This document shows positions 1 through 58,737 of a DNA stretch of 58,737 bases, in pieces (within the stretch, counting starts at the first letter, position 1; each line of letters opens with the position of its first letter). The position numbers and the translations under genes were made by a program. Where the stretch lies: positions 1 through 58,737 of the IMG/VR virus record IMGVR_UViG_3300000968_000001, one strand, 5' to 3'. Source of the DNA: a virus. The notes beneath the pieces were generated by a model. The model was not told the DNA's origin, did no database searches, and was given only the letters and a program-made list of their open reading frames with translations.

Positions 1-49
1 TTTAAGCGTAGTTTTGTTCAGTAGTGTTTTCATTGTTTTAAGCGTTTGG
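1..49. repeat. Terminal direct repeat copy 1 (same as 58689..58737); signature of a circularly closed contig
   Basis: The first 49 nt (tttaagcgtagttttgttcagtagtgttttcattgttttaagcgtttgg) are repeated exactly as the last 49 nt of the window. Confidence 0.9.
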
Positions 50-104
50 CTTGTCTCATTAAGAGAGGTCAAGGGGCGACACGCGCCCCCTGCGCTCTTT
101 TAAT

Positions 105-272
105 TCAAACCCATTCTAATTTCCATTTGTAGCAATTAAGAGTTACCGTTTTATTTCTCCTGTCTGGGCAATTAGAATAATCTCTAGGGTAAGCGCAAAA
201 TTTATCAGTTAATTCCGCATCCCTGTATATCCCGATATAAGCACCTTCTTTTCTGGCGTATAATGTAATCAT
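105..272 (-). CDS. Small hypothetical protein (55 aa, MITLYARKEGAYIGIYRDAELTDKF...)
   Basis: ATG..TGA ORF below the 60-aa track cutoff. It fills the gap in a minus-strand gene string and starts 20 nt after the upstream stop. Confidence 0.35.
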   Translation of the reverse strand: MITLYARKEGAYIGIYRDAELTDKFCAYPRDYSNCPDRRNKTVTLNCYKWKLEWV

Positions 273-291
273 AATTTTAAAAGGTTAGTGA

Positions 292-588
292 TTAAGAGAA
301 TGCAGGGTGAGTATTATTTGCTAAGTAGTAAGAGAAATGAGCAAAGTTTCTAGGTCTGAACGTTTCAAGCCTAGACCAATTAACATAAATCATTTCATCT
401 CTTTCTCTAACCCATTCCAGCATCTTGTGCCTATTGGATCGGCTAACAATCCAACCACACTTACTTTTACCATTTCTAGCTTCTCCCCATCCTGACATAA
501 ATTTATCAGTTGCGTAAACGATGAATAAATCACCGTGTTTTTCCTTGAACTCGTTAAGCTCTTCCTGTATATAGTCTGTATTAGTCAT
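292..588 (-). CDS. Hypothetical protein (98 aa from the internal ATG; MTNTDYIQEEL...)
   Basis: ORF 292..645. The ATG at 588 is preferred because the upstream codons overlap a conserved leader hairpin and the gene then starts ATGACTAATAC like its neighbour. Confidence 0.6.
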   Translation of the reverse strand: MTNTDYIQEELNEFKEKHGDLFIVYATDKFMSGWGEARNGKSKCGWIVSRSNRHKMLEWVRERDEMIYVNWSRLETFRPRNFAHFSYYLANNTHPAFS

Positions 589-618
589 AATATTAGTATT
601 GTTAATTTTGTGATTAGT

Positions 619-648
619 CCCTTGCTTGTGCGCTAACACTTGCAAGGG
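619..648 (-). promoter_or_regulatory. Conserved leader hairpin, copy B (7 bp + TT/TT internal loop + 3 bp + 6-nt loop)
   Basis: cccttgcttgtg-cgctaa-cacttgcaaggg. The same architecture occurs at 1050..1079 with compensatory outer-stem changes. Confidence 0.45.
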
Positions 649-702
649 GCGATTCTCATTAAGAGATTCCTGCCCACTGCAAGAGTGAGCGGAGTCTTTT
701 AA

Positions 703-1017
703 TTAGCTATTAAGGTCAGGGTGGCTCAAAGCGTAACCGAAGGCACTGCCCACTGAGTCAACGGCGACTTGATCATCGAGGCTATACCAGTAACAGTATC
801 CGTATTTGTCTGCTAAATCCCTGAGCTTAACGGTTTCGTAGTTTTTACACAAATCAGCGAATCTGTCATCTTGTCTTATAGCATCTAAAAGACGCTTTCC
901 AGAAGCCCGATCGTTTTTCGCAAGGTGAGTTTTCGCAAAAGCTGATACTCTCGATACATATTGAGAGCCATTTAGTTTGACACTCGCCCCTTTTGCTTCT
1001 TCTTTCGTATTAGTCAT
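703..1017 (-). CDS. Hypothetical protein (104 aa, MTNTKEEAKG...)
   Basis: ATG ORF, first gene of the minus-strand string, preceded by leader hairpin copy A. Confidence 0.65.
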   Translation of the reverse strand: MTNTKEEAKGASVKLNGSQYVSRVSAFAKTHLAKNDRASGKRLLDAIRQDDRFADLCKNYETVKLRDLADKYGYCYWYSLDDQVAVDSVGSAFGYALSHPDLNS

Positions 1018-1049
1018 AATTCTAAGTTTGTTTTAGTTTTTTGATTAGA

Positions 1050-1079
1050 GCCTCGCTTGTGTTGTAGCACTTGCGGGGC
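1050..1079 (-). promoter_or_regulatory. Conserved leader hairpin, copy A
   Basis: gcctcgcttgtg-ttgtag-cacttgcggggc, followed (minus sense) by CTAATCA, an A-rich spacer and ATGACTAATAC, as in copy B. Confidence 0.45.
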
Positions 1080-1209
1080 TTGTTTATCTAGTCGCTTTGG
1101 CTTGTTGGCTTCTCTGAAGTTACTGCTCTTTCGCTTTCGATGTCCTATTAAAAACATAGATTGAAATGAGAGTCAATAGTTTATTTCATGTTTTTTCAAC
1201 AAAAACTTG

Positions 1210-1238
1210 TTTACATAAATAATGGGACGTGGTATATA
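1210..1238 (+). promoter_or_regulatory. Sigma70-like promoter TTTACA-N17-TATATA ending about 8 nt before the ATG at 1247 (near-leaderless mRNA)
   Basis: Hexamers and 17-nt spacing read directly from the sequence; sits in the divergent intergenic region 1018-1246. Confidence 0.4.
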
Positions 1239-1246
1239 AAGTTTAT

Positions 1247-1492
1247 ATGGCTAATAAAAAACCAAATACTACAGGGTTAAAACCCGCAACAAAAGGCAAC
1301 ACGAGAGCATTAAAGGAGGAAAGTCAGCGACAATCTAAGAGGATAATGTTTACAGCTACCCAAGATGAGTTTAATGAACTAGAATCACAACAAAAGGAAA
1401 GCGGTCACAAATCCCTCTCTGCATTCATCAGAAACGCTCTAGGCCTTTCCGTCCTAGTCGCATCAACATTTATAGCAAGCAAGATTAAATAA
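1247..1492 (+). CDS. Ribbon-helix-helix (CopG/MobC-like) DNA-binding protein
   Basis: ...SKRIMFTATQDEFNELESQQKESGHKSLSAFIRNALGL fits a beta-strand/helix/helix RHH pattern. First ATG of ORF 1229..1492. Confidence 0.55.
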   Translation: MANKKPNTTGLKPATKGNTRALKEESQRQSKRIMFTATQDEFNELESQQKESGHKSLSAFIRNALGLSVLVASTFIASKIK

Positions 1493-1494
1493 TT

Positions 1495-2279
1495 ATGCAA
1501 CTAGAACTAATTACATTTGAATATAACGACAAGAACCCTTTTCGCTCTATCGACATAAATGGCGAGCCGTGGTTTGTAGCAAAAGATGTCTGCGATGTCT
1601 TAGCTTTAGATACTAGGAATATTAAAAAATACTAGATGATGATGAGTATCAAACTCGACCTCTACAGTGTACACATCAGGTCAGGGAACTCTTGTTAATA
1701 AACGAATCAGGGCTATATACTCTTGTCCTTAAGTCGAGGAAACCAGAGGCGAAACCTTTCAAGAAATGGATCACTAAGGAAGTTATTCCATCCATTCGTA
1801 AAACTGGAGGATATGGAAAGCGCAAAAGCAGTTTCGTATTCCTTAAACGATACCATGCGAACTCTGACAGATTGGACTCTGGCTACTTCTCCGTCATAAG
1901 CGAGCTATTCGTTAGGGTTTACGGCAAGTTAGAGCTTAAAGGCCATATCATACCAGATAAGTCACCTAACGGAAAAGAAATTAGGCCAGATGTAAGCGTA
2001 GGCAAAACGTTCCCTAAGTGGCTAGAGAATCACAAGCACTCGATGCATTATGTAGGAAAGAGAAAAAGATACACTCATTTACTACCAGATGGAACAGAGG
2101 TCGAGGCTTGGCAATATGATAATCTCGTCTTACCCGTGTTCATTCAGTTCATTGAAGAGGAATGGCTTCCTAATAGAGCTTTCGCATACTTCAAAGAGAG
2201 AGATCAAAAAGCGTTGGATTATTTACCTAAGATTATATCACCACCAAAAGAACCCGCAACGAACGAGATAAGAACCTAA
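1495..2279 (+). pseudogene. Bro-N domain antirepressor-like gene interrupted by a 1-nt frame break in an A6 run (1624-1629)
   Basis: 1495..1635 encodes MQLELITFEYNDKNPFRSIDINGEPWFVAKDVCDVLALDTRNIKKY*. The -1 frame continues (K)ILDDDEYQTRPLQCTHQVRELLLINESGLYTLVLKSRKPEAKPFKKWITKEVIPSIRKTGGY, giving a contiguous Bro-N (PF02498-like) consensus if one extra A is assumed. Confidence 0.75.
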
Positions 2280-2340
2280 TCTCAACACGATGAGACAAAA
2301 AACAAGACGTATCACAACATACGTTTGACTAATCTCCAAG

Positions 2341-2370
2341 CCCGTGCTATAACAAGCGCGGGTTTTCTCG
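2341..2370 (+). terminator. Rho-independent terminator after the Bro-like gene
   Basis: cccgtgc-tataacaa-gcgcggg stem-loop followed by ttttctcgttt. Confidence 0.55.
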
Positions 2371-2730
2371 TTTCCCATTACATACCCGAAAGGATGGAAT
2401 AAGAATCGTTGCCATATTGAATAAATAAGGTAACGTGAACAATAGCAGAACTTAAACCTTGAAACAGGTAAGAGACCTACAAAGGATGCGTCCCAAGTAG
2501 AGAAAAGGGTAACTCCATAAAACTGCTAGCGTAGATCATGAACTGATTACGTGAGGGATATAGCGAAGCTGTATTCATAATAATAGGGGTATAAGGGGAT
2601 AAAGCTTCAGCTTTCACTAAATAAGCTTACGAAGTAAGTGCGTAAGCAATAGCCAACGGCAACTGAGTCACACACGCACCAATACACTACATGCTTTACT
2701 AATCATCACATATATGATACAAGCGATCAC

Positions 2731-3186
2731 ATGTCAGCTAATACAGAAGCTCTAGAACTAGCATTCAACTCAGGTAACACAACAAAAGACGCCTTAAGGC
2801 AGTTCGTTTCATGCTCAGACATCACAATACAGCGATTCTTAGCAAAGAAAGAAGATGAACTAAAAAGATACAATCTGAACAACAAAGACAATTTAAAGAT
2901 AAATGCTGAAAAAACACGTGAAAAACACCTTGAGATTTACCGAAAAGACCTCGAAATCATAGAAAACGCTATGGCTCTATGCACTGAGGGAGATAAAAAC
3001 TGGATGTTTTACCAGAAACGCAAGAACGAACAGCTTGCAATCATTGAGAAACATGAAGGATGTGAGATAAGTATGAAGGTTGCTGAGAAGATTGCAATCA
3101 ATGGAGCGGAGCAACCAGTGCAAAAACCGATAGACTCAAGCACAAACGCATGGATTCCAGATTGTGGAGACGCAAAAAAAGACTAG
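2731..3186 (+). CDS. Hypothetical protein (151 aa)
   Basis: ATG ORF preceded by about 450 nt of non-coding sequence; no motif recognised. Confidence 0.55.
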   Translation: MSANTEALELAFNSGNTTKDALRQFVSCSDITIQRFLAKKEDELKRYNLNNKDNLKINAEKTREKHLEIYRKDLEIIENAMALCTEGDKNWMFYQKRKNEQLAIIEKHEGCEISMKVAEKIAINGAEQPVQKPIDSSTNAWIPDCGDAKKD

Positions 3187-3430
3187 TTCTGATCACGCTG
3201 AACTAAAAAAACTCTACAACGCCTTGTAGTTACAGTGTTTGTATTCGAACTTGTAGTTCAAGTAGCGCGTCACGAGGCGCAGATACAGCACTGAGGCACA
3301 GCACAGGGGGCACCCATCAAAGGGTCCCCGATATGTATAGGACATAGGGTGCCCGTCTGCGCTGTATAGAAAAGAAATAAGCGATGCCGACTATGTTATC
3401 TATACATATAAGCACGCACAGAGAGATGGG

Positions 3431-3991
3431 TTAAATACACGGCAAGGTTAATTCTATTTGAGTGTCTACAATTATTTTAATAGATTTTTTGATATTATCC
3501 TTAACTGTTAATGGCTGTAAATTAGTGTAGTGTCCAGCTATAGCTCTGTGTTCTTTATCGGTTAAGTCGAACAAGCTTAATGGGATGACATGATCTACGT
3601 GCCATACTGACCCATAGTTTTCCCAATTCATTTCTTTAGTGAACTGTGATTCCATATGTTTCTGGAATTGATATGGTGATGCGTTAGATTCATTTTTTAA
3701 TTGATTAACTAAACATGCCTTTATCCTTTTTGAGGCTATAGTCCTAGCTTTATGTGCGTTAGGGTGGGCTTTTGGTTCTTTCTTTTTGATCTTCTTACCA
3801 GTGTTTAGCTTTAGCTTGTTCTCGGGTGGTTTTGAAGGTCTTTTTGATTTCCTTCTTAGCTTCCTGCATTCGCAACAATCGTAATTCTTAACCCTCCTTT
3901 CGGAGATATGGCCTCTGCTGCATGGGGCTCCCGTGAAGAATCTACTGAGTCCTTTTCCTATCGCTTCTTTCCTTGAAATTAAATCCATCAT
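3431..3991 (-). CDS. HNH endonuclease (free-standing)
   Basis: C-terminal WHVDHVIPLSLF...GHYTNLQPLTVKDNIKKS (H-N-N/H core); N-terminal Cys cluster CSRGH...CCEC. Confidence 0.8.
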   Translation of the reverse strand: MMDLISRKEAIGKGLSRFFTGAPCSRGHISERRVKNYDCCECRKLRRKSKRPSKPPENKLKLNTGKKIKKKEPKAHPNAHKARTIASKRIKACLVNQLKNESNASPYQFQKHMESQFTKEMNWENYGSVWHVDHVIPLSLFDLTDKEHRAIAGHYTNLQPLTVKDNIKKSIKIIVDTQIELTLPCI

Positions 3992-4060
3992 TAATAATAA
4001 ATCGTGAGTGCTCTCAATATAAGTTTACGCATCAATAGTATTCTTACAAGATTTATGTTA

Positions 4061-4081
4061 TGTAGCCACAATCAGTTTAAT
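4061..4081 (+). promoter_or_regulatory. Conserved 21-mer TGTAGCCACAATCAGTTTAAT, copy 1, abutting gTTGACg
   Basis: Exact copy of the element also at 14436..14456(rc), 43868..43888(rc) and 55386..55406; intergenic. Confidence 0.7.
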
Positions 4082-4121
4082 GTTGACGGGTGGTATTACT
4101 TAATGGTATTGGTTGGTTGTT

Positions 4122-4640
4122 ATGAGATTAAACAAAGAGAAGGTTGAGAGCTTTCGTCTGCATGTTGTGGGCGGTGGTGATGCTGATGAATGGTTTAAAG
4201 AGAAGGGCGTTGAGAGTGATCGAGCTAAGGCTGCATATATTAAGCAGAGTAATGTAGATGAAATCATTGAGGCTATTAAGAATACCTCACTCTACTTTAG
4301 TCTTTGCAATATGAAGCCATCTGACTGGGGGCTTCTGAATCCTGATAGGCTAATGGGGATAAAGCCATCTATCGAAGCGGAGGAGAAGCAATGCCTTAAA
4401 GAAAGATTAATTCAATTGGGGTATATTAAAGATAATGTGGAGAAGCCTTCTGTTGGCGGATCTGATTCTGTTAGTGTTTCTGTTGGCGAGAATGATATTG
4501 TTATCACCAAGGAGGAATACGCTCGTTTAAAAGCTATTGAACGAATGGTTGATAAGCCGCAGAAGTTAATGCTTGATGAATTGAAAGATATTAAGGCTGC
4601 CCACAATGGCAAAGCATTTGTTAAGTGGGAGTTGGCATGA
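4122..4640 (+). CDS. Hypothetical protein (172 aa)
   Basis: ORF 4113..4640, first ATG at 4122. Confidence 0.55.
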   Translation: MRLNKEKVESFRLHVVGGGDADEWFKEKGVESDRAKAAYIKQSNVDEIIEAIKNTSLYFSLCNMKPSDWGLLNPDRLMGIKPSIEAEEKQCLKERLIQLGYIKDNVEKPSVGGSDSVSVSVGENDIVITKEEYARLKAIERMVDKPQKLMLDELKDIKAAHNGKAFVKWELA

Positions 4641-4784
4641 AGAATTTAAAATACTTAGCCTTAATTAGTTTAGGGTGGTCTTTTGGGTCTTGTGATTTCT
4701 CCGATAAGTTAAGTTCATTAGTCTCATTTGCTGGGGTAGTTTTATCTGCGTGTCTTTGTCTGATTTATTTATTTAGAGGTGAGT

Positions 4785-5351
4785 ATGAGTAAATACTGGA
4801 ATTACGAGAAGAAGATGCTTGAGTTTAGGAAGCTTTCTGAGAAGCTGGATGCTCTTTCGGTTGATGAATCTTGCCATCATTCCATAACCTACAATATGGA
4901 TCAGGAGCTAGTGGAAGAAAACTTGTCATTAAAAGCCAAGCTTGTAGAGCGACAAGAGCGGATTAGTGAATTGGAAGAAGCTTTAAGTTTAGCTCTGAAC
5001 TCAGTTTCTAAGAATGCTCAATTAATTATTAGCAAAGCTCAAGAAATCAAGAAGTTGAAAAAACCTAAGTCTAACGAGTATAAAGACCCGCCACTTAATT
5101 ACTTCAGGAAATTATCTTATGATCTAAGTTTTCTCGGTCAGTGGATTTATGAAGTCCATACATCAAAAGATTTTTTTAAAAAGGTAATTAAAAATATTGA
5201 AAAGGAAGTTACGCCTTATGAATTAGGTATATTAAGAAAGCTTTCGCCAGAGAATGGAGTTAATCAAATCACTTATGAAGGCATCAGGTTCGTATTGAGA
5301 GAAGGGATGAGCAAATCTTTTCATGTAGAGATATATAATTTAGAAACTTAG
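4785..5351 (+). CDS. Hypothetical coiled-coil protein. Its position immediately upstream of TerL allows a small-terminase role, but this is unsupported
   Basis: ORF 4779..5351, ATG at 4785 preceded by agaggtgagt (one of the few SD-like sites in the genome). Confidence 0.5.
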   Translation: MSKYWNYEKKMLEFRKLSEKLDALSVDESCHHSITYNMDQELVEENLSLKAKLVERQERISELEEALSLALNSVSKNAQLIISKAQEIKKLKKPKSNEYKDPPLNYFRKLSYDLSFLGQWIYEVHTSKDFFKKVIKNIEKEVTPYELGILRKLSPENGVNQITYEGIRFVLREGMSKSFHVEIYNLET

Positions 5352-5392
5352 CGGCGCGTTGGTCGCTCAATAAAAGAAACGCGGAATAAAGT

Positions 5393-5416
5393 AAGCACGC
5401 TGTGAAGCGTCCTGAA
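5393..5416 (+). promoter_or_regulatory. Conserved 24-mer AAGCACGCTGTGAAGCGTCCTGAA, copy 1 (ACGCT-GTGA-AGCGT hairpin)
   Basis: Exact repeat of 8725..8748; ends 6 nt before the TerL ATG at 5423. Confidence 0.7.
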
Positions 5417-5422
5417 ACACTT

Positions 5423-7420
5423 ATGAACTTAGAAGAACTACACCAGAGATTTGACGGATTCCCTACTGACGCCAGTAGGGCGGAAATGATGTCTCTTGCT
5501 TATACGAAAGTTAATTGGGAGGGGGTTAAGCACCGTGATCAAGTTTCTTCTGTATTAATGGGCAATGTTGATTACTGGAATAGCGGTGAGTTCTCTAGCC
5601 CATTGCAAGCAGAGTTATCTATCCTTAGGGGGGTGGATCAATATAAGTGGCATACAGAGCAACCATTTGGAAAGCCTATGTGGGAGCATCTATGCTGCTT
5701 AATGAAGCTCCTTAATCCTCAAAAGACAGATATACTCACTGGACTCTATGACTCAGCACAAGCTTTCTGCATATTACTAGGGACGGGCGGGAAGGTGCTT
5801 AATCAGTTAGGTGCGCGGTCAATGAGTAAGACGGGTGGTAATGTCCGATTAATGAGAGCATTAATGACCATTAAGCCAGAAAAGACGATGTTGTTCATTT
5901 CTTGCCCTACTGAGAAGGTTTCGGACACGGGCGCATGGGGTGACTTCAGGGCTATCTCAAATGACGCTCATAAAAACAATCCGCACCTATTCCCTGACTA
6001 TAAGGATTACAAAGATCGATTAGTTAGATTCATCAATAGTGATGATAAGTTCGGGGTGGCAATGGCTCGAACAACTGCTGAGGCGGGTAACTACCAAGGA
6101 ACTAAAGGGCATGAAGATGGTGATGGCTTCATCATTGTTTTTAATGAGGAGATCAATAAGCATCCAAGGTCTGCTTACATGGAGATTGAGGAGAATGTTA
6201 CCTCAAATAGACAGTTCATGTTCTTCAACGCTTGGAACTGGAAGAAAGATACCGATATGGGCGCAGTTGTATCTGAGCCTGATGCAGAGCGTTGTCAACT
6301 TAAGCAGCATAGTGATATTGATATAGATAATGATCAAGTCTATGATTGCGTAGGGGAGGGGCTTACAGTGCGATATGATGGGTTGTATTCTATCAACATG
6401 CTAGCGGGGCAGAGGCTTACTCCATATACCTTCTTTAATTACCAAGATGACTTCATGCCGCTACTCAAAAGGTATGGAAAAGAACACCCAACCTTTAAGT
6501 CACAAGCTAGAGCATACCCAGGTGCTAGCGGGGAGCACGAGACAGTTCTTTCACAAACAACCGTATTAAAATCTAGGTATAAAGATGTATTCACGGTTAA
6601 GAAAGTTATTGGTCGCACGGCGTTCTTAGACCCTGCATTTGGAGGGAAGGACTCACCTGAGTTTAGTTGGGCTGAGACACAAGAGATTTGGTATCACGAT
6701 GGAGGGGATGCCAAGGACAGGAAGGTTGCTACCGTTCTCGTATGGAAGGATTACATTAGAGCATTGAAGTTAGTTGCTGAAGCTCGATGGAATGACTTCT
6801 GGATAGAACGCGCTACGAACGCGGGTTTAATCATGACTCATGTTAAGCCTAATGAGCCTATTAACTATTCTGAGCAACTGGTGGTGCAAGTAGCGGAGAA
6901 GTGCAAGCAATACGACATTCCGTGGCGGAACTACGGGTTTGATTTCTCTATGGATGACACGATCATGACAGCTCATGATAAGCTTATGGGTTTTGATCAT
7001 AGTCCGTATAAGTATAATGTCACTAAGCTGGATGGGATTGAACTACCTCACCTCAATACAAACAGTAAGGATTTGTGCTACAATAAGCGTGACGAACTAT
7101 TTTTCCAAGCAGCAGGTATGTTTGAGAATCAAATGATCAGGAATGGAATGTTCATTGATCCAGCTATTGATGATTTATGCCGAACACGCTACGATGTGCG
7201 CGGGAGTAAGCGTAAGATTGAAGATAAAGCGGAGTTTAAGAAAAGGAACAGAGGACGTTCCCCTGATAAATTAGATGCCATGGTTGGCAACATAGACATG
7301 GCTAGAAGAAGAACAGGCTTGAAACAATTAAAGATGTCTGTTAAGAGTGTGAAACCTCAAAGCTTTTTTAGTGGAGCAGTGAGTGAATTTAATAAGGTAA
7401 GAAAAGGATTAAGATTTTAG
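5423..7420 (+). CDS. terL: Terminase large subunit
   Basis: Walker A-like GARSMSKTGG, Walker B-like GFIIVFNEE, nuclease motifs AFLDPAFGGKD and SPDKLDAMVGN; size and position upstream of the portal. The track start, GTG 5402, lies inside the conserved 24-mer, so ATG 5423 is preferred. Confidence 0.85.
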   Translation: MNLEELHQRFDGFPTDASRAEMMSLAYTKVNWEGVKHRDQVSSVLMGNVDYWNSGEFSSPLQAELSILRGVDQYKWHTEQPFGKPMWEHLCCLMKLLNPQKTDILTGLYDSAQAFCILLGTGGKVLNQLGARSMSKTGGNVRLMRALMTIKPEKTMLFISCPTEKVSDTGAWGDFRAISNDAHKNNPHLFPDYKDYKDRLVRFINSDDKFGVAMARTTAEAGNYQGTKGHEDGDGFIIVFNEEINKHPRSAYMEIEENVTSNRQFMFFNAWNWKKDTDMGAVVSEPDAERCQLKQHSDIDIDNDQVYDCVGEGLTVRYDGLYSINMLAGQRLTPYTFFNYQDDFMPLLKRYGKEHPTFKSQARAYPGASGEHETVLSQTTVLKSRYKDVFTVKKVIGRTAFLDPAFGGKDSPEFSWAETQEIWYHDGGDAKDRKVATVLVWKDYIRALKLVAEARWNDFWIERATNAGLIMTHVKPNEPINYSEQLVVQVAEKCKQYDIPWRNYGFDFSMDDTIMTAHDKLMGFDHSPYKYNVTKLDGIELPHLNTNSKDLCYNKRDELFFQAAGMFENQMIRNGMFIDPAIDDLCRTRYDVRGSKRKIEDKAEFKKRNRGRSPDKLDAMVGNIDMARRRTGLKQLKMSVKSVKPQSFFSGAVSEFNKVRKGLRF

Positions 7421-7422
7421 TT

Positions 7423-8124
7423 ATGGAGCCGATTAAAACAATACTATCAAGAAAGCCATATTTCAGATGTGCGGATAGAAAGAACCGCAAGGTTACGGAT
7501 TGCTTAGTGCGTGGTCGCCCTACAGAGGATTACTGGAGTGTTAAGTTCGTATTGAATGGCGTTCCTTATGAAACACCGAAAGGGAGGTGGAAAGAATCAA
7601 TAGAGTTAATGCGTGATGTATTAATTGTTAATGGCGTAAAGGATGCTGAATTAATCGCAGGCACATCGTGCAACTACGATTGGTTGATTAAGTCAAAGAA
7701 AGAGAATCAGTTAGTCGATCCAGAAACGCTTTTAAACTCCAGTGAGTTAGTCAACTTAACGATTACTCAAGGAGTGGTTACTGTGGAGAAAGAAGAACGT
7801 GAATTTAAAAGCCCTGATTTCTGGGGTGCGATTGACTGGCAGTATATGGGAATGGAGTTAGGATTCGATGACGTGACGGTAAGCAGCTTTAAGTCATTAA
7901 TCAATCGTGAGGCTCGAAAGCTTAATCCAGCACTTAATCCTAGCCGTGGATGTGAAACGTGCTATGGTCATTGGCTAGAGGCTATTAAAGGGTATAATCA
8001 CACAGTTACTACAGTTGATGGCGCGAGGAAGTGGCTATGGGAAACACACAACGAGGTTAACAAGCGGGAAGGGAAAGAAATCTTCTCATGGGACGATGCA
8101 GTTAAGCAATACGGATGGGATTAA
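7423..8124 (+). CDS. Erv1/ALR-family FAD-linked sulfhydryl oxidase-like protein (C-terminal domain) with an unknown N-terminal domain
   Basis: GCETCYGHWLEAIKGYNHTVTTVDGARKWLWETHNEVNKREGKEIFSW shows CxxC, then W..HNEVN...GK..F, as in ALR (PCEECAEDLRK...WLCHLHNEVNRKLGKPDF). Confidence 0.7.
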   Translation: MEPIKTILSRKPYFRCADRKNRKVTDCLVRGRPTEDYWSVKFVLNGVPYETPKGRWKESIELMRDVLIVNGVKDAELIAGTSCNYDWLIKSKKENQLVDPETLLNSSELVNLTITQGVVTVEKEEREFKSPDFWGAIDWQYMGMELGFDDVTVSSFKSLINREARKLNPALNPSRGCETCYGHWLEAIKGYNHTVTTVDGARKWLWETHNEVNKREGKEIFSWDDAVKQYGWD

Positions 8125-8125
8125 T

Positions 8126-8428
8126 ATGGAGGAAATGAAGGTGAAGGAGTTTAGTGTATGTAATGCGGATTATTTCTTAAAGCAGATTACTGGGGATGAA
8201 GTTGCAAAATTTAGGCTGAATGGGTCAAAACTCATTCCTATTTACCCATTCATGTATAGCGAAGGATTAGAGTATAAGAAACTCAAGAGATTAGAGTATG
8301 GCTCAGAATTAATGATCGTGAGTAATCCTGATTATAATAAGAAAAGAGAAAGTGATGACCTAGTATATTGCTTAACTTACCGAAAAGAAAGCGACACCTT
8401 GGTTAGTGGATACCTAGTGAGGGATTAA
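8126..8428 (+). CDS. Hypothetical protein (100 aa)
   Basis: ORF 8015..8428; the ATG at 8126 follows the upstream stop by 1 nt. Confidence 0.55.
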   Translation: MEEMKVKEFSVCNADYFLKQITGDEVAKFRLNGSKLIPIYPFMYSEGLEYKKLKRLEYGSELMIVSNPDYNKKRESDDLVYCLTYRKESDTLVSGYLVRD

Positions 8429-8429
8429 T

Positions 8430-8606
8430 ATGGATATATCAGAACAGGAAGACGCGCTCTACAATGAGCTTTACGCTATGATTATGAGGTTCAGTTCAAC
8501 GAATGGAGAGTTTGACCCAACTGCATACCAAGCAATCGGAGCAATGGAGAAAGTTAAAATAGACCTACTTACCGATTGGGATGTAGTCCACGAAGACTTT
8601 GAATAA
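8430..8606 (+). CDS. Hypothetical protein (58 aa, MDISEQEDALYNELYAMIMRF...)
   Basis: ATG 1 nt after the upstream TAA; below the track cutoff; followed by a strong hairpin. Confidence 0.45.
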   Translation: MDISEQEDALYNELYAMIMRFSSTNGEFDPTAYQAIGAMEKVKIDLLTDWDVVHEDFE

Positions 8607-8610
8607 AAAA

Positions 8611-8641
8611 CAGGTAGCGTCACCCCAAGAAACGCTACCTG
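8611..8641. terminator. 10-bp hairpin (caggtagcgt/acgctacctg) between the TerL operon and the portal
   Basis: Perfect 10-bp stem and 11-nt loop; A6 upstream but only a weak T tract downstream. Confidence 0.4.
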
Positions 8642-8724
8642 TTAAACAATGAATATAACAACAGAACACGAAGTAATATTGATATGCGTAATTAAAGCAC
8701 ACACATAAAAAGAAGTCAAACCAA

Positions 8725-8748
8725 AAGCACGCTGTGAAGCGTCCTGAA
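8725..8748 (+). promoter_or_regulatory. Conserved 24-mer AAGCACGCTGTGAAGCGTCCTGAA, copy 2
   Basis: Exact repeat of 5393..5416; its last A is the A of the portal ATG. Confidence 0.7.
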
Positions 8749-11051
8749 TGATGAAAACAAAAATAAAAACCAAGTCACGGTTCTTTAAGTCTATTGAAGA
8801 AATCGAAAGGAAGCGCGAGCAGTATGATACTGTTGAAAAGCAAAGAGAGAGAAGATTCTTAAACGCAGTTCAGCGATTCTTTGCTGGGCTATCACAATTA
8901 CAGCAGAAGTATAAGCTCTCAGAGTGCGATGAAGAGGATGAGATTACGAATTACTTGATCGGATTCCCACTAATCCAAGCGCACAGAGATCAATACGCTG
9001 ATATGTTCAATGGCACAAATCGCCTCGTGCAGGTTCATTGCGTCAATACAGGGGATGTTAATCAAGAGGATCGTGACGGGAGAATCATCACGGAGGAGTT
9101 TAACAAACATATCATTAATTACGGCAAGGAAATTCCTAACCTCCTGAAGAGGATTTGCGATGAAGAGATGTTGTGCGGAGTAGCTATCTCGGTTCTCCCT
9201 GAGACAATGGGCTACATTCCTAATATTGAGCGTGACATAATCTTTCCTGAACACACGCGAATGGAGTCGAAAGATTTATCATTCTTCTGGCGACCTGTAA
9301 ACCTCTCCACAAAAGATCTGCTAGAATACGCTAACGACCCTAATGAGGAAGATAAGGACTACATCAATAAGGAAGCGATTAAAGGACTCCTAGAAGAGAT
9401 CGAGGAGAATATCAAGAATGGCGGTCGAGGAAGTGGATTCTGGAACAATGGGCAAACAGGCTCATATACTAAAGATTATCATAATGGATATGATGAGTTC
9501 TACACAGTTCCCACAGATCGAGATCTTCCCGCTCAGTGGTATTATGAAGTTCAAGAGGACGGAAGCTTAAGCAAGACCCTATACATTGAGAATCCCAGAA
9601 ACACCAAGAGCAATACGGAGATCATGTATATCAAGGGAGATGAGAAGATTCTAGCAGAAGACCTCATCGACTTCGCGAGCGTGCAAACCATGTTTGGTGG
9701 TGACGAGTATTTAGAATCAGCAGTTGGCTACATGCAACTCATCTATAACTTTTCCCTAGAGGAGACGGAAATGATTAACCGTGCGGCTGATCATATTAAT
9801 GAAAAGTTAAATGATGCCTTTGTCTTGGACGAGAATATCACATCTAAGGATGAAGCTAACCGATATGACAGACAACACAGCAAGTATCGTCCTGCTGGAT
9901 TGATGCGAGATAAAGATATGCCACGGATGCAGGAGTCGTTCCAGCTTATGGACTGGCTATCGCGAAAGTCAGAGCAGATCACAGGCACAACCCAGAGCAA
10001 TGCCCTAACCACGGATGGAAGATTCTCAGCAGAGTTTAAGCAGCAGGTAGCAGTCAATGGGAACAAGATGAAGACACTCGCGGCTATCCGTTACCGCAAC
10101 ATGCAACACCTCTTCCGAAAGATATTTATCCACGTTCTTAGAATGTGTGATGACATGGATAGAGTCGAAGAGATTAAGCCCCATGGATGGGAAGGTGTTA
10201 AGATATTCAAGGATTGCTTAAAACGAAAAGGAGTAAACCTCAAGAAATACAGCAAGCGTCTAGGAGGTCGCTTAAAGCACCTAGAAGTCAAAATAGATAA
10301 GGTTTTAGCACCTGGCGACCCACAATCATTCGAGGTGGAATCGGAGTCATTAATGAGCTTGCTACAGCACCTAGATCCCGTGGCGAGAAACCTCGCTAAA
10401 TATAAGCTTCTAGCCTCTAGGCATGGTTCAGACCACGCTGACGAACTCATGGGTAACACCCAAAAGCTCTCTGAGGTAACGCGAGATCAAGAGGAGCTTG
10501 CTTGGCTTAAGGTCTTCAAAATTAAAGAGAAAGCGGGAACTAACCAAAATGTTGAGATCGAGAATGGAACAGTCCACCAGTTGCACGCACTGGTCATGTT
10601 CCAAGCCCTAGAAGGGATGATTAATAAGGCGCAGATGGGGAGGCCGTGGACAGGCGCAGACACCCTAGAAGCGTCAGCCATCAATAACCACGCTGTAAAC
10701 CTAATTAATGCAGTGATGGAGCAAGGCTATGAGATGGAGGCTAAAGTTCTATACGAGCAATTTCTAACCTATCAGGAGGCTATTAAACAACTCTCAGCGG
10801 TTGCTGATCAACAATCACAACAGCAATCAAGCTCAGAGGATGAAATAAGAGCACATGAGTTAGCTCTAAAGATTCAGAGACTAGAGCTAGATCGGGATAA
10901 ATTCCAACTAGCACAAGCAAACATCCAGCGACTTCAGCAGAGTAATCAACTCAATGACCAACTGAAGATTAACAAGCATCAGGCTGATAATGTCTTCAAG
11001 GCAGAGAACCTAAGAATCCAAGATAAAAACGCATCACGAAATGAACGCTAA
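8748..11051 (+). CDS. Portal protein (putative)
   Basis: 767 aa, sits between TerL and the scaffold-like gene, Gln-rich coiled-coil C-terminus. Assigned by size and synteny only. Confidence 0.6.
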   Translation: MMKTKIKTKSRFFKSIEEIERKREQYDTVEKQRERRFLNAVQRFFAGLSQLQQKYKLSECDEEDEITNYLIGFPLIQAHRDQYADMFNGTNRLVQVHCVNTGDVNQEDRDGRIITEEFNKHIINYGKEIPNLLKRICDEEMLCGVAISVLPETMGYIPNIERDIIFPEHTRMESKDLSFFWRPVNLSTKDLLEYANDPNEEDKDYINKEAIKGLLEEIEENIKNGGRGSGFWNNGQTGSYTKDYHNGYDEFYTVPTDRDLPAQWYYEVQEDGSLSKTLYIENPRNTKSNTEIMYIKGDEKILAEDLIDFASVQTMFGGDEYLESAVGYMQLIYNFSLEETEMINRAADHINEKLNDAFVLDENITSKDEANRYDRQHSKYRPAGLMRDKDMPRMQESFQLMDWLSRKSEQITGTTQSNALTTDGRFSAEFKQQVAVNGNKMKTLAAIRYRNMQHLFRKIFIHVLRMCDDMDRVEEIKPHGWEGVKIFKDCLKRKGVNLKKYSKRLGGRLKHLEVKIDKVLAPGDPQSFEVESESLMSLLQHLDPVARNLAKYKLLASRHGSDHADELMGNTQKLSEVTRDQEELAWLKVFKIKEKAGTNQNVEIENGTVHQLHALVMFQALEGMINKAQMGRPWTGADTLEASAINNHAVNLINAVMEQGYEMEAKVLYEQFLTYQEAIKQLSAVADQQSQQQSSSEDEIRAHELALKIQRLELDRDKFQLAQANIQRLQQSNQLNDQLKINKHQADNVFKAENLRIQDKNASRNER

Positions 11052-11274
11052 ACAAGAATGGCAAACTATAGATACCGCGCCAGAAGGAGAAGAAATAATC
11101 CTTCATGGGAAGAAGTGGGGAGGAGACTTTATAACGATGGTAGGGCAAATAGAAAAAATAAGAGGTTCTAGGTATATAAACCCTATTGGAGCTGATGGTT
11201 ACAATGTGGAGCCTAGTCTCGACCGTGAAAACGTAACCCACTGGATGCCTCTACCCCAACCACCGACAACTTAA
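11041..11274 (+). CDS. DUF551-like small protein
   Basis: W..IDTAPEGEEIIL...VTHWMPLPQPP pattern typical of DUF551. Confidence 0.5.
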   Translation: MNAKQEWQTIDTAPEGEEIILHGKKWGGDFITMVGQIEKIRGSRYINPIGADGYNVEPSLDRENVTHWMPLPQPPTT

Positions 11275-11275
11275 T

Positions 11276-11539
11276 ATGACAGCTAAAGAATACTTAGAAA
11301 AGAACTTAGGGGGGCTAGCTTTAAGCAAAAGCCACAACAAAGCCATTAAGATCAAAGCAATGGTAGATATAGGGTTAATCCCTGTCCTACAGGAGCTTAT
11401 CGAGGATTACACCGATATGGCAGAAACCGATAATGAGCTATGGCAAGCAAAAGGCATTGTCCGAGCATTGGGAGATATTCGCGCCCTAAACCAATACGCT
11501 CTCATGAGCCAAGACGAAGAATCTAAAAAAACTAAATAA
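11276..11539 (+). CDS. Hypothetical protein (87 aa)
   Basis: ATG ORF tightly packed in the head operon. Confidence 0.55.
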   Translation: MTAKEYLEKNLGGLALSKSHNKAIKIKAMVDIGLIPVLQELIEDYTDMAETDNELWQAKGIVRALGDIRALNQYALMSQDEESKKTK

Positions 11540-11541
11540 TC

Positions 11542-12999
11542 ATGTCAAAACATCAAGATAACAAGAACGAAGCTAGTGATGAACTCGCAAGCTTACTAGG
11601 AGAACAAGACCCTACATTTGCTATGCCTAATAACACTCAGCGTAGCACACCAAGCCCAGAAAAGGAAGAAGTGGAGGAGGTTGTAGAAGTCGAGCCAAAA
11701 CAAACTGAAGGGCTAGATGGAAATGGCATTCCGCTTTCCACGGAGCCTAGCGAGGAGATTCCATCGGATGATGATGACCTAAAGAAAGAAATCGAAGCAT
11801 TAAGTGCTGAAGAGTTTTCTGAGGAGAAGCCTAAAGAAGATGATGGAACAGACTGGTCAGAGCTAGAGGAGTTTTCCCCAGAGGATTACACCAATAAAGA
11901 AAAGATCCCCGCTATCCGAGAAGATAACCGCAAGAAGTCACTAGAAGCGAAGAGACTACGTGAAGAGAAGATTCAGTATGAGAGTCAGCTTGAGGAGTTA
12001 CAGGCTAAGGTTCAAGATTACGAACAGAAGGTTAAGAGTCAAGAGCCAGTAGTTAACGCACATGAAGATCCTGAGTGGCAGCGCATCAATACCGAGGTAG
12101 TCTCCAAAGCTAAAGCGTTTGATAACGACCTCATGCTAACTACAGGATCATCTATACCTCTCGCTTCAGGCGAAAGGTTTGAGAGTTTGTTCACTGAGTA
12201 TCAGCAGGTCAATGATGACGCACAGAGCAAGCGGGAATTCCTAATGAAAGCATCCCTAGAGCTAATGGGGAAAAGTGATTCCATCACGGATAATATCATT
12301 GATGGAGAGTGGGATATTAAATCTACGTTATCAGAGCTAGAGCCAGATGAACGAATCTCTGTAACACAGGCGATTAAGAGCTTGGATGGAGTCCTATCTT
12401 TTGCTTCAGAGTCATCCTCTAAGCTTCGTAAAATCGAGGCTGATATTAATGAGAACTCAGGCAAGTATCTAGCAGAGTCACGTATCAAGAAGTATGAGGA
12501 AAGCTCAACCAGCTTCCGTGAGTCGCTTAAGGGAGTAGGCATCTTAGATGAACAAGCGGTAGAGAGTGACCCTAACTCATTCAGCGCATTCATTCATGAG
12601 CGTATGTCCGACCCTAAGAACAAGGGGAATATCGAAAGCGCAATCAAGATGCACACGGAATATAAGCATGGTCGCCCGCAGATTAGCGAGAAGGTTTATG
12701 AGAGCTTTGAGCTTGAAGGCAAAGACCGCAAGTATGTCGATAAGATGGCTGATGAGGCGCATTCTAAGAGGGTGGCTAGCATGGATAAAGAGATTCACAT
12801 GTATCTCTCTAACCGCGAGTTAATCCAAGAAGCTGTCCGTCAATACAACAAGGCGCAGAAGAAAGCAGAACTCAAAAAGAAAGAGAAGAAGCAGGTGAGC
12901 AGCGCAGAGACATTACCTACTCGAAAGGAGTCCACATCTAAAGATTCGGGTGATGTAGACCACTTAGCCTCACTTCTTAATTTCAACCCTAGACGATAA
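11542..12999 (+). CDS. Scaffolding-like protein (acidic, coiled coil, no Cys noticed)
   Basis: Highly acidic, E/K-rich 485-aa product located between portal and capsid. Confidence 0.45.
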   Translation: MSKHQDNKNEASDELASLLGEQDPTFAMPNNTQRSTPSPEKEEVEEVVEVEPKQTEGLDGNGIPLSTEPSEEIPSDDDDLKKEIEALSAEEFSEEKPKEDDGTDWSELEEFSPEDYTNKEKIPAIREDNRKKSLEAKRLREEKIQYESQLEELQAKVQDYEQKVKSQEPVVNAHEDPEWQRINTEVVSKAKAFDNDLMLTTGSSIPLASGERFESLFTEYQQVNDDAQSKREFLMKASLELMGKSDSITDNIIDGEWDIKSTLSELEPDERISVTQAIKSLDGVLSFASESSSKLRKIEADINENSGKYLAESRIKKYEESSTSFRESLKGVGILDEQAVESDPNSFSAFIHERMSDPKNKGNIESAIKMHTEYKHGRPQISEKVYESFELEGKDRKYVDKMADEAHSKRVASMDKEIHMYLSNRELIQEAVRQYNKAQKKAELKKKEKKQVSSAETLPTRKESTSKDSGDVDHLASLLNFNPRR

Positions 13000-13243
13000 G
13001 GGTTGACAGAGATAGTAATCATTAGCTATAACTGCTGAAGAGAAAAAAGTAAGGGTGCGCGAACATCCCCACTTTAGTTCATTAGATGAGCATTTCTCAG
13101 AACCGATCAAGCTGTAAAAACAGCCTTACTAGTTCGTTGATTATTGGCATAATCTTCAGGCTCCACACGGTTACCACTAACTTTGTGGAGTCTGTTTTAT
13201 AATTATTGACTGACTATTGATTTGTAGTATCTTAATAAAGCAA

Positions 13244-13334
13244 GCCCTCCAAGCCTCTGATACATCAAGGACGTGTTATAGACTCGCAAGCGGATCATTA
13301 CCGCGTTTAGTGTATCGTGCTTAATTTGGAGGGC
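13244..13334 (+). ncRNA. Candidate structured RNA closed by a 9-bp helix (gccctccaa/ttggagggc)
   Basis: Nested pairings gataca/tgtatc (13259-64/13311-16) and gcgg/ccgc (13290-93/13301-04). A TTGACT-N16-TATCTT box at 13206-13233 would start transcription near the helix. Confidence 0.2.
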
Positions 13335-13472
13335 GTTCAAATTATAAAGGACATTGACTTAAATTTCATATATTTACCCCTTCCACTGACAGTCTTCCGC
13401 TGTAATGGGGATCACGAATAAACGTGTGAGTCTTTAGATCGTGCGCGTGCGACTATCGGTTAGGGTTTTATA

Positions 13473-13500
13473 TTGACTAAAAAATATGTTTGATTATATT
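13473..13500 (+). promoter_or_regulatory. Sigma70-like promoter TTGACT-N16-TATATT upstream of the tRNA/HNH cluster
   Basis: Hexamers read directly from the sequence. Two further ATTGACT boxes at 13206 and 13354. Confidence 0.3.
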
Positions 13501-13561
13501 ACTACTCATCACAATTAGATTTATCTCATCAAGTTGATTCTTGGTTAGCTGAATTGTATTT

Positions 13562-13624
13562 TAACTCCGTAATATCGAAGGCTTACGTTATGCATAATCT
13601 ATTGATGTAGGTATTGCGGAGTTA
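13562..13624. other. Long hairpin (12 bp including one G-U) enclosing the palindrome TTATGCATAA
   Basis: taactccgtaat (13562-73) pairs with attgcggagtta (13613-24); the inner 10-nt perfect palindrome is at 13588-13597. Confidence 0.4.
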
Positions 13625-13732
13625 TGACACTGGGAAAGACTAGATTAAATGCTATTCCAGAGAATCCCGACTCATAATCGATGCGAAGAACTCTTTAATG
13701 TGGGAGTCATTAGATTAGCTCCATAATGAATC

Positions 13733-13805
13733 ATTCCTGTAGCTCAATGGTTAGAGCGGGCGACTCATAATCGCTAGGTTCTCGGTTCAAGTCCGAGCGG
13801 GAGTA
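13733..13805 (+). tRNA. tRNA with anticodon CAT (elongator Met, or Ile2 if lysidine-modified)
   Basis: Hand-folded cloverleaf: acceptor ATTCCTG/CGGGAGT, D arm GCTC-AATGGTTA-GAGC, anticodon arm GGCGA-CTCATAA-TCGCT, T arm CTCGG-TTCAAGT-CCGAG, discriminator A; no encoded CCA. Confidence 0.85.
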
Positions 13806-13812
13806 TCCTAAA

Positions 13813-13852
13813 GCGCATGTGGCCAAGTGGTTAAGGCGGAGGTTTGCAAAAC
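13813..13852 (+). pseudogene. Truncated tRNA-Cys(GCA) 5' half (acceptor to anticodon loop + 2 nt)
   Basis: GCGCATG-TG-GCC-AAGTGGTTAA-GGC-G-GAGGT-TTGCAAA-AC, after which homology stops. No ACCTC partner, T arm or 3' acceptor follows locally. Confidence 0.6.
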
Positions 13853-13868
13853 AAAATAAAATAAACGA

Positions 13869-14339
13869 ATGAAGAAATTGAAATTTTACAAAAGGATCAG
13901 AGTCGATGGAAAGACAGTCCTTGAGCATAGGCACTTGATGGAGGTCAGTATAGGGAGAAAATTAAAAACCTTAGAGCATGTCCACCATAAGGATGGAGAT
14001 ATATTTAATAATGATCTGAGTAACTTGGAAGTTTTGAGCGCATCTGATCACGCTAGATTACACTTTACAAAAACTAACAAGACTTATTCAAAATGCGAAC
14101 TTTGTGATGAGGTGTGTGATGGCTCAAGGAGGTTTTGTGGCGTAAAGTGCTTTGACTTATGGAGGTCGAGCCTTATTCCAGATAAGGAGACTATAGTATC
14201 AGACCTCCTTTCTAGCGAGACATTTACATCACTAGGCAAGAAGCACGGAGTTAGTTGTAACGCATTCAGGAAGTGGTGTGTAAAGTATGGCTTGCCTAGC
14301 AGACTCAAAGAGAGGAAGCATTGGGTATTATCTCATTAA
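13869..14339 (+). CDS. HNH homing-type endonuclease
   Basis: LEHRHLME...LEHVHHKDGDIFNNDLSNLEVLSASDHARLH (HNH_3-like) plus a C-terminal Cys/HTH-like region; sits between the tRNA-Cys half and the full tRNA-Cys. Confidence 0.85.
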   Translation: MKKLKFYKRIRVDGKTVLEHRHLMEVSIGRKLKTLEHVHHKDGDIFNNDLSNLEVLSASDHARLHFTKTNKTYSKCELCDEVCDGSRRFCGVKCFDLWRSSLIPDKETIVSDLLSSETFTSLGKKHGVSCNAFRKWCVKYGLPSRLKERKHWVLSH

Positions 14340-14346
14340 TTTTAAA

Positions 14347-14426
14347 GCGTGTGTGCCTGAGTGGTCTAAAGGGTTCGATTGCAAATCGAATATTATTCGT
14401 GAGTTCAAATCTCTCCATGCGCTCCA
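14347..14426 (+). tRNA. tRNA-Cys (anticodon GCA) with encoded CCA
   Basis: Acceptor GCGTGTG/CATGCGC (two G-U pairs), D arm CCT-...-AGG with GG in the loop, anticodon arm TTCGA-TTGCAAA-TCGAA, T arm GTGAG-TTCAAAT-CTCTC (one T-T mismatch), unusual 8-nt variable region, T + CCA. Confidence 0.75.
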
Positions 14427-14435
14427 ATTACTCTC

Positions 14436-14456
14436 ATTAAACTGATTGTGGCTACA
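14436..14456 (-). promoter_or_regulatory. Conserved 21-mer, copy 2 (reverse orientation), 8 nt upstream of the TTGACA of the capsid promoter
   Basis: attaaactgattgtggctaca is the exact reverse complement of TGTAGCCACAATCAGTTTAAT. Confidence 0.7.
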
Positions 14457-14464
14457 TTTCTTGT

Positions 14465-14493
14465 TTGACAAAACCGCATCAATAGTTTATAAG
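14465..14493 (+). promoter_or_regulatory. Sigma70-like promoter TTGACA-N17-TATAAG for the capsid-like gene
   Basis: Consensus -35, 17-nt spacer, 5/6 -10, followed by a roughly 200-nt hairpin-rich leader before the ATG at 14698. Confidence 0.5.
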
Positions 14494-14697
14494 GGGTATT
14501 CAAGGCTTACGAACTCCCTATTCCAAAGGGAGCAACTGCATAAGAAATAAAGAGAACTTGGCGTAGATGGATCAGCCACCATCCTCAACACATTTCAAAG
14601 CGGTGGATAGGGTTAGCATACTATCTGGAAAAGGAAATTAGAAACCAATCGGGAAATCCGTTTGGTAAACTTATTTAATCTTAAACCAGATAGAAAA

Positions 14698-16638
14698 ATG
14701 TCAGAAATTTGCTACGATAAAATCCCTGCGGCTATTTACGCCGACAAAGAAAGAAACCAACGATTCTTAATGGATCGTGAAAGAGCCAAGTGGTCTGAGA
14801 CAGATGTTCTCGATAAAGTGGCTTTCCAAGGCCAAATCTCACCTACTACAAACCTAAACATCGTCAAGATGTCTAAGTCTATGGCTTGTCCAGTAGGGTT
14901 TAGTGAAAAGAACTACCAACTAGAGGAGTGCCAACCAGACAATTACGAAGTAGGAACACAAACAGGACGAACTAATTGCGGAGGTGACTCAGAATGCGCT
15001 ACGCAAGAAACCTTAGTTACAAAGAAAGATGGTTCATGTCGCCCTGAGATGTGCGAGATTCCATACGCTCAAGGACACCGCGTTATTGAGCCTTTTGATT
15101 GGAAAGGAGCATTTAAGTCTCAGACCATGTGCGCTGAAGAACTTTATAACCACGGAGGATCACAACACCTTTATGATTACAATGAGGCCGTAAAAGAGCA
15201 CTTCTCTGATTGGCTTACATATAACTATCAGATGAACCTCCTTAACGAGCTTGGGTTGCGTGCAGAATCAAACTCCTCGGAAGGTTGGTCAAATAACGGA
15301 TCAGTTGCATCTAAATACACTTGGCACGGAAAACCTAAAGGTTACCTGTCTATCTCACACCTTAAGCAGTTGCGTAAAGTACTTCATATCAGAGGTGGAC
15401 TAAATGAAGGAAAACTTCGCCTAGAAGGCCCGATGGAGGACTTTATTCGCGCTATCCAAGACTACGAATGCAATGTTCTCGGCAAGCAGTTCTGTGATGT
15501 TTCTTATAACCGTGTCCAATACGAAGATAAAGAAGGAATGCTTCGCGGTCGTGAATACATCGAGTACGAAGGGATTTGCTACTACCGTAATGAATATCCA
15601 CGTAAAGCAATCTGGATCCAGAAAGGTAAATCAGCTTCACTTAAGTATATCTATCCATATGTTGACTCAACAGAAGCGGCTGAAGTCGGATTAATGAAGG
15701 AGGATAACGATGAATACTACGGTGAGTATGTTTACTGTGATGGGTCGTATCACGACCTTATCACAATCTATGATTTCATTCACCCGATGTCATCTAAACG
15801 CTGGACTCTCGATAAACCTATTAACCCTGAGAGTGACAACACCTCAACAGGACTTGAGCTTCACGTAGCTAAAGAGTGGCAAATTCCTTGCAATATCAAT
15901 AAGGATAAGTGGTTCTACTACTCACGCCCTCGTATGAGACACCTCGTTGAATACCCAGAGCATCTAGGCTTCCACCTTGCACTATCACGTGATACAGGCG
16001 GCGGGGAAATTGTTGTTACCACCAAAACATCCAGAATTCCAACTGACAATACCAAGTGCGGAATTCCAACAGTGCCACCTAAGTATGATACATGCGCTGA
16101 TGATGGTTCATGCGCTGAGTGTGATGACACAACTACTTGTGAGGCAGTAACGGCGAGCATCGTTCCATGCCCTAATAAGGAGCTATACTATGAAGGAGTG
16201 TTTGCTGACGGTGACACGCAAGAAGCGGCATACCGCATTGAACTATCTGCACCAGCGTGTGAGGATGGAACAATCGACTACGCCTTCGTTGATGGTGATG
16301 CAGTATTCGGAACTAACTACGATGTAGCTAGTGGCCAAACTGGAACAATTAACGTTGTCGCGGGAGATGCTGAAATCGTAGTGCCATTCACCGTTCTAGG
16401 AGTTGATCCTGACGCTGACGGCGATGCAGATCCAGCAACTATCTCTAAAGTATCTGGAACACTCACTCTCACAGGAGCAACTGGAGGAGTAGAGCTTGCA
16501 ACAGATTGCGTAGAGTCCACCTTCTGCATTATCGATAACTCTAGCGAGTGCGGTAGTGAAGAGTGTGGCGCGGATGCTGATTGCCCTAACTGCACAGGAA
16601 CAGGAAGCGCAGTAGGAGGCGGAACAACAAATCCTTAA
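14698..16638 (+). CDS. Putative major capsid protein with a Cys/Asp-rich C-terminal extension
   Basis: A single gene bracketed by a strong promoter and terminator, downstream of portal and scaffold. About 26 Cys by hand count. No fold-level evidence. Confidence 0.5.
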   Translation: MSEICYDKIPAAIYADKERNQRFLMDRERAKWSETDVLDKVAFQGQISPTTNLNIVKMSKSMACPVGFSEKNYQLEECQPDNYEVGTQTGRTNCGGDSECATQETLVTKKDGSCRPEMCEIPYAQGHRVIEPFDWKGAFKSQTMCAEELYNHGGSQHLYDYNEAVKEHFSDWLTYNYQMNLLNELGLRAESNSSEGWSNNGSVASKYTWHGKPKGYLSISHLKQLRKVLHIRGGLNEGKLRLEGPMEDFIRAIQDYECNVLGKQFCDVSYNRVQYEDKEGMLRGREYIEYEGICYYRNEYPRKAIWIQKGKSASLKYIYPYVDSTEAAEVGLMKEDNDEYYGEYVYCDGSYHDLITIYDFIHPMSSKRWTLDKPINPESDNTSTGLELHVAKEWQIPCNINKDKWFYYSRPRMRHLVEYPEHLGFHLALSRDTGGGEIVVTTKTSRIPTDNTKCGIPTVPPKYDTCADDGSCAECDDTTTCEAVTASIVPCPNKELYYEGVFADGDTQEAAYRIELSAPACEDGTIDYAFVDGDAVFGTNYDVASGQTGTINVVAGDAEIVVPFTVLGVDPDADGDADPATISKVSGTLTLTGATGGVELATDCVESTFCIIDNSSECGSEECGADADCPNCTGTGSAVGGGTTNP

Positions 16639-16651
16639 TCCATAACAACTA

Positions 16652-16683
16652 AGAGCGGGGGTAACCCCTCCGCTCTTTCTTTA
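16652..16683 (+). terminator. Rho-independent terminator after the capsid-like gene
   Basis: agagcggggg-taa-cccctccgctct followed by ttctttaac. Confidence 0.6.
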
Positions 16684-16705
16684 ACCTTTTAAAATTATAT
16701 ATACG

Positions 16706-17956
16706 ATGGCTACTTTTGAATACTTCTTAGACGGATGCTTACCAGACTGTGATTCTGGGGTATTTATTTTCCAACTAGCAACACAGAGCAATATTAGTAA
16801 TTATCCTTCTGAGATAGACATGGTGGTGACTGCCACTGATGATATTATCGTAAACGGAAAGGCATTAAAGAGATACACCCTAAGCTTTGATGAAACACTA
16901 ATTTTCCCTTTAGGTCGCCTTAGTGTTTGCGACCTCAAACAAGATGAAGGAGGCTTTCATGGCTCGCCTTCATGCAAGATTTGCGCTACAAACTGCGAAC
17001 TTGAGGGTGATATAGCAGCGATAAACCAACTCCTTTTAGACAGTGGGATTATATCTGATACATTTATCTATATTGAGAACGCTGACGGGAGCATCACTTA
17101 CACAAATAGTGATGGGACTATTACGGGTATTATTCCAGCATCAGCAGGATTATCCGTTGATTCAGACGGTAATCTAGTTGATTCAGGCGGCACTATTATT
17201 GCAGCTTCTGGAGAGGAGGCCAATATAGCTACAACGATTGATACGGAAGGAAATGTGTCACTCTTGATTAACGGAGTTGAAGCTCATACAGTAACTCACT
17301 GCGAATTGACGGCAAAATGCTTATCTGATCAATCTTTCGCTGAAGACTTAGCTGAGACACTAGAGAAGCATATTGAGATTGAAGACCTTGGGACAACTGC
17401 TCCTGAAGGATCAACCTATGTTTCTGATGGGTCAGGCGGTTTAATCGCAGTGCAAAACGCAGTATATAATAGTCTACCTTCCACCAATCGAGGCAGTGTC
17501 ATTGTAAGCAACCATGATGGATGTATTCGATCATATTACTGGGATGGCAGTGCTTATATTGCAGTCCCTAATGATACATCCGAAGAGTTCGAGGGAGTGC
17601 TTATCTACAGTTCGTCTGGGTTACAAACCGAAACGGTAACCATCCCCACACACTCAGCCTACGCTCCAACTAAAGGGGTTCCAGTAGCGGCTATTGTGCA
17701 ACTAAGAGCCTATGTTAATACTAATGACGGGATTAGCAATGCCAACGCTTCAATCTACAGGACGGCTACAGGATTAAACTCAGGGGCGCGTGCCGCTACC
17801 GCGGTTGCTGATAACGGAAGGCAGTTTGATACTAACGAAGTACGTATCCCTCTAACATCAGCAGGGAACGTCATACTAACATCTACTACTGCGAGCCCTA
17901 TTGGTGGCGCAGGTCAAGCTGATACGGTCGCTTATCTAATCGGCTACAAGTACTAA
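16706..17956 (+). CDS. Tail fibre/spike protein, paralogue 1 (shared N-terminal anchor domain)
   Basis: The first ~100 aa are roughly 60% identical by eye to the N-terminus of 18428..21133, and the C-termini are unrelated. Confidence 0.55.
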   Translation: MATFEYFLDGCLPDCDSGVFIFQLATQSNISNYPSEIDMVVTATDDIIVNGKALKRYTLSFDETLIFPLGRLSVCDLKQDEGGFHGSPSCKICATNCELEGDIAAINQLLLDSGIISDTFIYIENADGSITYTNSDGTITGIIPASAGLSVDSDGNLVDSGGTIIAASGEEANIATTIDTEGNVSLLINGVEAHTVTHCELTAKCLSDQSFAEDLAETLEKHIEIEDLGTTAPEGSTYVSDGSGGLIAVQNAVYNSLPSTNRGSVIVSNHDGCIRSYYWDGSAYIAVPNDTSEEFEGVLIYSSSGLQTETVTIPTHSAYAPTKGVPVAAIVQLRAYVNTNDGISNANASIYRTATGLNSGARAATAVADNGRQFDTNEVRIPLTSAGNVILTSTTASPIGGAGQADTVAYLIGYKY

Positions 17957-17975
17957 CCCTTAACTAATTTAAAAT

Positions 17976-18419
17976 ATGTCAGAATTAAAATATAGAGGCG
18001 GAGTTGCTTACACATGGGGTGAGTCAACGCAGACGGAAGCAGAGTTCACTTCATCACTCAACGAGTATGTATCAAATTACATTAAACAATTTGGCACAGA
18101 GCCAGATTACGTGGACGGAAACAATAAGCCAGAAAAAGCGATTATTGACGAAGCGTTAGCCGCTTATAAATCGCTACAAGCTGAACAAGCACCAGTTGAA
18201 TTCACTATCCCTAGTGCAATCCTCAGGCCATCGCGAGAAGAGTTCGTTAATGAAGTCTACACGCTCGTAACTGAGGGACAAACAATTGGAACCGTAGCAG
18301 TATCACCTATTAATGAGGGAGAATTGGTAAAAGTATCAATAATTAAAAAAGCGTATAACGCACTAACGGACGAACGCAAATCCGAGATAGCTGAATTAGC
18401 TAAGAAATTTGCTCAATAA
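17976..18419 (+). CDS. Hypothetical virion-module protein (147 aa)
   Basis: ATG ORF between the two fibre paralogues. Confidence 0.5.
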   Translation: MSELKYRGGVAYTWGESTQTEAEFTSSLNEYVSNYIKQFGTEPDYVDGNNKPEKAIIDEALAAYKSLQAEQAPVEFTIPSAILRPSREEFVNEVYTLVTEGQTIGTVAVSPINEGELVKVSIIKKAYNALTDERKSEIAELAKKFAQ

Positions 18420-18427
18420 CTAAAAAC

Positions 18428-21133
18428 ATGGCCACATTTAAATATTTACTAGACGGGTGTTTACCAGATTGTGATTCTGGTGTATTCACATTTCAACTAC
18501 TTAGTCAATCAGGCATCACAGGATTCCCTACAGAGATTGATATGCAACTCGTATCTACGGGTGAGACATACGTAAACGGGAAGAAGGTAAAGGAATACAC
18601 CTTTGACTTCGACCTTTCGCTTATTGCGCCACTAGAACGACTTAACTTATGTGACCTAGAACAAGATCCAGATGGTCTCCACGGATTTCCTACATGCAAA
18701 GTATGCGCGTCAACGTGCGAACTTGAGGAGCGTGTAGAAATTCTCGAAGCAAAGGTTGACGAGAATACTCGTTATGACTTTAACTTCACTCGCAGTGGGG
18801 ACAATCTAGTATATACAGCAACGCCCAACGATGGAGGTGCACCTTATACTCAGACCATCCAAGATGTGTTTGTAGATACAGATACGCTCGATGTGTCTCA
18901 ATTTAGTGGAACTGTGAGCAATGGTATTGTTACTATTAACCATTCATCAGGCGGCAATAGTTCAAACATTCAATTCCCCCTCGGAGTATCAAGTGTAGCT
19001 ACTAACTCTAACCCAGATGGTTCAACAACTATTACTTATGTAGATGGAGAAGGCAATACACAAACAGCGGGTGTAATCCCAACAGGTAGTGAAAGCTCTG
19101 TTTTAACTACAACAAACGCTAATGGTTCAGTTACTTATACGCATGATGCAGGAAATGGGGACGCGCCAGTAAGTTGGACAGTGTTCCCGCCAACTATTGA
19201 CACCAACTGTTGCACAACAGATTTAAGACTTAATCCGACAGGAGGAGTAGCTGGAACGCCAGTATATGAGGCGGAGATTACGGATTTAATCAGCGGGGCT
19301 GCAAGCGTCATAGCTGCACCTGCGGGAGTTTCTAGTGATGCTAACAACTCACTCACAGTGGGAGCTGATGGATTACCTTATTACAACGATGTCGATATTG
19401 TTACTGAAGTGACTCAAAACGCCAGTGGTGCATGGGAGGTTACTGAGAATGGAGTCTTAGTAGAGACTATTACGGACACGACTATTGCAGACACTAATAC
19501 CAATGCTAGTATTGTTAATAACGCAGACGGCACGGTAACAATTACGAATGATGCAGGTCAAACTTGGACAAGCGGAGTTACTGCATCATCTGGATGTCCT
19601 GATACATTCGCATCTATTACAGATGAAGATGCTCGTAACGTATCAGCTTCGGGTTGCGGTGACGACATCACCCTCCACAGAACGCTTAACGTAGGGGATG
19701 AGCATACAAGCTCAACTGGAAATGGGGATATTAGCGTTGCATCATTGGACTCTAATCATAGCGCGAGCGGTGGGGTTGTAGGAGTAACTACAGATCACAA
19801 CACTCTAATCGCAAACTCATTAAGCTCAACAGCTACAGGAGCAGGATCTACAGTGGTTAGCTCATGGGAATCTACAGCATCTGGCGTAAACTCCTTTGTT
19901 GCATCATCAACTTTCAGCACGTCCGTGACAGGTAATTTCTCTACAGCTATCAACGCTGGCAGCGGGTTAAATGAAGGAGATTATTCATCGATTTACGGAT
20001 GGCGAGCATTCAACTATGGTGACGGATCATTCGTAAACGGAGGCAATAGATATGTAGGCACTGGATCTTCCGCTGAAAATAGGCTTAATGGTTCTTTTGT
20101 TTACGGAAGAGATGCTAAAAATTTGAATACTGGAGATTACACATTCACGCGGAATAATTTTCTATTCGGAGATAATTCTTTTGTAGATAACAATTTAAAT
20201 TCAGTCTGTTTTGGTGCTACAATTGAATCTGGAGGGAGTCATAATTTTGCATTTGGAAATAATTCAACAATAAGCTTAGCTAGCGGAACCACCTCATCAA
20301 CTGGGGCGACACTAACAGGTGCAAACCAAGCGATTGGGTCTCAAATAACTATCGAGATAGACACCCTTAATGACACTGAGCTTGACTCAAGAGCTGGGGA
20401 TGGGGGCTTAGGAAGATCGACAGGTCTTGGCTATGCTCATTTAATTGAGTCATCCCAAGCAACCTCAATAGGTTACAGAGGCCATGTTTTACCAGGTCAT
20501 AGAAACGCAATGGTCTTAAGTGGGAACAATCAGGCTTCATCGCCACCCACTACATCGACAGGTCTAGCCACCTTGACAGCACTATTTCCGGGAGGATATA
20601 CCTTCTGGACAAATAATGCTCAAACGGTAGGGGTGACACTTACTGGTTCTGGATGGGTATCAACATCTACTAGAGATTCTAAAAAGAACTTCGCAGATGT
20701 AGGAAGTGTGATTGAAGCGGTGGAGAACACTCTCCCTAAAGCGGAATCATGGCAGTATGACGCCGAACTCACTAAGGTGGTAGGGGTAGAAGAAGTGGAA
20801 TACGAATACACTGATATTGACGAATCCATTCAAAGGGAAATTGAAGAACTGGAATCAGAGAGTGCAGATACGAGCGAAAAGCGAAAAGAGTTATCTGAAA
20901 GACTCAAAATAACAAAGAAGGTTACAAGAAAGAAAAACATCATTTCTGAGGAGCAGCCAATATTTATTGGGTATATGGCTGAAGACTTCTCGAAACTAGG
21001 ATATGGATCATCTACGCAAGGCATCGAACCCTTGCAACTTGCAACCATAGCACTAGAATACGCAAGGGAGGTTAAATATATTAATGATGAATTAACATCT
21101 AGGATTGAAAAGCTTGAAAATACCATTAAGTAA
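18428..21133 (+). CDS. Tail fibre with a C-terminal intramolecular chaperone (peptidase S74-like) domain
   Basis: Shared N-terminal domain, Gly/Ser/Thr/Asn-rich repetitive body, ...STRDSKKNFADVG... and a C-terminal coiled coil (LQLATIALEYAREVKYINDELTSRIEKLENTIK) typical of auto-cleaving chaperone domains. Confidence 0.65.
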   Translation: MATFKYLLDGCLPDCDSGVFTFQLLSQSGITGFPTEIDMQLVSTGETYVNGKKVKEYTFDFDLSLIAPLERLNLCDLEQDPDGLHGFPTCKVCASTCELEERVEILEAKVDENTRYDFNFTRSGDNLVYTATPNDGGAPYTQTIQDVFVDTDTLDVSQFSGTVSNGIVTINHSSGGNSSNIQFPLGVSSVATNSNPDGSTTITYVDGEGNTQTAGVIPTGSESSVLTTTNANGSVTYTHDAGNGDAPVSWTVFPPTIDTNCCTTDLRLNPTGGVAGTPVYEAEITDLISGAASVIAAPAGVSSDANNSLTVGADGLPYYNDVDIVTEVTQNASGAWEVTENGVLVETITDTTIADTNTNASIVNNADGTVTITNDAGQTWTSGVTASSGCPDTFASITDEDARNVSASGCGDDITLHRTLNVGDEHTSSTGNGDISVASLDSNHSASGGVVGVTTDHNTLIANSLSSTATGAGSTVVSSWESTASGVNSFVASSTFSTSVTGNFSTAINAGSGLNEGDYSSIYGWRAFNYGDGSFVNGGNRYVGTGSSAENRLNGSFVYGRDAKNLNTGDYTFTRNNFLFGDNSFVDNNLNSVCFGATIESGGSHNFAFGNNSTISLASGTTSSTGATLTGANQAIGSQITIEIDTLNDTELDSRAGDGGLGRSTGLGYAHLIESSQATSIGYRGHVLPGHRNAMVLSGNNQASSPPTTSTGLATLTALFPGGYTFWTNNAQTVGVTLTGSGWVSTSTRDSKKNFADVGSVIEAVENTLPKAESWQYDAELTKVVGVEEVEYEYTDIDESIQREIEELESESADTSEKRKELSERLKITKKVTRKKNIISEEQPIFIGYMAEDFSKLGYGSSTQGIEPLQLATIALEYAREVKYINDELTSRIEKLENTIK

Positions 21134-21146
21134 TATTATCATTTTT

Positions 21147-22115
21147 ATGAGTCTTCTATGTCACAGTAAATCAAGCGCAGATAATAAACCGTATCGTTAT
21201 ATTATCTATGGTCAAAGTAACGCTTATGGGCCTAACCCTAACACTACCAACTTCCCACAAGCGGTTGACACAACTATAGACGCAAGAGTAAAAATATGGG
21301 CTAATGCTAAACACGGGGGATTAAATGCCTTCGGAAATCTTGACGGTAAAGGAGAATGGGAGTCGTGGGATATATCAGCATCGCCAAGGCAATACGGAAG
21401 TTATAGCGAAACGAATCAAAGATCAAATAACGCTCTTTACTCACTAGCGAAAAAAGTAGCCTCTGAAACAGGTAATGAAGTGGAGTGCATTGTTTGCGCT
21501 TTTGCAGGCTCTCCTATATCTAACTTGGTTGATATTAACGGATTCGGCTTCAGTTTGCTTAGTGATATACTTAGCAATGTAGAATGGGATTACGTAGATG
21601 GCATTATCTTTATTCAAGGGGAGTCAGATCAAAACACTCCGCTAGCTGATTATGAAAACTTATTCATAACAATGAGGGGAAATATGAGCAATCTTAACCC
21701 TATTAATGATAATACTCCAATGTATGTAGTGCAGTTGCAAGAAGTTGGAGCAGGAGGGGTTTCTGGTGATTTTGCGATGAACGAGTTTTTAGAAACTACA
21801 CCTAACAGGATTGATTATCCTTTCTATTACATAAAAACAGATGGGTTGGAGGCCAGAGATAGGTTACATTTCTCTAATAATGGGCTAAATGAGTTAGGGG
21901 GAGTTAGGTTATGGAATGAAATATCCAACAATAATATCTTCTTAGACAGAAACCTAACTCAAGTAAAAACCGACAACGGAAACGCGGTGGTTTTTTTTGG
22001 AGGGGACTCATTAGAATACTCGGACGACTTAGTGAGTTGGTTTACAATTTCTGGCGCGACTAGCCCATATACTGAACCTTTAGTCCAAAGAAGATTTTAC
22101 AGATCGACAAATTAA
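21147..22115 (+). CDS. SASA/SGNH-type carbohydrate O-acetylesterase-like protein
   Basis: YIIYGQSNAYG (GQSN block), IIFIQGESD (QGES block), DRLHFS (D..H). First ATG downstream of the fibre stop. Confidence 0.6.
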   Translation: MSLLCHSKSSADNKPYRYIIYGQSNAYGPNPNTTNFPQAVDTTIDARVKIWANAKHGGLNAFGNLDGKGEWESWDISASPRQYGSYSETNQRSNNALYSLAKKVASETGNEVECIVCAFAGSPISNLVDINGFGFSLLSDILSNVEWDYVDGIIFIQGESDQNTPLADYENLFITMRGNMSNLNPINDNTPMYVVQLQEVGAGGVSGDFAMNEFLETTPNRIDYPFYYIKTDGLEARDRLHFSNNGLNELGGVRLWNEISNNNIFLDRNLTQVKTDNGNAVVFFGGDSLEYSDDLVSWFTISGATSPYTEPLVQRRFYRSTN

Positions 22116-22116
22116 C

Positions 22117-22620
22117 ATGAGCATACTAACCACAGCTATAAGCACTCTTACAGGGGGAGTATTAGAGAAGACAGCGGATAGATTGCTGGATCTTCTCCCT
22201 CAGAATATGTCTCCGCAAGACAAGCAGGAATACGCGCTTAAGACTAAGCAGCTTCTTCATGAGCAACAAGTGGAGTTTATCAAGTTAGCTCAAGAGCGTG
22301 AGCAGGAATACATTAAAGATATTCAGAATGCTAGAGGTCGTGAATCTGATGTGGTGTCAGCTACAGGAAAGAAAGATGTATGGCTATACTACCTAGCGGG
22401 GGCATTAGTTATTGGATTCTTCTCGGTATTGGTAATGGTTATCTACAAGGATCTTTCTGATAACCAGACGGCGAACATAATGCTAGGTTATCTAGGTGGC
22501 TCATTCACGAGCGTAATAGCTTACTTCTTTGGGAGTTCTCAGGGGAGTAAGGATAAGACCGCCTTACTTAACACTAAGGCGAAACAAATTGAACATAGAG
22601 CAATAGAAGTAGATGAATAA
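22117..22620 (+). CDS. Membrane protein, holin candidate
   Basis: Two hydrophobic helices (VWLYYLAGALVIGFFSVLVMVIY; IMLGYLGGSFTSVIAYFFG); overlaps the amidase start. Confidence 0.4.
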   Translation: MSILTTAISTLTGGVLEKTADRLLDLLPQNMSPQDKQEYALKTKQLLHEQQVEFIKLAQEREQEYIKDIQNARGRESDVVSATGKKDVWLYYLAGALVIGFFSVLVMVIYKDLSDNQTANIMLGYLGGSFTSVIAYFFGSSQGSKDKTALLNTKAKQIEHRAIEVDE

Positions 22621-23293
22621 TAAAGAGAAATGGACAGCCATATGGCACGCTAAGAATTCCACGAAGGAGAAGCTTATTGACTACCTTTATTCGATTACGC
22701 CTTCCTATAAGAAGCAATCGACCAAGGGGGATAAGAAGCTAGCTGTAGTTGTAGGGCATAACAGTAAAGAGACAGGAGCATATGCTAAATCTCCATTATC
22801 TATGTCTGAATACAAATTAATGTCTAAGGTTGCTTCTGAAATGAAGATCATCGCTGATAATGACCCGTCCATTGAGGTTAAGGTATTCAAGCGTAAGCCG
22901 TACTCCTCTTATTCACGTCAAATCAAGGAGTGTTACGATCAAGTCAACGAATGGAATCCAGACGCGATTATGGAACTCCATTTCAACTGGCTGAATGGAA
23001 AAGGTAGAATTGAGATGCTGCACGCCGTTGGCTCTAAGGAAGGTCGCAGGCTAGCTCAGATATGCCTTGATAACACATCGTCCATCATGGGGCAACGAGA
23101 CGGATTGAAGCTACTACCTACATCTAAGTCAACAAGGGGCGGGGCTTCCTTATATGCAGGGAATGCACCTACAGTTCTTCTAGAGCCGTTTGATTGCTCT
23201 AATAAGGAACATGTAGTTAAAGCTTCGGTAGTTACACCTAGAGGATTTGCTAGAACGAATATACAAACAGCAAAACAATTTTTCACATCATGA
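22613..23293 (+). CDS. N-acetylmuramoyl-L-alanine amidase (Amidase_3-like endolysin)
   Basis: AVVVGHNS...SEY...ELHFN...LLEPF gives the H/E/H/E zinc-amidase pattern. Confidence 0.65.
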   Translation: MNNKEKWTAIWHAKNSTKEKLIDYLYSITPSYKKQSTKGDKKLAVVVGHNSKETGAYAKSPLSMSEYKLMSKVASEMKIIADNDPSIEVKVFKRKPYSSYSRQIKECYDQVNEWNPDAIMELHFNWLNGKGRIEMLHAVGSKEGRRLAQICLDNTSSIMGQRDGLKLLPTSKSTRGGASLYAGNAPTVLLEPFDCSNKEHVVKASVVTPRGFARTNIQTAKQFFTS

Positions 23294-23628
23294 CATTACT
23301 AGAATCAAAAGACCAGAGGACATTTATTGCTAGCGCGATCTTCGTATTTCTGGTATTACTACTTATAGCATATTTAACTTTTATTGAAGTTCCAGATTCC
23401 AACAAAGACCTTATCACAGCAATCATCTCAATGATGGTTGGCGGATTGGGGGTTTCACTTAATAAGTTATTCGGATCGGATGGAGAGGAGATCAAACAAC
23501 TTAGGAGTGAATTAAACGAATTAGTGGATGAAAATAAAGTTCTTGATGCAAAATATTGGGAGGTAAAAAAAGAATTAGATACGTTTCGTGAGCGTATTTT
23601 GGAAAAAGTAAATTTAAGAGAAGAATAA
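23290..23628 (+). CDS. Membrane protein with a C-terminal coiled coil (holin/spanin-like)
   Basis: Two TM helices then EEIKQLRSELNELVDENKVLDAKYWEVKKELDTFRERI; ATGA overlap with the amidase. Confidence 0.4.
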   Translation: MTLLESKDQRTFIASAIFVFLVLLLIAYLTFIEVPDSNKDLITAIISMMVGGLGVSLNKLFGSDGEEIKQLRSELNELVDENKVLDAKYWEVKKELDTFRERILEKVNLREE

Positions 23629-23630
23629 TT

Positions 23631-25628
23631 ATGATCAAAATATGTTCAAAGACAGTGGATGAAATCTTAACATGTATATGTGATGGAGAAATATCTACAT
23701 ACGCGCAGCTTGAGGCAATCCTTCAAGCGTCCCCGCAAATCCCAGCGACAAAGAAAGAGGATATACTAGAGCAATTCTTTAAGCATAAGCTTGATGGATG
23801 TGACCTCCCCCTTGAAACAGAGGTGGAAGATTGTGATGGCAATATCACTACTGAAGAAGCTCAAGCGGTTGCCGTCAAAGGCATTGTCCGAACTAAGTCA
23901 TGCGACCCTTCTATTGATATAGAGAAAACAGGATGGGTATGCAGAAATGGAACTAAGCAGAATCTAGTATGCACCTTCACGGATGGAGTTAAAACTAACG
24001 AAGAGTGGATTGACTCTGGCATAGGATGCGATGAAGAGTTCCCTACGGATGTTGAAATATTTTATAAGAAGCGTTGTGACCTAACAACCAATACAATTTG
24101 GGAGCAACCTACATTCTACGCTCCCACTGATTCAGAAGATCCAACTACTACACAAGAAGTAGCAATGGGGATTGAATACGATACAGGTATATCTTGTGAG
24201 TCACTAATTCAAGATGTTAAAGCGGTTGATTGTGATGGTAATGACTTATTAATTAGAGCTGTTCCAGTAGTGACCCAAGGCACGGGAAGTGTTAAGGAGT
24301 GTAACTCGGATGCGCTACTAGATGTAGAGGTCAAGAAAGCTCAAATACTCAATGATATTCTGGAGTCGTTAAATGAAGACGATACGGATGATGATCTTCG
24401 CCGCGACTTTGAACTTACTAACTGTAGAGTAGTTGGTATTGACGGAAATCAGATTGATGGCTGGACGGTCTGGAACGTAGAGGTCAAAGATGAATTCGCT
24501 AATGTAGTTGAGGAAAGGCAAGTAGTTAAACTTAATGGTGTTGAGAATCCATTGCCAAGAGGTGCGACTGTCACCTGTATTGAAGAAAATAACTCTCAGA
24601 CTGAATGCCGTAAATCGCAAGAGGTGACTTTTGCTTTTGACAACACAGGGTTCTCAAAAGACGCAACCTTAGAGATAGGACTAGAATTATCGGATGGGCA
24701 ATACGCAACATTCATACAACCTCCACAAGCTAGTTTCACAGCGCAGACGACTCAATGGGTTACGGAAATCCAGTCCATTTTTGCAAACTTGGGAATAGTA
24801 GGATTCGTTGAGTCAAGGTTCATCAATAATAGTGATCCATCAGACACTTCAGGAAACACAGCTAGCGGGAACCCCAGCGGCCTTAATGGGGTTCCTAGCG
24901 CAAAGATTGGACAACTATTAGATGCGGGAGGGATCATCGCTCGCTATGTGAATGTTCAATCTTGCCCAGATCAACCAGCTATCGTCAGTGTGGAATTACT
25001 CTCAGTAAACGGAGTTCCTAGATCCACACCTAGATTCGCAACAGCAGTTGGTCCTCTATTAGGAGATGTCAATAGATACCAAGTATGCACTAGTTGCGGA
25101 GAAGAGGATGTGTGGTATATTTACGATGACACTTTAGCAGATAGCGATAAGAGATTAGCAACGCCTAGTGAGATACCTAACTGTTGGTGGTCTTGTTCAG
25201 AGCCTATACCTTCGCCGCCTAAACCTAACTGCTCAACAGTTAAAGATGAAGGATGCGATAGTGCCAACGACACAGAGGTGGTGAGGTTAACAACCTTCTG
25301 CTCTGGGACTCCTCCAATAGTAGAATTCTACGAAGAGCTTCCCGATGGATCATTACAGGAACACACCCTTATAGGTCAGTTCGTGGATTGTGAAGATGGA
25401 ACAGTTGTCGCAGATCAAGCTTCTGAAGAAAGAGTAGAGACTGCAACATTTATTGATTGCTATACAGATGGGGCAGGTAATTACAAAAAAGGGATTAGGG
25501 TATTAGATGTAACTAATCCTGTAGCCCCTTTCGTAATTGGCTCTTTCGAGTTAGACCGAATTACACCGCTAGACACTTCTGTTTGGACGGTGGAGGAAGA
25601 TAAATGTAACTGCGGATGCGGATGTTAA
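23631..25628 (+). CDS. Cysteine-rich virion protein (665 aa, ends ...DKCNCGCGC)
   Basis: About 30 Cys by hand count; located in the structural module. Confidence 0.5.
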   Translation: MIKICSKTVDEILTCICDGEISTYAQLEAILQASPQIPATKKEDILEQFFKHKLDGCDLPLETEVEDCDGNITTEEAQAVAVKGIVRTKSCDPSIDIEKTGWVCRNGTKQNLVCTFTDGVKTNEEWIDSGIGCDEEFPTDVEIFYKKRCDLTTNTIWEQPTFYAPTDSEDPTTTQEVAMGIEYDTGISCESLIQDVKAVDCDGNDLLIRAVPVVTQGTGSVKECNSDALLDVEVKKAQILNDILESLNEDDTDDDLRRDFELTNCRVVGIDGNQIDGWTVWNVEVKDEFANVVEERQVVKLNGVENPLPRGATVTCIEENNSQTECRKSQEVTFAFDNTGFSKDATLEIGLELSDGQYATFIQPPQASFTAQTTQWVTEIQSIFANLGIVGFVESRFINNSDPSDTSGNTASGNPSGLNGVPSAKIGQLLDAGGIIARYVNVQSCPDQPAIVSVELLSVNGVPRSTPRFATAVGPLLGDVNRYQVCTSCGEEDVWYIYDDTLADSDKRLATPSEIPNCWWSCSEPIPSPPKPNCSTVKDEGCDSANDTEVVRLTTFCSGTPPIVEFYEELPDGSLQEHTLIGQFVDCEDGTVVADQASEERVETATFIDCYTDGAGNYKKGIRVLDVTNPVAPFVIGSFELDRITPLDTSVWTVEEDKCNCGCGC

Positions 25629-25629
25629 T

Positions 25630-26976
25630 ATGAATGATATAATTGATCTAACAAGTGGCTGCAATAGCAGTAAAGGATGCGTAGTTCCCAGCATGGGGAT
25701 TATGCCCCTCATTGCAGAAAGGGAAGAATACTGCAACTATGAGGTGACAGCCCTCCTAGAAGATGGTAGCGAACCCGACTTTGATGGGGTTGGTGGAACT
25801 TTATGGGCGGGGAGCATGCTTCTCACATTGAGATTTAAGCAACCAACGGACGTCTACATAACCAACCATGACACAAGCTCCGCTGCTGTAATCCATACCA
25901 ACCAAGGAGGTGATGGAGCTATGACCACAGATGGAGGCGACTGGTTGTTTACAGCAGGCTCATTCAATCCGTCAGGATCATTTATTGATGTTTCAGGTAA
26001 AATAGTGACACCTCTTTTATTGGCGGCAGATCCACTCAGTCCAAGTGCTAATGATGACTGGGGGCAACTCGTAACGTTCGGAGCTAAAAACATAACTATT
26101 CAAGCAGGAGCGACTACAGCCTTCAAGATTCACTATGAACCCACTGTGGAACTTAAAAAAGATGTTTGTGAACTAATTACAGACCTCCAAGACCAAGTTG
26201 GTGACATTGCATCAAACCCTGCAACAGACACTAACACACAAAACACAGTATCAGCAGGGGCAAACGTAACAATTTCTACGGGAACTAATGCAGATGGTGA
26301 GACAGATTACGAAGTTAGCGCAGTAGTGCCAAGTAACACAAGTGATCTAGTAAACGATAGTGGATTCATTACATTATCGGATATACCGCCTGATATGGAC
26401 ACTGATGTCACGGCAGTATCTCTGTCATTATCTGGAGATCAACTAACGGCTAGCGTTTTTGAAAACGGCAACACTATCCCTAGTGTCCCGATCACAATTC
26501 CCACAACCACAGTAGATAAATCATATGTGGCTGAGTATGTCATGTCAGGTGATGGGAACGCCAGTGCGGTTGAAGAGCTGACACTAGCGTTAATCAGGCA
26601 AGACACCCCCTTTGTTGAAGCTGGGGATAGAGTTACAGTAAATCTCGATGGGGATTATTTAGAGATTTCCGCGATGGCAACATATGATGTCAATACCAGC
26701 GGGGTTCTACAGAGGATTGCTCCAGAGTTAGAGCTAGTTAGGACAAGAGGCGGGGCAGATACAATTCTTTCCGAATCCGCAACAGGTTATCAGCGTCACG
26801 CAACGGGGCATGACAACTCATCAAACACTATCTATAGATTGGTGACAGACCATGTAGCAGGGGATATATACAGATTGAGACCGAGACAAGGAGGAACACA
26901 GAACGACACGCTTCCTATTTCTATAGGTCACGCCTCTTTTAAACTGGTAGAGAAGATAACCGTATTTACTCCTTAA
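25630..26976 (+). CDS. Tail fibre-like protein
   Basis: Contains SDLVNDSGFITLSDIP, a motif common in phage fibre proteins; N-terminus has GCNSSKGC. Confidence 0.5.
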   Translation: MNDIIDLTSGCNSSKGCVVPSMGIMPLIAEREEYCNYEVTALLEDGSEPDFDGVGGTLWAGSMLLTLRFKQPTDVYITNHDTSSAAVIHTNQGGDGAMTTDGGDWLFTAGSFNPSGSFIDVSGKIVTPLLLAADPLSPSANDDWGQLVTFGAKNITIQAGATTAFKIHYEPTVELKKDVCELITDLQDQVGDIASNPATDTNTQNTVSAGANVTISTGTNADGETDYEVSAVVPSNTSDLVNDSGFITLSDIPPDMDTDVTAVSLSLSGDQLTASVFENGNTIPSVPITIPTTTVDKSYVAEYVMSGDGNASAVEELTLALIRQDTPFVEAGDRVTVNLDGDYLEISAMATYDVNTSGVLQRIAPELELVRTRGGADTILSESATGYQRHATGHDNSSNTIYRLVTDHVAGDIYRLRPRQGGTQNDTLPISIGHASFKLVEKITVFTP

Positions 26977-26980
26977 TATT

Positions 26981-27160
26981 ATGCCTAAATGCCCAATAGA
27001 CGGATGTAAAAAAACCTGCTCCTGCTCATGCAGAAAAGGGCGCGAGTGTGGGCTATTAAAGACGAAGTTAAACACTGAGAAAGTAATAGATAAAAAAGTA
27101 ATAGATAAAAAAATAATCTACTCCCCTAAGAATGGAGTGGTTCGACTTAAAAGAAAATAA
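26981..27160 (+). CDS. Small Cys-rich ORF (59 aa, MPKCPIDGCKKTCSCSCRKGRECG...)
   Basis: ATG 5 nt after the upstream stop; contains an in-frame 15-nt tandem duplication; just below the track cutoff. Confidence 0.3.
   Translation: MPKCPIDGCKKTCSCSCRKGRECGLLKTKLNTEKVIDKKVIDKKIIYSPKNGVVRLKRK
27081..27110 (+). repeat. Tandem duplication 2 x 15 nt (AAGTAATAGATAAAA), with a degenerate third unit
   Basis: Read directly from the sequence; encodes KVIDK-KVIDK in the small ORF frame. Confidence 0.85.
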
Positions 27161-27161
27161 T

Positions 27162-28127
27162 ATGAGTGAAACAGATTGCGGATGTTCAAAAGGGTATGCT
27201 AGTGCCAGTAATTCTAGCGCAACGAGTAATCCTACCAATAGCGTTGCGACTGGTAGCGTGGCAACAAATACCGTCAGCCCTGCATCAAATGTTGTGGTTA
27301 CTCCTCCAAGTGTTGTAGAGGAGTCAGTTGTTGAGAAGACTATTTATGCTACGAGTCCATCAGTTCCTACAGCAGATGCGGCAGTTAAGGTGACTACGCC
27401 ACCGATTCAATTAAAAGTATCGGATATTAATGGGTTTGGATATGACTTTAAAGTTGACCAAGTTGTCACTCAAGAAGTGAAGTCGTGCGGCATTAATCGT
27501 AAATGCACTCCCGCTATTGATTACGTCCCAGATTGGGCGCAGACGACCTTTTGTGCTGATGAGCTATCATTCATCGGTTATGATTCAAGCGGTGTTGTTG
27601 CTAAATTCTGTGGTGATGGAAAATACCTTAGCCACGTTGGAGATGGGGTCTTTGGATTAGTAGATGAGATTCCTCTTAAGGCTGAGTGCTTGTGGCACAA
27701 CACTACTACACTGAATGGAGGCGCGGCTATTGGTGATCCATTATGCTTCCCACATATAGCGATTACGGATGCAGAAGGAAACTTATGGAGTCAAAAACCG
27801 AAGCAAGGTCAGCAATCTATCTTAGTTGCTAATGGGGAAACAGGAGAGTGGTGTCAGCAGGATATTCGTGATGGAGGCTCATATGAGCAAGGCGCGATAG
27901 ATCAGTTTGAGGGAGGTATCGAGCTTGCAGGGTTTGAAGCTTCAGACTGCTTAGATGACGGATCATACCGTAAGCTAGGGACATTCAAGACAGACCTAGA
28001 GCAATTCCTCATGATTGGCACAAAAGTCCCATGTGACTTATACTCCACGGATTGTGAGCAAGGGTATAAATACGTAATGAACCCAATTAGTTTGGAGGAT
28101 CTGAAAGCTATGTTAGATGCGATGTAA
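27162..28127 (+). CDS. Cysteine-rich virion protein (starts MSETDCGCSKG)
   Basis: ORF 27132..28127; ATG 27162 follows the small ORF stop; about 12 Cys. Confidence 0.5.
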   Translation: MSETDCGCSKGYASASNSSATSNPTNSVATGSVATNTVSPASNVVVTPPSVVEESVVEKTIYATSPSVPTADAAVKVTTPPIQLKVSDINGFGYDFKVDQVVTQEVKSCGINRKCTPAIDYVPDWAQTTFCADELSFIGYDSSGVVAKFCGDGKYLSHVGDGVFGLVDEIPLKAECLWHNTTTLNGGAAIGDPLCFPHIAITDAEGNLWSQKPKQGQQSILVANGETGEWCQQDIRDGGSYEQGAIDQFEGGIELAGFEASDCLDDGSYRKLGTFKTDLEQFLMIGTKVPCDLYSTDCEQGYKYVMNPISLEDLKAMLDAM

Positions 28128-30055
28128 TGAGTAGTGCGCGTTCCATACTTGAGCTAGGCACTAGAGGTGTTGATATGCGAACTAATCCCTTTCAATTAGG
28201 GATTGGCAAGTTGGCATTCGCTCAGAATGCAGTCTTTGATGAATCAGAGGCGAGAACGCGCTTTGGATATAACTACCACAACTTAGGGTTATCAGGCAGA
28301 CTTCAAGATGCGATGGTAGTGAATCTAGGTAAAGGGATGTCTCGCGGCAAGTATGGTCATGATGTTGATGTATTGGTTATCGTTATTGATGGCAAAGCGT
28401 GGTTCCTGAGATCAGAAGTATTTTTTGAAGGCGACAAGAAGAGAGTTTCTTTCTGTTGCCCTCAAAGAATATGTGACCTCGAATGGGGGAGATGTGAGGA
28501 AGTCCGTATTAAACAGGTGGAGGACTACGTAGTATTCTACGGAAGGAATATTAAAACCTCATGGTGGAACGGAGAGGTGTGCGAAGTATCGCAAGGGATG
28601 GAAGACCGAGCTTGCTCTAATATAGATGAGCGATGTCATGAGCCAGAGAGTTTCTGTGATGAAGATATTAGAAACTGGATTCCTCATAATTTATGCAACG
28701 TAGCTTATGCTCACGGAAGAGCGCACGCACAGGTGGGGAATAACACAATTTACGTTGGCGACATGCTCCACAAGAGAGCTGAAGACAGAACATCGGACGT
28801 ATTAAAATTTAATGAGCAAGCACATGATTCGTATGGAGATCCTATTGGGGTTCCTAGTTCCAGTGGTTGTTATGTAACTTTAGAGAATTTCCCCGCGATG
28901 GGGACAGTTTATGGCGAGGGAGATATAGTGGGATACACAACGTGCGGGGGAATAGTTACCCACCCAACTAATATCTTTCCTCGCCAATCACGCTATACAG
29001 CACAGGGTGAGAATATCACAAAAGGATGGAAGTATCAGAAAATGGTTACTCGCATCGTGAATGCCGTCACCGCTGTTGGTTATAATGCTGTCACCGTTAC
29101 ACCTAGAGATCACTTCTTTGCTAGTGACTATGGCGTGCATTTCCTAACGCAAGTCACAGGCGAGGGGAGCTTTAACGATGAGACTACTAAGACGCTCTCA
29201 CAGGATATAGAGCCTCTTTATCGTATTGACTCACCAGCCCTCACGTATGGACGATCAACAGGGCATTGGTTGAATGGGAGCAGATTCTTCGTGACAGTAG
29301 GAATGGTTGAATCCGAGTGGAGCAACCTGCCAGTAGCTAAAGGATATGCTAGCATGAACCAAGCCTTAACCTACACAGAGGATAGAACGCCTTTACCCGT
29401 ATGGGAGGGGCTACACACGGTTGATGAGGATATGGTAATTCATAAGTTCCTCGCATCGACTAAGGTTGATTACCGTGGAGCATACGGATTCTTAGCTAGT
29501 TCTAGTGATGGATCACTTTACTTTGCTGAAATGTGTGAGGACTTAACTCATGACGTTAGAGATGACGAAGAGATCCCGATTGAATGGGAAATCGAAACAG
29601 GGAAGACTATTGCAAATAGGTTCATGAAGACCTCTATCGTTAATGATGGCACATTGCGTTATATTACGGATGATGCCGACCTAGACCTATCTATAATGAC
29701 GCGAACGTCTCATTCATGCAACTGGAAGAACTGGCGCACAATGGATGTATGCGCTGATAAGATAGATGAAAGAGGCAGAGTTATCTCTGTAGCTACATTA
29801 GGTCAACCTCCAAAGGATTACCGTGAGAACGCATGGGCACAGTATCGCATTCAAGGGCGCGGGTATGCTGAGATTGAGAGCTTCCAAGTGTGGTATGAAG
29901 ATGGAACACAGATAAAATCTAAAAATTATTGTAAGTGCGCGGGCGAGCGAGTCCGTGACTATAGGAATTGTCTTGGCATAAACGACAAGGCATTGTATAA
30001 GAAACCAAGCGAGTGTAAAGATCCACTAAAATTAGAAGAACCCTGCACCTGCTAA
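28127..30055 (+). CDS. Cysteine-rich virion protein (642 aa, ends ...EEPCTC)
   Basis: About 20 Cys including CCPQRIC..RCEE; TAATG overlap with the upstream gene. Confidence 0.5.
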   Translation: MSSARSILELGTRGVDMRTNPFQLGIGKLAFAQNAVFDESEARTRFGYNYHNLGLSGRLQDAMVVNLGKGMSRGKYGHDVDVLVIVIDGKAWFLRSEVFFEGDKKRVSFCCPQRICDLEWGRCEEVRIKQVEDYVVFYGRNIKTSWWNGEVCEVSQGMEDRACSNIDERCHEPESFCDEDIRNWIPHNLCNVAYAHGRAHAQVGNNTIYVGDMLHKRAEDRTSDVLKFNEQAHDSYGDPIGVPSSSGCYVTLENFPAMGTVYGEGDIVGYTTCGGIVTHPTNIFPRQSRYTAQGENITKGWKYQKMVTRIVNAVTAVGYNAVTVTPRDHFFASDYGVHFLTQVTGEGSFNDETTKTLSQDIEPLYRIDSPALTYGRSTGHWLNGSRFFVTVGMVESEWSNLPVAKGYASMNQALTYTEDRTPLPVWEGLHTVDEDMVIHKFLASTKVDYRGAYGFLASSSDGSLYFAEMCEDLTHDVRDDEEIPIEWEIETGKTIANRFMKTSIVNDGTLRYITDDADLDLSIMTRTSHSCNWKNWRTMDVCADKIDERGRVISVATLGQPPKDYRENAWAQYRIQGRGYAEIESFQVWYEDGTQIKSKNYCKCAGERVRDYRNCLGINDKALYKKPSECKDPLKLEEPCTC

Positions 30056-30094
30056 AAACTATTTAACGCACGTCGTGATGATGTCCGTAATAAA

Positions 30095-31138
30095 ATGACA
30101 ACTACATATAATCCAACTACCTTTGGAAAGTTACTCTCTTGGATAGCTAAAGAGAACGTAACTGGTCTAAACTTGGAAGATGACAGAGAAGAGTTAGTAG
30201 AGATCGGAAACTTAATTCGTGAGTTCTGGTATAACCAGTATCACAACATATCCCTCTTTGATAACTACATGACCTGTCACAAGGTAGAGTGCTACCCTCT
30301 TGACTGTGGCGACCCTACGAAATGTTGCCACAATCAGTATTGGGGGATTACCGCCCCTGCTGATTTAGCGGGGATAGAGGAGGCTTGGTATAACAAGAAG
30401 CCTCTTTATACTCGATCCCGATGGTGGGAAGGAAAGGAAGGTCTTGTCTCACAAGGGTATGGAGACATGCAAATTGTTCCGATGGATCAAGAGTCGCCAT
30501 TGCGTCACCCTCTCAAATCATGCTCTAAGCTAACGATCCACACTCAGAAGAGATGCGATGACGGGAAAGACTTCGTTATCGAAGGGACGATCTTAACAGC
30601 TAGAGGGGAAGTAGAAGAAGTTGAGGATTATGAGATTAATGATGTCTTAGTTGGCGGCAAGAAGATTGAAACACCTGTTCAGTTCATGAATGTCACGAGC
30701 ATTATTATGCCAGAAGACCTAGAGGGTTATGTGCGTATCTTAGATGAAGATGGAAAGCTCCTAGTCAAGATTGACAGAGGTAACTATATCCCACGTCACA
30801 GACGCTATAAGATCACGGTTGATGGATGCAGTTGCGGTGATGACTGCAAGCCTGTTGGTCACGTAGCGGTCAAAGGCACAAGACAGTTTAGAGATTTATA
30901 TGACGATAACGACATTGTTGAGATTGGCTCACGCAGAATCATTCAACACCTAGCACGCATGGTTGTTAAGGAAGACTCTGATGATGATAAGGAACAAGCG
31001 ATTGCTAACCTAAACAGATCGAGAGCCTTAGATGAAATGCTAGGATTAGTGGAGCGATACCAAGCACAGCAAGATCAAGACCGCCCTAGACGATACAACA
31101 GAAGAAGAGATTACCACACAAAGATATGGAGACGATAA
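30095..31138 (+). CDS. Cysteine-rich virion protein (347 aa)
   Basis: CHKVECYPLDCGDPTKCCHNQ and DGCSCGDDCKP clusters; basic C-terminus. Confidence 0.5.
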   Translation: MTTTYNPTTFGKLLSWIAKENVTGLNLEDDREELVEIGNLIREFWYNQYHNISLFDNYMTCHKVECYPLDCGDPTKCCHNQYWGITAPADLAGIEEAWYNKKPLYTRSRWWEGKEGLVSQGYGDMQIVPMDQESPLRHPLKSCSKLTIHTQKRCDDGKDFVIEGTILTARGEVEEVEDYEINDVLVGGKKIETPVQFMNVTSIIMPEDLEGYVRILDEDGKLLVKIDRGNYIPRHRRYKITVDGCSCGDDCKPVGHVAVKGTRQFRDLYDDNDIVEIGSRRIIQHLARMVVKEDSDDDKEQAIANLNRSRALDEMLGLVERYQAQQDQDRPRRYNRRRDYHTKIWRR

Positions 31139-31554
31139 AGCCAAAAGTATTACCAATTAATAATTTAGAGAGCATTGAGGAATTAGTATATCAATACTTA
31201 GAGAAGAATGATCTTCTTCAATACGCTGATCTTCAAAAGGTGATGGCTAATATAGCGATAGGTCAAACTCGCAAAACATCTATCACCTTGGTGGATGATA
31301 TTAATGAGCCGACTTGCTTCTATTGGGCGGGGATTGTCCCTAAGCCAATACTCGTAACAGAGATGGTGGAGTTGATTTCTATGGGGGCATGGGTTGAGGA
31401 CGAATCTCAGATGGATGCTTTAATGGAGTCGATGAAGCGAAAGGCAAAGCTTCGGGGTGTGACTAATTTCTTTGTGAGCGATCACTACCCTTTCAGCTTA
31501 CTGGATGACTCTGAATACGAAGAGTTTGAAACTGCAAAGATGATTAAGCTATGA
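31126..31554 (+). CDS. Hypothetical virion-module protein (142 aa)
   Basis: ATG ORF overlapping both neighbours. Confidence 0.5.
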   Translation: METIKPKVLPINNLESIEELVYQYLEKNDLLQYADLQKVMANIAIGQTRKTSITLVDDINEPTCFYWAGIVPKPILVTEMVELISMGAWVEDESQMDALMESMKRKAKLRGVTNFFVSDHYPFSLLDDSEYEEFETAKMIKL

Positions 31555-32783
31555 TATTTTTCGGAGATCCAGCAACGAATCCACTAGGAGCGCGATGTGT
31601 AAATATGCGCTTTCAAGTAGCGAGTTCCAATTCGAATAATACTTACGAAACCGACTACGAAGAAGCGGCTCAAGTTTGGGCTGATTACTATGGAGGGTCA
31701 TACAATGATTACCTAGCATCTCAACAAGGCTTTAATGCTGGTCAATGGTTAGAGCAAGCGACATACGCGACAACTGTATTTGGTCTTCAGTGGATTTTAG
31801 AAAAGAACCGTATTGATGACAGGGCTGAGAAGTTCGAGGAGATGCGTGAGGCTATTGTAGCATGTGGAGATGCCTTCTGCGATGAGGCAGAAGAGTTACT
31901 TAATACGCTAGATGAGAACGCCCCATCAACACCGCAAGCAGCTGAATATGTTCCTGTGGATTGTTGTGAAGTTTTCCGTGATACGATTGCGTGCAATATC
32001 CAGAATTGCGACTTAGCGGAAGAGTTGGCAGACTTAGTGAATAGTAAGCACTTAGAGAAGGACATCGAACGCATGATGTTCATTGATAATAAGTATCAAG
32101 AGAAAGCGGATCTTATTAGCTGTCAGGTAGCAGATTTACTTAATGGAAAGCTACCAACCTCAGACCAAGTAGAGAGCGCGGAAGACTCTTGCGGTCGTGC
32201 GATGTATGCGGGCAGCTTGGGAGGTGCGTGTAGAACTAGACGACAAGACTTGGGCATCTCAGAGTTGAGAGCGAACAGAGAAGGTTTTGAGCGTGAACTA
32301 GCATTCAGACAGAGCAATGATAGAATTTCACCCATTGAGAGGCAGTTTGACTTGCGATCTACGCATAAGAATCCAGCACAGGCGATGCAATGGGCGTTAC
32401 TCCAAGCGGAACTAATTCAGCAGTCACTACAGAATGTGTATAACCTAGCTGCGGTTCCAGACCCCACTATCTTTGATCGGATTAATGCGAGACTAGCTAA
32501 GACGACTACTAATCTTAATACGTGCTTAGCGGCGGCTACCACAAGAAGTAACGAGGTAATTAATCTAAACGCTTTCGCGCAACCATTAATCAGTACAATC
32601 GCTTCGGGTGTTCAAGGGCTTACAGGAGTAGGCATCAACTCATTCAACAACCAAAACAGTCAACTACAGCAACAGCAGGTAGCAACTACAGGATCAGGAG
32701 TCGTCCAGAGATTCGGTTCAGATCCTTATATTCAGGACAGGGCTACATACGGTTTAGATAGCGGAAAAGGAATAGTATTCTAA
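31551..32783 (+). CDS. Hypothetical virion-module protein (410 aa)
   Basis: ATGA overlap with the upstream gene; Gln-rich C-terminus. Confidence 0.5.
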   Translation: MIFFGDPATNPLGARCVNMRFQVASSNSNNTYETDYEEAAQVWADYYGGSYNDYLASQQGFNAGQWLEQATYATTVFGLQWILEKNRIDDRAEKFEEMREAIVACGDAFCDEAEELLNTLDENAPSTPQAAEYVPVDCCEVFRDTIACNIQNCDLAEELADLVNSKHLEKDIERMMFIDNKYQEKADLISCQVADLLNGKLPTSDQVESAEDSCGRAMYAGSLGGACRTRRQDLGISELRANREGFERELAFRQSNDRISPIERQFDLRSTHKNPAQAMQWALLQAELIQQSLQNVYNLAAVPDPTIFDRINARLAKTTTNLNTCLAAATTRSNEVINLNAFAQPLISTIASGVQGLTGVGINSFNNQNSQLQQQQVATTGSGVVQRFGSDPYIQDRATYGLDSGKGIVF

Positions 32784-32785
32784 TT

Positions 32786-33655
32786 ATGTTAAACGAGACT
32801 TTCAACTTCCTACAAGTGCAACAGCAAGAGCCGATAACCAACTCGGATTTGTTTCAATTTGGCGTGCCTGATATATCCGATTTACCAGGTGTTCAACGCT
32901 TAGAATCTGCACGTCAAGAGGCGCAACAAACTCGACAGATAGAAGAGAATATCCGTCAGCAAGAGGCGTTTAATTTTCAACAACAAGAAGATCAATTGCA
33001 GTTTGACCAACCTAACACAGAGATGTTCAGATTTGATGATAACAATCACCAATCAAGATTGCGTAATGCGAGCGGGGTTGATGCGCCTAGTAGTGGCAGT
33101 AGCAGTAGGTCAAGAGGAGCGGAGGACTTCGCATCGTTCACGTTTGAACGGGAAGCTCAACGAGATTCTAAAGGCCGACTCAAAGTTTTTACACCACCTA
33201 GCGGAGATGGCGGAGGAGCTTTTGAAGTCGCAGGGATAACCGCAAAGTTTCAACCTAAAGAGGCAGCCAGACTTAAGAGTCTTATTGAGGCAGGTAATCA
33301 TGATCAAGCCGAGAGGGAGGCTAAAGCGTTCTACGCTAAGCGAGCAGCACCTTTCATTAAACACACTAACAATGAAGGAATTAAGCTTCAATTAGCAGAT
33401 ACAGTTCATCATCGCGGAGAGGGTGGCCTCCGTAAGATTCTTCAGAAAGCTACAGGAAGTAGCAGTAAATCACATGCTCAACTAATTTCATCACTATCAA
33501 ATGATCCTAAAGCATTGAGTAAATTCAATAAAGCTAGGAACGACTATGAATGGAATGAAATAGATAGAGGAAGAGCATCAAGGAAGAAATTCAGAAAGGG
33601 CTTACAAAACCGTTTTAACAAGGCGCATCAGGCAGCATTAAACTTACAAGGATAA
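32786..33655 (+). CDS. Virion protein with a GH108-like (lysozyme-like) domain
   Basis: FTFEREAQRD..GDGGGAFEVAGIT...LADTVHHRGEGGLRKILQKATG resembles the GH108 pattern (hEGG...D.GG.T..GI...lfD.avn.G...a.k.lQ.a.G). Confidence 0.4.
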   Translation: MLNETFNFLQVQQQEPITNSDLFQFGVPDISDLPGVQRLESARQEAQQTRQIEENIRQQEAFNFQQQEDQLQFDQPNTEMFRFDDNNHQSRLRNASGVDAPSSGSSSRSRGAEDFASFTFEREAQRDSKGRLKVFTPPSGDGGGAFEVAGITAKFQPKEAARLKSLIEAGNHDQAEREAKAFYAKRAAPFIKHTNNEGIKLQLADTVHHRGEGGLRKILQKATGSSSKSHAQLISSLSNDPKALSKFNKARNDYEWNEIDRGRASRKKFRKGLQNRFNKAHQAALNLQG

Positions 33656-33661
33656 AACATC

Positions 33662-34582
33662 ATGTTATCAACAGGAAATATATTTAACTTCGGAGGATCG
33701 AGAGACTTTAGTAACATCTTGTTACAAGCAGGGAAGAACATCTCTAACGCAACGAGCATTGGCGCATCACTCATTAAGGATTCGTCAGCAAGAGAAGCGG
33801 CACAAGAAGCAATGTCGTTTAAGGCTGCACTCAACGAGCAGTCTAGGATTGACGCAAAGGAGCAAGAAGATTTCAATCGATTTAAATCGGAAAGACAATT
33901 CAACTTTGATGTCTTTAGAGACGGAAGAGATCATGGATTCGACTTCCATAAATTCAACAACCTAAGTGCAGGGCAAAGGCTTCAAGGTCAACTTAGTCGT
34001 GAGTCCGTAGCGGCAGCTAATTTAAGGCAGTTTGGCTCTCAAGCGCACACGGAGAGAATGGCCGTGATAAATAGGGAGAATCAAATTACCGTTGATAATA
34101 ACAGGAAGGGTAATGAACAGGATTTACTGAAGACGAAAAATAAAAATGCTATATCCTTAAGGAAAGAGGAAGAGGAGAAGAAGCGAAAACTCAACCAAGC
34201 AATTGCGGGATTAAATAACCCAGACTCCACGCCCGAACAAAGAGAGGTTTACACTCAGACTATAATTAATGAAGCTAGTCCTTCTCAAGTAAATCAAGCA
34301 ACTAAACCGCGAGAAAGCAACTCCTTTTCTCCAGATAAAGCTCAATTGAAAATAAGAGAATTAAGCACTACTATCCAAGAGATGGAAGAGAATAGACCAG
34401 ATGAACCTTCATCAGCATGGATAACCGACCTCGCTGAAAAGAAGGGAGAGTTACAATCCTTAATGTCAACCCTGAACACTGGAAGTGAGCCATCATCGCC
34501 GTCAAGAGCAGGAGTTATTTCAGGCCAGCAAGCAGGAGCATCGGCACAACAATCAGATTCAACGCCAGCCTTTAATTTCTAA
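33662..34582 (+). CDS. Hypothetical internal virion protein (306 aa)
   Basis: ATG ORF, polar and low-complexity, overlaps the next gene start. Confidence 0.5.
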   Translation: MLSTGNIFNFGGSRDFSNILLQAGKNISNATSIGASLIKDSSAREAAQEAMSFKAALNEQSRIDAKEQEDFNRFKSERQFNFDVFRDGRDHGFDFHKFNNLSAGQRLQGQLSRESVAAANLRQFGSQAHTERMAVINRENQITVDNNRKGNEQDLLKTKNKNAISLRKEEEEKKRKLNQAIAGLNNPDSTPEQREVYTQTIINEASPSQVNQATKPRESNSFSPDKAQLKIRELSTTIQEMEENRPDEPSSAWITDLAEKKGELQSLMSTLNTGSEPSSPSRAGVISGQQAGASAQQSDSTPAFNF

Positions 34583-37500
34583 TGCCTATAACACAATGGA
34601 GCGATGTCGTTAATAGCGATAAGTGGAGAAATGGAGACTACAACTTCAAGAGGGAAACCATGTCTAACTATATGGAATACTATAGAGAGAATGGAGATCC
34701 AGAGACGATCCCACAAGCTGAAGAGAACTTCTCTGTGCAATTTGAAGCACTAGATAAGGCTCACCCAGACTTCCTGAAAGGAGCAGAAGGAGCTAGTGCG
34801 AAAGCGGAAAAATTCAACATTGGTCAGGAATTACTACCTCTACACACATTGGCAAACGCTCCATTACGAGGTGAGATTCAGCCAGATTCTGAAGGTCGTA
34901 GGAATTTAGGCTTCAGTGGCAGAGAGGACGAGAAGATAGAGGCTCATAACAATGCGATACTCGCAGACCAAGAGGCATACTCACAAAAGCTAGAATCCTT
35001 AGGGATAGATGAGGAGCAAGCTAATGTATTGGTCGAGGACTACAAAAGGCTATCATGGAATAGTGATCAAACAGGGGGTGTCAACGCAACCATAGATAGC
35101 GATGGGTTTATATCATTCAATCCTGCTAAGATATTATTCGATGGAGGTCTTCAGAGTATTGAGGAAGAAATCAATTCATTAGACACATTAGATACAGCGA
35201 AGCAACATGCGATCAAGAGGGCAAGGCAAAGTCAAGAAAGTCAACTTGCCGCATTGGAGAAGGATTATCATGATTTAAATAAATCAGCTGATGACTTAGG
35301 ATTTATCTCTCAAAACGGCATAGCTAAACTAGGCTTTAATAAGCAAAGTGCTAATGTAGGTATTCTCGGCGAAGTGAATAGGAAGGTTGAAGAGGGGATG
35401 TCCGTAAGGGATGCCATCAAGAAGGTTGCAGAAGAGCAGGATACTAAACTGGAATCAGCCCAAGCTGGTGCAGAGTCTGGATTACTAGGCATAAGCAACA
35501 CACCTCATGGGTTATTTACATTATTCACAGGAAAGAAGACCAAGACGGGGGAGTTCGTTTCAAATCAAGACGCTTTCACACAAAAAATAAGAAGTGGGGT
35601 TAGCGATACCAATTCATTATTCTTTGATGTCATAAAAGCTGGAACGGAGGCTATACCTCAGGTTGGCTTAGGATTAGCGGGAGGAGGAATTACAAGCGTA
35701 GCTTTAATGTCTGCTGCTCAGTCTGCTTCGGGAACAGCGTCAGATATACGATATTCAGAGGAAATTGAAACCGCGCTAGCTAATGGCGAATTAACAGAGG
35801 AAGAGGTTACTAGGACAATTCGTGAATCAGGAGCATCCACTGGAGTTGTGACGGCATCGTTAGGATTTATATTTAGAGGAGGAACAGAATCTTTTGCAAC
35901 ACAAGGAGTCAAGAGCCAAGTTAAGTCTCTAGTTCAGGACAATATTAAAAGCAATATAGCTAAAGGGGTAGGGAAAACTGCATTAAAGACCTTATCGGGT
36001 GCGGGAGATGAAGCTATCGAGGAGGCTATAGATAGTGCTTTCCAGTTCGCTATTACAGAGAATGCTAAAGGCAATAACCCAGACTGGACGCAATTCACCA
36101 CAGACCTTCCAAGGACGATGGTAGTGGCTAGTATATTAGGTGGAACCTTTGAAGGGTCTAGTGTTGGATTGAACTCCAATACTTGGAATGCTAAAGAAGC
36201 TCAGGCATCTATAGGCCAACTACAAGAGGAGGCTAGAAATCCCTCACCTGTAACCAATGACCAGACCACGACAGAGGAGGAGAGCGTAAGTGAGGCACCC
36301 GTAACGCAAACCCAAGCGGAATCACTAGGGAAAGGCGAGGGGGCTACTATCACAGATCCTACAGAGCTAATCCGAGCAAACAGAGAGAGCGCGGAAAGAG
36401 GCTCACAGGTGAGAGATGCGTCAGCTAGGTTACTCGATGTGCAGAGCGAAGCCGATTTAGGATCATTGGATTCTGAGGTGGACTTCATTGCAGAAGAGGA
36501 GATCGAGAATGTGTCGCAAGCGCAAGAGACGCTAGACTTAATTACAGATAACGATGGCAACCCTGTAGAGGGAGTAGAGCCAGCGAAAGTAGAAGCTTTA
36601 AAACAATACATAAATGAGCAATCAGAAGGAACTAGCGGAGACGCTAATCAAGAACGGAACAGTGGAGACGGTAATGCAGATCCAGTCCTCGAAACCAACA
36701 CCCAAGAAAACAGCGATCAAGTTACTGATGGAGAAGGGGTTGAAACGGAAGGACGCGCAGATGCTATACAACAAGACTTATCAGGAGTTCGACAGGAAAC
36801 GGAAAGCGCGAGCCAAGTTGATGACATACCAGCAGCCACCAACCCAAGTAATTCTTTAGATGACGTTCAGCCCAGAGACACAGAATCAACTCAACCAGTG
36901 GCAGAAGCCGTGGATGGAGGTGCTACGCCAACTACGCAGGAGGTGGTCACTCCTCCCGCCCAAGAAGCAGAATCAATACAAGCAGATGAAAGCGGAACTG
37001 GAACAAGCGGAGAGGTTGATCAATCACTAGAGGGGGAAGCTATTTCGGTTGAGGCTAATCAGGATGCGGGTTCAACTCCTGTCGCCTCCACTAAGACAGC
37101 CTCAGAAGTTCAGGTTGGTGATACGGTGGTTACTAATGATGGTATAAAACATTTGGTAAGAGGGGTCATCCCTCAAGAGAACGGAGATTTGGAATTGGAT
37201 TTCACTGACCCAAGTAACATCACAGTAAGTCCTGATTCACAGGTAAAAATACAACCCTCCGACTTCACAGACAGGAAGATTAGTGGGAATAATAATTCAC
37301 TAGGTATAGTCTCCCCTACAATGGCAGAAATCCTTACTGTTGAACCTGTTGCTGATAATTCTAAAAATAGATTACAGAGAGGTCTTCCGCCCAATCCAAA
37401 TTCAGCGACAAAGCTACAGAAGCGTGTTCATTTCTTCGAGTCTATTTTATTTAAAAATGGCAGATTGCCTATTTCCACGAGAAAGGAACTAGCAGACTTG

Positions 37501-39945
37501 GAATCCAAGAAGTCATCATACCAGACATTATTCACAAAACTTGGCGATGATCTAAAAAACTCTATCGAGAAAAACTCTAAGAACGAAAGAGAATCCAGTC
37601 TACACTCTGAACTGTCTTACAGAGCATTAAAAGGTGATAATTCTGCTCTAAGTATATTACCTCAACCGATTAAGCAATCCGTCTTGAATGGAAGGAGGTC
37701 TATTGATATACCATCTAAAAAACTAATCGATGATGGAGTGATTAGTGGTGATTTAGCTAAGTCAGTCGGTGACAATATAGGGAAATACATTCTGAGGGAA
37801 TTTAAAGTATTTGATCCAGAGTCAGGCTGGAATTACGACAACATTAAAAGCGAGCATCCAGACGTTTATAATTCAGCTTTGCAATACATCATGGGCAGTA
37901 AGGGCATGAGCGAAGTTGATGCTGATATAGTAATTCAAGAAATGACTGATGCTAGCAGGGCGCGTTCATTCTATATGGGGGACAGTCAAGCAGGAAAGAT
38001 TGATGCTTCGTCATTCATTAAGAGAAAGGATTTACCCACGCCTATACTCAATCTTCTTGGGGAGATTAGAGACCCCGCATTAAATATAGCTAGAACAGGA
38101 AGCAAGGTCACTGGAATATGGGCTACACATGAGTCTCAACAGAAGGTAGCGCAAATATTATTACAGCAGGGATTCGCTAGTAGAGCTAAGGATGGGAGGA
38201 ACAATACAAGGGTTGGAGCAACAGATGTTACGTATGCCACGATTGATGCTGAGGGCAAGCCCGCTGTAGGGAAGACTCTGACAACAAGTAAGTCCATGTC
38301 TGGCTTTGGAGAAATTTACATGTCTCCTGAATTGGCAGAAGCATTTGAGACTCACTTCTCCCCATCAAATAAAAATGAGACTTTCCTAGATGTCGTTGGC
38401 TCTACGCTGGCAAAAGTGTCTAGTGTAGGTAAATTCAACCAAGTCATTCTAAATCCAGCCGCATACCCTACTAACGCTGTCGGAGCTTTCATGGTAAACT
38501 TGTTTAATGGTTATGTTTCACTAAATTCATTTAAGGCTTACGGGAAAAGTTCAAGGTTTAACAAGAGTGAATCTCCTTATACGGCACAAGACCAAGTCAA
38601 TTTCTACTCAATGAAAGTTGAGGACTTTAGGAGGGAAGGTGGTAGTGCAAGCATTAGACCTAAGCAGTTTGAGGTCGAAGCTGAAGCTTACGGATTGAGA
38701 GATAATAACGTAGCTGCGAATGACTTACTAGACACAGTGAACGAGGGTTGGAAATTCACTCCTTCAATAATGAAGAACCTATCGAAAGCTTACCAAGCTC
38801 CTGATAACTCCGCTAAACGAGCGGCTTTTGCCCGTGAGATTGATAAGTGGTCAAATGCACTTCCCGATGGATCAACCATGGATAAAGCTATTAGGTTAGC
38901 AGCTAAAGATGTTAAGCGAGTCACACAGAACTACGACATGATACCTTTATTTATTAAGGAGATGTCACAGAAAGGACTGGGTGTAGCCACATACATCAGC
39001 TTCACTTATGAGCTGGTAAGAAACACCGCTGAAACAGTGAGGTTAACCAAGGAGGAGTTAATGTCCGACAACCCTATAATTAGGAAGTCAGGCGCAATGA
39101 GACTAGCTGGTATGGCCTCTGTTGCAGGATTACTATACGGACTCAATGAGATGATAGGTGGAGATGATGAAGAGAGAGATGCCATCAAGAGAAGCCTTGC
39201 TCCGCCTTGGCTTAAAGGCAAAGGAATATTATATTTTGGTAAAGACTCGCAAGGTCGATATAGATACGCAGACCCTAGCTACATCATTCCGCATCAAGCA
39301 TTCTACAATGCTATCAACTCGGTGTTGAAAGCAGACTCTCCAGATGAAGCGTTTGAGGCTTTTGGTGATGCACTTAAAGATAACTTTGGGCAATTAAACA
39401 TTATGATGCAAACATCCGCTGAGATGATTGCCAACAAAAAGGTTTCAGGAGGCCAAATATACAATCCTGAGATAGAAGGAGATAAGGAATCCAAGCTTCC
39501 GCTACACTTATTTGACAGCATGTTTAAGCCGGGAATTTGGAAGACGATAGAAAAGTCTATTGAAGCAGGGCAAGGCAAGACTAAATCCTTTGGTTCGACA
39601 GCAAACTGGAATGATCTAGCTTGGAATTTAATAGGGGTTAGGCCATACACTGTAGACACTAAATCCCCCTCATTCTTGGAAGATCACATGAGTAGTTTTG
39701 TGTATAGGCATAGAGATGCATCATCCTTTGATAGTGCAGGAAAGCAAGCCAAACGGACACTAGGGGAGCAAGCTGAAGCTATTGAGAAAGTAAACGCTTC
39801 AGTTGATGAAATTAAAGAGGAAGCTAAAAACTTTTACGAAGACGCCATGAAGATGGGTGTCACTAAAGAAGCTATTTTAAAATCTGAGAAGGCTATAAAA
39901 ATGCCTAAGCAATATAGGTTTAAAGCGATAATGAGCGAAAAATAA
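34582..39945 (+). CDS. Large internal virion/ejection-type protein (1787 aa)
   Basis: Largest ORF; long acidic T/E/D/Q-rich linker (about 36.2-37.1 kb); I noticed no Cys. Function inferred only from size and position. Confidence 0.5.
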   Translation: MPITQWSDVVNSDKWRNGDYNFKRETMSNYMEYYRENGDPETIPQAEENFSVQFEALDKAHPDFLKGAEGASAKAEKFNIGQELLPLHTLANAPLRGEIQPDSEGRRNLGFSGREDEKIEAHNNAILADQEAYSQKLESLGIDEEQANVLVEDYKRLSWNSDQTGGVNATIDSDGFISFNPAKILFDGGLQSIEEEINSLDTLDTAKQHAIKRARQSQESQLAALEKDYHDLNKSADDLGFISQNGIAKLGFNKQSANVGILGEVNRKVEEGMSVRDAIKKVAEEQDTKLESAQAGAESGLLGISNTPHGLFTLFTGKKTKTGEFVSNQDAFTQKIRSGVSDTNSLFFDVIKAGTEAIPQVGLGLAGGGITSVALMSAAQSASGTASDIRYSEEIETALANGELTEEEVTRTIRESGASTGVVTASLGFIFRGGTESFATQGVKSQVKSLVQDNIKSNIAKGVGKTALKTLSGAGDEAIEEAIDSAFQFAITENAKGNNPDWTQFTTDLPRTMVVASILGGTFEGSSVGLNSNTWNAKEAQASIGQLQEEARNPSPVTNDQTTTEEESVSEAPVTQTQAESLGKGEGATITDPTELIRANRESAERGSQVRDASARLLDVQSEADLGSLDSEVDFIAEEEIENVSQAQETLDLITDNDGNPVEGVEPAKVEALKQYINEQSEGTSGDANQERNSGDGNADPVLETNTQENSDQVTDGEGVETEGRADAIQQDLSGVRQETESASQVDDIPAATNPSNSLDDVQPRDTESTQPVAEAVDGGATPTTQEVVTPPAQEAESIQADESGTGTSGEVDQSLEGEAISVEANQDAGSTPVASTKTASEVQVGDTVVTNDGIKHLVRGVIPQENGDLELDFTDPSNITVSPDSQVKIQPSDFTDRKISGNNNSLGIVSPTMAEILTVEPVADNSKNRLQRGLPPNPNSATKLQKRVHFFESILFKNGRLPISTRKELADLESKKSSYQTLFTKLGDDLKNSIEKNSKNERESSLHSELSYRALKGDNSALSILPQPIKQSVLNGRRSIDIPSKKLIDDGVISGDLAKSVGDNIGKYILREFKVFDPESGWNYDNIKSEHPDVYNSALQYIMGSKGMSEVDADIVIQEMTDASRARSFYMGDSQAGKIDASSFIKRKDLPTPILNLLGEIRDPALNIARTGSKVTGIWATHESQQKVAQILLQQGFASRAKDGRNNTRVGATDVTYATIDAEGKPAVGKTLTTSKSMSGFGEIYMSPELAEAFETHFSPSNKNETFLDVVGSTLAKVSSVGKFNQVILNPAAYPTNAVGAFMVNLFNGYVSLNSFKAYGKSSRFNKSESPYTAQDQVNFYSMKVEDFRREGGSASIRPKQFEVEAEAYGLRDNNVAANDLLDTVNEGWKFTPSIMKNLSKAYQAPDNSAKRAAFAREIDKWSNALPDGSTMDKAIRLAAKDVKRVTQNYDMIPLFIKEMSQKGLGVATYISFTYELVRNTAETVRLTKEELMSDNPIIRKSGAMRLAGMASVAGLLYGLNEMIGGDDEERDAIKRSLAPPWLKGKGILYFGKDSQGRYRYADPSYIIPHQAFYNAINSVLKADSPDEAFEAFGDALKDNFGQLNIMMQTSAEMIANKKVSGGQIYNPEIEGDKESKLPLHLFDSMFKPGIWKTIEKSIEAGQGKTKSFGSTANWNDLAWNLIGVRPYTVDTKSPSFLEDHMSSFVYRHRDASSFDSAGKQAKRTLGEQAEAIEKVNASVDEIKEEAKNFYEDAMKMGVTKEAILKSEKAIKMPKQYRFKAIMSEK

Positions 39946-39956
39946 CAAAATAAATA

Positions 39957-41063
39957 ATGTCAACCAACATAACAAAAACGTCCATACGCAAGCGCGTAAA
40001 GCATGAAGAGTGGGGACTAATTGAATGGGTGCGTCACAACGATGTGTCCATAGATGAGATCATCCACGGCAATAGCTCAGGGGGGAGAACTAACTTCAAC
40101 CAGAACAACTACCTGCCCGCTGTGGTAGACGGAAAACTTCTCGATATGGAGGCATTCTGTAAGCATTACGGACTAGAGGTGAAGGATGTTCTTCGCTACA
40201 AGTTAGTTACTCATGCAGGTGGAGCTTACTACAATATCACGATGGCAGATAACTCGTCCGACAAGGTGGTTGACGACATGCGTGAGGTATTTGAAAGGGA
40301 GATTAAAAAAACTCGCTCTCCTTTGCCGTTAAAAGGGCGTGTAGGCGTGGTTACGGTGACGGATATACATATAGGGTCGAAGACGGAGAACTACAACATA
40401 GAGGTGATTATAGACTCACTAGACAAGATAGCGAAGCAAGTTAATAAGATGGGGTTTGATTCGGTGGTGGTGAACAACCTTGGAGATACGATAGAGACAT
40501 TCAGCGGGAAAAATCACCCGAATTCATGGCAGTCCATAGAGGAGGGGATGTATGGAGCAAATGTTGTCAAAGTGGCAGCAGACATTCTCGATAACTTCTT
40601 ATCTAAAATTGATAACTTATCCTATGTTAATTTCATTGGAGGTAATCATGGAAGATCATCAGCAAGTCGTGATGAAGATACTAAGGCAGGGGCAGAGGAC
40701 TTAATCGCTTACTGCTTGGAACTCATGGGGCATGACATTAGATTTAATCCTAGAATCATCTCAGAGGAGATTGATGGGGTGCAGTATATCTTAACGCATG
40801 GCGACAAGAGAATATCTAAACTAGCGGGTGCAGAGTTGGTATTGCAATACGGAGACCCTAAGAAGTTCAACCTTATTCAATCTGGGCATCTACACACAGA
40901 GAAGTTTGAGGAGGAGAGTGACATCTTTCGTAAGTATAAAGTTTCTCCTATTATTAAAGAGAACGAGTATAGCAAAGATGGAGGATGGACAAGTCGCTCA
41001 GGCTACTCAGTAGCATGGAATAACGGTGATGGTATTCCACACATACTGAACGCTAGGCTATAA
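39957..41063 (+). CDS. Calcineurin-like metallophosphoesterase
   Basis: Motifs VTDIHIG, LGDT, GGNHG, THGD, SGHLH in canonical order. Confidence 0.7.
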   Translation: MSTNITKTSIRKRVKHEEWGLIEWVRHNDVSIDEIIHGNSSGGRTNFNQNNYLPAVVDGKLLDMEAFCKHYGLEVKDVLRYKLVTHAGGAYYNITMADNSSDKVVDDMREVFEREIKKTRSPLPLKGRVGVVTVTDIHIGSKTENYNIEVIIDSLDKIAKQVNKMGFDSVVVNNLGDTIETFSGKNHPNSWQSIEEGMYGANVVKVAADILDNFLSKIDNLSYVNFIGGNHGRSSASRDEDTKAGAEDLIAYCLELMGHDIRFNPRIISEEIDGVQYILTHGDKRISKLAGAELVLQYGDPKKFNLIQSGHLHTEKFEEESDIFRKYKVSPIIKENEYSKDGGWTSRSGYSVAWNNGDGIPHILNARL

Positions 41064-41068
41064 CAGGT

Positions 41069-41098
41069 CGATACGGTAAATTGCAAGCAATTACCGAT
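41069..41098. terminator. Imperfect hairpin between convergent operons
   Basis: gatacggtaaattg...caattaccgatc (about 13 bp with two bulges); weak T tracts. Confidence 0.3.
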
Positions 41099-41111
41099 CT
41101 TGGCTGTTATG

Positions 41112-41303
41112 CTAAGAATTGAGTAGCTTCAATAGCTCATCTATTCTCTTTTGATACGGATCTGTTCCGTCTTCTCTACACTTCTGCTTTTCCTCCTCTG
41201 AGTGGTGATCGACGACTCTAATTAGCTTATCTAGTTCGGTGTCTCGGATATATCCCCAGTCTTGGAATTTCGCCGTATCATGTATAAATCTTGGTTTACT
41301 CAT
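41112..41303 (-). CDS. Hypothetical protein (63 aa)
   Basis: ATG ORF, last gene of the minus-strand block. Confidence 0.5.
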   Translation of the reverse strand: MSKPRFIHDTAKFQDWGYIRDTELDKLIRVVDHHSEEEKQKCREDGTDPYQKRIDELLKLLNS

Positions 41304-41380
41304 ATTCGTAAATTGTAGTTGTGCATAACACTAGGATGGACGCCAAAATCTGCTAGGGCAGATTTGTGTCATCCATTCCG

Positions 41381-41668
41381 TTATCTTTGAAGATCTCTAG
41401 CTAGAGCCACTAAATCACAAAAAGAAGGGGAGGCATCACCGCTCCCTAATGCTAGAGCTAGTTCTTTTTTCAGCCTTTCATGCTCGGACTCGTATAGCTC
41501 CAACCTTTCCATCTCTGAGAAGTAACCTTCATCGCCGAACCTTTTTTTGATTTCACATTTAACTTGATGTTCCAATTTTAGTAATTTGCCTGTAGATAAC
41601 AAGTCACAGCACCCAACTGCATGAGCGGTCGCTGTTTCTGGGTTGGTCTCTGTATTATTCTCGCTCAT
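41381..41668 (-). CDS. Hypothetical protein (95 aa)
   Basis: ATG ORF. Confidence 0.5.
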   Translation of the reverse strand: MSENNTETNPETATAHAVGCCDLLSTGKLLKLEHQVKCEIKKRFGDEGYFSEMERLELYESEHERLKKELALALGSGDASPSFCDLVALARDLQR

Positions 41669-41686
41669 TTGTTGGCGTGCTTTCCG

Positions 41687-41959
41687 TTATGCTAAAGGAA
41701 TGCTTATATCTTCAAGCTTAGCCCAATACGCCCAGTCTTCTGGCGACCACTCATAATAAGATTCGCCGTTTTGGTCGTTTACGGAAAAGTGTTCAGAGTC
41801 GCAGGATATTGTCACGATAGCTATTTCCCTGCTATGATTGGTCTCGACGACAATCATTAGCTCATCTCCATCATACCATCTAGCGAATCCATCTTCTGTT
41901 CCTGCTGTTCCTTGCCCTCCTTTGGCAGGGCCTTTCTCCCATTTTATTTCTGTGGTCAT
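41687..41959 (-). CDS. Hypothetical protein (90 aa from ATG; MTTEIKWEKG...)
   Basis: ORF 41687..41971 starts at TTG; first ATG at 41959. Confidence 0.5.
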   Translation of the reverse strand: MTTEIKWEKGPAKGGQGTAGTEDGFARWYDGDELMIVVETNHSREIAIVTISCDSEHFSVNDQNGESYYEWSPEDWAYWAKLEDISIPLA

Positions 41960-42040
41960 ATATCCATTCAACCCCGCAGCTCCATTACGGCTTGCAGGGT
42001 AGGTGAGGTTGATAGATTTAAGCTCCTCTTCTATATTAGA

Positions 42041-42226
42041 TCAGTCCTCGGCAAGAACCATGATCTCTGTAAGAATATCTATGACCCTTTCGTCTTGCTC
42101 TTGCTTGCGGTATGACCTAGCTAGGTTGTATATCTCTAAGAGCCTTGAGTCATACTCCACTCCTTTAAGAAAGTGTTCATGCTCCTCGCGCTCTTCTGGC
42201 AGGTTGAATGTATATGTGGCCTTCAT
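42041..42226 (-). CDS. Hypothetical protein (61 aa)
   Basis: The minus ORF has a plausible E/K-rich composition; the overlapping plus ORF 42003..42275 is S/L/R-rich (shadow). Confidence 0.45.
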   Translation of the reverse strand: MKATYTFNLPEEREEHEHFLKGVEYDSRLLEIYNLARSYRKQEQDERVIDILTEIMVLAED

Positions 42227-42567
42227 TGTTCCTTCACGAACGTGCCGTTTATCATCTTCCCCTTGCGATCTTTAATCTCCTCGTAAGCGGCCTCTAAGCA
42301 CTCTTCCAGCGTAAACCCATACATAGTAGCTAGGTTTATCAAGCAGACGAGAGAATCGCCCAGCCCATCTTTAATCTCACCCATATAAGGGTTTTCATCA
42401 CCATCGAACACCTGCTCTGGTGTTACGCTTAGGCTTGCCCTGATTATTGCGTCTCTAGTCTCTAGAACCTCCTCGACAAGCTTATCATGTTGCTTAATTG
42501 GTGTACTACCCTTGATTATATTTCGGTCGTTAGACCACTGTATTACTTTTTCTATTAGTTCGTTCAT
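42223..42567 (-). CDS. mazG: MazG-like nucleotide pyrophosphohydrolase
   Basis: KLVEEVLETRDAI...EIKDGLGDSLVCLINLATMYGFTLEECLEAAYEEIKDRKG matches the small phage MazG pattern (EE..E...D.lGD). Confidence 0.7.
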   Translation of the reverse strand: MNELIEKVIQWSNDRNIIKGSTPIKQHDKLVEEVLETRDAIIRASLSVTPEQVFDGDENPYMGEIKDGLGDSLVCLINLATMYGFTLEECLEAAYEEIKDRKGKMINGTFVKEQ

Positions 42568-42785
42568 ATAAGTTCTTCTGGTTGTGCGTCATCCTGCCTA
42601 TCAACGCATTGGTACGTATGGCCTACTATGTAGAAGGTGAATGCTTCTGGCTTAGTCTCTAGTGCTAAGTTCTCGCAGAGTGAGTCAGCTTCCTTGATAG
42701 TGATCTGCTCATACTCTCTTACAGCATACCCTTCCTCGTCAGTCACTACGATGTCGAATCGGGCGTTTGGGTCTATTCCTTTCAT
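42564..42785 (-). CDS. Hypothetical protein (73 aa from ATG)
   Basis: ORF 42564..42797; the ATG at 42785 forms an ATGA overlap with the upstream mini-ORF. Confidence 0.5.
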   Translation of the reverse strand: MKGIDPNARFDIVVTDEEGYAVREYEQITIKEADSLCENLALETKPEAFTFYIVGHTYQCVDRQDDAQPEELI

Positions 42786-42910
42786 ACCACCTCCCAATCT
42801 GTAATGAAGTGAATCAATTCACTGTAGTCCTTCCCTAGTGCATCACAGAGAGTTAGCCCCTTAAGGATTCCCTCTGATCCATTATCCCATGTTATTCTGA
42901 ATAGTTTCAT
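42782..42910 (-). CDS. Mini-ORF (42 aa, MKLFRITWDNGSEGILKGL...)
   Basis: ATG 15 nt after the methyltransferase-like stop; ATGA-coupled to the next gene. Confidence 0.3.
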   Translation of the reverse strand: MKLFRITWDNGSEGILKGLTLCDALGKDYSELIHFITDWEVV

Positions 42911-42925
42911 TGTTTTATTTTTATG

Positions 42926-43741
42926 TTACTTAAATTCGTTTCTGTATTCCAACTCATCGACCATTGACTTTCTGATGAAGTGGTTGATGTGAGTTTGTGT
43001 ATCAAGGATTGCTTGGATATGCTTATCGCTTAGATCCTTTAATTTCTTATAGTCCTTGCCAGTGTTAGTATTACTTCCCCATGTGAGGTATTCTCTAATA
43101 ATTTCATGAGGAGCATCGCTGTAGATACTGACATCCTCTAGGTCATTGTAAGCCCCTATAACACGCTGATATTCAGCCCCGCCATCTAAGCCGTATATTC
43201 TACCATTCTCATCTAAGTGCGACACTAGGTCATGCCTATGCTTACTATGAAGAACCGTCCCATCAGGAGTCTTCATCATACTAGCTACAAGTGTTCTGTT
43301 CATAATTAGATGAATGTCACCTTGAAGCATACCATTCCATGTGAAGACAAATTTGCGAACCGCTTTATTATGAGAGGTGTATGCTAACTCACAATCAGCA
43401 TAACCAGTGTTCCCGTTATCCTTATCCCACACTACCCAAGAAGAGGAGTCGAAAGGCATTTCGGAGATAAAGTGATTAGCCCCCCATATGATCTGATGCT
43501 TAGAGACTCTTTTCAACTCTTTGAAATACTCGCCATTAGGAGAACTACAAAGCCATAACGATTGATTGTAATCTTTTTGCTCAGCAACGCCTTTGCCACC
43601 TACACCTTTAGTGTAACCTCCTTGGATGTTTCTTGACCCGTAAGGAGGATCAACAACAGCGAGATCGAAGTGATTATCAGCAAACTCTTTCATAAGCTCC
43701 ATGCAATCCATATTGCGAATATCTAATAGGTCTGTCTTCAT
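42926..43741 (-). CDS. DPPY N6-adenine/N4-cytosine DNA methyltransferase N-terminal half fused in frame to an unrelated ~125-aa domain
   Basis: FDLAVVDPPYGS, IIWGANHF, WVVWDK, E.AYTS match beta-class MTases up to ...NGMLQGDIH. The expected HPTQKP and D.F.GSG(T/S) motif I are absent. The sequence continues MKTPDGTVLHSKHRHDLVSH... Confidence 0.55.
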   Translation of the reverse strand: MKTDLLDIRNMDCMELMKEFADNHFDLAVVDPPYGSRNIQGGYTKGVGGKGVAEQKDYNQSLWLCSSPNGEYFKELKRVSKHQIIWGANHFISEMPFDSSSWVVWDKDNGNTGYADCELAYTSHNKAVRKFVFTWNGMLQGDIHLIMNRTLVASMMKTPDGTVLHSKHRHDLVSHLDENGRIYGLDGGAEYQRVIGAYNDLEDVSIYSDAPHEIIREYLTWGSNTNTGKDYKKLKDLSDKHIQAILDTQTHINHFIRKSMVDELEYRNEFK

Positions 43742-43867
43742 AACATTAAAGGGAGTCCCCGACTGGATTAGGAACTCCCTTTGGTTACTCGCCTTTAGCA
43801 AGAATGGTGAACGTGATTCCAGTCAAGTTCTGCTCGATAATTAGCACCGTGAAAATATGAAGTCAAC

Positions 43868-43888
43868 ATTAAACTGATTGTGGCTACA
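43868..43888 (-). promoter_or_regulatory. Conserved 21-mer, copy 3, flanked on both sides by outward-facing TTGAC boxes
   Basis: agTCAAcATTAAACTGATTGTGGCTACAttttttaTTGACg. The minus side reads TTGACT-N17-TAATTA (43866..43838). Confidence 0.7.
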
Positions 43889-43924
43889 TTTTTTATTGAC
43901 GTGTTTTAATATGTGTGGTTTAAC

Positions 43925-44036
43925 TGTGGCAGAGTTGCAGCTGAAACAACGACTCGTTAAAATTTCTGGATGTGTTCATATCCGATTAAAAAGCCTTTCT
44001 GTCATTTCAGCTGCACAGAAAGGCTTTTGCTTTTCT
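43925..44036 (+). ncRNA. Candidate small RNA (~100 nt) between the promoter-like TTGACG box and a strong terminator
   Basis: No credible ORF (track ORF 43878..44084 runs through the terminator); internal hairpins; the end is defined by the terminator at 43991..44036. Confidence 0.3.
43991..44036 (+). terminator. Rho-independent terminator (12-bp stem)
   Basis: aagcctttctgt-catttcagctgc-acagaaaggctt followed by ttgcttttct. Confidence 0.7.
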
Positions 44037-44446
44037 AAGCTCTCACATAGTTCAACGAGAGAACAACCGCTAGACTACGACTAGATAATAGACACGGAGT
44101 AAATGGCACAAAAGCAGGAATACCAAGGGTGAGGACGATGCGCCTTGGTTAAAAATCTCGAAAGAGAACTACTGTTGAGTTGATGGTTTTAGCTATGGCT
44201 GGGCTTTCCTACATCTATAACTCAATAGTCCGAAAGGGTCTTAAAATGGTAAGCGAAAACAATATGCGGAGTTTCTTAACATTAAAGGCAATAACCCCTG
44301 AATTGGGCGACTTGTCTTTGATAGTTTCGCTCTTCAATGTCGGAGTTTACTTAACATCGAAACAATGAATAATATGAAACTAAGAGAATACCAACAAGAG
44401 GCAAAAAGAAAGCTGATCTCGGCAAGATTTTATCAATTAAATAATT

Positions 44447-44992
44447 ATGAACATAACAACAGAAGAAATAAACATACTAATCTTGGAGTCTATGAATAGA
44501 GCTAAACAAGCCATTAGGTGTCAAAATGAAGTCTACAAAGCGATGCTTAAGGTGGATAACCCTATTGAGTCACTAGAGGATGGGGAGGCATATACGCCTA
44601 TAGAGAAGCGTATTTACAAGAGTATCCTAGATAAGTATGAATTAAGTATCGATCACTACATTGAAATCGGATCAATGCTTCACGACTCCCCTTTAAAGAT
44701 AGATGAAAAACAACTTAAAGGGTATCTAACAAAGATAATAAAAGGTAAGGATTCGGACATAACTGATACCGAGCTTGGCTCAATTTCAAATTGCAGGGGC
44801 AATTTAATTACTATGTGCTTAGACTTTTGGCATATCGAGACTAGTTACATCATCTTCGGGAAGACCGCCACTTACGGGAGGGATGATCCGCTTACCGAGT
44901 GTGAAATCACTGGAAGGAGAATAGACTGGAATAATAATGAGTTCCTTGATAGTTTAGAAACCCTAGCAACTAGAAACCTAAAAAATAAATGA
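44447..44992 (+). CDS. Hypothetical protein (181 aa)
   Basis: ATG ORF. Confidence 0.55.
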   Translation: MNITTEEINILILESMNRAKQAIRCQNEVYKAMLKVDNPIESLEDGEAYTPIEKRIYKSILDKYELSIDHYIEIGSMLHDSPLKIDEKQLKGYLTKIIKGKDSDITDTELGSISNCRGNLITMCLDFWHIETSYIIFGKTATYGRDDPLTECEITGRRIDWNNNEFLDSLETLATRNLKNK

Positions 44993-45540
44993 ACCAAAAA
45001 GCACAAAACCAACTATCAGAAACCAGTTCACCTCAAGAAATGTACGAAGCTATATTTTGCACGTCTTTAGGAGATGGGTATGAATGCGAACTATCAACCG
45101 TAAAATTCACATGTGAATCATACTCCACGCCCATTAATGAGGAAGGGGAGAGCTTTCGTGACAGAATATTCCAGACTATAAATGCAGTATTCACGGTAAC
45201 TAAAGGGGGCGATTTCGTTAGGAGAGTATTACTCAAGGCTATAGATAGGAATGGAAGCTACTTCATTTCCGACCCCTTTGCTGAAATGAGCGATAAAGAA
45301 CTAGATCCTGTAGAGGTGTTTCAGTCTGAGCAGTATGAAATATTCTGCGCTTATACGGAGTTTACTTTCGATGAGATTAATGACGCTAGGTTATTCGATC
45401 ATGACCCCATCCGAAATGCTGAAGAAGGATTCCGAGCTATATTATTAACCCCTCCTGTACTAACGGACTTATCACTGAATATCTATTGGGATAACTTCCA
45501 TAACAAAGTAGTTCTACCTGACCCTTGGTGGAATAAGTAA
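44989..45540 (+). CDS. Hypothetical protein (183 aa)
   Basis: ATGA-coupled to the upstream gene. Confidence 0.55.
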   Translation: MNQKAQNQLSETSSPQEMYEAIFCTSLGDGYECELSTVKFTCESYSTPINEEGESFRDRIFQTINAVFTVTKGGDFVRRVLLKAIDRNGSYFISDPFAEMSDKELDPVEVFQSEQYEIFCAYTEFTFDEINDARLFDHDPIRNAEEGFRAILLTPPVLTDLSLNIYWDNFHNKVVLPDPWWNK

Positions 45541-45651
45541 TATTCAATAACGAAAATGACTACGCCTCAGAAAAAACCGCAGAGCGTGAAGTGTATTCAT
45601 GCTTCTGTGGTGGAAAGTGGAGCTATAGGTTAGATAATACTCAAAAGAACA

Positions 45652-46284
45652 CTAGCTAATCCATCCGATTCTTTTAAGTGCGGTAAGAACTTCTTCCTTA
45701 CTGCCTCCTTCTGTTGATAACCTCCCTGTGAATTTTATCATATCAGAAACCTTATCGTATGTGGCTACAGCTTTGTTATCGATCTTCACGATTTCAATAT
45801 CTACCTTTGGCTTACTGGACTCACGTTCATCTATGAGCTTGGTCTGATACTTCATTTGCTTAAGTGACCTAAGCTTCTCTCCATCGAAAGCTATCTCTAT
45901 ATCAGTAGAGTTGAGCTGGTGGAGTTGCAGAGGAGTGAGAACCCATTTGCCATCATCAGCTTTTCGAGGGACGGAGATTCCATCCTTAACGATTTCCTCT
46001 TGTTTTCTTAGTGGTAGTTTACGAACTCTCTTGGCGGCATGATATTCCGCACCGTATAGTCCGATGTGGAGGGTTTGATTAGAGATACCCAGTAGATCAA
46101 CAAAGATCTTCTCCCAAGTTCTGTCATGCTTACTGATTATCTCTATGTCCTCTAGTTGCATCTTGCCCACAACATCAGCCATCTGCACGATTAGCTCTTG
46201 TCCTTGCTTCTTAAGTTCTACTAGCTGTCTTAATGCTTCCGATCCTTCTGGGGAAAGCTCCTTTAGTATTAGGTTATTACTCAT
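45652..46284 (-). CDS. Hypothetical protein co-transcribed with the integrase (210 aa)
   Basis: 4-nt overlap with the integrase stop. Confidence 0.55.
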   Translation of the reverse strand: MSNNLILKELSPEGSEALRQLVELKKQGQELIVQMADVVGKMQLEDIEIISKHDRTWEKIFVDLLGISNQTLHIGLYGAEYHAAKRVRKLPLRKQEEIVKDGISVPRKADDGKWVLTPLQLHQLNSTDIEIAFDGEKLRSLKQMKYQTKLIDERESSKPKVDIEIVKIDNKAVATYDKVSDMIKFTGRLSTEGGSKEEVLTALKRIGWIS

Positions 46285-47477
46285 TGTGTATTTAGTTTAT
46301 TTAAAGCTGATTCCGTATCGTGATGAACATACATATCATTCACTTGCTCGCTGAGGTGGCCTGCGAGCTTCATTACGGTTTTCTGTGGAACTCCTGCATT
46401 GATTAGAGCGGTAGCTCCCCAATGTCGAGTAGAATGGAAATGTTTCGTGCGCCACGTATTCCCTGCGGGAGTAGTGAGAGTTTCATAATCAATCTCACAT
46501 TCTTCCATGATTTTGACAAACTTAGCATCGAGGCCAGTAGTTCCTCCCACCTTGCATCGAGAGAGAGTAGGGAAGAGCTTATCCCTATCCGTCTTGCCAT
46601 CTAGGGCGGAAAGCAGAGGCTCCACTACAGGCATTGTAATGTAATCCTGCTTAATCTTCTTATCAGGCACGAATGATATAAATAGCTTCCCATTCCTGCG
46701 CTTGAAGTAGTCTCTACCCGCCTGTGACACATCACCAATCCTCATTAGAGTGGACGTAGCGAAGAGAATAAAGAGCCTCCACTCTTCATCTTCGCAGTTT
46801 CGCAACCTTTCTATCTCATCATTGGTGAATGGGTATTTAGGCATCTTAGCGACCTCCTTAATATAGATGTCGTTCTTGAATGGGTTTAGCTCGACATACC
46901 CTTCGTCCTTTGCCCAATCGAAAAGGGAAGAGCATTTCTTCTTAAAGTTCCTTGTGGTTGCGGTTGACCTACCCTTCATGTTCTTACGCTTACCGCCTTT
47001 GCCCTCAGAGTGAGCTGTAATGATAGCCTGAGCGTCATCCCCACTGAACTCTACGATGTCCTTACTTAGGTAGTCCTGAGCGATGTCAGTGAACATACTC
47101 TTCCAAGAGTTATAAGTGATTGCATTATCATCTGAGATTCTGGCCTCTTTATAAGTGATCCATTCATTCACAGCCTCGCCTAGCTTCTTATTAGGTTGCA
47201 CTGAGGAGAATGATAACTGCACTGGCTCCTCGCCTAGCTTAATCATGACAGCGTTAATATGATGCAGGACGTAATCTGCTATGTCCGTGGACTTACCTTT
47301 GTAGTGTTCTAGGTTATTCATAAATGATGAGAGTTCTTCTAGTAGAGATTGCGCGAGTAATTCATCAGAAGTGCCTAAAGTTTTTTTCCATCGACTGTCA
47401 TCTGGGAGCCGTAAATGGGCATAATATACATTTCTGCCAGAGGGGAGGATGACCTTAGGTGGTTTTCTTTTTCGCAT
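46281..47477 (-). CDS. int: Tyrosine recombinase / phage integrase
   Basis: C-terminal catalytic pattern ...LMRIGDV...HSTRHWGATALINAGVP...LAGHLSEQVNDMYVH (R, H-x-x-R, H, Y). Confidence 0.9.
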   Translation of the reverse strand: MRKRKPPKVILPSGRNVYYAHLRLPDDSRWKKTLGTSDELLAQSLLEELSSFMNNLEHYKGKSTDIADYVLHHINAVMIKLGEEPVQLSFSSVQPNKKLGEAVNEWITYKEARISDDNAITYNSWKSMFTDIAQDYLSKDIVEFSGDDAQAIITAHSEGKGGKRKNMKGRSTATTRNFKKKCSSLFDWAKDEGYVELNPFKNDIYIKEVAKMPKYPFTNDEIERLRNCEDEEWRLFILFATSTLMRIGDVSQAGRDYFKRRNGKLFISFVPDKKIKQDYITMPVVEPLLSALDGKTDRDKLFPTLSRCKVGGTTGLDAKFVKIMEECEIDYETLTTPAGNTWRTKHFHSTRHWGATALINAGVPQKTVMKLAGHLSEQVNDMYVHHDTESALNKLNTQ

Positions 47478-47597
47478 TATTCTGGGGTTAGGTTCTCGTT
47501 ACCGTGTTGTTTTGGTCTCGTAGACTCATAAGGTGAGACCAAAACTATAGGTAGTCAATAACTTTTCGAACATATCAAATTAATGTTCAAACTCTAG

Positions 47598-47611
47598 TGT
47601 AGCCACAATCA
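47598..47611 (+). promoter_or_regulatory. Partial (14/21 nt) copy of the conserved 21-mer
   Basis: tgtagccacaatca, then diverges. Confidence 0.4.
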
Positions 47612-47628
47612 ACCCCCTATTTTTGCAC

Positions 47629-47663
47629 AAAAAAATCGCCCATCAGTATTTTAGATGGACGAT
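47629..47663 (-). terminator. Rho-independent terminator immediately downstream (minus sense) of the tRNA 3' fragment
   Basis: Minus strand: atcgtccatc-taaaatact-gatgggcgat (one mismatch) followed by T7. Confidence 0.55.
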
Positions 47664-47677
47664 CCGTTGTTATAAAA

Positions 47678-47710
47678 TGGTAGCACTGAGTGGATTTGAA
47701 CCACCGAATC
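47678..47710 (-). other. attP candidate: tRNA 3'-end fragment (T arm + acceptor + CCA)
   Basis: Minus strand reads gattcGGTGG-TTCAAAT-CCACT-CAGTGCT-A-CCA. There is no matching 5' acceptor (AGCACTG) within 100 nt, so it is not a full tRNA. It lies about 200 nt upstream of int. Confidence 0.6.
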
Positions 47711-47832
47711 AAGTGCAATCCTTTATTCTATAAGTGATTGCGAGCATTTAGGGGTTGTGGCGCGATCAGAAAGGTTATGTTTTTGACAATTCTATTGAAA
47801 AGTTACTCACTTTATGTGACACATATATAATT

Positions 47833-48219
47833 ATGCCTGAATTCTTATGCTCTAATTGTGAGGGGAAAATATTAAGAGAAGTTAAACGATATTCTCCCAC
47901 GAAGTCTTTATGCTGTGAATGCAAGAAGGCTAGGGTTACGGAAAACAACGCGAGGCAGAACGAGAAGAGGGGAGCGCAGTTCTGGAAGGAGAGACGCACC
48001 AAACTCAAGGAGCAGGGTATTACACGTGCAGAGGAGCGCAGGAAGCAATACGAGAAGGATAAGGAGTCTGGCAAAGCTAAGGAGCAGGTGATGGCCTTTA
48101 GAGAGCGATTCAAGAAAGAGAATGGCCTTGAGTATGGAGCGCATTGGGAGCGCAAAAAGAGAGCGGCAGTAAACAAAGAAGCTCTTACCCGATTAGAGCA
48201 AGAGCTTTTAAAGGATTAA
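47833..48219 (+). CDS. Basic zinc-ribbon-like protein (128 aa from ATG)
   Basis: CSNC...CCEC followed by a K/R/E-rich tail; ORF 47755..48219, first ATG at 47833. Confidence 0.5.
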   Translation: MPEFLCSNCEGKILREVKRYSPTKSLCCECKKARVTENNARQNEKRGAQFWKERRTKLKEQGITRAEERRKQYEKDKESGKAKEQVMAFRERFKKENGLEYGAHWERKKRAAVNKEALTRLEQELLKD

Positions 48220-48220
48220 A

Positions 48221-48535
48221 TTATTTAGTCCACCCGTTCACCTTACCGTCTTCAAAGGTGACTCTCTTAACTGGGTATCTAACCTTGTCTACTCCATCGG
48301 CAACCATTTCTGAAACACCGAGGGTGACTATCCCTAGAAGCCCTGTTTTATTTAACTTATCATAAGACCAGTATGATTTATTCCCACTGCTGTTTATGCG
48401 GACGGGTTGTCCATACATAGCTCTTACTTGTGCCTGAGTCATTCCTAGCTCTATCCCGCTCGATCGAGATGCGGTGTTAGTAGTGGCACAACTAGCTAGT
48501 AGTGACGCTCCGATTATTATCAGTGTTTTTTTCAT
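48221..48535 (-). CDS. Lipoprotein with a SmpA/OmlA (BamE-like) domain; moron candidate
   Basis: Signal peptide + lipobox MKKTLIIIGASLLASC; GMTQAQVRAMYGQP motif; isolated opposite-strand gene. Confidence 0.65.
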   Translation of the reverse strand: MKKTLIIIGASLLASCATTNTASRSSGIELGMTQAQVRAMYGQPVRINSSGNKSYWSYDKLNKTGLLGIVTLGVSEMVADGVDKVRYPVKRVTFEDGKVNGWTK

Positions 48536-48681
48536 GTGTTTGTTTTTTATGTGTTTTAATTAAATTGTCAACAATAGTCGGATGCAGGAGACGCTATGCG
48601 CCCCCGATCCTTAGTGTTATTTAAGGTTCCCGTATTATAATATTAGTTGATATTTACTCTTTTCAAATAGTGTTCATTAGA

Positions 48682-49005
48682 TTACGCTTTGCTCATGAAG
48701 TTTGAAACCATACTAATTAAAGACTCGCCTACTTGGACTGTGCACTGAGGATTATTATAAGCTAGGTAGCCGATTCCACAGCTGATGGCGATTACAGGGA
48801 GACTCTTTAAGAAATTAAGGTAGCTCTTTTCAGGAACCACTCTGTATGGAATAGTTATCTCACCATCATCTTGCCAAGTCTTGCAAAGACCCTTCACTAA
48901 AGATGATACTAAATCTGACGGAGACATTTCTAAGCTCTCAGCCATATCCTCAAGTTGCTTTTTAAGTTTAGGAGTAACCCTTACCGATATGCGTTCTGTT
49001 TTCAT
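48682..49005 (-). CDS. RHH-domain regulator (repressor candidate) with a hydrophobic C-terminal segment
   Basis: MKTERISVRVTPKLKKQLEDMAESLEMSPSDLVSSLV (RHH pattern); first ATG of ORF 48682..49134. Confidence 0.55.
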   Translation of the reverse strand: MKTERISVRVTPKLKKQLEDMAESLEMSPSDLVSSLVKGLCKTWQDDGEITIPYRVVPEKSYLNFLKSLPVIAISCGIGYLAYNNPQCTVQVGESLISMVSNFMSKA

Positions 49006-49027
49006 ATGGATGCCAATGTCTGACAAA

Positions 49028-49042
49028 TGACACCCATTGTCA
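49028..49042. promoter_or_regulatory. Operator-like palindrome TGACACCCATTGTCA, copy 1
   Basis: TGACA-N5-TGTCA inverted repeat; exact second copy at 49091..49105. Confidence 0.6.
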
Positions 49043-49090
49043 ACCTTAAAAATTAAATATATAATAATAACATAATTCACAAAAAAATAT

Positions 49091-49105
49091 TGACACCCAT
49101 TGTCA
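49091..49105. promoter_or_regulatory. Operator-like palindrome TGACACCCATTGTCA, copy 2 (overlaps a TTGACA box)
   Basis: Exact repeat, 63 bp from copy 1. Flanking direct repeats TGGATGCCAAYGTC at 49007-49020 and 49119-49132. Confidence 0.6.
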
Positions 49106-49121
49106 CCCGTGTTTTTAGTGG

Positions 49122-49304
49122 ATGCCAACGTCACCCATGAAAGAAAAAATTGAAAAACTATTAGAGGAAATCTGTGAGGATACAGGTTTAAGTAAGAGCT
49201 GGCTTAGAAATAAAGCCACTCTTGAAGGGTTAAAGCTGATCTCTGAGGATGGAGTATTGGTCAAGGTTACCGACAAGCAAGAGGGACTAGAAGAAGTAGC
49301 GTAA
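49122..49304 (+). CDS. Small Cro-like regulator candidate
   Basis: Divergent from the RHH gene across the operator region; alternative in-frame ATG at 49137. Confidence 0.45.
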   Translation: MPTSPMKEKIEKLLEEICEDTGLSKSWLRNKATLEGLKLISEDGVLVKVTDKQEGLEEVA

Positions 49305-50158
49305 TGAACTCACACGAATACGCAGACCTGTTCCCGATGATGTCGGATAGCGAACTTAACGATCTATCAAAAGACATTAAGCAGAACGGACTCCAGAACG
49401 ACATCATCACTTACGAAGGGAAGATCCTAGACGGGCGCAATCGCTACAAGGCTTGTGAGATAGCTGGCGTAAATCCTGTCATGTCGGAATACGAGGGTGA
49501 GGACGCGCTTGCTTTTGTTATTAGCCACAACTTGCATCGTAGACATCTCAACGAGAGTCAACGTGCGATGGTAGCTAGCAGAATGGCAAAGCTGAAATCT
49601 GGAAACCCTACTGGCAAAAACCAACATGGAACTCCACCAATTGGTGAAGTTCCTAAAGACTTCTCACTATCTCACCAAGACCGAAAGAGCGTGGCTGATA
49701 AATTACAAGTAGGAACATCATCACTGGATAGAGCGAGAAGGGTTCAGCGTGACGGAGCGGATGAGGTAGTGGATGCAGTTGACCGTGGTGAAATACGAGT
49801 ATCTACAGCTGAAGAGTTAGTAAAACTCCCGAAAGAAGAACAGCGGGAAGTCCTAGCGCAAGGAACGCAAGCGGTGAAGGAGAAGGTGGCAGAGATTAGA
49901 CGCACGCCTAAAGAAGTTCCGCAAGCTGAACCAGAAAGCCCTACGGAAGAGAAGCCTAAATACCATAGGAGCATCACCCTAGATGCGAGAGGTGAACCAC
50001 TGCACAAGATAGGGACGATGATGCGAATGCAAGCGATGACTTGCATGCAAAGAATTTTAGACGAGGACGGAGAGTTTGAGTCCGCATTTACCAAGATGCG
50101 CGACTACTGCAACTCACGACTTGCTGAAAATAAAAGAACAAAAGAACTAGCATATTAA
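49304..50158 (+). CDS. ParB N-terminal (ParB/Srx nuclease-like) domain protein
   Basis: IKQNGLQNDIITYEGKILDGRNRYKACEIAG...ISHNLHRRHLNESQRAM is the typical ParB-like core. Confidence 0.7.
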   Translation: MNSHEYADLFPMMSDSELNDLSKDIKQNGLQNDIITYEGKILDGRNRYKACEIAGVNPVMSEYEGEDALAFVISHNLHRRHLNESQRAMVASRMAKLKSGNPTGKNQHGTPPIGEVPKDFSLSHQDRKSVADKLQVGTSSLDRARRVQRDGADEVVDAVDRGEIRVSTAEELVKLPKEEQREVLAQGTQAVKEKVAEIRRTPKEVPQAEPESPTEEKPKYHRSITLDARGEPLHKIGTMMRMQAMTCMQRILDEDGEFESAFTKMRDYCNSRLAENKRTKELAY

Positions 50159-50159
50159 T

Positions 50160-50909
50160 ATGAAACCAACACTAAAACAAACAAGTAACTACGAGCTTTT
50201 TATTGATAATGAAGAGCAACCAATGATGAAGAAAAGCAACTTGAAAAAGCTAAGGCAGTCTATGTCCGCTATTGGATTTAGACCATCAAAGCCAATTCAA
50301 GTTGAGAAATCTGGGTCAAAGCTAAAGATTATTGATGGGCATCATAGATTCTATACAGCTAAAGAACTTGGACTTCCAGTTTATTATGTAGTAGAGGATA
50401 ATGTAAGTCAAGATGTAATGACCTTCGTGAATACGTCTATGCGAGTGTGGGGGCTCAAAGATTATATTCAGATGTATTGCAAGAGAGGTTTGCATGATTA
50501 TTGTGTGCTGTCTGAGTATATGGATAAAGGTCTTAACTGCGGTATCGCTACTGAGCTATTAGGAGTCCCTAGTAAGATCAGGTCGGGCGAATTTAAGGTT
50601 GTCACTACTAAGTTCGCGGACTTCATTTTAACTATTCTTGATGACGTTAAAGATAAGCACCCTCACCTAAAGAAAAATACATTCAGCAGGGCTTTAGCTA
50701 AGATTATGATGGTGAAAGGGTTAGACCGTGAAAGGCTGAGAGAGCAGTGTGACAAGCACGCAAATCTAATCCAAGACCTCTCTAATGTCAGTGATATGAT
50801 TGATGAGATTGAAACGGTTTATAACTTTAGAAAAAAGGGGTCAGCTAGAATGTCTATAGCTTTTGAGGCGAAGAAAATCACCAGAAAACCTAACGAGGAA
50901 ACGGAATGA
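50160..50909 (+). CDS. Second ParB-like domain protein
   Basis: PIQVEKSGSKLKIIDGHHRFYTAKELGLPVYYVV (DGhHR motif). Confidence 0.6.
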   Translation: MKPTLKQTSNYELFIDNEEQPMMKKSNLKKLRQSMSAIGFRPSKPIQVEKSGSKLKIIDGHHRFYTAKELGLPVYYVVEDNVSQDVMTFVNTSMRVWGLKDYIQMYCKRGLHDYCVLSEYMDKGLNCGIATELLGVPSKIRSGEFKVVTTKFADFILTILDDVKDKHPHLKKNTFSRALAKIMMVKGLDRERLREQCDKHANLIQDLSNVSDMIDEIETVYNFRKKGSARMSIAFEAKKITRKPNEETE

Positions 50910-50926
50910 AAAGAATGATAAGTAGC

Positions 50927-51193
50927 TTAAGAGCTTACTACCGACTCTGCATAAAGAAGGATCGTGCGTCTATCAACCACGGAGATCGAGCTTTCTTTGA
51001 TCCATCGTTCCAAATGTTCAGGGATTATGTGAACGGTGATCACTTCTTGTCCGAGGCTTTCTTGGTGGAGTCTTTCCCTGTGAAAGATTCGGAGGAAGTC
51101 TTCATAGGGGCGCATATCACGGGAATCCGATGGAATGAGCATTTGGCGAACTTGTTCGTAATCGTCTTTAGAGGCGTAGAATGGAGCGATCAT
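50927..51193 (-). CDS. Hypothetical protein (88 aa) antisense to the surrounding plus-strand operon
   Basis: E/D/R-rich, protein-like sequence (..DYEQVRQML..PYEDFLRIF..VHIIPEHLERWIKE..). The overlapping plus ORF 50906..51250 is F/S/R-rich, as expected of a shadow frame. Confidence 0.4.
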   Translation of the reverse strand: MIAPFYASKDDYEQVRQMLIPSDSRDMRPYEDFLRIFHRERLHQESLGQEVITVHIIPEHLERWIKESSISVVDRRTILLYAESVVSS

Positions 51194-51279
51194 CGCAGGA
51201 GCTACTCACAGAGGCGTAAGCCAGTCAATAGTAATAGCTTAACCGCCTAATCTTGACTAATTTACTAAAGATTAAAACC

Positions 51280-51504
51280 ATGAGTATTAACGAAGAAATT
51301 TTAAAGAGTTCCATAGAGAACGTAACGACAACTTACCACAACGGAGTAAGGGATGGGAAGGTGCAAGCACTGGAAGACATGAGACTGTATCTGCACGCTA
51401 TGATCCAAGATGAGACAATCATGGATGAAGAGGAGGCGGGGTTCTCTATGGCTGTAGGCGCAATGCTAAAGCGAGTCTTGAAAGATAAGGAGGCACTATC
51501 ATGA
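51280..51504 (+). CDS. Hypothetical protein (74 aa from ATG)
   Basis: ORF 51253..51504 begins at TTG; first ATG at 51280. Confidence 0.5.
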   Translation: MSINEEILKSSIENVTTTYHNGVRDGKVQALEDMRLYLHAMIQDETIMDEEEAGFSMAVGAMLKRVLKDKEALS

Positions 51505-51740
51505 GCGTTGCATCAATGACTCCTGAGGAGTTTCTGCGTGAAGCACTGAAACTAAGCAACGGAAAGGGATCTAGGCACTCACCATTCCTTGATAAGACTA
51601 AGCTACTAATCAGCGAGTGCGATCACAGCTTATGGAAATCATGCGAGATCATCGCGAAAATGGAGGGCTGGGACAAGAACAGACAGAGCGCATATTACCG
51701 CTACTGCCAGAGGCAAGGACTTAAAAGTAAAAACAAATAA
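51501..51740 (+). CDS. Hypothetical protein (79 aa)
   Basis: ATGA-coupled. Confidence 0.5.
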   Translation: MSVASMTPEEFLREALKLSNGKGSRHSPFLDKTKLLISECDHSLWKSCEIIAKMEGWDKNRQSAYYRYCQRQGLKSKNK

Positions 51741-51853
51741 AACAATGAATAATAAATTACTAATACCACTACATCAAGTGAAGAATAGAAACACGAGGCG
51801 AAGCATCTTCCAGAGAGTAGCTAAGAGGTTAGCTCTACTAATCAAATAAGGAT

Positions 51854-52285
51854 ATGGAGACTAACTACATCGATACATTTCTGGGTGCTGTGAAAGCGAT
51901 TGACCGACTCGATGACGAGAGGTGCAATATGATAGAGCGAGCCAAGAAAAACAAGGAGGCGACATTGCTACAGAAGCGGATCTTAGACGAGAGCATCTTC
52001 TACCTTATGCGTAACCTTAAGTCACTAGAACAGGAATATTCCCTTGATGATATAGCATTGGCTGTAAAGGCGTGGTGGTATAAAAATCTTGGGGGAAGGA
52101 AAGCCAGTAGAAGGCTACCTCACTTTGATAAGTATCTAAGAGTCCACGCTGAAGAGGTAGATAACGAGAAGAGGCGCGAGATTCTAGTAAGGATGGGCGT
52201 GTCACCAGAGCGAGCTAGTATACTAGCCTTTGGAGATCCCAAAATAACTAAACCTAAGAAAAAGAAGAATGGAGCTAAGAAGTGA
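51854..52285 (+). CDS. Hypothetical protein (143 aa)
   Basis: ATG ORF; basic C-terminus. Confidence 0.5.
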   Translation: METNYIDTFLGAVKAIDRLDDERCNMIERAKKNKEATLLQKRILDESIFYLMRNLKSLEQEYSLDDIALAVKAWWYKNLGGRKASRRLPHFDKYLRVHAEEVDNEKRREILVRMGVSPERASILAFGDPKITKPKKKKNGAKK

Positions 52286-52634
52286 CAGCTATGGCATGGA
52301 TGACCCTAGGTTTAACAATATCACGTGTGAGATGTGCGGATGCAGTGATCTACGTGATGAGCCTCCTACACTTAATGGTGAGCCATTCTGTGATGAGTGC
52401 TTCATTACAGAGGCTAACAACCTAGAGCATCTACACGTTCACAGCATGAATGACATATGTATGAGAATGTCGAAGTTAAAGTCCAAGTCATACAGTGATA
52501 GCTTAATGCTAGAGGAGGCGTGCGAGATAATCAATAAGGCTTACATAGCCGATAATAGCAACACTATCGCTAAAGATTGGGTTGATGAATACTTAGGATC
52601 ACAAGGGAGATCAATATTACGAATTACTAAATAA
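52269..52634 (+). CDS. Hypothetical zinc-ribbon protein (121 aa)
   Basis: CEMCGC...CDEC. Confidence 0.5.
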   Translation: MELRSDSYGMDDPRFNNITCEMCGCSDLRDEPPTLNGEPFCDECFITEANNLEHLHVHSMNDICMRMSKLKSKSYSDSLMLEEACEIINKAYIADNSNTIAKDWVDEYLGSQGRSILRITK

Positions 52635-52636
52635 AC

Positions 52637-53224
52637 ATGAGCAAAGAAAAGACAATAGGAGAGGTTCTGTCCGAGATACAGAAGACGTTGAAAGCACCGA
52701 AGGGGCAGACGAATAACTTTGGAAAGTATAAGTATCGCAACTGCGAGGATATACTGGAAGGAGTGAAGAAAGTCACTCCAGAGGGTGTGTGTATCTTGCT
52801 TTCTGACGAGATCGTAAATGATCCGTTGCGAGTAGAAGCTAAAGCAACTATCACTTATAAAGAAGACAAGATAAGTGTGACGGCTTCTGCGGGGATAGAC
52901 ATTAATAAAAAAGGGATGGATATTAGCCAGACCTTTGGTGCGGCCAGCTCATACGCTCGTAAGTATGCGCTTAATGGGTTGCTCTGTATTGACGACACGA
53001 AAGACGCGGATTCAATGGATAATAGCAAGAAGTCTCCTGCTAAAAAGGCTACTAAAAAGCAACTAGAGGAGGTGGAGAGACTTTCCTTTGAGTTGGAACT
53101 AGACAAGGAAAAGCAAGAAGCCTCTGTGATGTGGGCTTCTAACAAATCACACACTGAAGCGAAGTGGCTATCTGAAGCTCAAGCGGAAAAATTAATCAAT
53201 TTCTTAACTGAAAAACAAAAATAA
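52637..53224 (+). CDS. erf: ERF-family single-strand annealing protein
   Basis: NNFGKYKYRNCEDILEGVK...ISQTFGAASSYARKYALNGLLCIDD matches the ERF core (..YA.r.al.gl). Confidence 0.7.
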   Translation: MSKEKTIGEVLSEIQKTLKAPKGQTNNFGKYKYRNCEDILEGVKKVTPEGVCILLSDEIVNDPLRVEAKATITYKEDKISVTASAGIDINKKGMDISQTFGAASSYARKYALNGLLCIDDTKDADSMDNSKKSPAKKATKKQLEEVERLSFELELDKEKQEASVMWASNKSHTEAKWLSEAQAEKLINFLTEKQK

Positions 53225-53229
53225 ATAAT

Positions 53230-53526
53230 ATGGGAAAACTAATAAGCGCGTCTGTTGACGTAACAAAAATTGACAAGAGTAAGCTTTTCGCGGGAAAAAA
53301 AGGCACATACTTAAACCTTGATATATGGGTGAATGATGAGCCTGACCAATACGGTAAAGATGTGGATATTCAGCAATCTCTCACGAAAGAGGAGAGGGAG
53401 GCGAATGCTCCTAAGGTTTACCTAGGGAAGGGAGAGAAGAAGTTTGGATGGGAGGGCGACTCAGTTACTAGCCAAGCTCCACCTAAATCTTCCGCTGATG
53501 ATGAAAGTGATGAAATCCCCTTCTGA
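53230..53526 (+). CDS. Small SSB-like protein with a canonical acidic IPF tail
   Basis: The C-terminus SADDESDEIPF mimics the bacterial SSB C-terminal tip (DDDIPF); adjacent to erf. OB fold not verifiable by eye. Confidence 0.45.
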   Translation: MGKLISASVDVTKIDKSKLFAGKKGTYLNLDIWVNDEPDQYGKDVDIQQSLTKEEREANAPKVYLGKGEKKFGWEGDSVTSQAPPKSSADDESDEIPF

Positions 53527-53592
53527 TCTAAACTGAAGAACAACTAACGACACCCCGCGCAACGTAATTGATTGGCGGGGCTTTCTGGTGCA

Positions 53593-54279
53593 ATGAAACT
53601 AGAAAAAATAGGACGCGCAAAGGCGCATGACGGAACGAAGCTCGATATTATCGATATACTTACCAACGAAGTGAGAAAAGAAGCGGTCAAGAGATTAGGC
53701 GATGGACAATTTTGGCAATATAACGAAGAGGGATGGTCGCACGGGTTTAATGGGGATACCGAGATATACATACACGCCCTCACCCCAGAAGATCGCAAGG
53801 CGTTCAATAACTGGACGGAGCCTAAAAAACGCGAAATCGACATATCATCCATCGAGCATCAATTAGTTAGGTTAAAACCTGAGACACGCGCGAAGCTTAT
53901 CGCTAATGTTGAGAATCCTGATGTGTGTATGCATTGCGAAGCGATTTGGGAAGATCTACCATTAAACTTATTAATCTGGTGCACTTCAGAAGAGGGTTAT
54001 GATTATTGGGCGGAAATATCCCACGCTATCGATTGCAACCTAGACCATCCCGCGCTGATCAAGCCTTTCAAGTGGATTAAGGATAGACCACCGACTGAAG
54101 AGGATGCAGATGAAATAGGAGAGGTATCCCATTATTATCCAAGTAGTATTGATAAGTCTTCCGAAGATGATTGGGATAGCTGGGCATTCAAAACAGGAAT
54201 GCCATGGGCACCAACTTCCGAAGTTCAGCAATTCACGAAGGAAAATCCTGCACCATCACCCTTTGACCAAAAAGACTAA
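53593..54279 (+). CDS. Hypothetical protein (228 aa from ATG)
   Basis: ORF 53572..54279 starts at TTG; ATG at 53593. Confidence 0.5.
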   Translation: MKLEKIGRAKAHDGTKLDIIDILTNEVRKEAVKRLGDGQFWQYNEEGWSHGFNGDTEIYIHALTPEDRKAFNNWTEPKKREIDISSIEHQLVRLKPETRAKLIANVENPDVCMHCEAIWEDLPLNLLIWCTSEEGYDYWAEISHAIDCNLDHPALIKPFKWIKDRPPTEEDADEIGEVSHYYPSSIDKSSEDDWDSWAFKTGMPWAPTSEVQQFTKENPAPSPFDQKD

Positions 54280-54452
54280 TGGGTGACAAAGATCTATTGG
54301 TAATGTTTGAGGAATTGGAAGCAATCTCACATAAGAAAGACATAATTATCGACTCTCTTGTGGAAGCTTACGCGCACTCTAGCAGAGGTGAGCTAAACTT
54401 AGCAAATAAGAGATTTGCAGAAGCTATTAAACAATTAGATGAATTATCATGA
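54279..54452 (+). CDS. Hypothetical protein (57 aa, MGDKDLLVMFEELEAISHKKD...)
   Basis: TAATG and ATGA overlaps with both neighbours; below the track cutoff. Confidence 0.45.
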   Translation: MGDKDLLVMFEELEAISHKKDIIIDSLVEAYAHSSRGELNLANKRFAEAIKQLDELS

Positions 54453-54742
54453 GTGATTTTGAAACATGGTGGAAAAACGAAGGCTCTGGAATAGTAATCA
54501 TAAAAGGACATGATATAGAAGAACACGCTCAGAGGTTGTCTAGTATAGCATGGGAGAACGGAGTGTATAAAGCTACATATTGCCCTAAGAAGAGGAATGC
54601 AGATGAAATGTATAAGGCTTTGAGTTGGTTCATTGAGCAATTTCAAGGCGAGTCAGGAGCGGGGGAGAATTATTGGGAAGATTGCAAAGATTACGCCCTT
54701 GCAAAAGAAACCTTAGCTAAAGCGGGAGGAAAAGAATCATGA
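54449..54742 (+). CDS. Hypothetical protein (97 aa)
   Basis: ATG ORF. Confidence 0.5.
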   Translation: MSDFETWWKNEGSGIVIIKGHDIEEHAQRLSSIAWENGVYKATYCPKKRNADEMYKALSWFIEQFQGESGAGENYWEDCKDYALAKETLAKAGGKES

Positions 54743-54768
54743 AATCTATAAACCATGCCTAATAAAAA

Positions 54769-55188
54769 ATGCGAATGTCAAAATCACAACTACAGAAACT
54801 TGGCTTTAATCCAGATGATGAGGGAGGAGTTTGGAGCAAAAACAGTGTTCCAAATGACAATCCCAAACCATCGGCTTCCGAGCATAAACCAGATGAACGC
54901 GGTTCAGAAGTGGCAGAGGAAGAAGATAAAGGATGGGGAAAAGGAAGCGTTCGCTACAGCCTTATCATCCACAGCTACAGGACAAATGCCATCGACTACT
55001 CAAACTTCTCAGTGAAGCAAATAGAGGATATGCTATCTGCACCACAGGGACGAAAGGATTATGGAATAGGCGTCTTTCCAGACGATTCTCCAGAGTATTG
55101 TGACCAACCGATTCACTTATTCACAAAGGTGAAGAAAGGCGAAGAAAAAACAGAAATAGAAGTGCTAAAATACAAAATAAAACAATGA
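54769..55188 (+). CDS. RusA-like Holliday-junction resolvase candidate
   Basis: ...AIDYSNFSVKQIEDML...GVFPDDSPEY...TEIEV fits the D..N..K...D....DD RusA pattern. Confidence 0.35.
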   Translation: MRMSKSQLQKLGFNPDDEGGVWSKNSVPNDNPKPSASEHKPDERGSEVAEEEDKGWGKGSVRYSLIIHSYRTNAIDYSNFSVKQIEDMLSAPQGRKDYGIGVFPDDSPEYCDQPIHLFTKVKKGEEKTEIEVLKYKIKQ

Positions 55189-55385
55189 ATATACTATCAG
55201 AAAACTACAGGAGATACCGAAAGGTTAAGAGAGCATGGAGCTTATTATGGCGAGTGAGAAAGGCTAAAGCTAAGATTCAAGCTGAGATAAGAGAGTTAGA
55301 GCAACAGGAGAAAATGCTGAATGAGTTTATATCGAGTAATAATGACTTAAAGATCATTCCTCCAACGGAAAACCTTAATAGGTAA
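55185..55385 (+). CDS. Hypothetical protein (66 aa)
   Basis: ATGA-coupled. Confidence 0.5.
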   Translation: MNILSENYRRYRKVKRAWSLLWRVRKAKAKIQAEIRELEQQEKMLNEFISSNNDLKIIPPTENLNR

Positions 55386-55406
55386 TGTAGCCACAATCAG
55401 TTTAAT
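55386..55406 (+). promoter_or_regulatory. Conserved 21-mer, copy 4
   Basis: Exact TGTAGCCACAATCAGTTTAAT starting right after the stop of 55185..55385, 21 nt before the ATG at 55428. Confidence 0.7.
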
Positions 55407-55427
55407 ATTTGCTAAAAAAGTAACACG

Positions 55428-55814
55428 ATGAGAACGATAAACCCATTAGGGAAAGCTATATCTCACTTAGATAGAGAGATAATAGCTCAAGAAACAAGTT
55501 TCGATAGGCATTTAAGGGCTGAAAAATTAAAAGATTTGAAGTCAGGATATGTCGAAATGCGAGGAAATAAGAATAAATACAGTGTTATCTTCATGACTCA
55601 TTGGGATGCCATGAAGTTCAACAAGGAGCGTAGAGAATCCTTTATTGAAGATCATGACATGGGGGCTGATTGTGAATTATGGGAGTGGAAGATGATTATT
55701 CCACATCCAGAAAAAGAAGCTTTCCTTAAAAGAACTCCTAATATGCAGAAGCAACTGGAATGGATGGAGAAAATAAGAAGGAGAATTCCAAAGCAATTAA
55801 TACCAAAGAAATAA
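55428..55814 (+). CDS. Hypothetical protein (128 aa)
   Basis: ATG ORF. Confidence 0.5.
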   Translation: MRTINPLGKAISHLDREIIAQETSFDRHLRAEKLKDLKSGYVEMRGNKNKYSVIFMTHWDAMKFNKERRESFIEDHDMGADCELWEWKMIIPHPEKEAFLKRTPNMQKQLEWMEKIRRRIPKQLIPKK

Positions 55815-55843
55815 CAGCTACTATCTCTTAATTATTAAATAAT

Positions 55844-56490
55844 ATGAAAGCGTTTATAGATGAGAAGTTCTGGACTGATCCAGAGATTGAAGAATTAGAC
55901 CCAAAAGCAAAGTTGGCTTTCGTTTGGTGCCTCACGAATCCATCAAGAGATTTGTGCGGATTTACGCAAGTTAGTCACAGAAGGTTTATTTTTGAAACGG
56001 GATTAGAAGTTGAGGATTTGCAAAGGGCTATCAAAGCCCTCCCTAAGGGGTTGGTAAGCCCTTGCAAAGGGGTTGTATGGTGCCGTAATTTTGTAGGTTA
56101 TCAATTCGGCAGAGGTGAGGGTTTACAAAGGAATAATATGAGTAAAGGGGTTGCTAAGCACTTACTGAATCTCTCTGAAGACCTTTCTTCTCTCTTCTTA
56201 GAAGAATACGAAGAATTACAAGCCCTTACTAAGCCCTCCCTAAGGGGTAAGAGTAAGAGTAAGAGTAAGAGTAAGAGTAAGAGTAAGAGTAAATCGAGAA
56301 AGCTCTACTCAAAACCAGTAAAGAGGAAATTCTTGAGGGAATTCAGAAATACATCGATAACAAACCAGAGGATGTTTCCTACGCTTACCCTGCAACATGG
56401 ATGAACGCAGAGAGGTGGAATGATGAATATGAAGCGAAGGAGGCGCAAAACCCTAAAGCTAACCACGTCCCAGAACACAAAGACTTTTAA
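55844..56490 (+). CDS. Replisome-organiser/helicase-loader-like protein. Frame 0 ends at 56404, but the probable true C-terminus (56293..56490) lies in the -1 frame
   Basis: N-terminus FWTDPEIEELDPKAKLAFVWCLTN, then a (KS)8 linker. The -1 frame reads IEKALLKTSKEEILEGIQKYIDNKPEDVSYAYPATWMNAERWNDEYEAKEAQN...KDF* and stops 2 nt before dnaB. The frame-0 tail is basic and low-complexity. Confidence 0.55.
56249..56290 (+). repeat. Hexanucleotide microsatellite (AAGAGT)x7 encoding (KS)n
   Basis: Seven perfect tandem units read directly from the sequence. Confidence 0.95.
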
Positions 56491-56492
56491 TC

Positions 56493-57860
56493 ATGATGGA
56501 AACACCAGAAGCATTAAAGCGATCATTGCCGCACGCTATTGACTGCGAAAAGAAAGTCCTATCATCTCTGATTTATGACTCATTGAAATATTTCGATTTA
56601 GGGAATGAGCTAGGACTAACTGCCGAGTCTTTCTATAAAAAATCTCATGCTCAGATTTATGAGATCATCGAGTCGGAGACGAAAAAAGGAATCGAGATTG
56701 ATATGACAATTCTATTTCTGAGATTAGATGAGAAGGGAATTTTAGAGAATGTCGGAGGTAGGGGAGAGGTTGCGGATATCGCTTGCGCCGAGCCACTGCA
56801 TTCAAACTTTAGCGATTACGTGAAGATTATCACAGAGAAGCATATGATGCGGAAAGCTATCGTTTACGGACACGAGGTAATAGAACAGGCTCACAAAACT
56901 GAAGACTCAGAATCGCTTTTATCTCTACTGAACAAGAGTAGTGATGACTTTGAGACAGCTAACCCAGAGAGTAACAACCATTTGACCGCCAAAGAGGTTT
57001 TAGCGAAGACGGCAGACATGATGGAAGAGAGGTCTAAATCAGAGTCTAAAGCAGTCCTAAGCACGCCTTGGAGTGGATTTAACAGGGCTACAGGTGGCGG
57101 ATTGACTAGAGGAGAGCTTCACTTCTTTTGCGGTAGACCTTCATCGGGAAAATCTCTTGTTGCGGGAAATTTACTCAATGAGTGGGGAAGCAAAGGCGAA
57201 CCTTGCGCCATCCATAGCTTTGAGACTTCAGAGGAGGGTTATATGATGCGCCTAATCGCTTGCCGAAACAAAATCCCTATCGGAGCGATAATTAGAGGAA
57301 AGCTAATCACAGATCAGGTAGCTAAATTAAAAAAAGACAGTAAGAAAATAGAAAATATGCCAATCCATTTCAAGCGATATGCACAGGCAAATCGTATCAA
57401 TGTCGCTCGATCTATTAGGAAACTTTGTGCTCAAGGCGTTATGACACACGTTATTGATTACCTCCAGAAGTGCGATCCCGCCAACATTGACGAAGCCAGA
57501 AGTGACAAACTAAGGATTGACGCTTTTCTGCGCGAAATCGATCAAGTGAGACGCGCTACAGGATGCACAATCATCATGCTAGCTCAAACAAGTAGAGACA
57601 TGGACACTGCGACCTTAAGCCAGTTGAGGCTCTCTATGATTGCCGACACATCTACCGCTGAAAAAGATGCAGACTCGATTTGGTTTATTCTCAAAGGGTG
57701 GGATAATTCTAACGCGAAGCCAGAGGATGACGAAGTAACAGACGGATTAAAGGAGCGTGCTCTGTATTGCTTAAAAGGGCGAGATAGTGGCACAGAGCAA
57801 CGAGTAAAACTTAATATGGCGGGTGCGTACTCGCAACTGCTAACCCCAGAATATACATAA
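56493..57860 (+). CDS. dnaB: DnaB-family replicative helicase
   Basis: N-terminus LPHAIDCEKKVLSSLI, Walker A GRPSSGKS, Walker B-like THVIDYLQ, 455 aa. Confidence 0.85.
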   Translation: MMETPEALKRSLPHAIDCEKKVLSSLIYDSLKYFDLGNELGLTAESFYKKSHAQIYEIIESETKKGIEIDMTILFLRLDEKGILENVGGRGEVADIACAEPLHSNFSDYVKIITEKHMMRKAIVYGHEVIEQAHKTEDSESLLSLLNKSSDDFETANPESNNHLTAKEVLAKTADMMEERSKSESKAVLSTPWSGFNRATGGGLTRGELHFFCGRPSSGKSLVAGNLLNEWGSKGEPCAIHSFETSEEGYMMRLIACRNKIPIGAIIRGKLITDQVAKLKKDSKKIENMPIHFKRYAQANRINVARSIRKLCAQGVMTHVIDYLQKCDPANIDEARSDKLRIDAFLREIDQVRRATGCTIIMLAQTSRDMDTATLSQLRLSMIADTSTAEKDADSIWFILKGWDNSNAKPEDDEVTDGLKERALYCLKGRDSGTEQRVKLNMAGAYSQLLTPEYT

Positions 57861-58261
57861 TGAAATTCAAAAACCGAAAACAAAAACACAGAAAGCTTAA
57901 AGCTAGAATAATCATCAAGGAAACCATGTGCGGATTTGTAAAGCTGAGTTACAGTTTCCCGAAGTCCTGCCTAGGAGATAAATCTATGGTCTATCTTTTT
58001 CAGAAAGCATGGATAACGATTAATGAAGACGTAATGCCTCTGCAAACACGAATGAGGATTAATGATGACCGCATCAAACAGAAATGCGAAATCCTGTTCA
58101 CCCGCCCCGCCGATCCTAAGGCAAATCTCGTCATGGGAATTGATTACGAGGTTCCCAATCGCGTGAATAAGCCTACGCCATACGAGGCGATTAAATACAT
58201 TTCCCTGCCGACCTTGGCTGAGAGGTTGGATGAGTATATCCTGCACAAGCATAACCTGTAG
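57860..58261 (+). CDS. Hypothetical protein (133 aa)
   Basis: TAATG overlap with dnaB; last plus-strand gene before the convergent terminator. Confidence 0.5.
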   Translation: MKFKNRKQKHRKLKARIIIKETMCGFVKLSYSFPKSCLGDKSMVYLFQKAWITINEDVMPLQTRMRINDDRIKQKCEILFTRPADPKANLVMGIDYEVPNRVNKPTPYEAIKYISLPTLAERLDEYILHKHNL

Positions 58262-58264
58262 GCA

Positions 58265-58297
58265 CAAAAAAGGCGCGTTCAATTAAGAACGCGCCTT
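58265..58297 (-). terminator. Rho-independent terminator (11-bp perfect stem), best oriented for the minus-strand operon
   Basis: aaggcgcgttc-aattaa-gaacgcgcctt. On the minus strand it is followed by TTTTTTG. Confidence 0.7.
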
Positions 58298-58320
58298 GTG
58301 GCTATGACTAAATTTATTTT

Positions 58321-58533
58321 TCAGCAAAAACCTTCGCTTGATAACTCTCTATTATATTCTGAAATAATATTTAAAGCTTCATTCACAGGGTTATCAGTTT
58401 GTAAAAGCCCCGAATTAACAAGACTTTTAAAAAGGCAGAGTTCCTTCATTATTGGCTCTCTTATTTCGTGCTTTTCGATACTTATCTTATCAATGTCCTC
58501 TTGGACTGATTTTATATATTCTTCTACATTCAT
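58321..58533 (-). CDS. Hypothetical protein (70 aa)
   Basis: The minus ORF is E/K-rich and protein-like; the overlapping plus ORF 58298..58546 is S/F/L-rich (shadow). Confidence 0.5.
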   Translation of the reverse strand: MNVEEYIKSVQEDIDKISIEKHEIREPIMKELCLFKSLVNSGLLQTDNPVNEALNIISEYNRELSSEGFC

Positions 58534-58535
58534 AA

Positions 58536-58721
58536 TTAATACTTAGTGATTTTACAAGGAACGCCGTCTGGATGATACCAGATTTCCCAGAGCCCTATTA
58601 CTTGCGATTCTTTTGTGTGTATAATCGCGTTAAAGCTCCCATTTAGTATGATTACGCTCAGATTAAGTAAGAGCGTAATACAGGCGATTTTAAGCGTAGT
58701 TTTGTTCAGTAGTGTTTTCAT
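58536..58721 (-). CDS. Small secreted/membrane protein (61 aa)
   Basis: N-terminal hydrophobic segment LKIACITLLLNLSVIIL. The start lies inside the terminal repeat, so the gene spans the circular junction. Confidence 0.5.
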   Translation of the reverse strand: MKTLLNKTTLKIACITLLLNLSVIILNGSFNAIIHTKESQVIGLWEIWYHPDGVPCKITKY

Positions 58722-58737
58722 TGTTTTAAGCGTTTGG
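58689..58737. repeat. Terminal direct repeat copy 2
   Basis: Identical to bases 1..49. Confidence 0.9.

What the first reader, a model, noticed from the sequence alone, without database searches (positions are those of the whole stretch)
7423..8124. Erv1/ALR-type sulfhydryl oxidase encoded in the late (terminase-portal) operon of a tailed phage
The C-terminal ~110 aa read ...NPSRGCETCYGHWLEAIKGYNHTVTTVDGARKWLWETHNEVNKREGKEIFSWDDAVKQYGW. An active-site CxxC followed by W..HNEVN...GK..F is the core signature of FAD-linked Erv1/ALR thiol oxidases (compare human ALR, PCEECAEDLRK...WLCHLHNEVNRKLGKPDF). Characterised viral members of this family (poxvirus E10R, ASFV pB119L, mimivirus R596, baculovirus P33) build disulfides in virion proteins inside a reducing cytoplasm. 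Here the gene lies between TerL and the portal, so it should be co-expressed with structural genes. The unknown ~120-aa N-terminal domain carries a C16-x10-C27 pair that could act as shuttle cysteines (inference). I cannot tell from the sequence alone how rare this is among phages.
Basis: partly seen in the sequence, partly recalled or inferred. Interest (0 to 1): 0.85.

Follow-up and report, generated by a model that had tools for sequence, protein, structure and literature searches.

The report
Phage-encoded Erv-type disulfide-forming oxidase
An uncultivated tailed phage carries, right after its DNA-packaging gene, a protein whose C-terminal half is a genuine Erv/ALR-type flavin thiol oxidase, an enzyme so far known only from eukaryotes and their large DNA viruses, so some phages may make their own disulfide bonds for the virus particle inside the reducing bacterial cell.

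Summary
The ORF (7423-8124, +, 233 aa) is real, and its C-terminal ~105 aa form a bona fide Erv/ALR domain.

- **Family membership.** Pfam PF04777 scores 39.4 bits against a cut-off of 27.6. The family profile matches whole solved Erv domains (ASFV pB119L, E=6e-10). An AlphaFold model (pLDDT 92.7) retrieves only Erv oxidases. 11 of 13 mapped Erv1 reference positions are kept, including the CxxC and both 'invariable' residues.
- **New architecture.** The N-terminal ~110 aa form a domain with no known relative. The two-domain protein defines an uncultivated family (101 clusters at 50% identity) with no relative in 50,697 deposited phage genomes.
- **Conserved position.** The gene follows a divergent TerL in every one of the 50 related loci that extend that far, usually just before a ~765-aa portal-sized gene.
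- **Repeated loss.** The Erv domain was inactivated or deleted about four times, while the N-domain gene is almost always kept.
- **Candidate substrate.** Two co-occurring cysteine pairs in the Cys-rich putative capsid protein track an intact Erv domain.
- **Not supported.** The portal and capsid labels rest on position only.

FAD binding, catalysis and the substrate are inferred. [quoted passage not shown]

The parts
7423..8124 (+). Gene for the 233-aa two-domain protein (novel N-domain + Erv/ALR sulfhydryl-oxidase domain)
   Evidence: ORF and translation; PF04777; family of 101 representative clusters
7423..7752 (+). N-terminal domain (residues ~1-110): beta strands 7-50 then three helices; lineage-specific, no known family; invariant P33, N84, W87
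   Evidence: AF2 model pLDDT >90 over this region; alignment; no Pfam/PHROG hit; kept even where the Erv domain is dead or deleted
7753..7809 (+). Low-confidence, variable-length linker (residues ~111-129)
   Evidence: pLDDT 63-73 with a stretch below 50 at residues 119-122; gappy alignment columns
7810..8121 (+). Erv/ALR domain (residues ~130-233): helices 131-145, 153-167, 178-194, 198-215, 223-230
7951..7962 (+). Active-site C177-E-T-C180 (equivalent to yeast Erv1 C130/C133), preceded by invariant G176
   Evidence: Cys in 97 and 98 of 101 family representatives; invariant in A1; codons verified
7837..7839 (+). W139, equivalent of the 'invariable' Erv1 Trp95 that stacks on the isoalloxazine ring
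   Evidence: mapping onto the residue list of PMC4721541
8047..8061 (+). H209-N-E-V-N213 motif (equivalent to Erv1 H162-N-K-V-N166) in helix 4
5402..7420 (+). Divergent large terminase subunit (672 aa; the true start may be the ATG at 5423): Walker A G137..K143-T144, Walker B E249-E250, nuclease D410/D417/D514
   Evidence: the L006 orthologue hits PHROG 2 'terminase large subunit' E=9.2e-6 over residues 90-621; invariant catalytic residues; no direct Pfam/PHROG/PDB hit for the window protein
8748..11051 (+). Portal-sized protein (767 aa); identity inferred only from size and conserved position downstream of TerL and the Erv gene
   Evidence: synteny; no homology-based identification
11542..12999 (+). 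Cys-free, highly charged 485-aa protein in the scaffold position
   Evidence: position and composition only
14347..14426 (+). Phage-encoded tRNA-Cys (GCA), ~235 nt upstream of the Cys-rich putative capsid gene
14662..16638 (+). Cys-rich (26 Cys, 4.0%) putative major capsid protein with a C-terminal Calx-beta domain; candidate Erv substrate. Numbering is from the TTG at 14662; the ATG at 14698 may be the true start
   Evidence: synteny; Calx-beta; Cys content
15052..15054 (+). C131 of the putative capsid protein; co-occurs strictly with C478 (pair 1); never lost in lineages with an active Erv
16093..16095 (+). C478, partner of C131 (pair 1)
16168..16170 (+). C503, at the first strand of the Calx-beta domain; co-occurs with C616 (pair 2); found only in genomes with an active Erv
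16507..16509 (+). C616, at the last strand of the Calx-beta domain, partner of C503 (pair 2)

Best explanation
The gene encodes a two-domain head-module protein of an uncultivated tailed-phage lineage. The C-terminal ~105 residues are a catalytically intact Erv/ALR-fold domain. It most likely binds FAD, takes electrons from pairs of substrate thiols through its C177-x-x-C180 disulfide next to the flavin, and passes them to O2, producing H2O2. This would create disulfide bonds in the otherwise reducing bacterial cytoplasm while virions assemble. The N-terminal ~110 residues are a novel domain that is the almost always retained part of the gene. It probably has its own role in head assembly and, by inference, docks the oxidase onto the assembling head. 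The best candidate substrate is the Cys-rich putative major capsid protein, specifically the pairs C131-C478 and C503-C616, the latter stapling its surface-exposed Calx-beta domain. Shown here: homology, fold, motif conservation, conserved gene position, repeated domain decay, and cysteine/Erv co-variation. Inferred: FAD binding, oxidase activity, timing of expression, the docking role of the N-domain, and substrate identity.
For: Erv identity:
- PF04777 is above its gathering threshold.
- The family profile matches whole Erv domains of pB119L, AtErv1, Erv1, ALR, QSOX, Erv2 and R596.
- The AF2 model has pLDDT 92.7 with five helices. The top 31 PDB matches are all Erv oxidases, and every named match among the top 50 in BFVD is a sulfhydryl oxidase of a large eukaryotic DNA virus.
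- Catalytic and FAD-contact residues are kept: G135, W139, C177, C180, W184, W204, H209, N210, V212, K218, F221 correspond to Erv1 G91, W95, C130, C133, F137, W157, H162, N163, V165, K171, F174.

Context:
- The start codon lies 2 nt after the TerL stop, on the same strand, with no terminator-like site between TerL and this gene.
- The order TerL, this gene, ~765-aa gene, ~600-aa Cys-rich gene holds in every related locus that extends far enough.

Substrate:
- The virion module is bimodally Cys-rich (eight proteins at 2.2-4.5% Cys, eight with none) with non-zinc-finger spacing.
- In the putative capsid protein, C131/C478 and C503/C616 co-occur strictly as pairs. Pair 2 is found only with an active Erv. 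Pair 1 is never lost while Erv is active but is lost in 3 of ~4 independently inactivated clades.
- The four columns give naive Fisher p=0.0014-0.004, against best p=0.035 for TerL and 0.026 for the portal-like protein.

No thioredoxin- or glutaredoxin-type partner is encoded, which fits direct oxidation.
Against: - No biochemistry: FAD binding and activity are untested.
- Two FAD-contact positions differ from Erv1 (R92 becomes A136, Y128 becomes R175), and the helix-1 His is Gly. ASFV pB119L also differs at the first two.
- The Erv domain has been inactivated or deleted about four times while the gene and the generally Cys-rich virion proteins persist. The oxidase is therefore dispensable for the lineage, and most virion cysteines do not depend on it.
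- Whole-module Cys content does not separate active from inactive genomes.
- The co-variation rests on 18 lineages, naive statistics and an NJ tree with weak deep nodes. Only one column survives Bonferroni correction.
- 'Capsid' and 'portal' identities rest on position only.
- A stem-loop at ~8610-8642 may separate this gene's transcript from the portal-like gene.
Confidence: 0.6

Rival explanations
1. The essential function of the gene is head assembly, carried out by the N-terminal domain. The Erv domain is a dispensable add-on, and virion disulfides (if any) form spontaneously in oxygenated water after lysis. The link between Erv integrity and capsid cysteines would then reflect shared ecology or ancestry rather than an enzyme-substrate relationship.
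For: The N-domain gene is kept after TerL in nearly all loci, while the Erv domain is dead in 15 and absent in 9 of the 50 classified loci, arising in about four clades. Cys-rich virion proteins persist in lineages with a dead Erv, for example 24 Cys in a 741-aa protein of L026. The N-terminal CxxC of the N-domain occurs regardless of Erv status. PMC13576161 notes that disulfides can form spontaneously in oxygenated surroundings.
Against: In 26 loci, and in 97-98 of 101 family representatives, the CxxC and the flavin-contact residues are strictly conserved across sequences only 22-40% identical, which implies selection on catalysis. Specific capsid cysteine pairs track Erv integrity better than any Cys column in TerL or the portal-like protein. 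Dead-Erv lineages also occur in surface-ocean TARA data, so anoxia alone is not an obvious explanation.
Confidence: 0.25
2. The oxidase acts on targets other than the capsid protein. Candidates are the very Cys-rich tail-module proteins with terminal C-x-C motifs, or host proteins and thiol pools (redox manipulation, counter-defence or lysis timing).
For: Other proteins are even richer in Cys: 23631-25628 has 30 Cys and ends CNCGCGC, and 28127-30055 has 20 Cys and ends CTC. By my own knowledge, C-x-C motifs on flexible tails are known Erv2 shuttle or substrate motifs. Erv enzymes also oxidise small dithiols (PMC3509050).
Against: Orthologues of one Cys-rich tail-module protein (27132-28127) keep similar Cys counts whether Erv is active or dead, and the L026 module stays Cys-rich. 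The gene's position is fixed in the head-morphogenesis block, not among early or host-takeover genes. No signal for host targeting was found.
Confidence: 0.1
3. The Erv domain of this window's protein is a non-catalytic structural module, comparable to the degenerate psi-Erv domain of QSOX, and binds no FAD.
For: Degenerate Erv domains that keep the fold but lack CxxC clearly exist at the same locus in related phages (L004/L026, L015/L030, L040, L058). Arg92, Tyr128 and the helix-1 His of Erv1 are substituted in the window protein.
Against: The window protein keeps CxxC, W139, H209, N210, V212, N213, K218 and F221. The same substitutions at R92 and Y128 occur in crystallised, FAD-bound ASFV pB119L.
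Confidence: 0.05

Closest known systems
ASFV pB119L (PDB 3GWL) and other compact viral Erv oxidases of nucleocytoplasmic large DNA viruses
   Same: Best sequence-profile match (E=5.7e-10, whole domain) and among the best fold matches (TM 0.66-0.68 normalised to the target). Shares the W-G-x-x-x-W helix-1 motif, a single FAD-proximal CxxC, no CX16C structural disulfide and non-canonical residues at Erv1 R92/Y128. Virus-encoded, and proposed to act on virion proteins in a reducing cytoplasm.
   Different: The host is a bacterium and the virus a tailed phage. Here the domain is fused to a novel ~110-aa N-terminal domain. The helix-1 His is replaced by Gly. No thioredoxin-like partner is detectable. 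The domain is repeatedly lost within the lineage.
Baculovirus P33/Ac92 and mimivirus R596 (Erv domain fused to an extra folded 'ORFan' domain)
   Same: An Erv catalytic core joined to a lineage-specific folded domain with no apparent redox role (PMC3509050). R596 is matched by the family profile.
   Different: The extra domain is unrelated and N-terminal here. R596 uses a CX9C shuttle that contributes to catalysis, whereas no conserved shuttle pair exists in the phage family.
Cellular Erv1/ALR and Erv2 (PF04777)
   Same: Four-helix bundle plus fifth helix; CxxC at the start of helix 3; W95, W157, H162, N163, V165, K171 and F174 equivalents retained.
   Different: No CX16C structural disulfide (W206 at the C159 position). 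No conserved N- or C-terminal shuttle disulfide. About 20-24% identity over the aligned ~100 columns. Predicted to act in the bacterial cytoplasm rather than the mitochondrial intermembrane space or the ER.
QSOX psi-Erv domain (degenerate Erv fold; own knowledge)
   Same: The dead Erv domains in sister phages (no CxxC, no His/Asn motif, but Trp equivalents kept) resemble a fold retained for structure only.
   Different: This applies to relatives, not to the window protein, which is catalytically intact by sequence.
Disulfide-stabilised tailed phages without a known oxidase (Agrobacterium phage Milano; Bacteroides phage PD491P1)
   Same: Structural proteins about 2% Cys: Milano 2.1% (PMC13576161); here 2.17% from the putative capsid gene onward.
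   Different: Those phages are not reported to encode an oxidase, and no relative of this protein is found in the 50,697 deposited phage genomes. For the present phage, disulfides have not been observed.

Membership tests
Erv/ALR sulfhydryl oxidase family (Pfam PF04777) | Significant match to the family HMM above the curated gathering score | tested here: met
   39.4 bits vs 27.6, E=8e-10. The single sequence aligns only to model positions 38-91 of 93, but the family profile aligns across the full domain of solved members.
Erv/ALR sulfhydryl oxidase family (Pfam PF04777) | Four-helix bundle plus a short fifth helix (the Erv FAD-binding fold) | tested here: met
   AF2 with a 40-sequence alignment, pLDDT 92.7, helices 131-145, 153-167, 178-194, 198-215, 223-230. 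The top 31 PDB matches are all Erv enzymes, TM up to 0.70 normalised to the target. This is a prediction, not an experimental structure.
Erv/ALR sulfhydryl oxidase family (Pfam PF04777) | Redox-active CxxC at the N-terminus of helix 3, next to the flavin | tested here: met
   C177-E-T-C180 aligns with Erv1 C130/C133. Cys in 97 and 98 of 101 family representatives.
Erv/ALR sulfhydryl oxidase family (Pfam PF04777) | Conserved flavin-contact residues (Erv1 G91, R92, W95, Y128, C133, F137, H162, V165, K171, F174; W95 and H162 'invariable' per PMC4721541) | tested here: met
   G135, W139, C180, W184, H209, V212, K218, F221 retained, plus W204 and N210. R92 becomes A136 and Y128 becomes R175, and the crystallised ASFV enzyme also substitutes both positions. 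R182/W183 could not be mapped reliably; W232 is nearly invariant.
Erv/ALR sulfhydryl oxidase family (Pfam PF04777) | Bound FAD and thiol:O2 oxidoreductase activity | not testable with these tools
   Needs purified protein: flavin spectrum and an O2-consumption or H2O2 assay.
Erv1/ALR subfamily proper (mitochondrial type) | C-terminal CX16C structural disulfide and an N-terminal CxxC shuttle disulfide | tested here: not met
   The position of Erv1 C159 is W206. C16/C27 occur only in P0001-P0003. The N-terminal 'MAC-x-x-C' of other members is absent from the window protein and occurs independently of Erv integrity. The protein is therefore a member of the Erv superfamily but not of this subfamily.
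Viral virion-morphogenesis Erv oxidases (vaccinia E10R, ASFV pB119L, baculovirus P33, mimivirus R596) | Virus-encoded and expressed with structural genes | tested here: inconclusive
   The gene is in the head module, 2 nt after TerL, on the same strand, and this position is conserved. No expression data are available. A stem-loop may end the transcript before the portal-like gene.
Viral virion-morphogenesis Erv oxidases (vaccinia E10R, ASFV pB119L, baculovirus P33, mimivirus R596) | Required for disulfides in virion proteins | tested here: inconclusive
   Comparative only. Two Cys pairs of the putative capsid protein co-vary with Erv integrity, but overall virion Cys richness does not.
Viral virion-morphogenesis Erv oxidases (vaccinia E10R, ASFV pB119L, baculovirus P33, mimivirus R596) | Thioredoxin-fold relay partner (as in vaccinia E10R-A2.5L-G4L) | tested here: not met
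   No WCGPC, CPYC or CPHC-type motif in any ORF of at least 60 aa in six frames. This is a motif scan only and would miss divergent partners.
Tailed-phage (Caudoviricetes-type) head-packaging module | Large terminase with Walker A/B ATPase and RNase-H-like nuclease motifs | tested here: met
   The orthologue hits PHROG 2 TerL at E=9.2e-6 over residues 90-621. K143, E250, D410, D417 and D514 are invariant across 16 diverse orthologues. There is no direct hit for the window protein itself.
Tailed-phage (Caudoviricetes-type) head-packaging module | Portal protein and HK97-fold major capsid protein | tested here: inconclusive
   Only size and conserved order. There are no Pfam, PHROG or PDB sequence matches even with 12- and 13-member profiles, apart from a C-terminal Calx-beta domain.

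The most novel reading that the evidence does not exclude
This would be the first dedicated disulfide-forming machinery of bacteriophages. A flavin oxidase is tethered by a new head-module domain to the assembling capsid and installs specific disulfide staples in the capsid protein (including one across a surface Calx-beta domain) inside the reducing bacterial cytoplasm. A further, more speculative reading is that this deep and diverse phage family bears on the unexplained origin of the Erv fold, which otherwise lacks clear bacterial members.
Probability: 0.45. Interest if true: 0.85.

Novelty: new variant of a known kind. Interest (0 to 1): 0.72.

Why it matters
Erv/ALR oxidases are textbook eukaryotic enzymes and hallmark genes of giant and large eukaryotic DNA viruses. 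[quoted passage not shown]

Several recently solved phages are held together by extensive disulfide networks, and how these form is unknown. A phage-encoded cytoplasmic oxidase with a candidate substrate, defined down to four cysteines, turns that question into a bench experiment. It also offers a compact (233 aa) enzyme, naturally adapted to a bacterial cytoplasm, for producing disulfide-bonded proteins. It extends the Erv family into tailed phages with a new domain architecture. Finally, its repeated natural inactivation provides built-in controls for studying when covalent capsid stapling pays off.

Tried and rejected
- Single-sequence AlphaFold gave pLDDT 38 and was useless.
- The word-indexed search of 5.8 billion proteins found only the query itself. 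With the profile it found only 9 proteins. The exhaustive HMMER search was needed.
- blastn and tblastn against 50,697 deposited phages found nothing, using the window DNA, the window Erv protein, two more central Erv family members, and two TerLs.
- Pfam and PHROG scans of about 30 window proteins left most of the virion module unannotated.
- Profile searches of the TerL, portal-like and capsid-like alignments against PDB sequences found nothing except the Calx-beta domain. PHROG scans of 12-13 diverse orthologues did not identify the portal or the capsid protein.
- The N-domain has no Pfam, PHROG or fold match.
- The first alignment was too diverse for back-translated pattern scanning, and the scan with the closest relatives found nothing in IMG/VR.
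- Rejected: that C16/C27 or the N-terminal CxxC is an Erv shuttle.
- Rejected: that total virion Cys content tracks Erv status.
- Rejected: that the inactive-Erv genomes form one clade, that is, a single loss.
- Rejected: that a thioredoxin- or glutaredoxin-like partner is encoded.
- Two residue-numbering offsets caused by hmmalign trimming were caught and corrected.
Full report
**1. The observation**

Codon positions were verified: C16, C27, C177-x-x-C180 and H209-N-E-V-N213.

**2. Is it an Erv/ALR domain?**

Yes, by four independent lines.

- Pfam PF04777 gives E=8e-10 and 39.4 bits, above the curated cut-off of 27.6. Only the second half of the model (positions 38-91 of 93, residues 176-229) aligns to the single sequence.
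- An exhaustive HMMER search of 1.84 billion representatives found 101 clusters at E<=1e-3, mostly 200-270 aa. A 40-sequence alignment shows invariant G176, C177, C180, N210 and W139. Its profile matches the whole Erv domain of solved enzymes: ASFV pB119L residues 6-100 of 106 (E=5.7e-10), Arabidopsis Erv1, yeast Erv1, ALR, QSOX1, Erv2 and mimivirus R596.
- AlphaFold2 with that alignment gives pLDDT 92.7. The model has an N-terminal alpha/beta domain, a disordered linker, and helices 131-145, 153-167, 178-194, 198-215 and 223-230. The single-sequence run had failed.
- Foldseek returns Erv-family oxidases for the top 31 PDB matches. In the viral library, every named match among the top 50 is a sulfhydryl oxidase of a large eukaryotic DNA virus.

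I then mapped the yeast Erv1 FAD-contact list from PMC4721541. The window protein keeps G135, W139 ('invariable' W95), C177/C180, W184, W204, H209 ('invariable' H162), N210, V212, K218 and F221. Only R92 (A136) and Y128 (R175) differ, and the crystallised ASFV enzyme also substitutes both positions. The Erv1/ALR-type CX16C structural disulfide is absent (W206). The protein therefore belongs to the Erv superfamily and resembles the compact viral enzymes more than mitochondrial Erv1/ALR. FAD binding and activity cannot be tested here.

**3. What is the window?**

It is a complete genome. The first 49 nt repeat at the end, which indicates circular assembly. It is 58.7 kb at 42% GC. It encodes:

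- an integrase, a DnaB helicase, a ParB-like protein, a methyltransferase and an exonuclease;
- a 1,787-aa protein matching a PHROG 'virion structural protein';
- a SASA esterase and an HNH endonuclease;
- two tRNAs, Met and Cys.

Most virion-module proteins match nothing in Pfam or PHROGs. No deposited phage genome matches by DNA or protein. The lineage is uncultivated and very divergent.

**4. The neighbours**

The upstream 672-aa protein has no direct database hit. Its L006 orthologue, however, hits PHROG 2 'terminase large subunit' (E=9.2e-6, residues 90-621). Across 16 diverse orthologues the Walker-A Lys (K143), the Walker-B Glu (E250) and nuclease aspartates (D410, D417, D514) are invariant. 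TerL is therefore supported.

The 767-aa 'portal' and the 658-aa 'capsid' proteins could not be identified by any sequence method, even with 12-13-member profiles. The one exception is a C-terminal Calx-beta domain on the capsid-like protein. Those two labels rest on size and order only.

The Erv gene starts 2 nt after the TerL stop, with an AAAGGA ~14 nt upstream. No terminator-like site lies between the two genes on the + strand; the only + strand site in the scanned region is inside TerL.

**5. Conserved position**

- Protein-baited loci from IMG/VR all show TerL-like, then this gene, then a ~765-aa gene, then a ~610-aa gene. Two metagenomic proteins give the same order with larger sizes (portal-like 823-828 aa, capsid-like ~634 aa) and, in one locus, a 101-aa gene between TerL and this gene.
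- TerL-baited sampling, which is unbiased with respect to Erv, used IMG/VR, GTDB genomes (two MAG contigs, one binned as Rubritalea) and JGI/TARA/ENA metagenomes. Together these made 54 loci from marine, freshwater, soil and other samples.
- In every one of the 50 loci where the contig extends past TerL, the next gene is a member or derivative of this family.

**6. Repeated decay of the Erv domain**

Of the 50 classifiable loci:

- 26 have an intact domain (W95, CxxC and N163 equivalents);
- 15 have a full-length but dead domain, for example GC-x-x-C replaced by 'GTSSD' with the HN motif lost;
- 9 encode only the N-domain, as 125-143-aa proteins with genuine stop codons; one further short ORF (L062) counted among the 9 is cut by the contig end.

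On a bootstrapped TerL tree the basal lineages (the window, L020/22, L037/45) are active. Inactive genomes fall in about four separate clades. One is a 100%-supported sister of active lineages, and another is sister (72%) to the active L023 group.

The N-domain is the almost always retained part of the gene and matches no known family or fold. Its sequence is unrecognisable only in the degenerate L015/L030 group. It must have a role of its own, plausibly in head assembly. I infer that it also targets the oxidase to the head.

**7. Shuttle cysteines**

- C16/C27 occur only in the three closest relatives and lie in confidently modelled beta strands.
- Many members instead start 'MAC-x-x-C'. That motif is equally common with active (14/24), dead (5/12) and absent (7/9) Erv domains, so it belongs to the N-domain's own function.
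- Four apparently active members have only the two active-site cysteines.
- Lack of a shuttle is normal for compact viral Erv enzymes (PMC3509050). For this sub-clade a CX10C shuttle cannot be excluded, since R596 uses a CX9C.

**8. Candidate substrates**

Cysteine use in the virion module is bimodal. Eight proteins have 2.2-4.5% Cys, for example 26 in 658 aa, 30 in 665 aa (ending CNCGCGC) and 20 in 642 aa (ending CTC). Eight have none, including the 1,787-aa protein. The spacing is not zinc-finger-like. The region from the capsid-like gene onward is 2.17% Cys, comparable to the 2.1% reported for the disulfide-networked phage Milano (PMC13576161). A tRNA-Cys gene sits ~235 nt upstream of the Cys-rich capsid-like gene.

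Overall Cys richness does not track Erv status: active 1.7-2.2%, dead 2.1-2.2%, degenerate 1.6%, absent 1.2-1.7%. In the capsid-like protein, however, four columns behave as two strictly co-occurring pairs, C131+C478 and C503+C616.

- Pair 2 occurs only in genomes with an active Erv: 8 of the 11 active lineages have Cys at C503 and none of the 7 inactive lineages do.
- Pair 1 is present in all 11 active lineages and lost in 5 of 7 inactive ones, spread over 3 of the ~4 inactive clades.
- The local alignments are clean. C503 and C616 flank the Calx-beta domain, at its first and last strands, which is a plausible intradomain staple.
- Naive Fisher p values are 0.0014-0.004 for these four columns. 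The best Cys column reaches p=0.035 in TerL (28 lineages) and p=0.026 in the portal-like protein (25 lineages).

This evidence is suggestive, not conclusive. The deep tree nodes are weak, the statistics are not phylogenetically corrected, and only one column survives Bonferroni correction. No thioredoxin-, glutaredoxin- or DsbA-type motif is encoded.

**9. Mechanism proposed**

Shown: Erv fold and motifs; head-module position; family-wide conservation of catalytic residues; repeated loss; Cys-pair co-variation.

Inferred: FAD is bound at the mouth of the bundle. Substrate dithiols reduce C177-C180, electrons pass to FAD and then to O2. The N-domain provides head association. The capsid-like protein's two Cys pairs are the substrates. 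The oxidase is beneficial but dispensable.

Rivals are scored in the rival-explanations section: the N-domain is the real function and disulfides form spontaneously; other targets; a pseudoenzyme.

**10. Novelty**

Full-text searches found no report of an Erv or sulfhydryl oxidase in a tailed phage. One review notes sporadic PF04777 hits in Verrucomicrobia, Planctomycetes, Cyanobacteria and other groups, which may be prophages of this kind. [quoted passage not shown] PHROGs and INPHARED hold no relative.

The enzyme kind is known. What is new is its presence in a tailed phage of bacteria, the fusion to a new domain, and its place as a conserved head-module gene. I rate it a new variant of a known kind, interest 0.72.

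Noticed in passing
window 1-49 and 58689-58737: The first 49 nt of the window are repeated exactly at its end, so the contig is a circularly closed assembly and probably a complete ~58.7-kb phage genome.
   Followed up: partly
window 5394-5417 and 8726-8749: An identical 24-nt element, AAGCACGCTGTGAAGCGTCCTGAA (5-bp stem ACGCT/AGCGT with a GTGA, GNRA-type loop), lies immediately before the TerL start region and the portal-like ATG, and nowhere else in the genome. It may be a shared late-gene leader or regulatory hairpin. It also suggests that the true TerL start is the ATG at 5423 rather than the listed GTG at 5402.
   Followed up: partly
window ~8610-8642: An 11-bp perfect stem-loop (ACAGGTAGCGT...ACGCTACCTGT) directly follows the 58-aa ORF's stop codon and has no T-run. 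It may be a transcript end or processing site separating TerL-Erv-two small ORFs from the portal-like gene.
   Followed up: no
window 13733-14426: tRNA-Met (13733-13805) and tRNA-Cys (14347-14426) flank a 156-aa, 7-Cys ORF (13869-14339) rich in His and Cys, inserted between the scaffold-position gene and the Cys-rich capsid-like gene. The capsid-like gene uses 18 TGC and 8 TGT codons. A phage-borne tRNA-Cys next to exceptionally Cys-rich late genes is suggestive.
   Followed up: partly
window 23631-25628, 28127-30055, 27132-28127: These tail-module proteins have extreme cysteine content and terminal C-x-C motifs: 665 aa with 30 Cys ending CNCGCGC; 642 aa with 20 Cys ending C-T-C; 331 aa with C-G-C near the N-terminus. 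By contrast, eight virion-module proteins, including the 1,787-aa one (34582-39945), have no cysteine at all.
   Followed up: partly
window 16168-16638; L001 14833-16665: The putative capsid protein ends in a Calx-beta (Ig-like) domain (Pfam E=3.9e-11 in L001; PDB profile E=4e-12). The window copy has an extra Cys-rich C-terminal tail (C622...C644) absent from the relatives.
   Followed up: partly
window 21105-22115: A SASA-type sialate/carbohydrate O-acetylesterase domain (PF03629, E=2e-12) lies in the tail region. It is probably a receptor-modifying tail-spike activity and a hint about the host surface.
   Followed up: no
L004/L005 10001-10738; L015 8024-8689; L006 10001-10378; L008 7977-8363: Sister phages carry, at the same position, either a full-length but catalytically dead Erv domain or only the N-terminal domain. 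These are natural 'knock-outs' useful for comparative and experimental work.
   Followed up: yes
L018 (CAKZNV010000053.1, Rubritalea MAG) and L017 (CAYOVH010000009.1, Saccharibacteria MAG): These are the only two hits among 185,579 species-representative genomes. The 55.7-kb Rubritalea contig is phage-genome-sized, so it may be a co-binned phage rather than an integrated prophage. It is a weak hint of a Verrucomicrobia host.
   Followed up: no
family alignment (L001, L017, L020 groups; 19 of 101 representatives): A large sub-clade replaces the 'invariable' Erv His162 equivalent with Met, and sometimes K171 with Val or Ala, while keeping CxxC, W95 and N163. This may be a variant flavin environment worth testing biochemically.
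   Followed up: partly

Follow-up and report, generated by a model that had tools for sequence, protein, structure and literature searches.

Among the closest described counterparts of the locus reported here is SegB, a free-standing GIY-YIG homing endonuclease encoded in the tRNA gene cluster of phages T4 and T6 (PMC2330249, PMC13096335). SegB cuts inside the tRNA genes of phages that lack it and is co-inherited with the flanking tRNA alleles, a process known as co-conversion (PMC2330249, PMC13096335). Across phages it is statistically tied to tRNA genes, and it can rearrange or amplify tRNA segments via microhomology (PMC2330249, PMC13096335). Recent work has shown SegB to remodel tRNA loci in ways that defeat host defence. 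The viral DNA analysed here (58,737 nt; the whole stretch is called the window) resembles T4 in having a free-standing nuclease gene among its tRNA genes. The two systems differ in three respects: the GIY-YIG fold is unrelated to the HNH_3 domain of the window enzyme; SegB recognises a T-psi-C stem-loop motif, whereas insertions of the window HNH family lie on the 3' side of the anticodon loop; and half-tRNA scars, present at the window locus, are not described for SegB in PMC2330249 or PMC13096335.

Phage T5 offers a second parallel. According to the T5 passages of PMC2330249, F-TflI as well as F-TflII and F-TflIV are site-specific HNH endonucleases encoded in the T5 tRNA region, and tRNA transcripts are believed to be the source from which their ORFs are expressed. 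The likeness to the window lies in HNH-family ORFs within a phage tRNA cluster, the difference in that these passages report no tRNA splitting. The F-Tfl enzymes probably belong to a different HNH subfamily, since there is no T5-like phage among the tblastn matches listed for the window enzyme. A structural parallel is I-HmuI of phage SPO1 (PDB entry 1u3e), in which the same two modules come in the same order, an N-terminal HNH core and then a C-terminal helix-turn-helix domain that binds DNA; the I-HmuI gene lies within a group I intron of the DNA polymerase gene, whereas the window HNH has no intron. HNH enzymes in phage tRNA clusters are thus already known, from T5 F-Tfl and from the cluster M mycobacteriophages, whose tRNA arrays reportedly include HNH genes. 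In the literature searched we found no description of the subfamily to which the window HNH belongs, no cleavage report for any of its members, and no description of the phiKZ tRNA-Asn split discussed below.

The features of the locus, which spans 13733-14459 of the window, are collected in Table 1. A tRNA-Met(CAT) is followed after a 7-nt spacer by a disrupted tRNA-Cys, and these two genes are the original two-tRNA cluster. The surviving part of the tRNA-Cys reads GCGCATG TG GCCA AGTGGTTA AGGC G GAGGT TTGCAAA AC, that is, the acceptor 5' strand (GCGCATG), the D arm, the 5' strand of the anticodon stem (GAGGT), the anticodon loop (TTGCAAA) and a final AC that makes up two nucleotides of the 3' anticodon strand, so that it stops at tRNA position 40. 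Its D arm has an A13:A22 mismatch, which is typical for tRNA-Cys. With 24.6 bits (E 7e-4 for the stretch), the Rfam tRNA model recognises the remnant as a 3'-cut match that covers positions 1-39 of its 71, and the same 40 nt were found in the tRNA-masked window by a purpose-built tRNA HMM (nhmmer, HMM positions 1-39). This half tRNA is probably non-functional. It is separated from the HNH start codon by 16 A-rich nucleotides, within which an in-frame TAA (13857-13859) shuts the HNH frame upstream. A preliminary description, made from the sequence, had already proposed both that the fragment is a tRNA-Cys 5' half broken off 2 nt into the 3' anticodon stem and that an HNH gene is nested between it and a full tRNA-Cys; both proposals are borne out.

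Table 1. Features of the tRNA/HNH locus, in window coordinates.
Feature	Position	Strand	Evidence
tRNA-Met(CAT)	13733..13805	+	ARAGORN; Rfam tRNA 64.9 bits
tRNA-Cys 5'-half remnant ("R" allele)	13813..13852	+	Rfam 3'-cut match, nhmmer, sequence
A-rich left junction / leader AAAATAAAATAAACGA	13853..13868	+	sequence
HNH endonuclease gene, 156 aa	13869..14339	+	Pfam HNH_3, PHROG 15471, alignment, AlphaFold
Complete tRNA-Cys(GCA)	14347..14426	+	ARAGORN; Rfam 52.5 bits
23-nt phage-specific motif TTAAACTGATTGTGGCTACATTT	14437..14459	+	4 copies in window

The complete tRNA-Cys begins 7 nt past the HNH stop codon. Only 10 nt beyond its CCA lies the 23-nt motif TTAAACTGATTGTGGCTACATTT, which occurs four times in the window at up to two mismatches (0 expected) and is immediately followed by a TTGACA box. 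This motif is the right-hand backbone boundary of the locus; in L001, a relative without tRNAs at this site, a related motif follows the stop codon of the upstream gene. On the other side of the locus lies a candidate second scar: the 13 nt of 13668-13680 repeat the anticodon arm of tRNA-Met without a mismatch, but no cut tRNA was recognised in their surroundings.

The HNH gene product matches Pfam HNH_3 with 31.3 bits (cut-off, 24.8) over residues 20-63 and PHROG 15471, "HNH endonuclease", with an E value of 8.7e-23, the best of twelve matching PHROG HNH families. It consists of three modules: the HNH_3 core, a Cys4 zinc finger and a C-terminal helix-turn-helix. The catalytic residues are conserved; in an alignment of 17 homologous sequences, H40, D42, N47, N48, N52 and L53 are invariant and H61 nearly so; the zinc-finger linker is kept across the family, its four cysteines (C76, C79, C90 and C94) being invariant. 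Compared with most homologues the protein is short at its N-terminus, where the NGY...P.H segment is missing, and the window enzyme may be decaying. The AlphaFold model has a mean pLDDT of 83.5. Its best Foldseek match in the PDB is I-HmuI, a weak one (probability 0.97, but E 0.26, with 22% identity over 63 columns), and a phmmer search of PDB sequences gave no match to the protein. The sole Pfam match of the C-terminal domain is a weak one to HTH_Tnp_1 (E 0.19). Membership of the SegB (GIY-YIG) family was considered and rejected, HNH_3 being the only Pfam domain; the likeness to SegB is functional.

We surveyed 17 loci carrying a homologue of the window HNH, using ARAGORN to call tRNA genes. 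A called tRNA lies within 300 nt of the homologue in 14 of the 17 loci, 13 of them with the tRNA on the same strand. The tRNA that comes next begins, at six loci, somewhere from 11 nt before the end of the HNH ORF to 10 nt past its stop codon. ARAGORN missed the tRNAs beside the HNH genes of SOVA965 and PBC2, and also an additional tRNA-like element just upstream in PHA46. The tRNAs adjoining these genes are generally odd, an example being the class-II-like tRNA(GTT) of phiKZ.

Comparison with cassette-free genomes shows that homologues are inserted into tRNA genes on the 3' side of the anticodon loop or accompany replacement alleles, and that their presence is sporadic among near-identical genomes. 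In phage phiLC the tRNA-Asn gene is intact; in phiKZ, whose flanks are 99.4-99.6% identical, a 772-nt insert lies in its anticodon loop between A37 and A38 and contains an odd 87-nt tRNA(GTT) and the HNH gene PHIKZ296. The interrupted tRNA-Asn copy has gained T-loop mutations. PA7, like phiLC, lacks the cassette. Phage BRkr, whose HNH orthologue has an intact N-terminus, has the same split tRNA, with complementary acceptor halves. Similarly, the tRNA-Lys(CTT) of EfV12-phi1 is intact, whereas PEf771 has a clean 758-nt HNH insert directly past the anticodon. A tRNA-like element with a CTT loop follows the PEf771 split; we rejected it as cargo of the cassette because the HNH-less EfV12-phi1 has one too. 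The third pair is of the other kind: QCM8 has tRNA-Gly followed by tRNA-Asp, and McCartney has tRNA-Gly, HNH and a tRNA-Asp allele that is 72.7% identical to that of QCM8, with identical acceptor strands. In McCartney an HNH gene and a diverged tRNA-Asp allele stand in place of the resident gene. The end of the window remnant, at position 40, is only a few nucleotides from the insertion points of the homologues.

The PHIKZ296 protein is 35.5% identical to the window HNH over 83% of the query, a tRNA gene is split at the anticodon loop in both cases, and the unusual tRNA of each cassette carries the anticodon of the interrupted gene. It differs from the window in that the target is tRNA-Asn rather than tRNA-Cys and in that its ORF is apparently frameshifted at the N-terminus.

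Insertion at an anticodon loop is also what a self-splicing intron would produce. Group I introns of bacterial tRNA genes are classically placed in the anticodon loop, and it could be argued that the HNH ORF lies in such an intron, with the two tRNA parts as exons: the break in the window is at or beside the anticodon loop, and the PEf771 insert is precise, with a 5' flank ending in U. Against this, there is no match to Intron_gpI (RF00028) or any other ribozyme in the window region at E values up to 10, nor in ten homologous loci at E values up to 0.05, and the 494-nt interval between remnant and full tRNA is nearly all ORF (471 nt). There is no in-register 3' exon in the window, that is, no CTC completing the anticodon stem begun by GAGGT; the PEf771 and phiKZ inserts end in A or T, not in the obligatory terminal G; and the T-loop mutations of the interrupted phiKZ copy also speak against splicing. 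Group I intron features were found in none of the three paired comparisons (phiKZ/phiLC, PEf771/EfV12-phi1, McCartney/QCM8). We rejected the intron on the ribozyme searches, the insert termini and the missing 3' exon, and regard it as very improbable.

The downstream tRNA-Cys scores 52.5 bits, against an Rfam gathering score of 29, and ARAGORN calls it tRNA-Cys(gca); the sequence has the GCA anticodon, discriminator U73 and an encoded CCA. It is an unusual molecule in two respects noted in the preliminary description, an odd variable region and a T-stem mismatch, and both stand up: cmscan flags the mismatch, and the variable region, TATTATTC, is 8 nt long (14391-14398). It parses as TAT + TATTC, a duplication of TAT ahead of a canonical TATTC variable loop; at this position, other tRNA-Cys genes of our sample have TATTC (L006), TATAC (L022) or TGTTC (L013). 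Region 14391..14398 is a candidate for either a recombination junction between two alleles or a slippage duplication.

Comparing the two tRNA-Cys copies, we find 28 of the 40 remnant positions identical, in line with the earlier figure of about 70%. None of the five pairs of the anticodon stem is the same in the remnant and in the 5' two-thirds of the full tRNA-Cys (the "D" allele). In the D and anticodon stems most pairs show fully compensated double changes between the alleles; in the acceptor stem the alleles differ on the 5' strand alone. The remnant's GCGCATG forms seven of seven Watson-Crick pairs with the downstream CATGCGC (14416-14422), while the full copy's own GCGTGTG pairs with it through two wobbles, U4.G69 and G5.U68, exactly as had been pointed out beforehand. 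As a background we used 177 phage tRNAs, which provide 31,078 cross pairs whose 5' strands differ; only 6 of these cross pairs reach seven of seven Watson-Crick pairs, and no other tRNA-Cys in the sample pairs with the remnant at more than five of seven positions. The complementarity is therefore not due to chance between unrelated tRNAs. Between the tRNA-Cys and the backbone motif 10 nt downstream there is no separate recipient 3' half. Taken together, the non-random acceptor complementarity, the TAT + TATTC loop, the T-stem mismatch and the lack of a separate recipient 3' half make it plausible that the downstream tRNA-Cys is a chimera of a donor 5' part and a recipient 3' part.

The same tRNA may instead be wholly one allele, given that two G.U pairs in the acceptor stem are common and that a lone T-stem mismatch may be a point mutation. 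In the fullest version of this argument, the locus began as two tandem, long-diverged tRNA-Cys paralogues; the HNH gene then inserted itself either between the two or into the first copy, whose 3' half was deleted, and the downstream gene is a single native allele, with the G.U pairs, the T-stem mismatch and the long variable loop as its own quirks. At least two acceptor-stem G.U pairs occur in 29 of the 177 phage tRNAs, a diverging stem is expected to begin with changes from C to U and from A to G opposite G and U, and tRNAs beside HNH homologues tend to be odd in any case (phiKZ tRNA(GTT), SOVA965, PBC2). It is harder to see why divergence would have been compensated at most pairs of the D and anticodon stems and at none of the acceptor stem, with a 3' strand that still matches the remnant exactly. 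Tandem paralogues also need an extra, precise deletion of the first gene's 3' half, and the end of the tRNA lies 10 nt from the backbone motif, as the resident's own end would. We consider this history rather unlikely.

A relative lacking the HNH gene, or one with the donor-type allele, was sought in several collections and found in none of them. A protein search with the flanking gene (646 aa) retrieved two distant relatives only, L001 and L002, which are 68% and 51% identical in this protein and have no tRNAs at the site; a search of viral contigs gave no relatives of the 646-aa protein or of the window HNH. Neither in viral nor in metagenome contigs was there a match to DNA patterns designed for a complete tRNA-Cys of the remnant type or to a degenerate pattern that fits either allele; in genome contigs the degenerate pattern returned one chance non-tRNA match and, within an array of 31 tRNAs, a single tRNA-Cys of distant similarity. 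For an unbroken anticodon arm of the remnant type, viral contigs yielded one match, within a coding region, and blastn of the region against isolated phages gave generic tRNA-Met similarity only. Exact-protein look-ups returned a single contig, identical to the window.

The locus is known from metagenomic assembly only, which raises the question of an assembly artefact or a chance tRNA-like sequence. The 18.3-kb Logan contig SRR2835687_1959 (L003) is 100% identical to the window over 6070-24339, which disfavours mis-assembly, though this contig may not be an independent data set. Moreover, the fragment reaches 24.6 bits when matched as a cut tRNA, and finished genomes of phage isolates show the same architecture. 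We give the artefact scarcely any credence. Integrase-type insertion with att duplication was also considered and rejected, as it is the 5' half that is duplicated, at an identity of only about 70%; the neighbouring ORFs of the locus have no PHROG match.

We think it probable that an HNH cassette of the intronless-homing type broke the resident tRNA-Cys at its anticodon arm and brought in a replacement allele. We infer the enzyme's cleavage specificity, which way and by what mechanism the event proceeded at this locus, and the chimeric junction, as follows. A free-standing HNH cassette would have entered the resident tRNA-Cys lying directly after tRNA-Met, the enzyme recognising and cutting the DNA of the anticodon arm. 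Repair from a cassette-bearing donor would then have brought in the HNH gene along with a diverged tRNA-Cys allele that presumably withstands cleavage. On the left, the broken end would have been joined without homology, so that the 5' half of the resident (positions 1-40) would survive as a dead remnant and form the HNH mRNA's leader. On the right, the exchange most likely took place inside the tRNA, in either its variable loop or its T loop, and the functional tRNA-Cys would consist of the donor's 5' two-thirds joined to the 3' end of the resident. The phiKZ/phiLC, PEf771/EfV12-phi1 and McCartney/QCM8 pairs support the entry of a cassette into tRNA-Cys, by analogy with homologues. The order of parts in phiKZ, where the cassette tRNA precedes the HNH gene and both target halves survive, counts against this scheme. 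So do the lack of any tRNA at the site in L001 and L002 and the missing N-terminal segment of the window enzyme. The preliminary description had proposed endonuclease-driven gene conversion; its mobile HNH cassette with a donor allele, acting in the manner of SegB, is well supported, though only by the same analogy, and its fused tRNA is a plausible element that fits several features of the locus.

The window locus and its homologues add to SegB a second, unrelated nuclease family with footprints in anticodon arms, one that leaves recognisable half-tRNAs and replacement alleles. Cassettes of this type could explain why phage genomes carry pseudo-tRNAs and tRNAs of odd structure, and why the identity of tRNA arrays is mosaic between related phages. 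A broader proposition, to which we would give somewhat less than even credence, is that an undescribed, widespread HNH/zinc-finger/helix-turn-helix family of homing endonucleases, with the window nuclease as a representative, specifically invades the anticodon arms of phage tRNA genes, carries or recombines replacement isoacceptors, yields split, chimeric or odd tRNAs and is a main driver of allele turnover in tRNA arrays. If so, such turnover may help against host nucleases that target anticodon loops. The mechanism is directly testable in phiKZ, a tractable system that has the same architecture and about 20 near-identical isolates without the cassette.

The locus consists of a tRNA-Met gene, a 5' fragment of a tRNA-Cys gene, an HNH ORF, and a complete tRNA-Cys(GCA) gene. 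The fragment reads GCGCATG-TG-GCCA-AGTGGTTA-AGGC-G-GAGGT-TTGCAAA-AC. When these 40 nucleotides were submitted to cmscan by themselves, so that cut matches were permitted, they matched model positions 1-39 of 71 as a tRNA truncated at its 3' end. The full gene can be written as GCGTGTG / CCTG..AAGG / TTCGA-TTGCAAA-TCGAA / TATTATTC / GTGAG-TTCAAAT-CTCTC / CATGCGC-T-CCA. Its 5' part is identical to the fragment at 28 of 40 positions, and the two have a 4-nt leader in common. The acceptor stem contains two wobble pairs (U4.G69 and G5.U68), the T stem a U50:U64 mismatch (flagged by cmscan as a non-standard pair), and the variable loop is 8 nt long. All features noticed in the preliminary description, including the intervening HNH gene and the roughly 70% identity of the 5' halves, were confirmed. 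An 18.3-kb Logan contig (SRR2835687_1959) is 100% identical to window 6070-24339, which argues against mis-assembly; the feature is real.

Features of the tRNA-Cys locus and other elements in the window
Feature	Position	Strand	Evidence or comment
Evr1/Alr-type sulfhydryl oxidase	7423-8124		
Promoter-like TTGACT-16-TATATT	13473-13500		
Hairpin RNA	13561-13625	+	Rfam DUF3800-VIII, 42.0 bits (gathering score 40.2, E 7.4e-6)
Copy of tRNA-Met anticodon arm	13668-13680		exact, 13 nt
tRNA-Met	13733-13805		ARAGORN and Rfam
tRNA-Met anticodon arm	13761-13773		
tRNA-Cys 5' fragment	13813-13852		cmscan on this stretch alone, 24.6 bits
HNH ORF, 156 aa	13869-14339		Pfam HNH_3 above cut-off; PHROG 15471
Complete tRNA-Cys(GCA)	14347-14426		ARAGORN and Rfam, 52.5 bits
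Cysteine-rich 646-aa protein	14698-16638		
23-nt motif, copy 1	4058-4080	-	
23-nt motif, copy 2	14437-14459	+	
23-nt motif, copy 3	43869-43891	+	
23-nt motif, copy 4	55383-55405	-	

The preliminary description was also correct that GCGCATG of the fragment pairs at all seven positions with CATGCGC, the 3' acceptor strand of the full tRNA-Cys. We compared 177 phage tRNAs from the loci retrieved for this analysis, pairing each 5' acceptor strand with the 3' strand of every other tRNA. Just six of 31,078 cross pairs with differing 5' strands showed 7/7 Watson-Crick pairing, and none of seven other tRNA-Cys genes pairs with the fragment at more than five positions. Given this rarity, the fragment must be related to the 3' end of the complete tRNA-Cys, the pair being either close paralogues or opposite ends of what was once a single gene. 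The wobble pairs on their own prove nothing, because two or more G.U pairs occur within the acceptor stem of 29 of the 177 tRNAs.

The window phage is a member of a rare lineage. The neighbours of the locus have no PHROG match, and a search of 5.8 billion proteins with the flanking 646-aa protein gave only two homologues, on contigs of distant relatives (L001, 68% amino acid identity; L002, 51%) that both lack tRNAs. The homologous intergenic region of L001 is just 257 bp; the extra sequence in the window spans approximately 13000-14436, between the stop codon of the upstream gene and a promoter-associated motif that is conserved. When viral, metagenome and genome collections were searched by exact protein and by DNA pattern, no donor allele turned up and no allele without the HNH. 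The proposed alignment with HNH-less relatives was possible for homologues of the nuclease (using phiLC, EfV12-phi1 and QCM8), but not at the locus itself.

Full-length homologues were found by tblastn at 30-38% identity in isolated phages: phiKZ-like Pseudomonas phages, several unrelated Bacillus phages, and phages of Stenotrophomonas, Erwinia, Enterococcus, Salmonella and Vibrio. A 17-member alignment shows invariant HNH core residues (H40, D42, N47, N48, N52), four invariant cysteines, which we read as a zinc finger, and a conserved C-terminal helix-turn-helix (GVSDNAVRKWC). The predicted structure (mean pLDDT 83.5) has its best match, a weak one, in the phage homing endonuclease I-HmuI. 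In 14 of the 17 loci the HNH ORF has a tRNA gene no more than 300 nt away, on the same strand in 13; additional tRNAs adjoining the SOVA965, PBC2 and PHA46 genes were overlooked by ARAGORN and recognised by Rfam or inspection. At six loci the next tRNA begins between 11 nt before the ORF end and 10 nt past the stop codon, being downstream in the window, McCartney, SOVA965 and PBC2 and overlapping in pW2 and locus L006. Because tRNA clusters take up no more than a few per cent of these genomes, the association cannot be due to chance, by estimate rather than computed statistic. The tRNA arrays of Bacillus phages PBC2, Izhevsk and Thrax1 are syntenic, yet orthologous tRNAs range in identity from 0.52 to 1.00 within one phage pair and the HNH position differs in each array, which suggests frequent gene-by-gene allele replacement.

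Insertions by homologues could be delimited in other phages. In phiKZ (L011, NC_004629.1, about 2694-3545), the second tRNA-Asn is split between A37 and A38 of the anticodon loop by 772 nt containing an 87-nt class-II-like tRNA (GTT anticodon as in tRNA-Asn, G73), a hairpin and the HNH gene PHIKZ296. The gene is intact in phiLC, with flanks 99.4-99.6% identical, and in about 20 near-identical phiKZ-like genomes lacking the insert; in the interrupted copy, the anticodon stem and the T loop have since changed. BRkr has an orthologous cassette, again with perfectly complementary acceptor strands in the two tRNA halves, and in Psa21 only a decayed D-arm remnant stays. PHIKZ296 seems frameshifted near its start (L011 2914-2990 compared with BRkr locus L017 2414-2500): ATGAAAGAAAAAAATAATTAA reaches a stop codon, and the +1 frame encodes INGYRALYLPEHRQ, as at the BRkr N-terminus. 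Decay of the phiKZ enzyme would explain this, as would a sequencing error in the A-run. PEf771 carries a clean 758-nt insert, consisting of the HNH ORF only, directly 3' of the tRNA-Lys(CTT) anticodon; both halves are otherwise unaltered relative to EfV12-phi1 (98.5% identical flanks). In QCM8, tRNA-Gly is followed by tRNA-Asp; in McCartney (upstream flank 96.6% identical), a 68-nt leader and HNH gene follow tRNA-Gly, with tRNA-Asp 3 nt further on. This tRNA-Asp is 72.7% identical to the QCM8 copy, with the same acceptor strands and diverged D arm, anticodon stem and T arm. The McCartney leader and HNH gene have 78.6% nucleotide identity with PBC2, a phage of another subfamily with other flanking tRNAs. 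Group I introns were considered and rejected, as no locus gave a match and the inserts do not end in G; the inserts therefore disrupt genes and are not introns.

The mapped insertion points lie after tRNA positions 34 (BRkr), 36 (PEf771) and 37 (phiKZ), and the window remnant ends at position 40. McCartney has the same topology as the window, a resident 5' piece, the HNH gene and a diverged isoacceptor a few nucleotides past the stop codon, but the window leftover is longer. On these grounds we consider it fairly probable that an HNH cassette of the intronless homing type broke the resident tRNA-Cys at the anticodon arm, that the left end was joined without homology, and that a diverged tRNA-Cys allele took over the function. 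The downstream allele is plausibly immune, since the two alleles differ at all five anticodon-stem pairs. The gene conversion originally proposed is partly supported, in that the homologues speak for cassette insertion into tRNA-Cys. Whether the downstream gene is a chimera of a donor 5' part and the resident 3' end is an evenly balanced question. Four points favour a chimera, none of them decisive: the pairing of the acceptor strands is no random match; double changes in the D and anticodon stems are fully compensated, but differences in the acceptor stem are confined to the 5' strand; the variable loop reads TAT plus TATTC, as expected from an out-of-register join (sampled tRNA-Cys genes have TATTC in L006, and TATAC and TGTTC in two others); and 10 nt separate the CCA from the backbone motif, a 3' half of the resident gene standing by itself being absent.

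The characterised homing endonuclease of a tRNA cluster is SegB, a GIY-YIG enzyme that recognises the T-psi-C motif and cuts tRNA-Asn in T2L, causing T4 tRNA alleles to be inherited together (PMC2330249). A 2026 study ties SegB widely to tRNA genes and shows amplification of tRNA-Tyr by SegB via microhomology, leading to escape from the Septu defence system (PMC13096335). The suggested likeness to SegB holds for the way the window HNH would work, not for family membership. HNH genes of tRNA regions are documented too: ORFs F-TflI/II/IV in the T5 tRNA region (PMC2330249), and genes linked to shifts in the tRNA repertoire of cluster M mycobacteriophages (PMC5966550, which cites Pope et al. 2014). 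The literature searched contained no description of the HNH/zinc-finger/helix-turn-helix subfamily, its anticodon-arm insertions or the phiKZ tRNA-Asn split, which is not proof of novelty. That the mechanism is directly testable in phiKZ adds to its interest.

The 23-nt motif TTAAACTGATTGTGGCTACATTT occurs four times in the window with up to two mismatches (zero expected). Both plus-strand copies, which were inspected, are directly 5' of a TTGAC box, and L001 has a related motif before a promoter box; the 23-nt motif probably serves as a promoter or operator element specific to this phage. The DUF3800-VIII hairpin lies just upstream of the tRNA cluster, 3' of the promoter-like sequence. The sequence CGACTCATAATCG of the tRNA-Met anticodon arm recurs 93 nt upstream, perhaps as another, older tRNA scar; the surrounding sequence was not recognised as a cut tRNA. 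The sulfhydryl oxidase and the cysteine-rich protein encoded directly downstream of tRNA-Cys suggest that virion proteins are rich in disulfides, which could be why the phage carries this tRNA. Finally, an 88-kb contig binned as bacterial (L008, JACPRD010000130.1, 'Planctomycetota MAG') has 31 tRNA genes in 3.7 kb (3997-7652), including a tRNA-Cys with a D arm resembling that of the downstream allele, and may be a phage or mobile tRNA array.

What the first reader, a model, noticed from the sequence alone, without database searches (positions are those of the whole stretch)
14347..14426. Phage-borne tRNA-Cys(GCA) placed directly upstream of the Cys-rich capsid gene
The phage carries only two intact tRNAs, and one of them is tRNA-Cys. 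Cys is normally a rare residue, so a tRNA-Cys is not an obvious choice for a phage. It becomes logical if late translation has an unusually high demand for UGC/UGU codons, as the Cys-rich virion proteins imply. The gene sits about 270 nt upstream of the capsid-like ORF. The link to the oxidase and Cys-rich theme is inference.
Basis: inference. Interest (0 to 1): 0.6.

Follow-up and report, generated by a model that had tools for sequence, protein, structure and literature searches.

The report
Phage tRNA-Cys rebuilt by homing endonuclease
An uncultured temperate phage of Verrucomicrobia carries a real cysteine tRNA gene just upstream of its cysteine-rich capsid gene, but the gene is a patched-together accessory inside a small mobile endonuclease island that seven related, equally cysteine-rich phages lack, so it is a likely helper and not a built-in part of the capsid system.

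Summary
ARAGORN and Rfam (52.5 bits, cut-off 29) call a tRNA-Cys(GCA) at 14347-14423, with CCA encoded to 14426. It is one of only two tRNAs in this complete 58.7-kb phage. It lies 271 nt before an ORF that folds as an HK97 major capsid protein with a Calx-beta domain and 4.0% Cys.

The context changes the reading. The tRNA closes a small island: promoter-like site, tRNA-CAU, a truncated host-like tRNA-Cys 5' half, an HNH endonuclease gene, then this tRNA-Cys. Its 3' acceptor strand pairs perfectly with the truncated half, but only through two G·U pairs with its own 5' strand. It also has a U50·U64 mismatch and an 8-nt variable loop. It therefore looks like a chimera made when the HNH cassette invaded an older phage tRNA-Cys.

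Seven relatives keep the same TerL-Erv1-portal-capsid order and six of the seven have Cys-rich capsid proteins (1.6-4.4%), yet none has a tRNA there.

The demand idea keeps some support. Cys is the amino acid most over-used against candidate Verrucomicrobiales hosts (1.25-1.68 fold). Capsid Cys codons have shifted to TGC in this phage only (p = 0.0014).

Verdict: a real, probably functional accessory tRNA. The demand link is plausible but unproven. The earlier scan had already noted the HNH and half-tRNA arrangement.

The parts
13003..13032 (+). Sigma-70-like promoter site P1 (TTGACA-N18-TATAAC), directly after the stop of the Cys-free 485-aa gene and upstream of the tRNA island
   Evidence: One of only two matches to TTGACA-N16-18-TATAAB in the window (0.12 expected). 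No terminator-like site was found between here and the capsid gene.
13733..13805 (+). tRNA with anticodon CAU, called Met by ARAGORN but probably tRNA-Ile2, which reads AUA after lysidine modification
   Evidence: ARAGORN and Rfam at 64.9 bits. It aligns best with the host CAU tRNA class that is neither the initiator nor the attB tRNA. The Ile2 assignment rests on my own knowledge of E. coli ileX and is untested.
13813..13852 (+). Truncated 5' half of an older, host-like tRNA-Cys(GCA): acceptor strand GCGCAUG, D arm with A13:A22, loop UUGCAAA. It breaks off 2 nt into the 3' anticodon stem.
   Evidence: Sequence read. Positions 8-40 are nearly identical to the tRNA-Cys of Verrucomicrobiales MAGs.
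13869..14339 (+). HNH endonuclease gene (156 aa), a free-standing homing-type nuclease
   Evidence: PHROG 15471, E 8.7e-23, plus 11 further HNH PHROGs. Pfam HNH_3 is precomputed for it and its homologs. Its nearest homolog (40% identity) lies 127 nt from a tRNA-Ile(TAT) gene.
14347..14426 (+). tRNA-Cys(GCA), 77 nt plus encoded CCA, apparently chimeric. This is the finding.
   Evidence: ARAGORN and Rfam at 52.5 bits. Its structure class matches host and phage tRNA-Cys genes. The best GenBank phage matches are annotated tRNA-Cys.
14444..14456 (+). Copy of a repeated 13-mer (GATTGTGGCTACA) between the tRNA and the capsid promoter site; a possible regulator binding site
   Evidence: Five exact copies in the window against 0.02 expected.
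14465..14493 (+). Sigma-70-like promoter site P2 (TTGACA-N17-TATAAG) in front of the capsid gene and downstream of the tRNA
   Evidence: A similar site lies in the short gap of relative L001.
14698..16638 (+). Major capsid protein: HK97 fold plus a C-terminal Calx-beta domain, 646 aa, 26 Cys (18 TGC, 8 TGT)
   Evidence: AlphaFold2 model with mean pLDDT 70.3. Foldseek hits to the capsid proteins of phages Moo19, Bas63, N4, phi29 and Sf14, and to Calx-beta domains (E 1e-8 to 1e-6). Twenty-one Cys are invariant across three close sequences.
7423..8124 (+). Erv1/Alr-type sulfhydryl oxidase gene, context for the Cys theme
   Evidence: Pfam PF04777, E 8e-10. Pfam-detected at the same position in relatives L046 and L062, with a faint hit in L045.
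47678..47707 (-). attP core: 30 nt identical to the 3' end of a host tRNA-Met(CAT) gene, next to the integrase gene (46281-47477, minus strand)
   Evidence: Exact match in three Verrucomicrobiales/Akkermansiaceae MAGs. Integrase Pfam hit.

Best explanation
The feature is a genuine and probably functional tRNA-Cys(GCA) gene of a temperate phage whose likely host is in the Verrucomicrobiales (Akkermansiaceae-like).

It is not a fixed partner of the capsid gene. It is the last element of a roughly 1.4-kb accessory island that only this phage has, between the scaffold-like gene and the capsid gene. The island runs: promoter-like site, tRNA-CAU, remnant of an older tRNA-Cys, HNH endonuclease gene, tRNA-Cys.

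The present gene looks like a chimera. An HNH cassette travelling with the 5' two-thirds of a different tRNA-Cys allele invaded the phage's earlier host-like tRNA-Cys near the anticodon stem and recombined again within the T loop. That left the old 5' half upstream and the old 3' strand in the new gene. The gene was therefore restored, not destroyed.

It is probably transcribed from the promoter-like site at 13003, which is of the same type as the capsid promoter. The transcript would be processed to a mature tRNA that already carries CCA, then charged by host CysRS through U73, GCA and the 13:22 and 15:48 core. The tRNA would add to a host supply that comes from a single gene, at the time when the 4%-Cys capsid and the 2.7-4.5%-Cys tail proteins are made.

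Shown: the gene, its structure, the island, the remnant, its absence in relatives, and the Cys and TGC statistics. Inferred: the chimeric origin, expression, charging, and any benefit.
For: tRNA gene:
- ARAGORN and Rfam at 52.5 bits.
- All universal tertiary positions, U73 and CCA are present.
- It has the same D-loop type (AGUGGUCUA), a purine-purine 13:22 pair, G15:C48 and a UAUUC variable core as host tRNA-Cys and ten other phage tRNA-Cys genes.

Island and chimera:
- HNH gene.
- Truncated half at 13813-13852, nearly identical to host tRNA-Cys at positions 8-40.
- The 3' acceptor strand CAUGCGC pairs 7 of 7 Watson-Crick with the remnant's GCGCAUG. With the gene's own GCGUGUG it gives U4·G69 and G5·U68.
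- The T stem is GUGAG/CUCUC, with a U·U mismatch. Other phages with GUGAG have CUCAC.
- The two 5' halves are only about 68% identical, and the anticodon stems differ with compensating changes.
- An independent assembly is identical.
- The nearest HNH homolog also sits beside a tRNA gene.

Accessory status:
- No tRNA in seven relatives' loci with the same gene order.
- The intergenic gap is 1,698 nt here against 236-256 nt in the two relatives with the shortest gaps, L001 and L046.

Demand:
- Cys ranks 1, 3 and 1 of 20 amino acids by phage/host ratio. TGC ranks 4, 8 and 2 of 61 codons.
- The block 14698-32783 has 2.36% Cys and the capsid protein 4.0%, against host ORF medians of 0.87-1.27%.
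- One tRNA-Cys gene was found per host MAG.
- Capsid Cys codons are 18 TGC and 8 TGT here against 28 and 57 summed over four relatives, p = 0.0014, with no higher GC3.

Expression: only two TTGACA-N16-18-TATAAB sites exist in the window and they flank the island. No terminator-like site lies between them.
Against: - No expression or charging data exist.
- The tRNA has the lowest Rfam score of the tRNA-Cys genes compared (52.5 bits against 54-69). It also has an unusual 8-nt variable loop and a T-stem mismatch, so it could be impaired.
- Relatives with equal or higher Cys content manage without a tRNA in 30.4 kb of a 40.9-kb contig. Cys-rich virions therefore do not need one.
- The whole-proteome Cys excess over the host is modest and its bootstrap interval includes 1 (0.95-1.83).
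- Host assignment rests on a 30-nt attP match to three MAGs. Only 7,600-30,000 codons per MAG were sampled.
- No donor allele was found in viral or metagenome contigs, so the chimeric history is inferred from this one sequence.
- The promoter sites are consensus matches only.
Confidence: 0.55

Rival explanations
1. Selfish hitch-hiker with little or no benefit. The tRNA-Cys is only the homing site and flanking cargo of the HNH endonuclease. It is kept because the cassette spreads by gene conversion, not because the phage needs more Cys-tRNA. The chimeric product may be weakly functional or decaying.
For: - HNH gene, remnant half and chimeric features.
- Lowest Rfam score among the tRNA-Cys genes compared.
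- No tRNA in seven relatives that are just as Cys-rich.
- The nearest HNH homolog is also next to a tRNA gene.
- Published precedent: T4 SegB spreads the tRNA gene region (PMC2330249), and HNH genes occur in mycobacteriophage tRNA clusters (PMC6409571).
Against: - A tRNA-Cys existed in this phage before the HNH event, as the remnant shows, and the event restored a complete gene.
- All universal positions, U73 and CCA are intact.
- Both acceptor changes are wobble-compatible.
- Cys is the amino acid that differs most from the host, and capsid Cys codons shifted to TGC only in this phage. Neither is predicted by neutrality.
Confidence: 0.27
2. Counter-defence spare part. The phage tRNA-Cys replaces or outlasts host tRNA-Cys that a host anticodon or variable-loop nuclease cuts during infection. 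Its diverged anticodon stem and longer variable loop would make it resistant.
For: - The anticodon stem (UUCGA/UCGAA against host GAAGU/ACUUU) and the variable loop (8 nt against 5 nt) differ from the host tRNA-Cys, while the identity elements are kept.
- tRNA-cutting defences and phage tRNA escape are documented. One example is Septu cutting the variable loop of tRNA-Tyr, with SegB amplifying the tRNA locus (PMC13096335).
- From my own knowledge, M. tuberculosis VapC4 cuts tRNA-Cys.
Against: - The 7-nt anticodon loop is identical to the host's.
- No tRNA-Cys-specific defence is known for Verrucomicrobia, and none was sought here.
- The relatives lack the tRNA.
- The differences from the host tRNA are equally well explained by a foreign donor allele.
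Confidence: 0.1
3. Integration or lysogeny function. The tRNA would serve as an attachment site, or would compensate for a host tRNA gene disrupted on integration (tRNA-dependent lysogeny).
For: The phage is temperate: it has an integrase and an attP core. tRNA-dependent lysogeny is a described phenomenon (PMC10865867).
Against: - attP lies next to the integrase gene, 33 kb away. It matches a tRNA-Met gene, not tRNA-Cys.
- The attP core carries the full 30-nt 3' end including CCA, so integration rebuilds the host gene.
- The phage tRNA-Cys has no long identity to the host tRNA-Cys.
Confidence: 0.03

Closest known systems
Phage-encoded tRNAs that match codons used more by the phage than by the host (the codon-compensation model; for example the T4 tRNA cluster and the Sf14 study, PMC12482277)
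   Same: A tRNA gene sits in a phage genome. The matching amino acid and codon are among those most enriched in the phage over its candidate host. The second tRNA (CAU, probably reading AUA) fits the pattern for two of the three host proxies.
   Different: The mismatch is at the level of the amino acid. Cys has a single isoacceptor, so no rare-codon issue arises. The excess appears to come from Cys-rich virion proteins in a lineage that encodes an Erv1 oxidase. Most described cases are virulent phages with many tRNAs. This is a temperate phage with two.
T4 SegB and the T-even tRNA gene region (intronless homing of a free-standing endonuclease inside a tRNA cluster, PMC2330249; also PMC13096335)
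   Same: A free-standing homing-type endonuclease gene lies between tRNA genes. There are signs of gene conversion of flanking tRNA sequence: a chimeric tRNA and a displaced remnant.
   Different: The nuclease is of the HNH family, not GIY-YIG. Cleavage was not tested. A truncated copy of the target tRNA remains beside the cassette, and the restored gene is a hybrid of two alleles. To my knowledge this is not described for SegB.
HNH endonuclease genes within mycobacteriophage tRNA arrays (Cluster M; cited in PMC6409571)
   Same: An HNH gene is embedded among phage tRNA genes and is thought to drive diversity in the tRNA repertoire.
   Different: Those arrays hold dozens of tRNAs. This island has two tRNAs and one remnant, in a different host phylum and an unrelated phage lineage.
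Bacterial tRNA-Cys of the candidate hosts (Verrucomicrobiales MAGs, loci L012, L014, L017)
   Same: GCA anticodon, UUGCAAA loop, U73, encoded CCA, a 9-nt D loop AGUGGUCUA, a purine-purine 13:22 pair, G15:C48 and a UAUUC variable core.
   Different: The acceptor, D, anticodon and T stems all differ. The variable loop has three extra bases (UAU). There is one T-stem mismatch and two G·U acceptor pairs. The Rfam score is about 15 bits lower.

Membership tests
tRNA (Rfam RF00005), isotype Cys | Cloverleaf that scores above the family threshold | tested here: met
   52.5 bits against a cut-off of 29, covering the full model 1-71. ARAGORN makes the same call.
tRNA (Rfam RF00005), isotype Cys | Anticodon GCA in a 7-nt loop with U33 and A37 | tested here: met
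   The loop is UUGCAAA, identical to the host tRNA-Cys loop.
tRNA (Rfam RF00005), isotype Cys | CysRS identity elements: discriminator U73, and the tertiary core at 13:22 and 15:48 (my own knowledge of E. coli tRNA-Cys studies) | tested here: met
   U73 is present, with G13:A22 and G15:C48. The host genes have U73, A13:A22 and G15:C48. Whether the host CysRS accepts it was not testable.
tRNA (Rfam RF00005), isotype Cys | Regular class I geometry: a 4-5 nt variable loop and fully paired stems | tested here: not met
   The variable loop is 8 nt (UAUUAUUC). There is a U50·U64 mismatch and two G·U pairs in the acceptor stem. These lower the score but do not exclude function.
tRNA (Rfam RF00005), isotype Cys | Expressed, processed and aminoacylated with Cys | not testable with these tools
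   Needs tRNA-seq, a northern blot or a charging assay.
Codon- or amino-acid-compensating phage tRNA | The cognate codons are used more by the phage than by the host | tested here: met
   The Cys ratio is 1.49, 1.25 and 1.68 against three candidate host MAGs. TGC ranks 4, 8 and 2 of 61 codons. The bootstrap interval of the pooled ratio is 0.95-1.83, so the support is moderate.
Codon- or amino-acid-compensating phage tRNA | The trait goes together with the demand across related phages | tested here: not met
   Seven relatives, six of them with Cys-rich capsid proteins (1.6-4.4% across the seven) and three with a Pfam-detected Erv1 gene (faint in a fourth, L045), show no tRNA in the loci available. 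All of these contigs are partial.
Homing endonuclease cassette in a tRNA region (SegB-like intronless homing) | A free-standing endonuclease ORF of a homing family next to the target gene | tested here: met
   The HNH ORF is at 13869-14339. It begins 17 nt after the remnant and ends 7 nt before the tRNA.
Homing endonuclease cassette in a tRNA region (SegB-like intronless homing) | A footprint of gene conversion or insertion in the target | tested here: met
   There is a truncated tRNA-Cys half. The acceptor and T-stem strands of the full gene come from two different alleles. This is inferred from one genome.
Homing endonuclease cassette in a tRNA region (SegB-like intronless homing) | Site-specific cleavage of the cassette-free allele and resistance of the carrier allele | not testable with these tools
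   Needs an in vitro cleavage assay or a co-infection cross.

The most novel reading that the evidence does not exclude
The tRNA-Cys is the translational part of a phage-encoded cysteine and disulfide package. In a lineage that builds disulfide-rich virions with its own Erv1 oxidase, this phage has also acquired, and after an endonuclease hit regained, a tRNA-Cys that raises Cys decoding capacity in late infection. Its capsid gene has shifted its Cys codons to the perfectly matching UGC in response. This would be a phage tRNA selected for amino-acid demand and not for rare-codon demand.
Probability: 0.3. Interest if true: 0.6.

Novelty: new member of a known kind. Interest (0 to 1): 0.4.

Why it matters
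Why phages carry tRNAs is still debated. The candidate reasons are codon compensation, escape from tRNA-cutting defences, and selfish spread with homing endonucleases. This locus shows the first and third together: a tRNA for the amino acid that the phage over-uses most, inside an endonuclease island that visibly rebuilt it. If a benefit were shown, it would tie a phage tRNA to the unusual disulfide-rich virion and Erv1 oxidase of this lineage. It would also be a case of compensation for an amino acid, not for a codon. If no benefit were shown, the locus is a clean natural example of intronless homing that leaves a hybrid tRNA and a remnant. The work also gives a likely host (Verrucomicrobiales) for a phage lineage with almost no database relatives.

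Tried and rejected
- A free-energy fold of the 80-nt sequence gave a z-score of -0.76 and a partly wrong fold. This is uninformative for a tRNA, so I relied on covariance and ARAGORN models.
- Searches of GenBank phages with 3.6 kb around the tRNA found only tRNA-sized matches.
- PHROGs and Pfam gave nothing for the large structural proteins.
- Pattern-based searches of IMG/VR found no relatives with the capsid protein, the capsid family alignment (too divergent), the HNH protein or an Erv1 alignment.
- Exact searches for the putative donor allele (22-mer across the anticodon arm) found nothing in viral or metagenome contigs.
- The intergenic regions of the relatives are too diverged to map the island's borders by alignment.
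- The Logan and ENA relatives could not be searched as whole records.
- A group I intron or split-tRNA reading (5' half + intron with HNH + 3' half) was rejected. The remnant's anticodon stem GAGGU has no ACCUC partner downstream, the downstream gene has its own complete anticodon arm, and Rfam finds no intron family.
- An attP role for tRNA-Cys was rejected, because attP lies by the integrase gene and matches a tRNA-Met.
- A type II tRNA (Tyr or Ser) origin, suggested by the D arm, was dropped once host and other phage tRNA-Cys genes showed the same D arm.

Full report
**1. Is the tRNA there?**

Yes. ARAGORN reports two tRNA genes in the window: tRNA-Met(CAT) at 13733-13805 and tRNA-Cys(GCA) at 14347-14426. 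Rfam's tRNA model matches 14347-14423 over its full length at 52.5 bits, against a cut-off of 29. The window is a complete virus record of 58,737 bp with direct terminal repeats. A search of that record finds the same two genes, so "only two intact tRNAs" is correct.

The Rfam alignment gives the following layout:
- acceptor stem GCGUGUG/CAUGCGC, with pairs U4·G69 and G5·U68
- D stem CCUG/AAGG, with a G13:A22 pair
- D loop AGUGGUCUA
- anticodon stem UUCGA/UCGAA
- anticodon loop UUGCAAA
- variable loop of 8 nt, UAUUAUUC
- T stem GUGAG/CUCUC, with a U50·U64 mismatch
- T loop UUCAAAU
- discriminator U73 and an encoded CCA

All universal tertiary positions are present. An independent Logan assembly is 100% identical over 6,402 bp that include the whole region. 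The arrangement is therefore not an artefact of one assembly.

**2. What lies downstream?**

The ORF begins at ATG 14698, 271 nt after the tRNA. It encodes 646 aa with 26 Cys (4.0%). HMMER against 1.8 billion representative proteins found a family of roughly 600-aa proteins. It also found many hits to repeated domains at residues 500-600.

An AlphaFold2 model built on a 28-sequence alignment has a mean pLDDT of 70.3 and a long spine-like helix. Foldseek matches it to HK97-fold capsid proteins of phages Moo19, Bas63, N4, phi29 and Sf14. Its C-terminal part matches Calx-beta domains, with E-values from 1e-8 to 1e-6.

**3. What lies upstream changes the picture**

An ORF at 13869-14339, between the two tRNAs, is an HNH endonuclease (PHROG 15471, E 8.7e-23).

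Positions 13813-13852 read as follows: acceptor strand GCGCAUG, UG, D stem GCCA, D loop AGUGGUUA, AGGC, G, anticodon stem GAGGU, loop UUGCAAA, then AC. After that the sequence turns into A-rich spacer, 17 nt before the HNH start codon. This half is nearly identical at positions 8-40 to the tRNA-Cys genes of three Verrucomicrobiales MAGs.

The full gene downstream is only about 68% identical to the half over the shared 41 positions. Its anticodon stem is different and carries compensating changes.

Three details point to a hybrid:
- The 3' acceptor strand CAUGCGC is a perfect Watson-Crick partner of the remnant's GCGCAUG. It pairs with the gene's own GCGUGUG only through two wobbles.
- The 5' T-stem strand GUGAG is paired with CUCAC in other phage tRNA-Cys genes (L039, L041). 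Here it faces CUCUC, which gives the single mismatch.
- All three imperfections fit one junction within the T loop. Positions 1 to about 50 would come from one allele and positions from about 64 to the 3' end from the allele to which the remnant belonged.

The simplest history has three steps. The phage first had a host-like tRNA-Cys. An HNH cassette, travelling with the 5' part of another tRNA-Cys allele, then entered near position 40. Repair finally crossed back within the T loop. This history is inferred. I found no donor allele in viral or metagenome collections.

The extra UAU in the variable loop is absent from the 12 other tRNA-Cys genes aligned.

The nearest homolog of the HNH protein (40% identity) also lies 127 nt from a tRNA gene, a tRNA-Ile(TAT), in two contigs. 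This fits a nuclease family that lives beside tRNA genes. Published parallels are T4 SegB (PMC2330249) and the HNH genes in mycobacteriophage tRNA arrays (PMC6409571).

**4. Is the position a lineage feature?**

No. The capsid protein has only two close homologs among 5.8 billion proteins (68% and 51% identity) and a wider family at 17-31% identity. I fetched contigs for seven relatives:

| Locus | Cys in capsid protein |
|---|---|
| L001 | 4.4% |
| L002 | 3.6% |
| L045 and L047 (30.4 kb of a 40.9-kb contig) | 3.95% |
| L046 | 1.6% |
| L061 | 3.55% |
| L062 and L063 | 3.5% |
| L064 | 3.6% |

Where enough sequence is present, the order is the same: large terminase-like gene, Erv1 oxidase (Pfam-detected in L046 and L062, faint in L045), portal-like gene, a Cys-free gene of about 450 aa, a gap, then the capsid gene. 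ARAGORN finds no tRNA in any of these loci.

The gap before the capsid gene is 236-256 nt in L046 and L001 (310-505 nt in the other relatives where it can be measured), against 1,698 nt in the window. Twenty-one of the 26 capsid Cys are invariant across the three close sequences. The structural module of L047 has 1.97% Cys. Cys-rich virions in this lineage therefore do not need a tRNA-Cys at this site, and the island is an accessory of this phage. All of these contigs are partial, so a tRNA elsewhere in those genomes cannot be excluded.

**5. Host**

The phage has an integrase gene at 46281-47477 on the minus strand. Beside it lies the 3' end of a tRNA (lead from note e1-3276232). A 25-mer of that sequence matches exactly three genomes among 185,579 species: one Akkermansiaceae MAG and two uncultured Verrucomicrobiales MAGs. 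In each, the match is the 3' end of a tRNA-Met(CAT) gene. Identity runs for 30 nt, through CCA, and then stops. This is the classic attP/attB pattern.

Each MAG yielded one tRNA-Cys gene. These genes have the same unusual D loop, 13:22 purine pair, U73 and CCA as the phage copies. That supports both the host assignment and the Cys identity.

The same D-loop type also occurs in tRNA-Cys genes of ten IMG/VR contigs, mostly within large tRNA arrays. The best GenBank phage matches are annotated tRNA-Cys of Yersinia jumbo phages.

**6. Does demand fit?**

I compared long ORFs from 150 kb of the three MAGs (7,600-30,000 codons each) with the phage ORFs.

| Measure | Phage | G001 | G002 | G003 |
|---|---|---|---|---|
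| Cys content, first ORF sample | 1.60% | 1.12% | 1.24% | 0.96% |
| Phage/host Cys ratio | n/a | 1.49 | 1.25 | 1.68 |
| Rank of Cys among 20 amino acids by ratio | n/a | 1 | 3 | 1 |
| Rank of TGC among 61 codons by ratio | n/a | 4 | 8 | 2 |

The pooled Cys ratio has a bootstrap interval of 0.95-1.83, so the genome-wide excess is modest.

The excess is concentrated in one part of the genome. The block 14698-32783 has 2.36% Cys, against 0.86% in 5402-12999 and 0.07% in 32786-41063. The capsid protein, at 4.0%, lies above the 90th percentile of host ORFs in all three MAGs.

An unexpected point concerns codon choice. Capsid Cys codons are 18 TGC and 8 TGT here. The four relatives without a tRNA have 9/19, 9/14, 7/17 and 3/7 (Fisher p = 0.0014). 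GC3 of the capsid gene is not higher here (0.39 against 0.33-0.50), and the other Y-ending codon pairs show no such shift. This fits stronger translational selection on Cys codons in the phage that carries the tRNA. A difference in host preference could also explain it.

The second tRNA resembles the host CAU tRNA class that is neither the initiator nor the attB tRNA. From my memory of E. coli ileX it looks like tRNA-Ile2. ATA ranks 2nd and 3rd in phage/host ratio for two MAGs, but 25th for the third.

**7. Expression context**

The pattern TTGACA-N16-18-TATAAB occurs only twice in the window, with 0.12 expected. One site is at 13003-13032, just after the stop of the 485-aa gene. The other is at 14465-14493, just after the tRNA-Cys. 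Relative L001 has one similar site in its short gap. No terminator-like site lies between the two in the window.

The tRNA is therefore upstream of the capsid gene's own promoter-like site, not inside its leader. It could be transcribed from a promoter of the same type, and so at the same time. This is inference from consensus matches.

A 13-mer repeated five times in the genome lies between the tRNA and the second promoter site.

**8. Verdict**

The tRNA is real, intact in all identity features, and matches the amino acid that the phage over-uses most. It is also an accessory, endonuclease-associated and apparently hybrid gene that seven relatives lack.

My estimates are:
- 0.55 that it is a working accessory tRNA adding to Cys-tRNA supply
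- 0.27 that it is essentially selfish cargo of little use
- 0.10 that it serves against a tRNA-cutting defence
- 0.03 that it serves integration

It is a new member of known kinds: a phage tRNA, and a homing endonuclease in a tRNA region. Two details are of interest: the visible hybrid-plus-remnant footprint, and the possible link to a disulfide-rich virion.

Noticed in passing
window 13733-13805: The tRNA called Met(CAT) has an elongator-type acceptor stem (A1-U72, C4-G69, C5-G68) and the anticodon arm GGCGA-CUCAUAA-UCGCU. It aligns best with the host CAU tRNA class that is neither the initiator nor the attB tRNA. It is probably tRNA-Ile2, which reads AUA after lysidine modification. ATA ranks 2nd to 3rd of 61 codons in phage/host ratio for two host proxies and 25th for the third.
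   Followed up: partly
window 14698-16638, compared with L001, L002, L045 and L046: Capsid Cys codons are 69% TGC in this phage and 29-39% in four relatives that show no tRNA (Fisher p = 0.0014). GC3 is not higher here, and the other Y-ending codon pairs show no similar shift.
   Followed up: partly
window 13003-13032 and 14465-14493: The only two matches in the genome to TTGACA-N16-18-TATAAB flank the tRNA/HNH island. The close relative L001 has a single similar site in its short gap. The island may have been inserted with, or beside, a duplicated late promoter.
   Followed up: partly
window 13561-13625: A 65-nt hairpin scores 42.0 bits against Rfam DUF3800-VIII RNA (cut-off 40.2), just upstream of the tRNA-CAU. 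This is a borderline hit and its meaning is unknown.
   Followed up: no
window 4061-4073, 14444-14456, 43876-43888, 47598-47610, 55386-55398: The 13-mer GATTGTGGCTACA occurs five times exactly (0.02 expected), always intergenic. One copy is next to attP and one is between the tRNA-Cys and the capsid promoter site. It is a likely regulator binding site.
   Followed up: partly
window 47678-47707 (minus strand); L003, L004, L005: The 30-nt attP core is identical to the 3' end of a tRNA-Met(CAT) gene in one Akkermansiaceae and two Verrucomicrobiales MAGs. This gives a likely host clade for a phage lineage with almost no database relatives.
   Followed up: yes
window 11542-12999, 32786-39945; L045 7837-9144; L046 8400-9764; L001 2737-4176: The gene just upstream of the island (485 aa) and its homologs in three relatives have no Cys at all. 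The same holds for three consecutive genes from 32786 to 39945, including one of 1,787 aa. This contrasts sharply with the neighbouring proteins at 2.7-4.5% Cys.
   Followed up: partly
L049 2235-2962; L050: The nearest homolog of the HNH endonuclease (40% identity) lies 127 nt from a tRNA-Ile(TAT) gene on the opposite strand, in two unrelated contigs.
   Followed up: partly
window 14494-14697; L001 4330-4432; L002 540-635: The roughly 200-nt leader between the capsid promoter site and the ATG contains a short motif shared with the two close relatives (TATCTGGAAAAGGAAAT-like, then 'aatcg'). It may be a conserved leader element.
   Followed up: no
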